Origin: Alistipes sp.
Lineage (GTDB): Bacteria; Bacteroidota; Bacteroidia; Bacteroidales; Rikenellaceae
Length of the DNA: 40,997 nt
Assembly (NCBI GenBank): GCA_045632505.1
Contig: JAZQWU010000218.1
Span: forward strand, 1-40,997
Reading direction: 5' to 3'
Shown here one piece after another: positions 1 to 40,997 of this stretch (position 1 is the stretch's first letter; every line of letters begins with the position of its first letter). The notes under the pieces are model-generated. The model made no database searches, was not told the DNA's origin, and saw nothing but the letters and a program-made list of their open reading frames with translations. Position numbers and translations under genes: made by a program.

Positions 1-478
1 TGTTGCGGGTAACTACATTACTTATGCAGCAGGTCTCAAGATTGAGAATGGTGATTACGATGGCAATACCATCACATTGAAGGATTGCGAGATCAAGATG
101 GCTAATACTGACTGGGCGTATGCAGTAAATATGCCTGCAAGCGTTAAGAACTTGAATTTGGTAATTGATGGTTGTACACTTGAGGGTGCTATTGCGTTGC
201 AGTGCTGGGGTGATAACAATACAATCACTGTAACCAACAGCAACCTTATTTGCAACTACACAACATCTGCATCGTACACCTCGTATTGCGTGGCATTGCA
301 GGGTGATGGTACATATAACGCAGAGAACAATGTACTCGATATTCGCGGTTGTAATTTCTCGTATTCTGGCGTAGACAACTATGACTCTGAGATTAAGGCT
401 GTTGTCGATCGTTCGGGTACAGGTAGCAATACAATCACTGTTGTTGATTGTACTTGTGACAGTAAGGTTACTCTGTAA
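1..478 (+). CDS. 3' part of a surface protein with a beta-helix-like module (gene starts upstream of the window); likely a pilin-associated adhesin
   Basis: The frame of ORF 77..478 is open back to position 2 (VAGNYITYAAGLKIENGD...). The segment YAVNMP...LEGAIALQCWGDNNTITVTNSNL resembles YALNCP...LTANIALNVWGENMWINVENSIL in the 1808..5062 protein. Confidence 0.65.
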   Translation, partial: VAGNYITYAAGLKIENGDYDGNTITLKDCEIKMANTDWAYAVNMPASVKNLNLVIDGCTLEGAIALQCWGDNNTITVTNSNLICNYTTSASYTSYCVALQGDGTYNAENNVLDIRGCNFSYSGVDNYDSEIKAVVDRSGTGSNTITVVDCTCDSKVTL

Positions 479-507
479 TTTCACAGTAAAAAAGTTGCGT
501 AATTCGT

Positions 508-681
508 TTGTTTTTAGTATCTTTATAGGTCTAAAACAATAAAAGAATTTTCGCAAAAAAATAGGGTAGAGGTCTTTGACCGGACCTCTGCTCACCAAGA
601 GCCAAAAGGCTCATAAAAGCGGAAAACGAGAAAGGGCTCAGTTGAGAGTTGAGAGTTGAAAGTTGAGAGATTTTTCTCTAA
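508..681 (+). promoter_or_regulatory. Pilin operon promoter and structured leader, copy 1
   Basis: -7-like TATCTTTA (518-525) lies inside an inverted repeat. It is followed by hairpins GGGTAGAGGTC/GACCTCTGCTC and GAGCC-AAAA-GGCTC. Near-identical to 5156-5293. Confidence 0.65.
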
Positions 682-767
682 TAACCTCTAATACCTCTAA
701 TGCCTCTGACGGCCCTAAAAAAAGACAAAAAAGACAAAAAAGACAAAACAACAAAAACTATAAAACT

Positions 768-1766
768 ATGAAAAAGGTATTTTTGGCATTGGCAGCAGCT
801 GCGATGATGGTATCGTGCTTCGGCGACCAGACCATCAGCCGTTCGAAGGATGGCGCAATCGTTATCGGTTCGTATGTGCAGAACAGCTCAGTGCGTGCGG
901 GTGAGAACCCAACAATCACAAGCGAGAGCATCGACGCTTTCGACGTATGGGCATTTATGGATCGTCCTTCGGGTGTTGTATTCAGCCAGGAGCGCGTATC
1001 GAAGGATGCTAACGGCGTATGGAGCTATGCAAACACTGCATACTGGAGCCCAGCACACGAGTATTTCTTCGCTGCATTGGCACCAGTGGGCAATGCTAAC
1101 ATCGAGTTGGAGCTTGCACAGACTCCTTACATCGCACCAGAGGGTTTGGGTACAGTGACCTTCACCAACGTGGATGGTACTGTGGATGTTCTCTACGCAG
1201 AGCAGACTGTGAAGACTCCAGACACCATCACCCAGATGGCTCCAGTAAGCCTCGGCTTCAAGCACCTCTTGTCGAAGGTTCGCTTCTCGTTCCAGAATGG
1301 CTTGGAGAACGCAAACGCTTCGCTCGTAGTTCGTGAGATTGCAATGACCGTACCTGGCAAGGGTTCGGTAGCGCTCACTGAGGATACCTTCTCGTGGGTA
1401 CTCGACACTACAGCTCCTGCTACAGTACTCGACTTCGGCTCGATGGATGCAGGCGCACGCGTACTTATCGGCGATTGGGCTAACAGCGACAACCACCGCT
1501 TGACAATCCCTGCAGATGGCTCGCAGGAGTACCTCGTGACCTTCAAGGTTGACATCTACAACGGCGACGTTCTCGGTCACACCCAGCCTATGAGCACCGT
1601 AGTTAAGGATTGCGAGCTCAAGGCCGGTAAGCAGTACAACTTCAAGGCTAAGTTGACTGGCGACAACCTCCACCTCCAGCCAATCGTATTCGACCAGATT
1701 ACTGTTGAGGATTGGGACCAGGAGATTGAGTACGACGGTGGCGAGATTAACACTGAGCTAAAGTAA
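768..1766 (+). CDS. Fimbrillin-family (Mfa-like, type V pilus) lipoprotein
   Basis: Start MKKVFLALAAAAMMVSC (lipobox) at ATG 768. Motifs: VRA processing site, F.VWAF, W.Y....YW, FFA, F.HLLSKV, and C-terminal PIVF...TVEDW. Confidence 0.85.
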   Translation: MKKVFLALAAAAMMVSCFGDQTISRSKDGAIVIGSYVQNSSVRAGENPTITSESIDAFDVWAFMDRPSGVVFSQERVSKDANGVWSYANTAYWSPAHEYFFAALAPVGNANIELELAQTPYIAPEGLGTVTFTNVDGTVDVLYAEQTVKTPDTITQMAPVSLGFKHLLSKVRFSFQNGLENANASLVVREIAMTVPGKGSVALTEDTFSWVLDTTAPATVLDFGSMDAGARVLIGDWANSDNHRLTIPADGSQEYLVTFKVDIYNGDVLGHTQPMSTVVKDCELKAGKQYNFKAKLTGDNLHLQPIVFDQITVEDWDQEIEYDGGEINTELK

Positions 1767-1807
1767 GAAATAACATATAATTCACAAATAACTAAAAATC
1801 TAAAATT

Positions 1808-4800
1808 ATGAAGAAGGTATTACTTTCGATTTTCGCAGTAGCGGCCTTGACTTCGTGCTTCCAGCAGGATGTCCTCGGAACAGCGAATGGTGGCGCTATT
1901 TCGTTCGACAACGCATTTGTCGACAATGCGACTAAGGCTATTGACAGTAGCTTTAACAACAACAACTTGGAGGAGTTCCAGGTTTACGGTACCGTAACCA
2001 ACGCTGCTAAGGAGGTTGCAAACATCTTCAATGGTATCGCAGTAGTTAAGGGTGGCGCTGGCGTAGGTGCTGCTTGGACTTACGATGCTCAGTACACTCA
2101 GTACTGGTTGGCTGGCAACGACTACAACTTCACTGCTATCGTTGCTGGTAACGAGGAGGGCGAGACTAAGGTTCACGTCGATGGCAACGGTATGCCAACT
2201 GCTATCGAGGTTAAGAATGCTGAGGCTCAGAACGACGTTCTCTTCGACCAGGTTGGTCCAGTGAACTATGCTAACAACGTTGAGGCTGTTAAGTTCACTT
2301 TCAAGCACCTCTTGGCTAAGGCTAAGGTTTCTGTAAAGAACGTTATGGATGTAGCAAACGGTAACTACTATGTAGTGAAGGACGTTCGCATTACTAACGC
2401 TCTCAAAGATGCTACCTACACTATCGGTCAGGGTTGGGGCGACTACATCAACACTTACGATCTCGCTTTCGGCGATATCGTAGCTCCAGATGCACAGACT
2501 GAGAATGCTGAGGCTATCAAGTTGCCAAAGGATGTTTACGGCGCATCTAATTTCGAGCGTCTCCTCATCCCACAGGAGAAATGCGCTATCACTATCTCGG
2601 TTGACTATGTTCTCTACCAGTCGGGCGTAAATGGTGGTGTTGATACTGACATCGAGGTTGTTAACGACAAGACTGTTAGCACTGTTGCTACAATCGAGGC
2701 TGGCAAGACTTACAACTTCGCACTCACACTCGGCAACCCAGGTGAGCCTATCACATTCGACGTTGAGCGTGTTGAGGATTGGGTAGACGGTGGCAACATC
2801 TATGATGTTAAGACTGCTAAGGTTACAACTCCAGAGGAGCTCGCAACTGCTCTCGCTGACGAGAATGTAGGTGCTGTAGTTCTTATGAACGATATCGAGT
2901 TGTCTTCGAGCATCACCCGTAATGGTGAGGCTGCTGGTGCAACTATCGCTAAGGAGTTCATCCTCGATGGTAACGGCAACACCTTGTCTTACAATGGTAC
3001 AAACCGCGCTATCGACATCGTTTCGGTGGTTGAGAATGAGACATACAAGAATGTAACAATCAAGAACCTTACAATTAACTGTTCGGCAAGCTACTGCGAG
3101 CGTGGTATCAACTACAACGCTAACGGCTCTCTCATCCTCGATAATGTAAAGGTATTGGGTACTAACGTAACTTACGCTCTTAACTGCCCAGGTAAGGCAG
3201 ATGGTGCAAAGGTTACTGTTAAGAACTCTGAGTTGACTGCAAACATCGCTTTGAATGTTTGGGGTGAGAATATGTGGATCAACGTTGAGAACTCTATCTT
3301 GACCAGCGTTGACAACAACACTGTTGAGGGTTATGCTGCTGTTTCATTCAACAATGATGGCGCAACTGCTGCTGTCGGCACTGTAGCTAACTTCTATGGT
3401 GGTAAGATTGAGGCTCGCGACGAGAAGGGTGAGCTTGCTTGCGCAATCCGCAACGCAGCTTTGGCTGGTGTTAACCTCAACGACACTGAGGTGATTGGTA
3501 CTACCCGAGTTCCTAGCGTTATCGCAGTTTACGAGGGTTATAACCAGTTCTACAGCTTCGATACTCTTCAGGAAGCTATCAACAAGGTGCAGAAGGATAA
3601 GAACGGTACACTCCGCCTTACTGCCGACATCACTCTCGAGGAGTCTGTAACCGTTGCTAAGTCTGACTTCGAGGTTGTTCTCGACCTCAATGGTCACAAT
3701 ATCAGCGGCGTTGATACTACTTCGCAGAACTATGGTCTCATTCAGAACAATGGTAAGCTCACTATCAATGGTGAGGGTGCTTTGAAGGTTGAGGCTACAA
3801 TAAATAGCGGTTGGAATCGTTACTCGGCTGTTATCTCGAACAATCCTGGTGCAACTCTCGTTATCAACGGCGGTACAATTCAGCACTTGGGTGGTACTGA
3901 TATGGCTTATGGTATCGACAACCTCACAAATGGCAACATTGGCGATGTTAACTGTACTATCAATGGCGGTTTGATCAAGTCGCCTTACCGTGCAGTTCGT
4001 CAGTTCCTCAACTCGGATAGCAAGGAGAACAACTTGATTGTAAATGGTGGTGTCCTCGAGGCTCCTAACAAGTCTATCTTCTTCCACGATCCAAGCGCAA
4101 AGGCTAACAAGGGTAAGCTCACTGTTGCTGCTGAGGCTAAGTTGAAGGGTGATGTATATCTCTTCGTAACTGCAGGTTCGACTGAGTGGCCAGTAGAGGT
4201 TTCGATTGCTTCGGCTGCCTTGGATGGCGAGTCAACAGTATTGTCGGCTAACACTCCAGCTGGTTACTTGGTAGTTGAGGAGAATGGCGTTTGGTCGGTA
4301 ATTTCAGGTACTGCTGTTGCCGAGGGTTTGCTCTTGTTGAACGATTGCTACTATGTTTTGAGCGGCGAGGGTTTCAAGTATTTGGCTACTCAGGTTTTGA
4401 ACGATGGTTCGAAGAATGTAGTTGCTGAGTTGGCAAACGACATCGACCTCGCAGGTATCGAGTGGCCAGCAGTTAAGGTTGCTGCAGCTCTCATTCTCGA
4501 CGGTAAGGGTCACACAATCAAGAACCTCTCAACTTCGGCTGTTGAGGATCATGGCTTCTATAGCACTGCAATGTTCACTTCGACTCGCAAGGCTACTACA
4601 ATCAAGAACCTTGTTGTTGAGAATGCTACTGTAACAGGTAAGGGCTGTGATAACTCACACGGTGCAGTATTGGTTGCTTGCAACTATGATTTATTGACAA
4701 TTTCGGGTGTAACCGTTAAGAACTCTACTATTAGCAACTGCGACCGTACTGGTGGTTTGTTGACTTACCTCTATTTTACAACTGCAACTGTTGAGAATTG

Positions 4801-5062
4801 CGTTGTTGAGGGTTGCACAATCAACTCTATCGGTACTGCTGGTGCTATCCTCGGTATGAACAACAGCCACAACTTCACAATGACGGGTTGCCAGGTTGTA
4901 AATACAACCGTTTCGTCGTCTGAGGGTTCGAACAAGGCTGGTATCTTCATCGGTACCTGGCAGGATGCTGGTACTCTCACAAGCGAGGGTAACACTCACT
5001 CTGGTTCGAAGGCTATCAACGCAGGCACTGAGACTAATAATGAGATTGGTCGTCATGTATAA
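1808..5062 (+). CDS. Fimbrillin-family lipoprotein with a long C-terminal beta-helix/adhesin extension (probable tip pilin)
   Basis: Lipobox LTSC, ATKA site, F.VYG, YW, FKHLLAK, PITFDVERVEDW near aa 325. About 750 aa of repetitive beta-strand modules follow (L..DI.L, LDLNGH.I, LDGKGHTIKNL). Confidence 0.8.
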   Translation: MKKVLLSIFAVAALTSCFQQDVLGTANGGAISFDNAFVDNATKAIDSSFNNNNLEEFQVYGTVTNAAKEVANIFNGIAVVKGGAGVGAAWTYDAQYTQYWLAGNDYNFTAIVAGNEEGETKVHVDGNGMPTAIEVKNAEAQNDVLFDQVGPVNYANNVEAVKFTFKHLLAKAKVSVKNVMDVANGNYYVVKDVRITNALKDATYTIGQGWGDYINTYDLAFGDIVAPDAQTENAEAIKLPKDVYGASNFERLLIPQEKCAITISVDYVLYQSGVNGGVDTDIEVVNDKTVSTVATIEAGKTYNFALTLGNPGEPITFDVERVEDWVDGGNIYDVKTAKVTTPEELATALADENVGAVVLMNDIELSSSITRNGEAAGATIAKEFILDGNGNTLSYNGTNRAIDIVSVVENETYKNVTIKNLTINCSASYCERGINYNANGSLILDNVKVLGTNVTYALNCPGKADGAKVTVKNSELTANIALNVWGENMWINVENSILTSVDNNTVEGYAAVSFNNDGATAAVGTVANFYGGKIEARDEKGELACAIRNAALAGVNLNDTEVIGTTRVPSVIAVYEGYNQFYSFDTLQEAINKVQKDKNGTLRLTADITLEESVTVAKSDFEVVLDLNGHNISGVDTTSQNYGLIQNNGKLTINGEGALKVEATINSGWNRYSAVISNNPGATLVINGGTIQHLGGTDMAYGIDNLTNGNIGDVNCTINGGLIKSPYRAVRQFLNSDSKENNLIVNGGVLEAPNKSIFFHDPSAKANKGKLTVAAEAKLKGDVYLFVTAGSTEWPVEVSIASAALDGESTVLSANTPAGYLVVEENGVWSVISGTAVAEGLLLLNDCYYVLSGEGFKYLATQVLNDGSKNVVAELANDIDLAGIEWPAVKVAAALILDGKGHTIKNLSTSAVEDHGFYSTAMFTSTRKATTIKNLVVENATVTGKGCDNSHGAVLVACNYDLLTISGVTVKNSTISNCDRTGGLLTYLYFTTATVENCVVEGCTINSIGTAGAILGMNNSHNFTMTGCQVVNTTVSSSEGSNKAGIFIGTWQDAGTLTSEGNTHSGSKAINAGTETNNEIGRHV

Positions 5063-5113
5063 TCAAGCCCCGAGGGCTATATAATTGACGAAAAAAAGCG
5101 TGATTTTCAAAAA

Positions 5114-5293
5114 AATTTCGTACCTTTATAGGTCGAAATTGCCGAAAATTACACCAAAATAGGGTAGAGGTCTTTGATCGGACCTCTGCTCACCAAGAGC
5201 CAAAAGGCTCATAAAAGCGGAAAACGGAAAGCGGAAAGCGGAAAACGAGAAAGGGCTCAGTTGAGAGTTGAGAGTTGAGAGATTTTTCTCTAA
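5114..5293 (+). promoter_or_regulatory. Pilin operon promoter and structured leader, copy 2
   Basis: TACCTTTA (5121-5128) lies inside the AATTTCG..CGAAATT inverted repeat. Same two hairpins as copy 1, with different numbers of GCGGAAA and AGTTGAG units. Confidence 0.65.
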
Positions 5294-5405
5294 CGACGCT
5301 AACCGACGACAAACCGAGAGCAGAGGGTGCTTGCACACTATGCCGAGGTGCGAAGGAGGAAAAGCCTGCGTAGCAGGATTAACGACCCTAACGACCCTAA
5401 AAAAG

Positions 5406-5608
5406 AGACTTAGAAAATTTAACAATTAACAAAAACAATAAAAAACTTACAACTATTTTAGTGGAGCGAAGCGACAAGCCGCCCTTTTCCAAAGGGAGGT
5501 TTGGAGGGAATGTAAAGACAATTTCTTCATAGCTCTCGACTCCGTTCCAAGATGGTAAGACTTAGAAAATTTAACAATAAACAAAAACAATAAAAACATT
5601 ACAACTAT
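5406..5608 (+). repeat. 51-bp imperfect direct repeat of the translation-initiation region (5406-5456 and 5558-5608)
   Basis: AGACTTAGAAAATTTAACAAT...TTACAACTAT occurs twice. Only the second copy continues into ATG. Confidence 0.85.
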
Positions 5609-6605
5609 GAAGAAACTTTTACTTTCAGTATTCGCGATTGCAGCAATGGCATCGTGTATGCAGGACGAGGTGATCTCGCAGGATCAGCAGGCTATCGACT
5701 TCGGTACCCCATTCGTTGACAAGGCAACTAAGGCTCAGGACTTGACCTATAGTGGTGAGACTGATCTCACAGAATTCAAGGTTTATGGTACTGTAACTGG
5801 TACTGCAGGCACTGTAAACATTTTCAACAATGCTACTGTATCAGGAACAGTTGGCGAGAACAGCGTTTGGACTTGCGACGTTAAGCAGTATTGGATTCCA
5901 GGCGCAAACTACAAATTCGCTGCTGTAGTTGACGCTGTGACTGTTGGTCAGGATCTTGCTACTTTGATGCCTACAACTCTTGTTCCAGCTACTGATGCGG
6001 ACGGCTATCTTAAGGACTTGCTCTATGATGAGGCTACTGCAGTTGGTCAGGAGTCTAATAACGATGAAGTAGCAATCGTATTCGAGCACCTTCTTGCTAA
6101 GGCACACTTCACTGTTACGTCGAATACTAAAGAGGATGATGGTTACTATCACAAGGTGACTGGCATCAAGATTAACAACTTCTCTACTGGTACTTACACT
6201 ATCAACGGCGGAACTTGGAGCACAGCTACTGCAACTCAAACTGATAAGGCATACGAATTGGGTAATATTGCAAAGATTACTTCTACTACTGGTGCGCAAA
6301 CAAACGATACTCAGGTGCTTCTCTACCCAACAACTACAGATTTTACTGTTGAGTTCACAGTTGAGTTGTGGAATAGCAAAGGTTCGAATGGACAACCAGC
6401 TTTGTTGAGCCAGGTACACTACACAAGTGCAGATACTGTTCAGTCTGGTAGGAAGGAGGCTCCTATTCTTGTTTCAACAGACTTGCTTAAGGGTAACGCA
6501 TACAATTTCCAGCTTGGACTCTCGGTTGGAGAGGAGATTAAGTTTACTGTAGCCAAGGATCCAGAGTGGGCACCTACTACTAATGTACCTGTTACTCTCC
6601 AATAA
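5607..6605 (+). CDS. Fimbrillin-family (type V pilus) lipoprotein
   Basis: Lipobox MASC, ATKA, FKVYG, QYW, DLLY, FEHLLAK, C-terminal IKFTV...EW. Confidence 0.85.
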   Translation: MKKLLLSVFAIAAMASCMQDEVISQDQQAIDFGTPFVDKATKAQDLTYSGETDLTEFKVYGTVTGTAGTVNIFNNATVSGTVGENSVWTCDVKQYWIPGANYKFAAVVDAVTVGQDLATLMPTTLVPATDADGYLKDLLYDEATAVGQESNNDEVAIVFEHLLAKAHFTVTSNTKEDDGYYHKVTGIKINNFSTGTYTINGGTWSTATATQTDKAYELGNIAKITSTTGAQTNDTQVLLYPTTTDFTVEFTVELWNSKGSNGQPALLSQVHYTSADTVQSGRKEAPILVSTDLLKGNAYNFQLGLSVGEEIKFTVAKDPEWAPTTNVPVTLQ

Positions 6606-6637
6606 TTTATTGACAAACAATTAAAACTTATATAATT

Positions 6638-7612
6638 ATGAAGAAGTTATTTATTGCAGTTTTGGCAGTTGCCGGTTTGGCATCGTGTATGCAGGACGAG
6701 GTTCTCTCGCAGGATCAGGCTGCTATCGAGTTCGGTGATGCTTTCGTTGATAACGCAACTAAGACTCTCTATGGAACAGTTGACGGCACAACAACCAATG
6801 TTACAGCATTCCAGGTTTGGGGTACTGTTAAAGGTACAGGCGACGCAGCAGTTGCTCTCTACGAAGGTGCAAATGTGACAAGCGGTGACAAGGCTTATGG
6901 TGTAGCTTGGACTTGCGATGTTACTCGTTTCTGGACTCCTAATTGCAACTATGTATTCTACGCAGTAGTTGATGCTAAGGTTACTCCAGGTACAGGTGTG
7001 CTTGCAAACAAAAATGTTGTGGCAGAAAGCGGTGTTGTAAAGTCGATTAAATACGCTGCAGATGGCGAGAACGACCTCCTCTATAGTACTGTATCAAAGA
7101 ATACTCAGGGTGATTTGGCTTTGCCAGACCCAGCTTTGGTTGAGTTTAATATGAACCACCTCCTTTCGCTTGTTAAGGTAACATTCAAGAATTCGGTTAA
7201 CACTTCGGACAATGCTTATAGCTACAAGATTTCTGATGTTAAGGTGACTGGTTGGGCAAACGGTATATATGATGTTGCTACAGGAAACTGGGCAAAGGAT
7301 GGTGTGAATACCTTTAATCACACTTTCGCTGCAGTTGAAAAACTTGCAGAGGGTGAGACTGTTAATGCTGGTCTTCAGTTGATTATTCCTAATCAGCCTA
7401 TCACTGTTTCGTTCACTTATGAGGAGCAGGTTCTAGGTAAGACATACCTTACAAAGCAAATTAGCCAGACTGTGGTAGCGACAGCTGTAAAGAATAATTA
7501 TTACAGCATAAATGTTGATTTCCAGAAGAATAACAAGATTGAGTTCACTATCAACGATGTTAATGGCGTTGAAGGTTGGGTAACTGGCACCGGCAGTGTT
7601 ACCATCCAGTAA
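6638..7612 (+). CDS. Fimbrillin-family (type V pilus) lipoprotein
   Basis: Lipobox LASC, ATK, FQVWG, RFW, DLLY, MNHLLS, C-terminal IEFTI...VEGW. N-terminus is paralogous to 5607..6605. Confidence 0.85.
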   Translation: MKKLFIAVLAVAGLASCMQDEVLSQDQAAIEFGDAFVDNATKTLYGTVDGTTTNVTAFQVWGTVKGTGDAAVALYEGANVTSGDKAYGVAWTCDVTRFWTPNCNYVFYAVVDAKVTPGTGVLANKNVVAESGVVKSIKYAADGENDLLYSTVSKNTQGDLALPDPALVEFNMNHLLSLVKVTFKNSVNTSDNAYSYKISDVKVTGWANGIYDVATGNWAKDGVNTFNHTFAAVEKLAEGETVNAGLQLIIPNQPITVSFTYEEQVLGKTYLTKQISQTVVATAVKNNYYSINVDFQKNNKIEFTINDVNGVEGWVTGTGSVTIQ

Positions 7613-7620
7613 TAAACTTT

Positions 7621-7650
7621 GGCTATAAGGGATTGAAACCCCTTATAGTC
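7621..7650 (+). terminator. Intra-operon hairpin (attenuator or mRNA stabiliser)
   Basis: GGCTATAAGGG-ATTGAAAC-CCCTTATAGTC just after the stop codon; no U-tract. Confidence 0.45.
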
Positions 7651-7776
7651 GCTATTGCGGGCACAAAGCCCCGCGAGCCCACGCAGATGCCGATGCAACA
7701 AACGGCAGACGATTAGAAACCGCAGATGCCGACGATAGGCTGATGCCCAACAACGGGGGCGGACCCCGCAAGATAG

Positions 7777-8766
7777 ATGAAGATGAGAAGGTTACTACTA
7801 ACAGTATTTGTCGTGGCAGCAACCCTCGTAGGTTGTGGCACACCAGACATCGACACCGACGCGAAAGAGATAAAGTTCGGCGAGGCAACTACGCGCGCCG
7901 AGGTAGATAGTGCAGACGACATCCTCGAGTTCAAGGTTTTTGCCGAGATGAACTTGGGTGCTGACGGCACTGCCGAGGCTTCGCAGTGGATTCCAATCCT
8001 CGAGAACGAGAGGGTCTATCGCACCAGCACATCATCCCCATTCATTTACGACCACACCCGCTACTGGGTTGAGAACCGCAAGTTCAACTTCTTCGCGGTA
8101 TACCCTTACGACACCGCAGTGACGGTGGCGAATCTCTCGCAAAGCGGAAATACATATCCTGGTTATCGTGTCAACTTCATAACACCTAGCGACGCGGCTA
8201 CCGATATGTTGGTTGCTCACGAGGTTGTTCCTTCGATTCCTTCCGATAATACAGTTAAGTTCCAACTTCAGCATAAGTTAGCGAAGATTAACTTCAGAAT
8301 CAAGAAGAACGTTCAAAACGAAAGTGATAAATTTTTGTTGACATCGTTAACTATTCGTGGAGCGAGAAGAAGTGGATATTTGAACTCTTCTTGCGATGCT
8401 GGATATGTTGAGAACTGGAGTAATTTGAGCGGAACATTCGAGTTTGTAAAAAAAGACTTTGAGAATTTCGAAATACCTAGTGGCGAAGGTAACATTGCGT
8501 GTAAGGAACCATTGATGTTGATACCTCAGGGCATTTCAACTCAGAGTATCCTCTTCGAGATTACCTATCAGCATATCAATGCAGATGGCGAGTTTCAGAA
8601 CGAATTTACAACTTCCACATACATCCCGAATGGTCGTTGGGATATAGCGAAGAGCTATATCTACGATTTGGAGTTGGCTGCTATCGATAATAATATCAGA
8701 TTTAACACACCTACAATTGAGGATTGGGGTGAGACACAAACTGGTGGTTCAATAATCATAAACTAG
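7777..8766 (+). CDS. Fimbrillin-family lipoprotein (minor pilin)
   Basis: Lipobox LVGC, TTRA site, FKVFA, RYW, FFAVYPY, LQHKLAKI, C-terminal IRF..PTIEDW. Confidence 0.85.
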   Translation: MKMRRLLLTVFVVAATLVGCGTPDIDTDAKEIKFGEATTRAEVDSADDILEFKVFAEMNLGADGTAEASQWIPILENERVYRTSTSSPFIYDHTRYWVENRKFNFFAVYPYDTAVTVANLSQSGNTYPGYRVNFITPSDAATDMLVAHEVVPSIPSDNTVKFQLQHKLAKINFRIKKNVQNESDKFLLTSLTIRGARRSGYLNSSCDAGYVENWSNLSGTFEFVKKDFENFEIPSGEGNIACKEPLMLIPQGISTQSILFEITYQHINADGEFQNEFTTSTYIPNGRWDIAKSYIYDLELAAIDNNIRFNTPTIEDWGETQTGGSIIIN

Positions 8767-8770
8767 GAGT

Positions 8771-10015
8771 ATGATGAAAATTGTAAACTACATATTGATG
8801 ATGACACTTGCTATTGCAACTCTTTGCGGTTGTGATGCGAATGTTGGTTTGGGCGATAGCGGTGGTGACGAGATTATTCCGATGGTCCCAAGCAACAATG
8901 ACTATATATTCTTCAATACCGAGAAGATTTCATCGCGAGGAGAGTTGCTTAAAGGTTCCTTGACTAATGACTTTGGTGTGTTGGGATATAAGTACCCATC
9001 AACAACTAGTTGGGGAAATATCAAGGTGCAGGCTTCGCAAAATTTGTATGGTTTGTTTGATGAAAACGACGGAAGACTGACGGTTAAATATGAAAATGGT
9101 GTGCACAGCTATACCGACAATGGTAAACTCACTCCTTGGGATATTAACTCTTCGTATACATTCTACGCTTGGTATCCGTATGATTTGAGTGTAAATGGAG
9201 GCAATGTTGCTACATATGAGGGAACGCCCTACATTACTTATGAAATTTCAGACGATATTGCGAAAATGGTTGATGTCTTGACCGCGAGTAACATCGATAC
9301 TAATAAGCAGGCGTCGCAGACTGGAGTCGTTTTGCAGATGAAGCATCGTTTGTCGGCCTTTGATATCAGAGCGAAGAGTAGTGTGGATGTGAAAGCTCTT
9401 AAAGAAGTATATGTACCTGAATTTATCGGTGAGAATAAAAACCCTAACTATGACGCAGAGCTTGCGGCAAAAATTGAGGCTCTTGATGGTTCATATCCTG
9501 TGACAATTAAGATTACAAAGTTGCAACTTACGCTCAACAACCTTGCATATAGTTCGGTCGATATACCGCTCAATGATGATGATGAGGCAGAAAAGATGGT
9601 TGGTACTTTGAGAAGCGATAATGTCAAGAATTTCGTGTTGGATAACTACTTAGTTGAAAATATGTCTATTCCGTACTATTATACGGAGGATGATATGATC
9701 GATGTACTCAAATCTAATTCGAAGATGGTGTTTATTCCGCAAGGTGTTGATAGTGGAGTTGTACACACAAGTGGCAATTCAAAGGTGCCATATACAGAGG
9801 CTATTACAGCAAAAATTGTTGTCTCATACGAAATTTGGTATAGTGCTGCCGAGAAAATTAGTTGCAACTATACCGTTGATGATATCAAGATTGGATCGCT
9901 CGATGATAAGTTGTATCATTATATGCTGATGTCGTTCACAAAGTCGGGATTGTATTGCGATATTTTCCGTTCCGCTATTTGGGAGGAGAAGGATATTAAG
10001 TACGAATTTGAATAA
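8771..10015 (+). CDS. Fimbrillin-family lipoprotein (minor pilin)
   Basis: Lipobox LCGC, SSRG site, FGVLGY, FYAWYPY, DVLTA, MKHRLS, terminal W....I.YEFE. Confidence 0.8.
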   Translation: MMKIVNYILMMTLAIATLCGCDANVGLGDSGGDEIIPMVPSNNDYIFFNTEKISSRGELLKGSLTNDFGVLGYKYPSTTSWGNIKVQASQNLYGLFDENDGRLTVKYENGVHSYTDNGKLTPWDINSSYTFYAWYPYDLSVNGGNVATYEGTPYITYEISDDIAKMVDVLTASNIDTNKQASQTGVVLQMKHRLSAFDIRAKSSVDVKALKEVYVPEFIGENKNPNYDAELAAKIEALDGSYPVTIKITKLQLTLNNLAYSSVDIPLNDDDEAEKMVGTLRSDNVKNFVLDNYLVENMSIPYYYTEDDMIDVLKSNSKMVFIPQGVDSGVVHTSGNSKVPYTEAITAKIVVSYEIWYSAAEKISCNYTVDDIKIGSLDDKLYHYMLMSFTKSGLYCDIFRSAIWEEKDIKYEFE

Positions 10016-12762
10016 TGAAAGGAGTTTGTAGGATGAGAAGGTTTGTAAAATATATAGCAGTTGTTGTGGCGATGTTCGTTGTCAACGCTTGCACCATTGC
10101 CGACATCGACACTCCGGTCAAGGGCGGAGTATCGCAAAGTGCGAACTCGGTTCAGCTTATCAGCCGAGTTGCTCCGTTCACCGACTACGATGTTGCTACT
10201 CGAGCAACAAAGACTCCAGAGGAGACATACGTTTCGCAGTTGGAATATATTATTTTCGACGCAAATAATACCTGCGTATTCTATCAACACGTCGATGGTA
10301 ACGAGTCTGTTGCAATTGACCGAGAGAGTGAGTGGGGTGCTGAATATAAGAACAACGATGCTCTCAAGTCGTGTACTATCTTTGTGATTGCCAACTATCC
10401 CGAGATTTACGAGAAAATATGTGCGAAGGGTTGGGAGAATAACTCTGCGAAGGGTAAGACATACGCGGAGTTGTCGTCACTTGGACTTAAAACAAGCGTT
10501 AATGGCATCTACATTGACCCGACACTCGGTTTGCCGATGTATGGACAGTATGTTGCCAATAATGGTTCGACTACTGTTGATTTCACAGCGGATATCGCAT
10601 CGGGTACAAGTTTTGTAACAACATTGACCTCGCTCTACTCCAAGATTGTGTTCAATATTGGTATCACTGCTGACCAGACAATGCCCAATTATCCTATGTT
10701 TGAGATTGAGGGCTTCGACGTTTATGGTTTGCCTAAAACTGTGGACTTGACATCTGGTACCGAGGGTTCTACAAACGATATGGTCGAAGTGTGGAAAGAT
10801 GAAGATGAGTTAAAAGCATTTGCCGGCGAGTTGGCTGGTAATACAACTACAATTCACGGAGGCGGTAATACCATTCCATTCTCGTTCTATCTTCCTGAGC
10901 GATTCCTCGTACCTAACACAAAGGCTTCTGAATATGCGTATCCGTTCAAGAAAGATTCGTATGAGGGCCAAGTTGTAGATAAAAACGGGAATGGTATTCG
11001 TGACGAGGATGAGAGGTATATGCAGCGCTACAAGCCTTGCTTGGTCGAGGGCCAAGATGCTACCTTTGTTCGCTTCTATGGTACTTATACCGACCATCAG
11101 GGTATGACATACAATGTGTCGTATGATATATTCATTGGTAATGACAATTATAGCAATTTCGACGTTGTGCGAAATCGTCAGTACAACAATTCGGTTACCA
11201 TTCGAGGTCTTGCTACCTCGAGCGATCAGACCACAAGTGAAGAGTCTATCTCTATTGATCATCGTGTTAACGTTGAGAGAACTTTGCCAGGTATAGTTAA
11301 CCTTCGTCGTGAGACATTGTTGGACTCGCACTTCGAGGTGCGCCCATTGCGTATTCGCAAGAATGAAAATCACAAAAGCGTAGGTCAGTCGGCTACTCAC
11401 GCAAGAGTTTCCATTACCGATAATAATTCTTCGCCTATGGTGCGATTGGAGTACAAGGACATTGATGGTGGTAATACAGCTCGTTATCTAAGTAATGGCA
11501 AGCGCAAATATTTCACTTCTGGTCTCGTGTCTGGAAATGAAGATGGTACTTTGAATGGTAGCACTTCGTGTGTGGTAGAACTCTCAGAAGTGAATCAGAC
11601 CATTTGGCTCTATGTGGATGAATGTCTCGAGTATGGTGATGGTATCCGTACAGCGATCGTCACAGTCGAGTATGGTTCAGGCACAGGTGCAAATTTCAAA
11701 CGTGCAGCGGATTGTGATCCCATAGAGTACGAAATTAAGCAACGTAAGCTATTTGAGGTCTTTTACGACGAGAACAATGATAATACTCAGCAGAGTTCCG
11801 AGCGTAAGTATTATATAGAGTACCACGAGGAGTACCTTTACAACTACGACGCTGAGGATAGCTTCAACCAAACTGAGCAAGAGGGTATGGCGTGGGGCTT
11901 GAATGGTTCACAATTGTCATTTGACCATCAGTCTATTGCGTTCAATGATGGATTGCAAAACTGGCTAACATCTGGAGCTCGCCCGTATTATGATTTTTAC
12001 ATCACAAAGCACGATAAAAACGACGCAGAAACATCAAAAGGAACTTTGCACGATCATACTGGTTTTGAATTCTGTGATGAGATTATTACAGACGTAAATA
12101 CTAATACCAGTGAAAGAGATGGTGCAAATAATACAGCAAACGATATAAAGGTATTAAACCTTAACGATAAGCCAAAGTCAGCAGTAGAGTATTGTTATAA
12201 TAAGAATAAGCGAAATAGTAAGGGAGAAGTACAAGATGTTGTATGGTATCTCCCTTCTGTTGACGAGATTGAGGATGTCATAATGAGTTCGTATAAACGA
12301 AGCGATACATCTGATATAGAGGGTGTTTACTTACTATTCAAAGACTTTCAGAATAAGTTCTATTGGTCTTGTCAACCTGCATATATTCGAAACTTTACTT
12401 ACTACCAGGGTATTTCTAATAGCCGAGATAGCTGGGGGCCTGTTTATATTGATAACGTCAACTATGCAAGAGCTACTAAAGTGGACTATAAAGTTGTGAG
12501 GGTTGAGAATGGAGTTTCGGTATATGACTATGTATATGCATATAGCGGAATAGAGCCTGGGGCTTATTATAATGGTACTTGGTTTAAGTGGGGCGGTATT
12601 CTTGGAACAAATACATATACACCAGCAGATGGAACAGTTACTTTTGATAATAGAAGCGATGTTACCATAACATTTAAAGAGGTGTCAGCAACTAAGCAAG
12701 AGGGTTATCTCCATCGTACAAACGATATGGCTCGTATCCGTTGCGTGCGAAAGATGAATTAG
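10015..12762 (+). CDS. Large pilin-like lipoprotein with a C-terminal C-type-lectin-fold-like domain (probable tip adhesin)
   Basis: Lipobox VNAC, ATRA site, FVIANY, LPMYG, SFYLPE, NFDVVRN, DSHFEVRP. C-terminal WYLPSVDEI...YWS...RIRCVRK motif set. TAATG overlap with the upstream gene. Confidence 0.7.
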   Translation: MKGVCRMRRFVKYIAVVVAMFVVNACTIADIDTPVKGGVSQSANSVQLISRVAPFTDYDVATRATKTPEETYVSQLEYIIFDANNTCVFYQHVDGNESVAIDRESEWGAEYKNNDALKSCTIFVIANYPEIYEKICAKGWENNSAKGKTYAELSSLGLKTSVNGIYIDPTLGLPMYGQYVANNGSTTVDFTADIASGTSFVTTLTSLYSKIVFNIGITADQTMPNYPMFEIEGFDVYGLPKTVDLTSGTEGSTNDMVEVWKDEDELKAFAGELAGNTTTIHGGGNTIPFSFYLPERFLVPNTKASEYAYPFKKDSYEGQVVDKNGNGIRDEDERYMQRYKPCLVEGQDATFVRFYGTYTDHQGMTYNVSYDIFIGNDNYSNFDVVRNRQYNNSVTIRGLATSSDQTTSEESISIDHRVNVERTLPGIVNLRRETLLDSHFEVRPLRIRKNENHKSVGQSATHARVSITDNNSSPMVRLEYKDIDGGNTARYLSNGKRKYFTSGLVSGNEDGTLNGSTSCVVELSEVNQTIWLYVDECLEYGDGIRTAIVTVEYGSGTGANFKRAADCDPIEYEIKQRKLFEVFYDENNDNTQQSSERKYYIEYHEEYLYNYDAEDSFNQTEQEGMAWGLNGSQLSFDHQSIAFNDGLQNWLTSGARPYYDFYITKHDKNDAETSKGTLHDHTGFEFCDEIITDVNTNTSERDGANNTANDIKVLNLNDKPKSAVEYCYNKNKRNSKGEVQDVVWYLPSVDEIEDVIMSSYKRSDTSDIEGVYLLFKDFQNKFYWSCQPAYIRNFTYYQGISNSRDSWGPVYIDNVNYARATKVDYKVVRVENGVSVYDYVYAYSGIEPGAYYNGTWFKWGGILGTNTYTPADGTVTFDNRSDVTITFKEVSATKQEGYLHRTNDMARIRCVRKMN

Positions 12763-12780
12763 TGGATGACAAACAAATAT

Positions 12781-12820
12781 CAAGCCCGCCTAACCGTTGA
12801 GTTAGGCGGGCTTGTGTTTT
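12781..12820. terminator. Intrinsic terminator between convergent genes
   Basis: Perfect 14-bp stem CAAGCCCGCCTAAC/GTTAGGCGGGCTTG followed by TGTTTT. Confidence 0.85.
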
Positions 12821-12833
12821 CAGTAGTGGTCAA

Positions 12834-14606
12834 CTACGCGTTGTGGTCGGGGTGCAACTCGTTGAGGATGCTGACCAAGCGCTGGATGGTGCGGCCCTTG
12901 CTTGGTGAGTTTACCTCGCACTGCTTGTTGACAATAGGTGCAATCCAGTTGCGGTATGAACCAGGGATGTGCATAATCTTGCCTTTCACCTGTGCATCCT
13001 TTGGTGCCATAGTGTGACCGCCAGTGTAGAGTGCCAAGGTGCGGTTGGCCTGTGACGGATTGATGTCCGACACATCGCGCACATAGCAGTAGTCCTTGCC
13101 GTCAAGGTTGTAGAAGACCGCCAAGAGGTCGTTGCGGTCTACACACTTGATAGAGACGCTCTGGTCCTCAATCCAAGGGGCGTTGCTCTGCTGGGCAATC
13201 ATTCGCTTGCCGTACCAGTCGTTCTTGCCCTTGGCAAAATCAATCTTGTTCACCTTGCACGCGTTGTCGTACATAAGCAAGAGGACCTGGTCCTCGTTCT
13301 TGTGGTACTGTTTCAACTTGAAGTCGCAGAGCTTGTTCGCACGACAAGTCTTGACCTTGCTGTTTGGCTTGCTCAAGGTGTAGTGACCATCGTCGAAGAG
13401 CTGGAGGTACAACCAGTCATTCATATTGCGCTCCTCGTCAATCGCTGCAAGGTTTGCAATCTTAACCTCGTCAGCAGTTGCATTCTCCTCGGTGTCGACA
13501 TCGAGGACCTCGGTGTCGTAGCCGAGTTTGTTGTCAATGAACTCGCCAAAGGCGTTACCACGCAAGCGCTCAATCACAAACATTGTCAATGTATCGCCCG
13601 AGAGCAATGCAGTCTCGCTGCACTGACGGCGGAACAACTGGGTGTTGTTCACGTAGATAGGTTTGCTCGAACGGCTGATGTCGATGCGACCTACAACCTT
13701 GCCTTCGCGCTCCTCCTTTACAATCTTAATCAAGTTTGGTGCGTATGGACCCAAGTACTCTCTTACAGAGTCGGTCACCTTGCGCGACCAACCGTCCCAG
13801 TTTGCTGGGTAGGTGTAGCCGTTGCCCTCGCTCAACTTGTCGAGGTCGTTGTGGATGCCGTGCACCGAACCATCGTCGTTGACGCCGATGAACAACTGGC
13901 CACCCTCGTGGTTCATAAAGCCTGCGATAGAACGCATAATGTTGTAGACCTGACGGCTAACCTGAGCCTCCTTTGACTGTGGGTGGAATACCAATGACTG
14001 CTTGAACTCAACAGTGCTGGACTCCTCGCCGTAGTTGAACTTAGAGGTGGTCTGGCGTGGTTTAGTCACTACGGGCACCTCCTCCTCGCGAGTAGTGAAG
14101 GCGCAGATGTACTGGTTGATTTGGTTGCCTCGCAATGGTTTGCGGAATTTCAAGTAGCTCAAGCCCTTAGCATTGGTCTCGATAGAGTCCACGAAGAGGG
14201 TAATCTGATCACCCGCGTTGTAGTTGCTCAATGAGTCGTCGTTCAGAATTGGGAAATAGTGAACCACGCCAAAGCTGTCCTTTAGTGAAAGACCATCCTG
14301 GAGCAAGCGTACAACATTAAAGCTGAATTTCTTAGGAAGGTTCTCATCTCCGTAGAGTGAGTCAATGAGCCAGTTCTTGCTGAAGTACAAGGTTGGAAGA
14401 CCGCTAAAGCAATCAATCTCTTTGACAATAACGTCAATAGTGCTCGGAAGTTGAGCGTCTGGTTGTGCCAAGAAATCAAACGCACGAACTCGCATCTGTC
14501 GTCCGTTTACCTCCTCCTTGAAATAGATGAACTTGCGTCCATCCTGTGTCTCGTTAATGCAATCAACTGTCAATGTGTAAGTCTTGCCTGCCTCAATCTG
14601 CTTCAT
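12834..14606 (-). CDS. Schlafen/AlbA_2-domain protein with N-terminal S1/OB-like repeats and an uncharacterised C-terminal domain
   Basis: EESSTVEFKQS...IAGFMNHEGGQLFIGVNDDGSVHGI is the AlbA_2 core. N-terminal GKTYTLTV and GDQITLFV segments are S1-like. Confidence 0.8.
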   Translation of the reverse strand: MKQIEAGKTYTLTVDCINETQDGRKFIYFKEEVNGRQMRVRAFDFLAQPDAQLPSTIDVIVKEIDCFSGLPTLYFSKNWLIDSLYGDENLPKKFSFNVVRLLQDGLSLKDSFGVVHYFPILNDDSLSNYNAGDQITLFVDSIETNAKGLSYLKFRKPLRGNQINQYICAFTTREEEVPVVTKPRQTTSKFNYGEESSTVEFKQSLVFHPQSKEAQVSRQVYNIMRSIAGFMNHEGGQLFIGVNDDGSVHGIHNDLDKLSEGNGYTYPANWDGWSRKVTDSVREYLGPYAPNLIKIVKEEREGKVVGRIDISRSSKPIYVNNTQLFRRQCSETALLSGDTLTMFVIERLRGNAFGEFIDNKLGYDTEVLDVDTEENATADEVKIANLAAIDEERNMNDWLYLQLFDDGHYTLSKPNSKVKTCRANKLCDFKLKQYHKNEDQVLLLMYDNACKVNKIDFAKGKNDWYGKRMIAQQSNAPWIEDQSVSIKCVDRNDLLAVFYNLDGKDYCYVRDVSDINPSQANRTLALYTGGHTMAPKDAQVKGKIMHIPGSYRNWIAPIVNKQCEVNSPSKGRTIQRLVSILNELHPDHNA

Positions 14607-14679
14607 AGTTTTAAATTTTTTAAATGTTTGATAATTAATTAGTTATTGTTTAAAATAGTTTTCTTTCGTATTGCTGATG

Positions 14680-14727
14680 CAAAGATATGTCAAAGATTTT
14701 TCTTAAAACTTTTTGTTATAGGTATAA
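14680..14727 (-). promoter_or_regulatory. Promoter (-7 TATCTTTG) with upstream palindromic box TTATA-N2-TATAA
   Basis: On the + strand, CAAAGATA at 14680-14687 and TTATAGGTATAA at 14716-14727. Confidence 0.6.
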
Positions 14728-14815
14728 AAAAAGACCACCCTATTTTTCGTCGAAATTTTACCGCAGAGGAGGCGAAAATCCCCCTCTACGGGAGGCGGAA
14801 AAACCGACGCGCGAC

Positions 14816-16585
14816 CTAAAATCCAATCGGTTTGCGGGCGGTCGCCTGCTTGTTTATCAGCTCGTGCTTGCAGAATTCGTCAATCTCGTTGAAGCCAATC
14901 TGCTTGCCCGACAGGATATACTCGATGGTGCGCTGTCGTGCGATATTCTCAATCTGTCCGCCCGAGAAGTTGTAGCGCGCTGCAAGTTTGTGCGCCTCCT
15001 CCATTGTTATGCTATTGCCAAGCATACTGCTCCACAACTTCGCTCTAACCTCGTTGTTTGGGTTGTGGAACTCAATCTTGAAGAGGAAACGTCGCTCGAA
15101 TGCCGAGTCGAGGTTGCAAGTGAGGTTTGTGGTGGCAATGAGGATGCCCTCCAAATCCTCCATCTCCTGCAAGATGATATTCTGTATGGCGTTGTCCATT
15201 TTCTCGACCGAAGGGTTGGTACCGCCGATGGCAGTGCGCTTGCCAAAGATGGCATCTGCCTCGTTGAAGAGGAGGATTGGCATCACCTCGCTCTGCTTGC
15301 ATACGCTCTTGTAGCGCGCAAAGACCGCTTTGATGTTCTTTTCGCTCTCGCCTACATATTTATCGCGCATACCCGCGATGTCAATCTGCATAATGTCGCG
15401 GCCCGTTTGGCGAGCAATCTGCAAGACGGTCTCGGTCTTGCCCGTACCCGGAGTGCCGAAGAAGAGACACGCCACACCTTGTCGCATACCCTCGTTGCTC
15501 AGGCGCTCCTGAATGCCCGGCAGACTCTCCTGACTCAGAAGAGAGGTGAGTCGCTCTATCTGCTGTTGCTCCTCCGCGTTGTAGAACATATTCTTAGCTT
15601 TAATGGTTTCGTGGCTCTTTAGGTGACGCTTGCCGTTGTTGCGCGAAGGGCAATTTTTTCTGCTCGGAACGTAGTCTGCCAACAACTCCTCCTTGCACTT
15701 TCGTGTGAGCGAATATCGCTCGGTATCTGCTACGCCATCCTCGCATTTGTGCTCGATATATCCGTCTATTATAAGTCGGTGCTCTCCGTCGATGAGTTGT
15801 CGGTGTCGGATGTTTGAATCGCAATCATTGGGGTACCAGTGGTTGATAGAGGAGAGGCATAGTCCCTCTTTCTCGGATTCTGCCCATTGCGCGTAGTCGT
15901 AAATAACCAACAGCAACAATGATTGTGTGTGGATGTCATCCTTGTACTGCTCCACAACCTGGCATAATGGCAACTGCGGATTTGCCTTGCAAAGTTGCAT
16001 CATCCAACTCTCCACCGCATCGAATGGGGTGTTGTTGCCATCGAGGTTGTTATCGAGGTGCGCCTCCAATTTGCCTACGAAATCTTGTATATCCAAACAA
16101 TCAAGCCTCTCTGGTACGAAGACCGTGTTTCGGCGTAGTGCAGTTACCACGCCGCGAACAAGGGCGAAACCCTCGTAGCAAGAGCCCATCTGCCAAGTGC
16201 CACGACGCACCACCCAGCGTTTCTCCAGCAAACCATCCATCTCCTCGGAGTGAACCATAACAGAGATTCTTGAGCAATTCAAGAATTGACCTATGTCGCG
16301 CCACGACATAGCCTCGCCCGACTCGATGAGGATGGCGATGAAGACCACTTGTATGTCAGAGAGTCCAAGCTCCTTGGTTAGGTATGCGATGGGGCTCTTG
16401 ACTGCTTTCCAAAACTTTGCGCAAAGTCGTGAGTCCTCGGCTTTGCTGAGAACTCTGTCGAGAGCAGAGATGATGGTCCATTCGGCTGGCTCCTGGTAGT
16501 TGTCTTCCTCCTCGTGTATAGACATAGTATCGTCAATGTTGAAGTGGAGGTCTGTGTCAGTGTGGCGGTTTCTGAAGTTTTTCAT
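14816..16585 (-). CDS. AAA+ family ATPase with a long N-terminal region
   Basis: Walker A GTPGTGKT, Walker B variant ILLFNEAD, sensor-1 IATTN, SRH LDSAFERRF, terminal KPIGF. ATG 16585 preferred over TTG 16591. Confidence 0.85.
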   Translation of the reverse strand: MKNFRNRHTDTDLHFNIDDTMSIHEEEDNYQEPAEWTIISALDRVLSKAEDSRLCAKFWKAVKSPIAYLTKELGLSDIQVVFIAILIESGEAMSWRDIGQFLNCSRISVMVHSEEMDGLLEKRWVVRRGTWQMGSCYEGFALVRGVVTALRRNTVFVPERLDCLDIQDFVGKLEAHLDNNLDGNNTPFDAVESWMMQLCKANPQLPLCQVVEQYKDDIHTQSLLLLVIYDYAQWAESEKEGLCLSSINHWYPNDCDSNIRHRQLIDGEHRLIIDGYIEHKCEDGVADTERYSLTRKCKEELLADYVPSRKNCPSRNNGKRHLKSHETIKAKNMFYNAEEQQQIERLTSLLSQESLPGIQERLSNEGMRQGVACLFFGTPGTGKTETVLQIARQTGRDIMQIDIAGMRDKYVGESEKNIKAVFARYKSVCKQSEVMPILLFNEADAIFGKRTAIGGTNPSVEKMDNAIQNIILQEMEDLEGILIATTNLTCNLDSAFERRFLFKIEFHNPNNEVRAKLWSSMLGNSITMEEAHKLAARYNFSGGQIENIARQRTIEYILSGKQIGFNEIDEFCKHELINKQATARKPIGF

Positions 16586-16633
16586 AGTCAAGAATTTTTT
16601 GGTTCGCTAATGTTTACTCAATGATTTCGACTG

Positions 16634-16681
16634 CAAATTTAAAGTGCATATTTTTCATAAAACGGTTTATTATAGGTATAA
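16634..16681 (-). promoter_or_regulatory. Promoter (-7 TAAATTTG) with upstream palindromic box TTATA-N2-TATAA
   Basis: On the + strand, CAAATTTA at 16634-16641 and TTATAGGTATAA at 16670-16681. Spacing matches 14680-14727. Confidence 0.6.
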
Positions 16682-16870
16682 AAAAAGAGGTGTAAAAAGT
16701 CTAATAAAAAGTGCGCGCATTCTCGCGCGTTGCGTGGGTAGAGAGGGTGGAAAAAGTTGAAATTTTTTTGGGGTGGCAATTGTTTTAGAATGAGAGAGTT
16801 GGTGGGTTGGATGGGTAGAGAGGATAGAAAATTTTTGGCAAAAGACTTGACAAACCCTATTTTCGAGTTA

Positions 16871-16901
16871 TATATTTGCACCGTCAATCGACGTCAATCG
16901 A
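16871..16901 (+). promoter_or_regulatory. Host-type promoter of the phage-like operon with a tandem 10-bp direct repeat at the start site
   Basis: TATATTTG at 16871-16878 matches the Bacteroidota -7 consensus. CGTCAATCGA occurs twice at 16882-16901. Confidence 0.6.
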
Positions 16902-17038
16902 CACCTGGTTTTCAACACACACTTCTCTGTTGTTAAAAACCTTTTCAACATCACAACAAGCTGACTGCTCGGGACATTTCTGATGTTTTCGACAGCCACG
17001 AACAACCTTTTAACAAACTTACTAACATTTTACAACCT

Positions 17039-17443
17039 ATGAATCGCACCCTTTTATGCCGTGCGATAGAGGGGTTGGTGTCGAGGTGCGGCTACCATTT
17101 TCAGGTGAATGACGAGGCGTACTATCCAACCACCGTCTGTCGCTATCCTGCCGCCTTTATGTCTCAACCGAAATTCGTGAGGATTGAGGGGCGCAATCAC
17201 GGCCGAATAACCTACAACATCACCTTACGTTTTGCTTGCCAGGGGGCTAAACTCGCTCCGCAAGAGCGCCGCTCGGCACTCGAAGAGATGGAGCAGCAGA
17301 TTATCGAAATCTTCGTCGAACTCTCGCGTGATAAGCAGATTGCCGTAGTCGACAACTTGACCATTGCCCCAAGTGCCGAGGCGATTGATACTCACGGCGC
17401 ACTTGCAATGGTGGCGCAGGCCGATGTAACAACAATTTTCTAA
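17039..17443 (+). CDS. Phage-like hypothetical protein, possibly tail completion/terminator
   Basis: 134 aa. The YPAAF motif, then beta-strand (YNITLRF), helix and terminal strand pattern recall tail terminators. Context supports this. Confidence 0.4.
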   Translation: MNRTLLCRAIEGLVSRCGYHFQVNDEAYYPTTVCRYPAAFMSQPKFVRIEGRNHGRITYNITLRFACQGAKLAPQERRSALEEMEQQIIEIFVELSRDKQIAVVDNLTIAPSAEAIDTHGALAMVAQADVTTIF

Positions 17444-17461
17444 CCCTAAAACTTTCCAGAA

Positions 17462-18424
17462 ATGAATCTTGAAAAAATTTCGAGCAACTTCACACCTCGC
17501 GAGCAGGGTATCTTCTTCGCCATCGACACCGAGCGAGATGAGCAAACGGACCTTGTGGTGGAGATTATAAACCGCGAGACGGAGGAGGTGGTTGCCACGC
17601 AGATGCTCCGCAATGTCACGACTGCGAAGGTGAATATTGCACCATATGTCGACGCTCCAGCCTACTATGAATCAGGCAATAGCAACGAGTTGTCGTTTAC
17701 GGAGTTGCCTACTTTTCGCTACGCAATCCGAGTGGAGGAGACCGAGTCGGAGGCGATTCTCCTCTCGGTAAATCGCACCGAAATAGAGTTGCCCTCAATC
17801 GTCACGTCGCAACCCCTCTCGCGCCACATCTCGCTTGGCGAATACGATGAGGTCTTGATTGTGGCAGAGCCATACAGCGACCTCTGTGCCGAGATTACCA
17901 CCAACCTCGGGGAGTCGGTTTCGGTGGAGCAGTATTGCAAGTCGGGCGCTGCCTTGCTCACAATCCCTACCGGGGAGTTAGACCTTGCGACGCGCACTTT
18001 CGACCTTCGCATTGAGTGTGGCGGTGAGGAAATTTGTGAAATCCACTACGCTGTAGCACCTCGCCACAAAGGTGCAGTTCGTATGGCGTGGCTCTCCGAC
18101 GAGGGTACGATAGAGCGATACACTTTCCCAATTTCGAGCCGTTCGTTCCGCTCGGTTAGCAAGCGCACCACCTCGATGCTCATTGGCGAAATCACCTCTC
18201 AATGCAATGCCAAGCAGAGCATCACGGTCTGCTCGCGCTACGAACCTATCGCCACAATCAATGCTTTGGCGCAGATAGTCCACTCACCGAAGGTGTGGGT
18301 TGAGGAGCGTGGCAGACGACGAAGTGTCGAAATCCTATCGTCGGAGATTGAGTACAATCTCTTTGGCGCACCAGCCAGCATTGCGCTTGATGTCTGCTTG
18401 TGGCAGAAGGGGGTTGCGGTATGA
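17462..18424 (+). CDS. Phage structural protein, possibly distal-tail-like
   Basis: C-terminal WLSDEGTIERYTF...LAQIVHSPKVWV pattern resembles Bacteroidota siphovirus tail-region proteins. ATGA-coupled to the next gene. Confidence 0.45.
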   Translation: MNLEKISSNFTPREQGIFFAIDTERDEQTDLVVEIINRETEEVVATQMLRNVTTAKVNIAPYVDAPAYYESGNSNELSFTELPTFRYAIRVEETESEAILLSVNRTEIELPSIVTSQPLSRHISLGEYDEVLIVAEPYSDLCAEITTNLGESVSVEQYCKSGAALLTIPTGELDLATRTFDLRIECGGEEICEIHYAVAPRHKGAVRMAWLSDEGTIERYTFPISSRSFRSVSKRTTSMLIGEITSQCNAKQSITVCSRYEPIATINALAQIVHSPKVWVEERGRRRSVEILSSEIEYNLFGAPASIALDVCLWQKGVAV

Positions 18425-20793
18425 TAGCGCTCTATATTGATGAGAAACAGTGCGACATCGGTGCATTGCCAACCATCCCCATCGGTTTCGATGTGGCAAA
18501 TCTCACCAAGGTTGAGGGTGCTCGCCAGGGTAGGAGCATAGAGTTGACCTTGCCAGCAACACTGCAGAACAACGCCCTCTTTGGTGCGGCGAATGACCTC
18601 TACGCCACTCGGAGATTCAATCTCGACCACCACTCGGCACGCATCGAGAAGGATGGTGTGGTGATTTTCAGCGGTACGGCACACCTGAAGGGCGCAATCA
18701 CGAAAGATGGCGCGTGCGACCACTACGCAGTACGAATCGAAGAGGGTGGAGCAGAGTGGGTTGAGGGTGTTGCACGCGGAGCATTGTCCGATTTGGCGAT
18801 TCCCTTTTCGGGCCATCTCAACCTTGCGACTATCACCTCGTCGTGGGAGGGCGAGCAGTCGGTGCGTTTTCTACCCATCTACCGAGGGGAGTACAACCTC
18901 CGCTATGGCTCGTCGGATATGCCTACCGAACGCATTATGCTGACCGACGACTACCACCCATTTATCTCGGTTGCCGATATGGTGAGGGCGATGTTGGCGG
19001 AGTCGGGCTACACACTGCGCAGTCGCTTCTTTGATAGCGAATTGGGGCGTTCGCTCTATGTGAGTGGCGACTTTTCGCGCACCGCCAACGATGTTGCCAA
19101 GGCGAAGTGCGACTTCCTTGCCCGTCGTGCGACAAAGGGCGAGGCTACCGCCGACCATATCGGCAGAGTCTACGCTACGAATGCCTTCGCGGCCCACTCG
19201 GTGGGTGCGATTGTGGATACCGCCAATCCGAATGTGGTGGATAGCGAGGGCGAGCTGATGAGCGATACCTTCTGTATGAATGGCTCATTCTCGATGACCG
19301 AAACGGGCGAGATGTCCTTCTCGCCAAAGATATCGGTACGCGCAGGATTTATTCTCCACCTTGAGTACACCTCGGAGTGTAGGATTCTCTCGCGTGAGCG
19401 ATTGCAGGGGTTTGATACAGTCGAGGGGTTGTATGGCGAGCGTGTGGAGGCGACATTGGCAAATACCCACAAGGACTACCGCCAGGCACCAAATGCCAAT
19501 TGGGAGTATCGTTGCTTTGTCTTCGACCACACCGAGGGTAGCAAGTACAAGATGTTGGCAATTTTCGAGGATGGTACTTCGTCGTTGCTGAAGGAGTGGT
19601 CCTCGCGCTCGGTGGAGGTGACGACGCCATCGAAGAAGATCTCTTCGCTGAAACTTTTCCGCTATGACGAGGCGAATGCGCAGTGGTTAGCCTATTTGAA
19701 AGATTGGGCGCTCTACAATGGTTATGTCGACGAGGTGAACGAGGTGGATGTGGTGATGGATTTCCGTATTGCGCCGCAACAAGTGGCGGCAGGCGAGCGC
19801 CTTGTACTCGATAAATTCTGGTTCGGAGGCGCAGCGGAGGGGATGAAGTTGACCCTCGGCAAGGCCACTTCGCTCCGCCCATACTTCACCTCGGTGCCGG
19901 GTTACAACGCGCCAATCGAGTTTAAGGATATTGCCCCTCGCCATATCTCACAGGCGGAGTTGCTCACCGCCGTTGGAGAGATGTTCAACCTCGTCTTCTA
20001 CTCCGACCAGGTGCGCAAGGAGTTGATTATTGAGCCTTTAGAGGAGTTTTATGAAGGTGCGCCCGTCGTGGATTGGACGAGTCGCATTGACCACCTCGGC
20101 GAGATGGTCGTGACGGATGTAGGAGTGGATACGCCCCAAGACTTTATCCTTGCCTATCTCGATACCGATAGTGCGACGCAACGCTTCAATACGGCGAACG
20201 ACACTACGCTCGGCGAGTGGAGTTTTCGCAACCCTCTCTACGGCACAAAACTCTCGACTCAGCGAGTTGGCAATACGCTCTTTACGACTACACTCAACAC
20301 CGATGGCATCATTGGCTCAGCACCCTCGGCCTCGGTAATGCAAGTGGGCGATGCCGGAGCGGAGTTGGAGGAGGTGGATGCTCCAATCTCGCCACGCATA
20401 GTCTGCTACAAGGGGTTACGCTCACTCCCTGAGGGCGAGAGTTGGGGTACGCACAGACGAGAGACCGCCTATCCCTACGCCGCTTTCCTCGATGAGGAGA
20501 CAAACCTCTGCTACGAGGAGCGCAACGGAATGGAGGGTTTGAGTCGCCACTTTCTGCCGATGTTGTTGCGTCGTCGCGATAGTCAGCAAGTTGCACTTGA
20601 CCTCCGCCTCACTACGGCAGAGATTGCCACTCTCCTTACGGCAGATGGTGCGAAGCCATCACTGCGAAGCCGATTCCGCTTCGAGATTAATGGCGAGAGT
20701 TCGTTATTTCGCCTGGCGAAGATGGAACGATGGGACTGCGATAGCAATGTTGTGCGATGCCTTTTTGAACGTGAACTTAACGATGAACAATGA
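18421..20793 (+). CDS. Phage tail-tip/baseplate-hub-like structural protein
   Basis: N-terminal LYID...D...SIELTLPAT..NNALFG and later LL....EMFNLVF...LIIEP..EFY....VDWT patterns are typical of Bacteroidota phage tail proteins. ATG 18421 overlaps the upstream stop. Confidence 0.55.
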   Translation: MIALYIDEKQCDIGALPTIPIGFDVANLTKVEGARQGRSIELTLPATLQNNALFGAANDLYATRRFNLDHHSARIEKDGVVIFSGTAHLKGAITKDGACDHYAVRIEEGGAEWVEGVARGALSDLAIPFSGHLNLATITSSWEGEQSVRFLPIYRGEYNLRYGSSDMPTERIMLTDDYHPFISVADMVRAMLAESGYTLRSRFFDSELGRSLYVSGDFSRTANDVAKAKCDFLARRATKGEATADHIGRVYATNAFAAHSVGAIVDTANPNVVDSEGELMSDTFCMNGSFSMTETGEMSFSPKISVRAGFILHLEYTSECRILSRERLQGFDTVEGLYGERVEATLANTHKDYRQAPNANWEYRCFVFDHTEGSKYKMLAIFEDGTSSLLKEWSSRSVEVTTPSKKISSLKLFRYDEANAQWLAYLKDWALYNGYVDEVNEVDVVMDFRIAPQQVAAGERLVLDKFWFGGAAEGMKLTLGKATSLRPYFTSVPGYNAPIEFKDIAPRHISQAELLTAVGEMFNLVFYSDQVRKELIIEPLEEFYEGAPVVDWTSRIDHLGEMVVTDVGVDTPQDFILAYLDTDSATQRFNTANDTTLGEWSFRNPLYGTKLSTQRVGNTLFTTTLNTDGIIGSAPSASVMQVGDAGAELEEVDAPISPRIVCYKGLRSLPEGESWGTHRRETAYPYAAFLDEETNLCYEERNGMEGLSRHFLPMLLRRRDSQQVALDLRLTTAEIATLLTADGAKPSLRSRFRFEINGESSLFRLAKMERWDCDSNVVRCLFERELNDEQ

Positions 20794-21038
20794 TGAACAA
20801 GAGAAAACTGCTAACCACACTCCTGAGAAGGGTGGAACAACGAAGCATCAACGAATCTGTAAACCTAATGTGGGAGCAAGGGTTGCTTGACAAGCGAGCC
20901 GTCGAGCGACTCTACATCAACTCCGAAGTAGAACGCCGAGTGCGTGCTGGCGAGGTCAAGACTCGGGCGATGCAACAACTATCCGACGAGTTGGGTTGCT
21001 CCTACGAAAAGGTCAGAGCAGTAGTCTATAACAAGTAA
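20790..21038 (+). CDS. Small basic protein with a C-terminal helix-turn-helix
   Basis: 82 aa. AMQQLSDELGCSYEKVRAVVY fits an HTH pattern. ATGA overlap. Confidence 0.55.
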   Translation: MMNKRKLLTTLLRRVEQRSINESVNLMWEQGLLDKRAVERLYINSEVERRVRAGEVKTRAMQQLSDELGCSYEKVRAVVYNK

Positions 21039-21043
21039 TAAAT

Positions 21044-21919
21044 ATGGAGACACAAATCAAAATCACAAACGAAGCCTCCGTTTGCACCATCGATATCGAG
21101 GGTGTAATCGGAGTACCCGAAGAGGAGCAGTTTGGCGACACAATACACAGTGTAGCCACCTACGAACGACTGCGCGAGGAGGTCGAGCGTATCAAGGAGA
21201 TTGATGCCGAGGAGATTGTCGTAAACATCCGTTCGACTGGTGGAGACGTGAACGATGCTCTGCTCATCTATGAGTCGCTCACCGCCCTAAATGCCAAAAT
21301 CACAACCCGTTGCTACGGATACACCGCCTCGGCTGCAACGATTATCGCCCAAGCTGCAAGCGAGGGCTGTCGCGAGATTGCCTCCTCGGCACTCTATCTC
21401 GTACACCTCTCGAGCAGTGCAATCGAGGGTAACGCCTCTGACCTGGAGGAGCGCATTGAACTGCTCAAAAAGACCGATGACCGCATCGCCTCGCTCTACG
21501 CCTCGCGTTCGGGAGCAAGCAAGGAGCAGATGCTTGCCCTGATGGGGCAGAATGGCGGACGAGGTCGCTGGCTCTCGCCCGAGGAGGTGGTTGGTGCAGG
21601 ACTTGCCGATGCCGTAATCGGAGCGGAGCCAACCGCCAAACCCGCAGGGTTGCTCGATAGGGTGAGGGCTTGGTTCTCGCCTACGGAGAGCGAGGTGGAG
21701 CAGTGCGATAAATCGGCATCGGTCTGCGATGTAAACATCTTGCACCTGCCCGAAAACCTCCACTCTTCGGTCTCGACGATATCGTTCGAGGAGGGGCAGA
21801 ACGCGGCAAAGCGAACCATCACAGCCGCCAAGGAGGACCCTCAGCTCGAGGGTATGGCGGTGTCGCAGAATGCGTTGGCATATGCCAATGATATGAACAA
21901 CTTGAAGTTGCATCTTTAA
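21044..21919 (+). CDS. Clp (S14-like) prohead maturation protease with a short C-terminal extension
   Basis: IRSTGGDV, YTASAATII (catalytic Ser), YLVH (His), WLSPEEVVGAGLAD. Immediately upstream of the capsid gene. Confidence 0.85.
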   Translation: METQIKITNEASVCTIDIEGVIGVPEEEQFGDTIHSVATYERLREEVERIKEIDAEEIVVNIRSTGGDVNDALLIYESLTALNAKITTRCYGYTASAATIIAQAASEGCREIASSALYLVHLSSSAIEGNASDLEERIELLKKTDDRIASLYASRSGASKEQMLALMGQNGGRGRWLSPEEVVGAGLADAVIGAEPTAKPAGLLDRVRAWFSPTESEVEQCDKSASVCDVNILHLPENLHSSVSTISFEEGQNAAKRTITAAKEDPQLEGMAVSQNALAYANDMNNLKLHL

Positions 21920-21961
21920 AAACAAACCAAACAAACCAAAACACTTAAAAACCTTAAAATT

Positions 21962-22939
21962 ATGATTATCGAAAATTCAAAAACCTACAATGTAAACGAT
22001 GTTGAAAACCTCTTTTTCCGCCCTTCGTTCTGTGGCAAATCGGCGGAGGATCTTGGCATTCGCGTAATCTACAATATGCCGATTCCGACCAAGATTCCGG
22101 TATTCTTCCACAATAACAATATCCTCACCTCATTCTCTACGGGCTGGCAGGGTGGTTCGGCAGGTTCGTTCACCGACACCGAGGTGACTATGACCAAGGT
22201 GAAGGCGGAGTCGTCGTATGCTGCCGACCTCTACTTCTCGACCATCTACGAGATGCTCACCAACTCGGCCGAGGTTAATCTTGGCGACTTGAGTGGTACC
22301 GACCTCGAGACTGCCGAGACCGAACTCTTCCGTCGCGCTATCGTAGATAGCATCTACTCTACAATGTGGTGGGGCGACACAAATGGCGAGTACTCTAACT
22401 TCACAAGTTTCACTGGCTTCCTTCCGAAGATTGAACTCGCGTGGGATAATGGCGACACTACCAGCGTCGATGTTGAGAACGAGCAGGTGACCGCAGATGT
22501 GGAGTCTATCTTTATGAATACTTGGCGCAACGCATCGTCTCAGCTCCGCAACCTTGCGTCGGATGGTCAGTTGGCATTCTATGTTTCGTCGGACATCTAC
22601 GACAAGTATCGCACAATGATTGACCAGAACAACTACAACGTGTTGAATGCGGGTATCTTGGAGGCGCGTCCAGTGCTCTACTATCACGGCATTCCGATTA
22701 TCGAGGTTCCGATGGATAGTTTCTACACAACCAAGGGCAAATCGTTCTGCCTCTTGACCGACCGTCGCAACCTTATCTTGGGACTCAATACCAACGACTC
22801 GCCCGAGAAGGGTATCAAGATGTGGTACAATCCCGATGAGATGGAGAATCGTCAGCGCGTAGTATTCCTCGCAGGAACGGCGATTGCCGACTACTCGCTC
22901 ATCTCGGGCTTCATCTATAACGAAACTGTTTCGCTCTAA
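21962..22939 (+). CDS. Probable major capsid protein (HK97-fold)
   Basis: 325 aa, follows the prohead protease. Long helix ending MWWGDT, then FTGFL, YHGIPIIEVP, LLTDRRNLILG and WY motifs. A-rich translation initiation region. Confidence 0.7.
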   Translation: MIIENSKTYNVNDVENLFFRPSFCGKSAEDLGIRVIYNMPIPTKIPVFFHNNNILTSFSTGWQGGSAGSFTDTEVTMTKVKAESSYAADLYFSTIYEMLTNSAEVNLGDLSGTDLETAETELFRRAIVDSIYSTMWWGDTNGEYSNFTSFTGFLPKIELAWDNGDTTSVDVENEQVTADVESIFMNTWRNASSQLRNLASDGQLAFYVSSDIYDKYRTMIDQNNYNVLNAGILEARPVLYYHGIPIIEVPMDSFYTTKGKSFCLLTDRRNLILGLNTNDSPEKGIKMWYNPDEMENRQRVVFLAGTAIADYSLISGFIYNETVSL

Positions 22940-23421
22940 TGGCGATGACGGCAATCTATAAGCCGGTTGGTGGGGTAGAGAGTGCAACTCTCTATCCTGC
23001 CGATGCGGTGGAGATGGCTCTATTCTCGGGTGATGGCTGCGAGGTAGAACTCTCGGGCGAAGGGCTCTGCGTACCTTTGCTCGACGATGGCTCGCACTAT
23101 GAGGAGCGTGCCGAGTGCAAGGGTGGCATACACAAGGTGGCGCACGCGCTCCATCTGGTAGCCGACAGAGCCAGTGGCGACGAGTGGTTCGATGCCGACT
23201 TCTTGGAGCGCGCCTCGGTGGATGGTGTTGTTGCCGTCATTACGCTCTACGATGGCAGACGATTGTTGCTCGGCTACTCTGCCCACTTCGGTGGTGAGCA
23301 ACCCCTCCGCCTCGAATCGCTCGAATCGAGTTCGGGCGAATCGCTGCACGACATCCCCACTGCAACGTTGCGACTCGTGTCGTACGATACGGAATTCTCC
23401 CCCGAGATACTAAACCTCTAA
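22939..23421 (+). CDS. Phage structural protein, possibly tail-tube-like
   Basis: 160 aa, TAATG-coupled to the capsid gene. N-terminal VGGV and later VAVITLYDGRRLLLG beta-rich pattern. Confidence 0.45.
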   Translation: MAMTAIYKPVGGVESATLYPADAVEMALFSGDGCEVELSGEGLCVPLLDDGSHYEERAECKGGIHKVAHALHLVADRASGDEWFDADFLERASVDGVVAVITLYDGRRLLLGYSAHFGGEQPLRLESLESSSGESLHDIPTATLRLVSYDTEFSPEILNL

Positions 23422-23437
23422 TTTTCAACAGAATAAT

Positions 23438-24664
23438 ATGGAAAATGCAAAGATAAAAAGCGTGGTCTGTGCCTCTGCCCAGAATAGCGCCGATACGCTC
23501 TATTCACTCTCGGCAAACAAGGTCGAAAGCAAAGATTTCTGGCGTTGGGGTACGGACAACAATATGCCCGAGGCGTTAGCCCTATTGTCGAGGCGTTCGA
23601 CCGCCCATCGTCGCATTATTAACGACAAGGCCGACTACATCTCGGGCAAGGGATTTAATTATGACACGACGATTCCGTTGTTGGGCAATATCGTGAATCG
23701 TGCAAATGGCGAGGGCGAGTCGCTGCGTCAGGTGCTGAACAAACTTGCCTTCGACAAGTCTCTTTTTGGAAATGCCTTTCTCGAGGTGGTGACCGACGAG
23801 AAGCACACCTTCCTCTCGCTCTACCATCAGGATGCCACTCGTTGTCGCGTGGCGAAGGATTCGCAGCACATACTTCTCCACCACGATTGGAGTCACTTCC
23901 GCGCTTCGGAGGCGTTGTCGTTGCCTCTCTACCCTCAGTTCGAGAAGCAGAGCGACGGCACGCTTCGTTCGATTGTCCACTACAAGGATTACGAGCCGAT
24001 GTTCGAGCATTATGGCGTACCGCAATATATCGCGGGAATGAATGTCTCGGCAATCGCCTACAAGACCGACCGCTGGAATATTGCTCGTTTGGACAACTCG
24101 TTCCAGCTTTCGGGTGTGATGATGATTGATAATGCGGTGGATAGCGAGAGCGAAGCATCCGAGTTGGCGCGCCTTGCCGAGCAACGCTTCGCTGGCAAAC
24201 CTGGGCAGGTGATGTTCATCATCCGCGACGAGAGTTCCGACGATAACTCGCGCTTCATACCCATCGAGTCGCAGAACGATGGCGATTGGAAGGATCTGCA
24301 CGACCAGGCGACCAGCGACATCGTGGTGGCGCATTCGTGGTTTCGCTCGTTGAGTGGTTTGGACTACTCGACAGGCTTCAGTGCCGAGCGCATCTTGCAC
24401 GAATATGAGGTGGCACTGAACACCGTAATCCTCGGCGAGCAGAGCGAACTTATGGAGCCTATTCTGCACGCAATATCGCACATCTTGCTGATTGACTGCT
24501 CCTCGCTCGAGGTGATAAATCGCCCTCCAACACGCTCCAAGCCTATCTATATGAAGGTTTGGGAAGCTCGCAAGGCGGATGGTTTGGAGTACGACGAGGC
24601 GGACGAGCGTCAGCAGTTGTACCTCTCGGAAATCAGCAAGTACAACCTCAAATCGATTGATTAA
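23438..24664 (+). CDS. Phage portal protein
   Basis: WGTDNNMP...STAHRRIINDKADYISGKG, LFGNAFLEV, YGVPQY and IVVAH motifs of Bacteroidota-type portals; 408 aa. Confidence 0.8.
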   Translation: MENAKIKSVVCASAQNSADTLYSLSANKVESKDFWRWGTDNNMPEALALLSRRSTAHRRIINDKADYISGKGFNYDTTIPLLGNIVNRANGEGESLRQVLNKLAFDKSLFGNAFLEVVTDEKHTFLSLYHQDATRCRVAKDSQHILLHHDWSHFRASEALSLPLYPQFEKQSDGTLRSIVHYKDYEPMFEHYGVPQYIAGMNVSAIAYKTDRWNIARLDNSFQLSGVMMIDNAVDSESEASELARLAEQRFAGKPGQVMFIIRDESSDDNSRFIPIESQNDGDWKDLHDQATSDIVVAHSWFRSLSGLDYSTGFSAERILHEYEVALNTVILGEQSELMEPILHAISHILLIDCSSLEVINRPPTRSKPIYMKVWEARKADGLEYDEADERQQLYLSEISKYNLKSID

Positions 24665-24669
24665 AAACT

Positions 24670-25143
24670 ATGAAAAACCTTATTACGAATGAACAAGTTA
24701 TATCTTTGGCTTTCGCAGATGGCGAGTACCTTTCGCCAGAGGTGGTGCTCGATTCGGACATCGCTGCAGCCACTTCTCGCTATATTATCCCGATTGTGGG
24801 AGCAGAGCTATACGAAGCGTTGCTTAACGGCTCTCATCCGTCTCTGCTTGACGACTTTGTCGCGCCTGCTCTCGCAATGGCAGTCCGAACAATGATTCAG
24901 CCCGCGCTGAATGTCCGCACCGGTCAGACGGGGTTGCATATCTCCTCATCTCTGCGTAGCGACTCCTCGACAAAGACCGCCGTACACACCTTGCACAAGT
25001 CGCTGCGACTGCGACGTCGCGAGTTGTTGCGCCGCCTATCCAACCACCTAAGAGACCACCAATCGGAGTTTGCGGGCTATGACGCAAGCCGAGATATTAT
25101 GCAACGTTGCGCTATCAATGGAGGCTACCTACAGAGTTATTAA
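24670..25143 (+). CDS. Probable head-tail connector/adaptor
   Basis: 157 aa helical protein directly after the portal, with a YIIPIVGAELYEAL motif. Confidence 0.5.
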   Translation: MKNLITNEQVISLAFADGEYLSPEVVLDSDIAAATSRYIIPIVGAELYEALLNGSHPSLLDDFVAPALAMAVRTMIQPALNVRTGQTGLHISSSLRSDSSTKTAVHTLHKSLRLRRRELLRRLSNHLRDHQSEFAGYDASRDIMQRCAINGGYLQSY

Positions 25144-25552
25144 CGCTGCCATCTTGGGGCTTGCGGCTCTTTTTGCACCCATCAGACCGCTGATACTCTG
25201 CGCATTAACATTCATCGCGATAGACTTCGTGACGGGAGTCATAGCCTCCCGTTGCGAGGCAAGGCAGAGGGGTGAGCGGTGGTTTTTCACCTCGCACGAG
25301 GCGTGGCGCACCATTCGCAAAGCGGGGTTTGTAATGGTGACCATCGGTATGGGCTGGCTTATCGAGAGTTGCATCCTCGACTTCGTGACTCTCAACCTTA
25401 CGCGCATTATTACGGGGGCGATATGCGGCGTGGAGATGTGGTCGTTCCTGGAGAATGCCTCGGTGCTGAGCGATGCGCGACTCTTTGCGTGGTTGCGCAA
25501 CTATGTTAAACGAAAAGTAGAGAAGGAGATAGGAGAATATGACAAAGATTAG
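25118..25552 (+). CDS. Phage holin family protein
   Basis: Start at ATG 25118. Transmembrane segments, IDFVTGV, E.WSFLEN motif and a basic/charged tail. Confidence 0.8.
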   Translation: MEATYRVINAAILGLAALFAPIRPLILCALTFIAIDFVTGVIASRCEARQRGERWFFTSHEAWRTIRKAGFVMVTIGMGWLIESCILDFVTLNLTRIITGAICGVEMWSFLENASVLSDARLFAWLRNYVKRKVEKEIGEYDKD

Positions 25553-25955
25553 TAGAGGACTACGAAATAACAACCCTGGCAACATTCGCCTCGGCTCGTT
25601 CAAGTACAAGGGCGAGAAGGCGAAGAGTAGCGACTCGTCATTCCGCCAGTTCGAGAGCGTGGAGTGGGGCTACCGAGCGATGTTTGTGCTGTTGCACACC
25701 TACGCCACGAAGCACAACTGTCGCACCCTGCGCGAGATGATTAACCGCTACGCACCGCCTACGGAGAACTTTACCGATGGTTATATCCGTTGCGTAGCAA
25801 ATGCCACCCACCTCTCGGCTGACGAGCCAATCTCGACAACCGACGGAGCAACGATGACCGCCATCGTAGCGGCAATGTCGGCAGTCGAAAACGGAGTAGC
25901 TGCCGATATGAGTGCCGTTTGGCAAGGTTGGAAACTTTTTGTTGCAGATTTTTAA
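25539..25955 (+). CDS. Lysozyme-like phage lysin (structural protein P5-like)
   Basis: RGLRNNNPGNIR...GYRAM...RYAPPTENFTDGYI...MSAVENG. Overlaps the holin gene. Confidence 0.7.
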   Translation: MTKISRGLRNNNPGNIRLGSFKYKGEKAKSSDSSFRQFESVEWGYRAMFVLLHTYATKHNCRTLREMINRYAPPTENFTDGYIRCVANATHLSADEPISTTDGATMTAIVAAMSAVENGVAADMSAVWQGWKLFVADF

Positions 25956-25963
25956 CGATTTTC

Positions 25964-25979
25964 CTACCTTTGTAGGTAG
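25964..25979 (+). promoter_or_regulatory. -7 box TACCTTTG for comEC, embedded in the palindrome CTACCT-TTGT-AGGTAG
   Basis: TACCTTTG at 25965-25972, just upstream of ATG 25982. Confidence 0.55.
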
Positions 25980-25981
25980 TT

Positions 25982-27442
25982 ATGGGTGCATTCCGCGAAA
26001 ATCTAACAACTCGTATCGCAAAGATACCTATGGCAATGGTTGTTGTGCCATTTGCCATAGGTATCTTTTTTGCTGAGGCGGTGGTGGTGCCGATGTGGTT
26101 GCTACTGCTCTGCTCGGTTGTCGCGCTTGTGGGGGTTATTGCCCTTGCGAAGTGGTGGCAAAACGTAGCACTCTTCACGCTGATTTTCGCAATTGGAGCG
26201 TTGCTCCACTCCTTCTCCTATCGCGGAGAGGTGGAGTACAACCGCCCACTCGAGATGTTACTCAAGGTGGAAACCTCCTCCGTTGTGCGAAAAGGTTATA
26301 CCTCTGCCAATGCCGAGATTGAGGCGTGCGAAGCCGCATCCCCTTCGGGGCGCAAGGTTGTCGTTTGGGGCGATTCACTCATACGACTTCGAGCAGGCGA
26401 TCGTCTACACCTCACAACCTCGATACATCCATTTCGTGCCGAGCGTGAACAGTATGCCGAGCTGATGCATCATCGTGGTTTTGTAGGGTCGGTGTCGGTG
26501 AATCATCGCGCCACCTACGAATATATCCCAGCCGAGCGACAATCCCTCCACGATTGGGCGGTCGAACGACTGCAAACGTCTATGTGTGAGGGTGATGCGC
26601 GAGCCGTAGTGTTGGCTATGACTACGGGCGAGAGGGGCGAAATCGGCGACACCCTGCGCCAAGAGTATTCGGCAAGTGGCGCATCCCATCTCCTTGCCGT
26701 ATCGGGCTTGCATATCGGCATCGCTTTTATGTTGATTAACCTGTTGCTCTTTCCGCTGGTGCTGCTGCGCTACGGAAATGTTGTGCGTTCGATATTGGCG
26801 GTTGCGCTGATTTGGCTCTATGTGTGGCTCTGCGGTATGTCGCCAAGTGCGGTGCGTTCCGCCATAATGTTCTCGTTGTTGCAATTTTCGCTCTCCTCGA
26901 TGCGCGAATATGTGAGCATCAACGTACTCGCTGGTGCGGCATTTATGATGCTCGCCTTTGACTCGCACCAACTCTTCGACATCTCGTTCCAACTCTCGTT
27001 TGTAGCGGTTGCTGCCATTGTCTTGTGGGCAATGCCGATATACCGACTCTGCGCTACTCGTTTCAAGGTGATAAATGCACTTGTTGGCCTTATGCTTGTT
27101 GGTGTAGCCTCTACTATAGCAACAATGCCTTTGGTCTCAAATACATTCTCCACCATTTCGACGGTCGGCATAGCCCTAAATATTGTGGTTATCTTCCTCG
27201 CCAATATCATCGTATTTTGTGGCGTTTTGGCGCTCGTAATTCCACCGCTTGCCATCGTTGCCGAATTTGCGGCAAAGGTTCAGAATCAGTTGGTTGCGTG
27301 GGCATCGTCATTGCCGTACGGACATTTCGATATCCACATCTCGGACACTGCGATGTGGGGCATATATCTGCTATTTGCGGTCGCGACATTGTTAATTTGG
27401 TTGCGACCAAAACGCGAAAAGATGCCGAAAATTGAGGGATAA
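25982..27442 (+). CDS. comEC: ComEC/Rec2 family competence (DNA uptake channel) protein
   Basis: SGASHLLAVSGLHIG, SPSAVRSAIM and DISFQLSF motifs; many TM helices; no C-terminal metallo-beta-lactamase domain. Confidence 0.92.
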   Translation: MGAFRENLTTRIAKIPMAMVVVPFAIGIFFAEAVVVPMWLLLLCSVVALVGVIALAKWWQNVALFTLIFAIGALLHSFSYRGEVEYNRPLEMLLKVETSSVVRKGYTSANAEIEACEAASPSGRKVVVWGDSLIRLRAGDRLHLTTSIHPFRAEREQYAELMHHRGFVGSVSVNHRATYEYIPAERQSLHDWAVERLQTSMCEGDARAVVLAMTTGERGEIGDTLRQEYSASGASHLLAVSGLHIGIAFMLINLLLFPLVLLRYGNVVRSILAVALIWLYVWLCGMSPSAVRSAIMFSLLQFSLSSMREYVSINVLAGAAFMMLAFDSHQLFDISFQLSFVAVAAIVLWAMPIYRLCATRFKVINALVGLMLVGVASTIATMPLVSNTFSTISTVGIALNIVVIFLANIIVFCGVLALVIPPLAIVAEFAAKVQNQLVAWASSLPYGHFDIHISDTAMWGIYLLFAVATLLIWLRPKREKMPKIEG

Positions 27443-27459
27443 TTACTATCTTTGCAAAT

Positions 27460-28617
27460 ATGTTTACATCAGAGGAGTTTTCAATACTGCGTAGCGAGGA
27501 GGTCTACGAGGCTGTCAAGGCTAATATCGAGCGTAAACCGACCGATATAGCACTCGATAGGCGCATACCTCACGCCTCGGTCGTAGCCACGCAGGTGAAG
27601 AACTTGCAGAAGTGTCGCACGAAACTCCCATCCTACTTTGCCGTTCAGGCGATAGTGCCAACGCTTGCCTACGAACAGTCGTCGAGCGAGGAGTGTGCCG
27701 TACGTAAACGCCTTAAGGGCGAAAGTGTGCTGGACTTGACTTGCGGATTGGGTGTTGATAGCTTCGCCCTATCAAAGCGTTTCAAACGTGTTGTAACGCT
27801 CGAGCGCAACGAGATGGTTGCCGCGGTGGCACGCGAGAACTTCCGCAGACTCGGAGCAGAGAATATCGAGGTTGTATGTTCCTCTGCCGAGGATTTCCTC
27901 ACCACCTGCACCGAACATTTCGACTGGTGCTTCTCCGATCCCGACCGCCGAGGCGAAAAGGGCGAGAAGCTGGTGCGATTGGAGGATTGCTCACCCAATG
28001 TGGTGGCACTTATGCCGACGTTGCAAAAAATCGCAGACCGAATTTGTATAAAATGTTCGCCTCTTTTCGATGTTGACGAGGCTTTCCGCTTGTTTGGCGA
28101 TTGCACGGTCGAAACGGTATCGCTCGGAGGCGAGGCGAAGGAGGTGAATATCTATATTGACGGCTCTGCATCGTGCCTCAATGCCGTAGCAATCGGTATC
28201 GGCGAGGTGGCGTGCAGCGTTGAGGAGCGCAACTCCGCAAAGTGGAGCGCACAGCCGAGCGATCTCGCGCAATATCGTTACATCACCCTGCCCGACGTGG
28301 CGTTGCAACACGCACGAATGGTGGCGGTGGCGTTCGATGGCAGGTGCGATGTCTGGTCGAACAATGGCGTAGCATTGTCGGTAGAGAAGCCTGAGGGTGT
28401 TTTGGGACGCACCTTCGAGGTGGAGGCAATATATGAACTTGATAGTGCGTTCAAGAAGTTGATGAAGGGGCGCAAGGCGGAGATTTATCGCCGCGACTTC
28501 CCGATGGCAAATGCCGAGATTTGCAAGCGCTATCGTTGCTCCGAAGGTGGCAAGGAGAAGTGGTGCTTCACACGCATTGGAGATAGATTTTTGAGTATAA
28601 AACTCAAAAACCTGTAA
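27460..28617 (+). CDS. Class I SAM-dependent methyltransferase with a THUMP-like C-terminus
   Basis: EQSSSE, VLDLTCGLGVDS (SAM motif I), DPDRR and KCSPLFD. Confidence 0.8.
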   Translation: MFTSEEFSILRSEEVYEAVKANIERKPTDIALDRRIPHASVVATQVKNLQKCRTKLPSYFAVQAIVPTLAYEQSSSEECAVRKRLKGESVLDLTCGLGVDSFALSKRFKRVVTLERNEMVAAVARENFRRLGAENIEVVCSSAEDFLTTCTEHFDWCFSDPDRRGEKGEKLVRLEDCSPNVVALMPTLQKIADRICIKCSPLFDVDEAFRLFGDCTVETVSLGGEAKEVNIYIDGSASCLNAVAIGIGEVACSVEERNSAKWSAQPSDLAQYRYITLPDVALQHARMVAVAFDGRCDVWSNNGVALSVEKPEGVLGRTFEVEAIYELDSAFKKLMKGRKAEIYRRDFPMANAEICKRYRCSEGGKEKWCFTRIGDRFLSIKLKNL

Positions 28618-28650
28618 TTGATAATTGACAATTGAAAATTGATAATTAAA
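28616..28650 (+). repeat. Heptamer tandem array (AATTGAN)x4-5
   Basis: AATTGAT AATTGAC AATTGAA AATTGAT AATTAAA. Confidence 0.85.
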
Positions 28651-28664
28651 GGAATTTTTAATTT

Positions 28665-29441
28665 ATGAAAATAGTTGTTGTTGGTAGTGGTAATGTTGCG
28701 GAGTCGTTGGCACAAGCGATAGCCGAAGTCGAGGGCTTGGAGTTAGTGCAGCTCTTTGCTCGTAACGAGGAGCGCGGTCGTAAGGTGGCGGAGTTGGCGA
28801 ATACCGAGTGGAGCAACACCTCGCTTGCCGAGGCGGACTTGTACCTTATCTCGGTGAGCGACAATGCTGTAGCCGATGTTGCTAAGTCGTTGTCCATACC
28901 CGAAGGTGCAGTTGTGGCACATACGGCTGGATGCTGTCCGATTGAGTCTCTCGCGCCACACACACATCGTGCGGTATTCTATCCGTTCCAAACCTTTTCG
29001 GTAGGTCGCAAGGTCGATTTTCAGCAAGGCTACATCTTCGTTGAGGGTGCAACCGACCACGCCTTGCAAGTGGTTGAGAAAGTGGCGCACGCACTCACCA
29101 ACAATGTCCTACCAGCCGATAGCGCACGCCGTGCGGTGATTCATCTCTCGGGCGTTTTTGCTTGCAACTTCGCCAATGCGATGTATGCCAACGCTGCCGA
29201 GGTGCTTGCCGAGGAGGGGCTACCATTTGACATCGTAGCACCCGTGATTGCCGAGACTGCGAAGAAGGTGATCGAATCGAAGAATCCTGCGGCATCGCAG
29301 ACTGGTCCTGCTCGCCGTGGCGACACGCAAACGCTTGAGCGTCATCGCGCTATGCTTAGCAACCGAGAGCGCACAAAAGAGATTTATGACAAAATAAGTG
29401 AAGATATATGGGAGAGAACAAAAACTTTAAAGAGCTTTTAG
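28665..29441 (+). CDS. Rossmann-like/DUF2520 oxidoreductase
   Basis: VVVGSGNVA, HTAG, FYPFQTFS, HLSGVFACNF and QTGPARRGD. Confidence 0.85.
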   Translation: MKIVVVGSGNVAESLAQAIAEVEGLELVQLFARNEERGRKVAELANTEWSNTSLAEADLYLISVSDNAVADVAKSLSIPEGAVVAHTAGCCPIESLAPHTHRAVFYPFQTFSVGRKVDFQQGYIFVEGATDHALQVVEKVAHALTNNVLPADSARRAVIHLSGVFACNFANAMYANAAEVLAEEGLPFDIVAPVIAETAKKVIESKNPAASQTGPARRGDTQTLERHRAMLSNRERTKEIYDKISEDIWERTKTLKSF

Positions 29442-29968
29442 CTGACGTTGAAGCAATCGTCTTTGATGTGGACGGTGTGATGACCGACGGTGGAATTATG
29501 CCTTTGGCGGATGGCGATTTCATTCGCAAGTATAACGCTAAGGATGGTTACGCATTGGCATATGCCGCATCACACGGCTTCAAGATTGGTGTCATCTCGG
29601 GTGGTTTTGGCAAGACTCTGGAGAGCCGTATGAATCGCCTCCACATCGAGCATACCTACCTCGGATGTATGGATAAGATTGCTGCTATCGACGACTTTAT
29701 CGCCAAAACGGGCGTGAAGCGCGAAAACATTGTCTATATGGGCGACGATATTCCCGACTTGGAGGTGTTGCGCTATGTGGGCATTCCAGTCGCTCCGGCA
29801 GATGCTTGCGCCGAGGTGTTGGAGAGCGTGATTTACGTTTCGGAGCATAAGGGCGGTGCTGGTGCTGTGCGCGACATCATTGAGCAGGTTTTGCGCGTGA
29901 AGGGCATCTGGGCGTTGGATTCGAAGGGTGTCATTGCCGACGATTCGAAGTCGGTCGCATCGCGATAG
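29408..29968 (+). CDS. kdsC: KdsC-family HAD phosphatase
   Basis: FDVDGVMTDG, KDG, YMGDDIPD and GGAGAVRDIIE. Confidence 0.85.
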   Translation: MGENKNFKELLADVEAIVFDVDGVMTDGGIMPLADGDFIRKYNAKDGYALAYAASHGFKIGVISGGFGKTLESRMNRLHIEHTYLGCMDKIAAIDDFIAKTGVKRENIVYMGDDIPDLEVLRYVGIPVAPADACAEVLESVIYVSEHKGGAGAVRDIIEQVLRVKGIWALDSKGVIADDSKSVASR

Positions 29969-29969
29969 T

Positions 29970-30437
29970 ATGCAGGAGATAGAGCGCAAATATCTGCTTG
30001 CCAACGAGGCGTGGCGCGACGAGGTATCGTGTTCGATGCGCATTGCACAAGGCTACATCTGCAGTCGTCGTGTCACCGCACGCGTTCGCATCTGCGATGA
30101 GCGAGGCATCCTCACCTTCAAGAGCAAGAGTCGCGATGGTGGATTGAGCCGTTTCGAGTGGGAGCGCGAGATTCCATTGCGCGTGGCAGAGCATCTGCTT
30201 GGTCGCTGCAATGGCGTGGTGGATAAGGTGCGCCATATCGTTGAGTATGAGGCGCATACCTTCGAAATTGACGAGTTCAAGGGCGAGAACGAAGGCTTGA
30301 TAATTGCGGAGGTAGAACTCTCCTCGCACGATGAAAAGGTCTCGTTACCTTCGTGGTGTGGCGATGAGGTTACGGGGGAACGATGTTTTTATAACTCCTT
30401 CCTCTCGAAACATCCGTTCAAGAGTTGGAGAAAATAA
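29970..30437 (+). CDS. CYTH domain protein
   Basis: MQEIERKYL, IAQGY, RVR, EWE, K.R, EID.F and AEVEL. Confidence 0.9.
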   Translation: MQEIERKYLLANEAWRDEVSCSMRIAQGYICSRRVTARVRICDERGILTFKSKSRDGGLSRFEWEREIPLRVAEHLLGRCNGVVDKVRHIVEYEAHTFEIDEFKGENEGLIIAEVELSSHDEKVSLPSWCGDEVTGERCFYNSFLSKHPFKSWRK

Positions 30438-30468
30438 AGAAAGGGTGTCCGCTGGACACCCTTTCTTT
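30436..30468. terminator. Bidirectional intrinsic terminator
   Basis: AAAGAAAGGGTGTCC-GCT-GGACACCCTTTCTTT between convergent genes. Confidence 0.9.
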
Positions 30469-30482
30469 GTATTGTGACGCTC

Positions 30483-31013
30483 CTACTTGTGCCATAGGAT
30501 GCACGCCTCCGAGTCCCACTCTGGGAGTGGCTTTGGCTCGAAGTCGGAGTAGCCGAGCGCGATTACGCACTCTATCTTGCAATTCTCGGGAATGTTGAGG
30601 AACGAACGCAGGTAATCTTCTGCCATCTCGCCCTCAGGCTCTGCCTGGAAGCGCGGACGGTCGCAGGTGTGTACCCAGCACGATGCCATTCCGTGATCTA
30701 CAATCGAGAGTTGCAACATCGTAGCCGAGATAGCGCAGTTCTCGCGCCAGAGGTCGGTCTTGGTGGTGTCGCCCATAACTACGATTGCGGCGGTAGCCTC
30801 GTGGAGGAAGCTCGCTCCGAAGTCGCGCAACGAAGCCATCTTGTCGAGGGTCTCGCGGTCGTCAACAATCAAAAATCGTGTAGTGTGCATATTGCGCGAC
30901 GATGGCGCAGTGAGAGCATCGCGTACAATGTCGGTCAATACCTCGCGTGAAGGCACTTCGGGCAAGAACTTGCGTACGCTGCGGCGTTTAGCCAAAATCT
31001 TCTTTAATTCCAT
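30483..31013 (-). CDS. Nitroreductase family protein
   Basis: RRSVRKF, APSSRN, GMASCWV and IALGY. Confidence 0.9.
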   Translation of the reverse strand: MELKKILAKRRSVRKFLPEVPSREVLTDIVRDALTAPSSRNMHTTRFLIVDDRETLDKMASLRDFGASFLHEATAAIVVMGDTTKTDLWRENCAISATMLQLSIVDHGMASCWVHTCDRPRFQAEPEGEMAEDYLRSFLNIPENCKIECVIALGYSDFEPKPLPEWDSEACILWHK

Positions 31014-31053
31014 AATTCTATCTGTTTTTTGTGATTTTATCGGTTTTGCAATG

Positions 31054-31082
31054 CAAAAATAGTGAAAAATTTACTAAATTTG
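31054..31082. promoter_or_regulatory. Overlapping divergent promoters
   Basis: Minus-strand TATTTTTG (31054-31061) and plus-strand TAAATTTG (31075-31082). Confidence 0.55.
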
Positions 31083-31110
31083 TAACACATTATATATAAA
31101 TAGTCTAGTT

Positions 31111-31959
31111 ATGGAGGGAACAGACAATAAATTTACAATAGCATTAATCTACGATTTTGACGGAACACTCGCTGCTGGCAATATGCAGGAGTACGACTTT
31201 ATACCAGCCATTGGCAAGAGCAACATCGAGTTCTGGAATGAGGCAAACCACCTCGCCGAGGAGCAGGATGCCGACCAGATTCTGACCTATATGGCGGTGA
31301 TGATTCGCGAGGCGCACGCCAAAGGGTTGTCGCTCCGTCGCGAGGCGTTCCAGGAGTCGGGTAAGAAGGTGACACTCTACCCAGGTGTGGAGGAGTGGTT
31401 TGACCGCATCAACGCCTATGCCGAGTCGTGTGGTGTGCAGGTGGTGCACTACATCAACTCGTCGGGCTTGAAGGAGATTATCGAGGGAACATCCATCGCC
31501 GATAAGTTCCGCAAGATATACGCCTGCTCGTTCCTCTACAACGTGGATGGCATCGCCTACTGGCCAGGTGTGGCGGTGAACTACACCAACAAGACGCAGT
31601 TTATCTTCAAGATTAACAAGGGCGTGGAGTCGGTCTACGACACCAAGCAGGTCAATAAGTTTATGGAGGAGAAGCAGCGTCCTGTGCCATTCTCGCGTAT
31701 GATTTATGTGGGTGACGGAACGACCGACATCCCGTGTATGAAGCTGGTGAAGAACTTTGGCGGTCACTCCATTGCGGTCTACAATCCGAAGGATAAGGCG
31801 AAGCGTCGCGAGATGAACACCCTGATTCGCGACAACCGCGTAAATCACGTCTGTCCGGCCGATTACAGCGAGGGCAAGGAGATGGATACGGTGGTCAAGG
31901 CTATTATCGACAAGTGCGTTGCCGACTACAAGCTTTCGCTCTTGGAGGCAGAGAAATAA
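31111..31959 (+). CDS. HAD-superfamily hydrolase
   Basis: YDFDGTL, INSSG, K and YVGDGTTDIPC. Confidence 0.85.
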   Translation: MEGTDNKFTIALIYDFDGTLAAGNMQEYDFIPAIGKSNIEFWNEANHLAEEQDADQILTYMAVMIREAHAKGLSLRREAFQESGKKVTLYPGVEEWFDRINAYAESCGVQVVHYINSSGLKEIIEGTSIADKFRKIYACSFLYNVDGIAYWPGVAVNYTNKTQFIFKINKGVESVYDTKQVNKFMEEKQRPVPFSRMIYVGDGTTDIPCMKLVKNFGGHSIAVYNPKDKAKRREMNTLIRDNRVNHVCPADYSEGKEMDTVVKAIIDKCVADYKLSLLEAEK

Positions 31960-31970
31960 TTGAGAAAGAG

Positions 31971-32115
31971 AGCGCGAAGTTAATATAGCGGCGCCAACCA
32001 AGTTGGCTTTATGGCGGCGGAGTCTAATGACTCCTTTATGACGGCAGAGTCTTGCGACTCTTTTATGGCGCGCGCCAAAGAGGGCTGAAAGCCCGATGCT
32101 ATAAGTTATCGCGCT
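31971..32115 (+). ncRNA. Candidate multibranch structured RNA or REP-like element
   Basis: Outer stems AGCGCGA/TCGCGCT and TATAGC/GCTATA enclose tandem ~27-nt hairpin units plus GGGCT-GAA-AGCCC. Confidence 0.4.
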
Positions 32116-32215
32116 AATGGCTAAAAGCTAATAGCTTAATAATCAATATTTTAAGGGGGGGGGTAATTGCTTCGCAATAAGCCACCCAAATGTTAAACAA
32201 TTAAAAAATACCCTT

Positions 32216-32884
32216 ATGAAAACAATCAAGAAATTCGCGTTGTTGCTCGTGGCGCTCTTTGTGGTGCAGGGGGCGATGGCGCACGAGAGGACAAAGTCGG
32301 TTGTCGAGACCGACTCGACAAAGGTGGTGACCATTGTCAAGACAATTCCGAAATTCACGCCCAAGCACGATATTCGTGTTGGTGTAGGAACTGTGAGTCT
32401 GCCAACGCTTTTGGCGTTGGATGGCGAATGGGGTTATAATGACTATTACCCTAACTTCCGCAAGGATATGCTGTATGCCGACACCTATCTCACACCGCGT
32501 ACCTTTGTGGGTAATTACTCGCTGACCTACACCTACCACGACCGCAAGTGGCTGCAGTATGGTGGTCAGGTGGTCTTTGGTGCTTCGACACGCTCGCGCA
32601 AGGATGCGCAGACTCACAACGAGATTGAGAATCAGAATCTTTACGTCCTCTCGGTGATGCCGACAGTCCGTTTCTCGTGGTTCTATCGCGAGGCGGTGCA
32701 GATGTATTCGTCGGTATCGTTCGGCTTTACCACCGACTTCGAAGATCTCTATATGTGGGGTGATGCTACACTCTTCGGTTGCTCGTTTGGTCGCAACTTC
32801 TTCGGCTTTGCCGAGTTCGGTCTCGGTATGTCTGGTTGGTTGCGTGCTGGCTTTGGTTATCGTTTTAACGCAGTTCAAAAGTAG
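32216..32884 (+). CDS. Outer-membrane beta-barrel protein
   Basis: Signal peptide (AMA|H), alternating amphipathic strands, and C-terminal RAGFGYRF. Confidence 0.75.
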   Translation: MKTIKKFALLLVALFVVQGAMAHERTKSVVETDSTKVVTIVKTIPKFTPKHDIRVGVGTVSLPTLLALDGEWGYNDYYPNFRKDMLYADTYLTPRTFVGNYSLTYTYHDRKWLQYGGQVVFGASTRSRKDAQTHNEIENQNLYVLSVMPTVRFSWFYREAVQMYSSVSFGFTTDFEDLYMWGDATLFGCSFGRNFFGFAEFGLGMSGWLRAGFGYRFNAVQK

Positions 32885-32897
32885 GGAGGGTAGAGTT

Positions 32898-33638
32898 ATG
32901 AAAAAGTATATTTCGATTTTGGCAGTTGTCCTTGTGGCACTTTTTGCAACTTCGTGCGAACTTAGCAGTGGCACAGAGCCTAATCCAAACAAGGCAAACA
33001 CTTTGTTGTGGAACAGGACATCGGATGTGTTCGGTTGTATGACTCGCCATATCCTTGTTGTGGCGCAGTTGAACGATACCTTGCGCGGTGCCGAGTATGG
33101 CAACAAACCATACGGTGGCTACATCCCTACAATCACCGAGTGGGATGGCGCGTACAAGGTGGCGTATGGCTACGAGCGTACCTATACTATAACCACCGCA
33201 GGCAAGCGACTCGACGAGGGTGGCGAGTGGACCGTTGATGTGAAGTATGGCACCTATATGGAACCATACAAACTCGGCACAGTGAAGGGTGTTGAGGGCG
33301 AACCGATGAAGTTTAGCTTCGACTTCGACGATACCTATGCTTACAATTCGCTCTATCGTAGTGCGCTCAAGTCGGATGTTGAGTTGTGGTACAACGCTGA
33401 CAAAGCGTGCCTCGACATCACATTCTCCAATGCGGAGGGTTTCTCGGTGGAGCACTATAGCTCTTCCACGCCAGACTATATCATCGAGTTTAAGACTACT
33501 GAACCGATGGTCTATGAGGCTAACGAGCTCTACTCTGGCGAGGTGAATATCCTCTACAAGGATAATGTTTCTCATACACAGCGAGGTGTGACGGTTGAGA
33601 TATTCAATAAATTTGTTACCTTTGCACCGCTAAATTAG
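32898..33638 (+). CDS. Hypothetical lipoprotein
   Basis: MKKYISILAVVLVALFATSC lipobox at ATG 32898. Confidence 0.75.
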   Translation: MKKYISILAVVLVALFATSCELSSGTEPNPNKANTLLWNRTSDVFGCMTRHILVVAQLNDTLRGAEYGNKPYGGYIPTITEWDGAYKVAYGYERTYTITTAGKRLDEGGEWTVDVKYGTYMEPYKLGTVKGVEGEPMKFSFDFDDTYAYNSLYRSALKSDVELWYNADKACLDITFSNAEGFSVEHYSSSTPDYIIEFKTTEPMVYEANELYSGEVNILYKDNVSHTQRGVTVEIFNKFVTFAPLN

Positions 33639-33639
33639 T

Positions 33640-33754
33640 AATTGAGAATTGAAAATTGAGAATTGACAATTATGGTAAAAACGACTCGTCGTTTTTGAGT
33701 TATTAATAATAAAAATACCTTTAATTGTCAATTGTCAACTATCAATTGTCAATT
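33640..33754. repeat. Inverted heptamer arrays (AATTGAN)4 ... (NTCAATT)4 enclosing a hairpin
   Basis: 33640-33671 versus 33723-33754. Inner AAAAACGA-CTCG-TCGTTTTT at 33677-33696. Confidence 0.8.
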
Positions 33755-33772
33755 AAAGAGCCGAAGGCGAAT

Positions 33773-34351
33773 ATGAACGAGATAATTTTTGCAACAAACA
33801 ATGCCCATAAGTTGGGCGAGGTGCAGGCTCTCTTGGAGGGTAAGTTTGCACTCAAGACATTGCGTGAGTGTGGCATCACCGAGGATATTCCTGAAACTGC
33901 CGAGACCCTCGAGGGCAACGCCCTGCTCAAGGCGCGCTATGTGTATGAGCGCACCGGCGCGGATTGCTTTGCTGACGATACGGGCTTGGAGGTGGATGCT
34001 TTGGGTGGCGCACCGGGTGTTCGCTCGGCACGTTATGCGGGTGATGAGCACGACTTCGATGCTAACAACGCCTTGTTGCTCAAGAATCTCGAGGGTGAGA
34101 CCAATCGCACCGCACGCTTCCGTACGGTTATTGCGTTGATTCTCGATGGCAAGGAGTACTTGTTCGAGGGTATTGTTGAGGGAGCAATCATCGACCATAT
34201 GACTGGCTCGGAGGGCTTTGGCTACGACCCTATGTTCGTTCCCGAGGGCGATACACGCACCTTTGCCGAGATGTCGGCAGATGAGAAGAACGCCATCTCG
34301 CACCGAGGACGCGCCGTGGCGAAACTGGTAGAATTTTTAAGTAATAAATAG
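33773..34351 (+). CDS. rdgB: Non-canonical purine NTP pyrophosphatase (RdgB/HAM1)
   Basis: [29 protein letters not shown] and SHRG. Confidence 0.93.
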
Positions 34352-34354
34352 AAT

Positions 34355-34957
34355 ATGGCTAATTACGAGCGCGAGGACAAATACGACCTCGAAAAGATTG
34401 AGCAACTGAAATATCACTACCGCGAGGTGTTGCGCCTCCTTGGCGAAGACCCTGAGCGCGAGGGACTTATCAAGACCCCTGAGCGTGTAGCAAAGGCGTG
34501 GTCGTACCTCACAAAGGGCTACGAGCAGGACCCTGTGGCAATTCTCCAGTCGGCAATGTTCAAGGAGGAGTACAAGCAGATGGTTGTAGTGAAGGATATC
34601 GAACTCTTCTCGGTGTGTGAGCATCATATGCTCCCATTCGTGGGCAAGGCGCACGTGGCGTATATCCCTAACGGAACTATCACCGGCTTGTCGAAAATCG
34701 CTCGCGTTGTGGAGTGCTTTGCGCGTCGTTTGCAGGTGCAGGAGCGCCTCACCGTGCAGATTCGTGACTGCATCCAGCAGGCTCTTAACCCTGTGGGCGT
34801 AGCGGTAGTTATCGAGGCATCGCATATGTGTATGCAGATGCGTGGCGTCGAGAAGCAAGGCTCAAAGACTACTACATCGGCATTTACAGGCATATTCCTC
34901 TCCGACCCGCGTACTCGTGAGGAGTTTATGTCGATTATTTCGTCAAAGTTGCAGTAA
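34355..34957 (+). CDS. folE: GTP cyclohydrolase I
   Basis: [27 protein letters not shown] and HMCMQMRG. Confidence 0.97.
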
Positions 34958-35019
34958 GATCTTCTGGCATCACCACTTACGATTTTTGAAGTAGGTGGTA
35001 TAAAGGCTTTTAACAGCTA

Positions 35020-35056
35020 AAGGGCAAGTAAGGGAGCAAAAACCTTGCTTGCCCTT
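35020..35056 (+). terminator. Hairpin downstream of folE (probable terminator)
   Basis: AAGGGCAAGTAAGG...CCTTGCTTGCCCTT. Confidence 0.55.
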
Positions 35057-35357
35057 ACTCATTACTATTCTATCTTCTCATTTCTCTTTCAACTCTCAAC
35101 TCTCGTCTATATAAGTAAACTTATATCCTCACTAAAAATTTTTTGTAAAACTTTTGCGAATATGGCCCGTCGCCCATCGGCAGAGACCGGCGAGATTCGG
35201 TGCATCTCTTGTTTTTTATGGGTGTCTACTCGAAAAAACTTGATAGTTGCGATAACAACATTAGGATTTATTTTATAACTTTGTGAAAGGAAAATGAGCA
35301 AAATAGATACATCAGTATCATTTCTTTATTAATTTACTAACTTAAAACTTTCTTATT

Positions 35358-36974
35358 ATGATTAAACATTTGGTTAATCAGTTGATGCTTCTTATCGATA
35401 GCGGTAAGTTGCTTCGTAAGCCGTTCAAATGGCTGTATGTCATTTCGGGAGCTCTTTGCTTCCTCCCATTTGTAGCCTTCTTGGTTGCGGTGTTTATGGA
35501 GGGTGACAGCCTTATGGTTGAGCTCGGCTACAACTTTTGGACAAACTTTGTAAGTGTGTTCATCTTTATCCTTTTCGGATACTCGTTGCTTGTACTTGGC
35601 CTCTTTGGTTACAGATATTGGATTAACCGCAGAGATAATCTTGATACCGCTGTTAAGGCTAACTCGCGCGCTGTGGCAATTCCTCTTATTGCAGATCGTA
35701 TTCAGTGCATCGGTCAGATTAACAGCCTTCTCTTTGTGTTAATTGTGGCTAATGCTTGTGTGTTGGCGTATATAGCGTGTATGCTGACCAATGGTTTTGG
35801 CTTCTATTCTGATTGGGGCTTTATCTGGATGCTTGTCGGCGCAGTTCTCGGTATCGCAGTAGTGGCATTCCTTGCATATCTGAATCTCCTCTTTACGCAA
35901 TTTATCGCAGAGCGTATCAGACTCGTTGCACAGATTAGCAATGATGTGCAGTCGATTGCTGTGGCAAAGAAGGGCGAGGATGAGAATAGTGTAGTGGATG
36001 GAGCATTGACTCTTCCAACTATCACCGATCGTGATAAGAAACTTGCACTTGGAGCTATCGCTTTGGCCGCTGTACTCGCATTCTTTGTAGCATTGGGTAT
36101 CTCTATCGCAGACGGTGTAGTAGTGGGTAAGTCTATCTACAAGCCTGTTAAGGAGAAGGGCGTTGAGCGTGTTGCGAGAAAGCTTGATGGTTATGTTGCG
36201 TTCTATGGTGAGGTGCGCGAGGCTTGCGCTGCATCAGAGAATCAAGACACCGAAGAGACCTACGAGAAGATTAAGTACAAGAGATTGTATAAGTATCTCA
36301 ATAACTACCACCGAAATAGTGAGTATAAGGCCGATGTTTTGAAAAAGGCTGATAACGCTTATGAGAAGGAGCAGTTGGCTCCACATAAGGCGAAGGTTGA
36401 TGCCGAGGTTGCAAAGTGGAAGTCGTTTATTGAGGCTAATGATCCATCGAGATATCTCGTAGTTAAGACTCATACAAGCTACTACGAGGAGTCTATCTGG
36501 TGGTCAACATATTATCGTCCACAATTCTACTTTACACTTGAGTATCCGTTGGGTAAAATTAAGAATGCATCGGTAACTTATGTTCCTCGCAACTCGAATG
36601 GTAAGAGACATTCGCAGACAAAGTCTGATACCGAGAGCTTGGCTGACATTCGTTCTTATACCTCAAAGAATAAGGTCTACTATAGTAATGTAGATGATGG
36701 CAATTTCTGGGGTAAGTATTCGATGAGCGTAGTTATCAATAGCGTAACTCTTGAGGATGGCACCGTAATCTCTGCAAAGGCATTGGAGGAGGTTCCAAAG
36801 AGTGTTAAGCAGTATATCAAAGAGCCAACCGAGGATAATTTGGTCGCAGTTATTCGTGAACTCTGCGATTCGCAGGTTGCCTCGCGCGAGGAGTACACTA
36901 CAAAGGCTTGGAATGCAGCATTGCAGGATGAGGATGCTCTCTGCTATGATTTCGCTATTAAGTACTTGCAGTAA
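35358..36974 (+). CDS. Hypothetical membrane protein (about 5 N-terminal TM helices plus a soluble C-terminal domain)
   Basis: Long ORF with its own -7 box (TAACTTTG, 35276-35283) and terminator; hydropathy pattern. Confidence 0.75.
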   Translation: MIKHLVNQLMLLIDSGKLLRKPFKWLYVISGALCFLPFVAFLVAVFMEGDSLMVELGYNFWTNFVSVFIFILFGYSLLVLGLFGYRYWINRRDNLDTAVKANSRAVAIPLIADRIQCIGQINSLLFVLIVANACVLAYIACMLTNGFGFYSDWGFIWMLVGAVLGIAVVAFLAYLNLLFTQFIAERIRLVAQISNDVQSIAVAKKGEDENSVVDGALTLPTITDRDKKLALGAIALAAVLAFFVALGISIADGVVVGKSIYKPVKEKGVERVARKLDGYVAFYGEVREACAASENQDTEETYEKIKYKRLYKYLNNYHRNSEYKADVLKKADNAYEKEQLAPHKAKVDAEVAKWKSFIEANDPSRYLVVKTHTSYYEESIWWSTYYRPQFYFTLEYPLGKIKNASVTYVPRNSNGKRHSQTKSDTESLADIRSYTSKNKVYYSNVDDGNFWGKYSMSVVINSVTLEDGTVISAKALEEVPKSVKQYIKEPTEDNLVAVIRELCDSQVASREEYTTKAWNAALQDEDALCYDFAIKYLQ

Positions 36975-37001
36975 TTAGAAATATCTTTGTTCAACCAACA
37001 C

Positions 37002-37032
37002 AAAGGCGCTCGGTAATCGAGCGCCTTTTTTC
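37002..37032 (+). terminator. Intrinsic terminator
   Basis: AAAGGCGCTCG-GTAAT-CGAGCGCC followed by a T-run. Confidence 0.9.
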
Positions 37033-37160
37033 TGCATAAAAAAACTGTTCGGTATCGGTTTTGCAGGCGAAAAAGAGATATATATAAGTTGAACTTATAT
37101 CCGAAGTGAAAAAAGTTTAAAAATTTAGTGTTAATTTTTTCACAATTCAAAAAAATGTTG

Positions 37161-37168
37161 TATCTTTG
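37161..37168 (+). promoter_or_regulatory. -7 box of pckA
   Basis: TATCTTTG(CA) consensus upstream of ATG 37286. Confidence 0.65.
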
Positions 37169-37285
37169 CAGCGGTGAAATAGGGGCTTTTGGGAAATGAG
37201 CTGCGATTTACCTCTCGCCATCGTATGAAATGGCGAAGATTTTGAAACAGAAAGATGATGTTAAACAATTAATAAATTAAAAACT

Positions 37286-38896
37286 ATGGCTTTCAAGAAA
37301 GAAGATTTATTGAAGTATGGTATTACCGACACTACTGAGGTAATCTACAACCCATCGTATGAGCTCCTTTTCGAGGAGGAGACTAAGGCAGAGTTGACTG
37401 GCTTTGACAAGGGTCAGGAGACTGAGCTTGGTGCTGTAAACGTAATGACTGGTGTTTACACTGGCCGTTCGCCTAAGGACAAGTTCATCGTTATGGACGA
37501 GAACTCGAAGGATACTATCTGGTGGACTTCAGAGGAGTACAAGAACGACAACAAGCCTTGCTCGGAGGAGTCGTGGGCAGTGTTGAAGGGTATCGCTCAG
37601 AAGGAGCTTTCGGGTAAGAAGCTCTACGTTGTTGACGGTTTCTGCGGTGCTAACAAGGACACTCGTATGTCGGTTCGTTTCATTATGGAGGTTGCTTGGC
37701 AGGCTCACTTCGTTAAGAATATGTTCATCCGCCCTACCGAGGAGGAGTTGGTAGACTTCGAGCCTAACTTCATCGTTTACAACGCTTCGAAGGCAAAGGT
37801 TGAGAACTACGCTGAGCTCGGCCTCAACTCGGAGACTGCAGTAGTCTTCAACATCACTTCGCGTGAGCAGGTTATCCTCAACACTTGGTATGGTGGTGAG
37901 ATGAAGAAGGGTATGTTCTCGATGATGAACTACTACCTCCCATTGCAGGGTATCGCTTCGATGCACTGCTCGGCTAACACCAACGAGAAGGGTGAGACCG
38001 CTATCTTCTTCGGTCTTTCGGGTACAGGTAAGACAACTCTCTCGACCGATCCAAAGCGTCAGCTTATCGGTGACGACGAGCACGGTTGGGACGACAACGG
38101 TATCTTCAACTTCGAGGGTGGTTGCTACGCAAAGGTTATCAAGTTGGACAAGGAGTCTGAGCCAGATATCTACAACGCTATCAAGCGTGACGCTCTCTTG
38201 GAGAACGTAACAGTTGACGAGAACGGTAAGATCGACTTCAACGATAAGAGCGTAACCGAGAACACTCGTGTTTCGTACCCTATCAACCACATCGAGAATA
38301 TCGTAACTCCGGTATCGGCTGCTCCGGCTGCAAAGAACGTTATCTTCCTCTCGGCTGATGCATTCGGCGTATTGCCTCCGGTTTCGATCTTGACCCCAGA
38401 GCAGACTAAGTACTACTTCCTCTCTGGCTTCACCGCTAAGTTGGCTGGTACAGAGCGCGGTATCACCGAGCCTACTCCAACCTTCTCGGCTTGCTTCGGT
38501 CAGGCATTCTTGGAGTTGCACCCTACAAAGTACGCTGAGGAGCTCGTTAAGCGTATGGAGAAGAGCGGTGCTAAGGCATACCTCGTAAACACAGGTTGGA
38601 ATGGTACCGGCAAGCGTATCTCTATCAAGGATACTCGTGGTATCATCGACGCTATCCTCGACGGCGCAATCCTCGAGGCTCCTACCAAGAAGATTCCAGT
38701 ATTCGACTTTGAGGTTCCAACAGCTCTTCCAGGCGTAGATCCTGCAATCCTCGATCCACGCGACACTTATGCTGACGCAGCAGAGTGGGAGACTAAGGCA
38801 GCAGACCTCGCTGGCCGTTTCATCAAGAACTTCGGCAAGTACACTACTAACGAGGCTGGTAAGGCTCTCGTAGCTGCAGGTCCACACCTCGAGTAA
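37286..38896 (+). CDS. pckA: Phosphoenolpyruvate carboxykinase (ATP)
   Basis: [41 protein letters not shown] and NFEGGCYAK. Confidence 0.98.
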
Positions 38897-39189
38897 AAAT
38901 GTTTTAAGGGGCATTTGCTTCCTTATCTTCAAAAAATGAGATGGTTACATACTTCGGTATGCGCCCATCTCATTTTTCTTTGATAGCGTTGCAACTATCC
39001 CCTTAAAAGCATTTTTACGTTTGGTACAAAAATCCCTTGCTCAGAGCTGCTTTTTTGTGTGAGGTGTTGTCGCCTCGGGGATTTTCGTATGCCTTGCTCT
39101 CATCTGCTTACAATCAGTTTTCTTTCGAGGTGGGGGCATTTTTCTTTGATAGCGTTGCAACTCCCTCCTTAAAAGCATTTTTACGTTTG
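38893..39189. repeat. Composite palindromic (REP/MITE-like) element with a duplicated right arm
   Basis: 126-bp nested inverted repeat at 38893-39018. 53-bp direct repeat at 38971-39023 and 39137-39189. Confidence 0.7.
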
Positions 39190-39223
39190 TCGCTAAATTC
39201 CTTAAACTCCCTAATAGCCTCTT

Positions 39224-39261
39224 AACAAAAAACGCCCTCGGTTTTCCGAGGACGTTTTGTT
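39224..39261 (-). terminator. Intrinsic terminator of the amidohydrolase gene
   Basis: Minus strand ACGTCCTCGG-AAAA-CCGAGGGCGT followed by TTTTTGTT. Confidence 0.85.
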
Positions 39262-39276
39262 GTATGTTCTGTAGTT

Positions 39277-40698
39277 CTACTTCTGACTCTGCTTTGCCTT
39301 GTTGTAGAAGTACTCCAATGCTGGTGGTGCATCGCCAACCAAGCACTCGAGTTTGTAGTCTTTGCCCTGTACCGACTCCCACTCGTCACGAATCTCCTTC
39401 AACTTCTTAGGGCTCTTGTAGAGCTCGATGAAGGTGAGGCAGATGGTCTTGGCTGCGTTCAACATCGCCTTAGTACCGATAGATGTACCACTGATAGATG
39501 CGAAGTGCCAAGTGTGCGAGGTCATAGGGCTGGTGCAAGTCTGCACGCGGCAGAGAGGTACCACCTGCGACACGTCGCCCGTATCGTCAGAGCCACCGCC
39601 TCTAGTAGAGACCTTCTCGCGGAACGGACGGATGCTCTCGAATTTCGAGAAGTCTACCTCGTCCTTATTGCCAGCATTATGCCACAACTGCTTGACATAC
39701 TCCTTCTCCTCGTCGGTAAGCATTACGCCACCCACCTTCTCGAGGTTGCTCTGCGCCAAACGCGCGAGGTGGTCGTTGCACAAAATAAAGTGTGTTCCGC
39801 TGACAAAGCTGTGTTTAACGGTTGTACCAGTACCCATAGCAGCACCCTCGGCAGCTGCCAAGGCGCGCTTCGACAAATCCTTCAATATCGCTGGATTTGG
39901 ATGGCGGAGATAGTAGTAGACCTGCGCCTTATCTGGTACGATATTCGGAGCCTCGCCACCATTGGTAATGATGTAGTGCATACGGCAATCAGGGTGGATA
40001 TGCTCACGATTGAGATTCATCATATAGTTGAACGCCTCCACAGCATCCAAAGCCGAACGGCCCTCGTACGGAGTAGCGCCCGCGTGCGAGGTCTTACCCT
40101 CGAAGTCGAAGAGAATTCCAATCTTTGATGATTGGGTGTTGCGGAGAATATCGTTGCGACGCGATGGGTGGTACGAGATGGCGCAATCTACATCCTTGAA
40201 CAGACCCTCGCGTACCATATAGGTTTTGCCACCGCCACCCTCCTCGGCAGGGCAGCCATACAGGCGGATTGTACCCTGATGACCCTCAGCAAGCCACTTC
40301 GACACTGCAACCGCTGCAGACAATGCGCAAGTACCGATGAGGTTGTGACCGCAAGCGTGTCCGTAGCCTCCCTCGACCACTGGTTTGTTCTGTGGAGTTG
40401 TATCCTGCGACAAACCTGGCAATGCGTCGTACTCGGCGAGTACCGCCATTACCGGCTTGCCCGAACCGAACGATGCCACGAAGGCGGTTGGAATGCCCGC
40501 AACGCCACGCTCAACCTTGAAACCGTGCTCCTCGAGGTGCTTGATATACAAGTCTACGCTCTTATACTCCATATAGCCAGGCTCGGCATATTCGTGAACC
40601 TGCTTCTGGATTTTGTCGTAGGTCGAGAAGTTTGATTCCAACCAGTCGAGTCCGACATTCGATATCAGCATTACTGATGCGAGAAGAGTCTTAATCAT
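39277..40698 (-). CDS. M20 amidohydrolase, AbgB-like, apparently with an N-terminal signal sequence
   Basis: AEYDALPG, GHACGHN, PAEEGGGGK, H.G..P..GRSALDA and GSDD.GDVS. Confidence 0.88.
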   Translation of the reverse strand: MIKTLLASVMLISNVGLDWLESNFSTYDKIQKQVHEYAEPGYMEYKSVDLYIKHLEEHGFKVERGVAGIPTAFVASFGSGKPVMAVLAEYDALPGLSQDTTPQNKPVVEGGYGHACGHNLIGTCALSAAVAVSKWLAEGHQGTIRLYGCPAEEGGGGKTYMVREGLFKDVDCAISYHPSRRNDILRNTQSSKIGILFDFEGKTSHAGATPYEGRSALDAVEAFNYMMNLNREHIHPDCRMHYIITNGGEAPNIVPDKAQVYYYLRHPNPAILKDLSKRALAAAEGAAMGTGTTVKHSFVSGTHFILCNDHLARLAQSNLEKVGGVMLTDEEKEYVKQLWHNAGNKDEVDFSKFESIRPFREKVSTRGGGSDDTGDVSQVVPLCRVQTCTSPMTSHTWHFASISGTSIGTKAMLNAAKTICLTFIELYKSPKKLKEIRDEWESVQGKDYKLECLVGDAPPALEYFYNKAKQSQK

Positions 40699-40741
40699 AT
40701 TCGGTATTTGAGTTAATAATCTTACTTAAAAAATCATTCGT

Positions 40742-40997
40742 TTACAACCACTTCTTATAGCGGAAGTAACCCATTGTCAATCCCGATGCGAGAATCATCA
40801 AGCCAATGGCAAAGATGTAGCCGAGAGGCAAGTCCCAACCATTTGGCAAGGTGTAGACCCACTCCAACTCGGGCATTACGCGGAAGTTCATACCATAGAT
40901 ACTCGCCACCAAAGTCGCGGGCATAAATACGACAGCTGCCACCGAGAAGATCTTCACAACCTCGTTCTGCTCGATGTTGATAAGACCGAGAGCCGAA
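40742..40997 (-). CDS. corA: CorA-family Mg2+/Co2+ transporter, 3' end (continues beyond the window)
   Basis: [14 protein letters not shown]...[17 protein letters not shown] with the GMN signature. Confidence 0.9.

Follow-up and report, generated by a model that had tools for sequence, protein, structure and literature searches.

The window, a 40,997-nt stretch of an Alistipes sp. contig, carries an operon of phage virion genes in which 11 ORFs lie in one orientation and none is interrupted (Table 1). The genes are coupled by ATGA overlaps at 18421 and 20790, by TAATG at 22939 and by overlaps of 26 nt at 25118 and 14 nt at 25539, and the remaining gaps measure 5-42 nt; a re-check of the ORFs and junctions upheld the preliminary description of this DNA. 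That description had also reported flanks lacking an integrase, a repressor, a replication gene or an evident att repeat. Consistent with this, family and profile searches and a tRNA check of the window found no integrase, repressor, replication gene or tRNA beside the operon, and no repeat bracketed it among the 20 largest repeat families shown. The two neighbours that it had named fared differently: comEC adjoins the operon in 55 of 96 loci, whereas the AAA+ gene to the left, bracketed by a 39-nt direct repeat (14696 and 16650), is carried by none of the related loci shown, so that the left flank is not conserved. The module itself is near-universal; its flanks differ between lineages. Because comEC has a promoter-like element of its own in 40 of 61 loci, its link to the operon is probably not operonic, and co-transcription is doubtful.

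Table 1. Features of the virion operon and its upstream region in the window.
Feature	Position	Strand	Description
Predicted operon promoter	16847..16882	+	TTGACA plus TAnnTTTG element; best + strand promoter-like site
Leader with TTWTYRACA 9-mers	16909..16994	+	3 sense, 1 antisense
g1	17039..17443	+	134 aa; likely tail terminator/completion protein, judged by where it lies in free phages and by its joint loss with the tube
g2	17462..18424	+	320 aa; likely distal-tail (Dit-like) protein
g3	18421..20793	+	790 aa; predicted tail-tip hub (gp27/Mu gp44/T5 pb3-like) with C1q/TNF-like insert
g4	20790..21038	+	82 aa; helical protein, C-terminal HTH-like segment (by eye)
ClpP-type prohead protease/scaffold	21044..21919	+	Pfam E 3e-26; phrog_94 E 2.5e-36
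Likely major capsid protein	21962..22939	+	phrog_1623 E 3e-7; identity also rests on position
g7	22939..23421	+	Predicted tail tube protein; dispensable
Portal protein, PBSX-like	23438..24664	+	TIGR01540 E 2e-19 (below cut-off); phrog_11226 E 8e-21
g9	24670..25143	+	DUF6712 protein, PF20459 E 3.5e-11; likely head-tail adaptor, from its position after the portal
Holin	25118..25552	+	PF05105 E 4e-10; hydrophobic segments
Endolysin (lysozyme-like)	25539..25955	+	phrog_873 E 4e-43; PDB 7q47 endolysin E 7e-14

Profiles and predicted folds bore out the protease, capsid, portal, tube, tail-tip, holin and lysin roles proposed earlier, the capsid being the weaker assignment. Its Pfam GP7 match lies below the cut-off, and it is 40% identical to the same-position protein of prophage L171. 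PDB sequence searches gave nothing useful for the tube, g9, g1 or capsid proteins, with no solved relative of the last. The protease has its ASAAT motif in 106 of 106 rows. For g3, the predicted hub fold reaches Z 13.4 to 9rku and 11.6 to Mu gp44, with the insert at residues ~225-490, and g7 folds as a tail tube (pLDDT 93.5), with VIA Z scores of 8.9 to phage 80alpha, 8.4 to the SPP1 tube and 8.2 to the RcGTA particle (6tba). In free phages, a homologue of g2 precedes the hub gene, and an Atlas neighbour of g2 was automatically named 'Phage tail protein' (0.96, a weak recognition). Profile searches found no family match for g1; a homologue stands behind TerL in phage L248, and over 83 loci g1 occurs with the tube in 45, both are absent from 37, and the tube occurs without it in 1. 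In prophage-type loci, the homologue of g4, a possible regulator, is flanked by the genes for tape measure and protease, and in some lineages g4 is in frame with the protease. At the locus, the holin is present in 84 of 98 loci and the endolysin in 93 of 98; no lysin was found in three of five genomes searched. An annotated phage collection yielded two matches, both partial and unannotated.

The preliminary description had not stressed that the operon lacks both a terminase and a tape measure gene. It had allowed that components might be encoded elsewhere, and this proved correct: the terminase lies on another contig (C93), behind a cleavable CI-type repressor. Of the 35 main TerL loci, 34 have the arrangement cI, orf101-terL, and in two complete genomes (G004 and G011) the two sites are 1.2-1.3 Mb apart. 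Among 36 genomes of the genus, TerL and capsid were each present in 35. The ATPase and nuclease motifs of TerL and the cleavage triad of the repressor are intact in 35/35, with the Ala-Gly, Ser and Lys of the repressor invariant, and median dN/dS is 0.12 for cI and 0.18 for terL. A phage TerS profile matched 37 phage or prophage loci and none of the host TerL modules, and phrog_51 was missing from four of five genomes, being present only in the G022 prophage. As to whether orf101 is a small terminase, Atlas gave only unnamed clusters, and its four matches in viral collections (L239 and L241 among them) were the same host module. Some 'viral' database contigs are pieces of this chromosomal operon. 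A helical ORF of 88-156 aa overlaps terL in four head-only loci; it was rejected as a phage TerS, with no alignment (probability 0.1%) and no counterpart in the other TerL loci searched. According to the available text of PMC11841831, small terminases of GTAs have no DNA-binding domain.

The TAnnTTTG element of the predicted operon promoter is the Bacteroidota -7 consensus, and many related loci have this promoter arrangement ahead of their first gene. The TTWTYRACA cluster in the leader is the densest in genome G000 (4 in 300 bp, against 201 motifs in 1.83 Mb); at least two such repeats occur in 1 of 515 promoter-like windows, and they recur at the element in other genera. A reading of these repeats as DnaA boxes or oriC was rejected for want of support: no GC-skew switch appeared over 82 loci, the 9-mer was not enriched genome-wide in G011 (91 matches, control 102), no sites were paired within 35 nt in G004 or G011, and a full-text literature search returned only unrelated work among the best 15 of 347. 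At the terminase site, 34 of 35 spacers have a predicted operator, RTTCAA-N3-TTGAAY, directly beside the -7 element. Shared repressor control of the two sites has only partial support, because just 10 of 41 loci reach an operator score of at least 12 upstream of the operon (background 3/515), and the score there in this window is only 5.7. Nine further operator-like sites in three genomes revealed neither an SOS regulon nor additional phage genes, and thus did not support the CI-type repressor as master of an SOS regulon. A search of sequencing runs with the operon of a relative (L160) listed 24 runs, none of them RNA, which speaks neither for nor against expression.

We then consider whether the module is kept by its host. 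The portal was found in 234 of 246 Rikenellaceae genomes and 18 of 23 genera, with two matches in only 4, and in 1 of 297 genomes outside the family; presence is not patchy. Median dN/dS is 0.08-0.36 over all operon genes, lowest for the portal (0.08), the most conserved of them, and 0.06-0.18 for host neighbours at similar dS. Decay is rare: TerL is split in G026 and the portal in G227, the protease match covers only 100-140 aa in L120, L133 and L313, and stop codons interrupt 2 of 150 listed portal matches. In three 99%-complete genomes TerL is kept while portal and capsid were not found. In 22-genome trees compared with rpoB, r was 0.91 and 0.87 and 12 and 15 of 19 splits were shared (first figures, operon), broad congruence with two strongly supported operon splits in conflict; the tree of the operon and that of the unlinked TerL+cI agreed (r 0.90) and did not conflict strongly. 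Support for separating host copies from free phages is only 70%. No relative was seen to carry a full prophage at the operon site. The host maintenance proposed earlier is thus borne out by a near-universal, single-copy, rpoB-congruent module with low dN/dS and intact catalytic motifs. The module is domesticated and laid out over two sites, and it is almost certainly a host-maintained phage module rather than a prophage relic. That it could instead be a decaying prophage or a self-spreading capsid-forming satellite, as the retained phage gene order and the differing flanks might suggest, is very improbable: it is single copy, split over distant sites and devoid of integrase, replication genes and att repeat, its dS equals that of host genes, and its dN/dS is far below 1, which largely refutes this reading. 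TerS, tape measure and patchiness, further marks of functional or cryptic prophages, are absent as well.

Free temperate relatives show what was given up. Rikenellaceae temperate phages (IMG/VR L146/L248 and L124/L263, and a prophage in G022:C31) share the gene order from TerL to g9 with the host copy and are 53-68% identical to it in portal, 55-60% in TerL and ~40% in capsid. Unlike it, they add an integrase, TerS, a gp10-like gene and a tape measure of 893-1482 aa, and have more genes after g9, among them tail fibres in L146 and L124. Recombination genes and a DGR are further features of the G022 prophage. Gene content shows that, relative to them, the host module has lost the integrase, replication genes, phage-type small terminase, tape measure and fibres. 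A tape measure gene would not fit into the host copy at any locus (97 of 97), and searches of the module yielded no fibre gene. Tape measure matches occur elsewhere in 36 of 246 genomes, and the three inspected (G022, G277 and G158) lie in phage-type gene blocks; searches of G000 (75% complete) found no phage-only genes. The tube was found in 139 of 246 family genomes and is missing in 107. Searches for a relocated tube or g1 in five near-complete genomes of lineages lacking them found neither and had no internal positive control; the tube profile matched 140 genomes in the search behind the tube count above, and the tube and g1 profiles both matched G000. Two genera have a head-only operon. 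Because TerL, protease, capsid, portal and g9 are all retained in these, the conserved core is packaging; most of the tail can be dispensed with, a point that the preliminary description missed and that alters how a particle could work. Most genera keep the tip genes, at dN/dS 0.24-0.44. Within Rikenellaceae, a natural series runs from free phage through tube-bearing and tube-less to head-only copies.

This gene set predicts a stub-tailed or tail-less head. Tailocins of the F or monocin type have a complete tail with a tape measure and no head or terminase. A killing particle of that kind would fit the tube and hub folds, which resemble monocin and other tails, and a repressor of the damage-inducible type, yet the module, with no tape measure, the tube so often missing and head and terminase kept, is the reverse of a tailocin, and we regard this reading as very unlikely.

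Among known systems, RcGTA has both a tape measure and a tube, and capsid-forming PICIs carry an integrase and replication genes. Like RcGTA, CcGTA, BaGTA and VSH-1, as far as these are covered in the available text of PMC9662315, the module is Caudoviricete-derived, endogenised, multi-locus, vertically inherited and free of replication and integration genes; unlike them, it represents a separate domestication, in Bacteroidota, with no tape measure gene and an optional tube. Of the GTA viriform criteria given there, its proteins are of caudoviricete origin, it is fully endogenised at two distant sites without mobility genes, and it is inherited vertically and has co-diversified with its hosts, the two operon conflicts aside (PMC9662315). 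A GTA by this definition also forms caudovirion-like particles, which mostly enclose random host DNA and deliver it to other cells; for random packaging by the module, the pointer is an indirect one, an intact TerL with no phage-type TerS. Where its two sites lie far from each other, the layout would keep its whole genome from being packaged, whereas two genera have the element as a single block of ~8 kb. Capsid-forming PICIs, in the portion of 10.1101/2025.02.11.637232 seen, build heads and a terminase of their own but no tails, and phage tails render their capsids infective. In head-only genera the module has the corresponding genes, capsid and terminase without a tail, and elsewhere it has tip and sometimes tube genes; it differs in being chromosomally fixed, without integrase or replication genes, where those islands are mobile and package their own DNA (10.1101/2025.02.11.637232). 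The repressor resembles the non-canonical Bacteroidetes LexA (S24) in being a phage-repressor-like S24 protein that would bind a palindrome at its own promoter; the motif differs, and both non-canonical groups are absent from Bacteroidales in the text available (PMC8565304).

The closest parallel, by description rather than by sequence, is FpGTA of Faecalibacterium, likewise of a gut commensal and genus-wide, with two operons, terminase, portal, scaffold and capsid, and a small terminase without an obvious DNA-binding domain (PMC12946183, available text). Its host is Gram-positive, and it is probably podovirus-like with a fibre/RBP operon; the Rikenellaceae module has a tape-measure-bearing temperate ancestry and a CI-type repressor of its own beside the terminase, and searches found no fibre gene in it. 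FpGTA particles are ~40 nm with no visible tail and contain ~9 kb of host DNA, with delivery not yet shown (PMC12946183). The available part of that paper does not mention Alistipes.

We tend to favour the reading that the operon is half of an inherited phage module whose heads, stub-tailed or without tails, would be filled with pieces of host DNA and act as a GTA, and the system is likely damage-inducible and GTA-like, 'GTA' being a candidate label. DNA damage would lead to RecA-dependent self-cleavage of the repressor and free the orf101-terL promoter, which the palindromic operator overlaps. A prohead would be built by protease/scaffold, capsid and portal, and TerL, without a DNA-recognising small subunit, would cut non-specific host DNA and pump it in. 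The head would be closed by g9 and released by holin and endolysin. Delivery, the weakest step, might be by a short tip of g2 and the hub with its binding-type insert, or by tails borrowed from related temperate phages. Doubt falls on this step because a tape measure gene is lacking: with no tape measure and, in many cases, no tube either, injection of the ordinary sort is difficult to envisage. Heads containing host DNA are probably built; whether the module also delivers that DNA we judge about evenly balanced.

Two other readings dispense with gene transfer. Defence against the module's own phage family, by superinfection immunity from the repressor, by terminase, portal and capsid that divert or cut incoming phage DNA into tail-less dead-end heads, and by lysis as abortive infection, would suit close temperate relatives in circulation (portal 63-68% and TerL 55-60% identical), the keeping of head and terminase while tail genes are dispensable, and published capsid redirection by satellites. 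We think it unlikely, since strong purifying selection and rpoB congruence contrast with the rapid turnover and patchy distribution typical of defence genes, and same-family prophages reside in module-bearing genomes (G022 and G277). Rather less likely still is a non-genetic end, in which DNA-filled or empty heads and lysis serve for protected extracellular DNA, biofilm matrix, decoys or programmed lysis of damaged cells, like PBSX without its killing tail. Head-only genera indeed have no injection machine, and the same doubt was raised for FpGTA, PBSX being noted not to inject (PMC12946183, available text); against it, the tip genes are kept in most genera under selection, and the lysis genes are the more dispensable part.

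As a variant of the gene-transfer reading, the module could, in an unlikely case, be a chromosomal, host-owned 'capsid-forming GTA', whose tail-less heads with random host DNA would, after DNA damage, become infective by docking tails from the temperate phage family of these hosts. If this is true, whichever phage tails are present would turn on and direct gene flow in a dominant gut family, and Bacteroidota would have their first GTA, which would also be the first to outsource its tail.

A search of open-access article texts found no paper on this element and, in the literature covered, no GTA gene cluster in Bacteroidota. The FpGTA gut study, in its available text, reports only lateral transduction in Bacteroidota and places Rikenellaceae among the most abundant families in human gut samples (PMC12946183). 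The family is also widespread in animal guts, and the module is carried by the cultured type strains A. putredinis DSM 17216 and A. timonensis DSM 25383. The series from free phage to head-only copies shows what hosts keep when they tame a phage, namely the packaging motor, portal, head and repressor, and comparing its members offers a way to test what GTAs are for. With a DNA-packaging module in nearly all their genomes, Rikenellaceae would have a route for gene exchange or DNA repair.

The eleven co-oriented, intact ORFs with coupled junctions reported in the preliminary description were present as described, and the operon that they form has a GC content of 0.54, higher than in the right flank (0.52) or in the genome at large (0.49). 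Library scans supplied names for the protease, portal, holin, endolysin and a DUF6712 protein (g9) and gave only a weak match for the capsid, whose fold is assigned tentatively by position and homology; on the same grounds, g1 is a putative terminator, g2 a putative distal tail protein and g9 a putative adaptor. Predicted structures indicated a tail tube and a tail-tip hub bearing a C1q/TNF-like insert.

A second site lies on contig C93 of the same genome, which gave a single match to the terminase search and no match to a second terminase family. Here, a 465-aa large terminase (TerL; phrog_38, E 1.6e-85) follows a 101-aa ORF (orf101), and a 224-aa CI-type repressor (phrog_4, E 3e-34) is divergent from both; the ORF after TerL is presumably rimP. 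The three-gene module was found at 34/35 main TerL loci, the 35th being a 2.4-kb contig. The two sites are 1.16 Mb and 1.27 Mb apart in the complete genomes G004 and G011 and close together in G255 (4 kb) and G202 (about 17 kb). The overall pattern, with the results below, fits a mechanism in which DNA of the host would be packed, non-specifically and upon damage, into small heads.

Locations of the features in the window, at the second site and at compared loci
Feature	Location	Strand, order or remark
Mfa-like/FimA fimbrillin genes and pectate-lyase-like adhesin	663-12762	
Schlafen/AlbA_2 protein and AAA+ ATPase	12834-16591	
Direct repeat, 39 nt, flanking the ATPase gene	14696-14734, 16650-16688	90%
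Head/tail operon	17039-25955	
TAnnTTTG element inside a short hairpin	25956-25981	immediately upstream of comEC
Terminase and repressor module	C93 6481-9005 (= L150:257-2781)	CI-type repressor (-), operator/promoter spacer, 101-aa ORF, large terminase (+)
Extra operator-like palindrome	C93:6997	within repressor gene
Phage-type copy (L345-L346)	G277:C19:339000-351000	tape measure gene interrupted
Head-only loci (L308-L311)	G233, G247, G241, G246	

TerL and the capsid had the same spread, each occurring in 35/36 same-genus genomes and 0/24 genomes of other families. Among family genomes of at least 90% completeness, the portal was found in 234/246 (149/153 of the genus; 18/23 genera), and only four of them had two matches; in other families it was found in 1/297 genomes. 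Three genus members (G116, G120 and G156, 99% complete) carried a terminase 72-79% identical, with portal and capsid unmatched, either because the head operon has been lost or because the assemblies have gaps.

Median dN/dS values (pairwise Nei-Gojobori, 23-26 close relatives) ranged from 0.08 for the portal to 0.36 for g2, compared with 0.06-0.18 in four neighbouring host genes whose dS was similar. Pairs were kept only at dS 0.05-1.5 (38-318 of 253-325), a restriction that introduces an upward bias in the ratio. The values were 0.12 for cI, 0.18 for terL and 0.48 for orf101, and 0.12-0.44 in a tube-less clade. Short frames among ORFs closed at both ends, in rows containing some duplicates, numbered 0/110 for the capsid and for the portal, 0/98 for the hub and 1/105 for the protease, and the TerL and repressor motifs, which we take to have catalytic roles, were preserved in 35/35. 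Of 31 genomes in which rpoB was sought for the trees, 26 gave a match; leaving out four with partial copies, the trees comprised 22. In the Alistipes sp. genome itself, rpoB is partial. The operon and rpoB trees had 12/19 splits in common (Mantel r 0.91) and two strong conflicts, while TerL+cI had 15/19 in common with rpoB (r 0.87) and 12/19 with the operon (r 0.90), neither with a strong conflict. Scattered decay (TerL in G026, the portal in G227, a short protease match at L120, L133 and L313) and the three near-complete genomes above that have TerL but no head genes count against the packaging reading.

The gap between hub and protease spans 6-614 bp in 97/97 distinct host loci versus 3.0-4.8 kb in three phages. 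A tape-measure profile had no match in G004, G011 and G024 (positive control: the G022 prophage); it matched 36/246 genomes, and the three inspected all lay within phage-type blocks. Phage-type TerS was not found in host TerL modules. The tube was found in 139/246 genomes and was lost together with g1 (both present, 45; neither, 37; tube only, 1). At four loci of genera g41 and g44, TerL, protease, capsid, portal and g9 stand together in a single compact block, preceded by a small helical ORF (88-156 aa) at the small-terminase position and, in g41, by the repressor; a search for the hub gene gave nothing in G233, G247 and G246, while both control genomes matched. The parts that stay constant are the motor, portal, head and adaptor. 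The holin was present at 84/98 loci and the lysin at 93/98; a lysin search of five genomes located it elsewhere in two and did not find it in three. That the lysis genes are dispensable counts against the packaging reading. Non-genetic DNA release, as an alternative, seems to us improbable.

The G022 prophage and the IMG/VR phages L146/L248 and L124/L263 have an integrase and a common gene order, namely TerS, TerL, g1, a gp10-like gene, g2, hub, tape measure, protease, capsid, tube, portal and g9, followed by further genes, which in L146 and L124 include tail fibres according to PHROG. A portal+capsid tree, built from 25 host-type loci (L120 and L133 assigned by gene content) and 7 of phages, placed the host copies in one group with only 70% support, so a single domestication is no more than likely. 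L120, L133 and L313 (the last from genus g26) keep a 257-aa gene whose place in free phages is between TerL and g1, and their protease is matched only in part; with the query used, no lysin was found in G202. G022 holds a tamed copy alongside its temperate prophage of the parent family (G022:C31; L222, L171), which carries a diversity-generating retroelement (Avd, reverse transcriptase). L345-L346 has a 78-aa gene that elsewhere was seen in free phages alone, and may represent either an intermediate stage or a prophage in decay. The host-type layout also occurs in several IMG/VR 'viral' contigs (L101-L104, L108, L134, L137, L140-L144), two of which (L102, L134) run into comEC, and these contigs are therefore probably parts of the chromosome that were deposited as viruses. 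The portal also had partial matches in two fecal 'Bacteriophage sp.' entries (MT838805.1, MT838736.1). Defence against the parent phage family is an unlikely function, if somewhat less so than DNA release; a tailocin and a prophage relic were rejected on their own defining features.

In 34/35 spacers, the palindrome RTTCAA-N3-TTGAAY lies directly against the promoter element that precedes orf101, and a weaker second copy is often present. Ahead of the operon, a strong match occurred at 10/41 loci in about five lineages, versus 3/515 background windows; there was none ahead of the operon in the window, and all 10 loci of other genera were below threshold (best 11.4). This only partial sharing of the operator counts against the packaging reading. 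The operon leader contains TTWTYRACA repeats, mostly on the sense strand, which accompany the element across genera (15 copies within 500 bp between protease and capsid at L310) and for which the small helical protein g4 is a candidate partner.

To the left, the fimbrillin run is a fimbrial island (GC 0.45 versus 0.49 for the genome). The Schlafen/AlbA_2 and ATPase genes are possibly defence genes; the ATPase is weakly IteA-like, far below the cut-off, and its gene, which was not seen adjoining the operon in relatives, is probably a recent insertion. To the right, comEC adjoins the operon at 55/96 loci, and similar TAnnTTTG elements ahead of it at 40/61 loci suggest that comEC likely has its own, separate predicted promoter, which also counts against the packaging reading.

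Outside supplements, no description of the element was found in the literature; the available parts of PMC12946183 and 10.64898/2026.07.08.737213 do not mention Alistipes, and that of PMC8565304 does not cover a C93-type repressor. In excerpts of the respective sources, known small terminases of gene transfer agents (GTAs) are without a DNA-binding domain (PMC11841831), FpGTA particles contain ~9 kb of DNA from the host and show no visible tail (PMC12946183), and tail-less cf-PICI capsids gain infectivity with phage tails (10.1101/2025.02.11.637232). From the defining features of GTAs in the accessible portion of PMC9662315, the system shows phage-derived proteins, endogenisation and vertical inheritance, but particles, random packaging and delivery are only predicted, so that it is not yet to be filed as a GTA. 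Incomplete packaging of its own genome would follow from the layout where the two sites are far apart, but in two genera the element is a single block of ~8 kb. The system is real and is built like a GTA.
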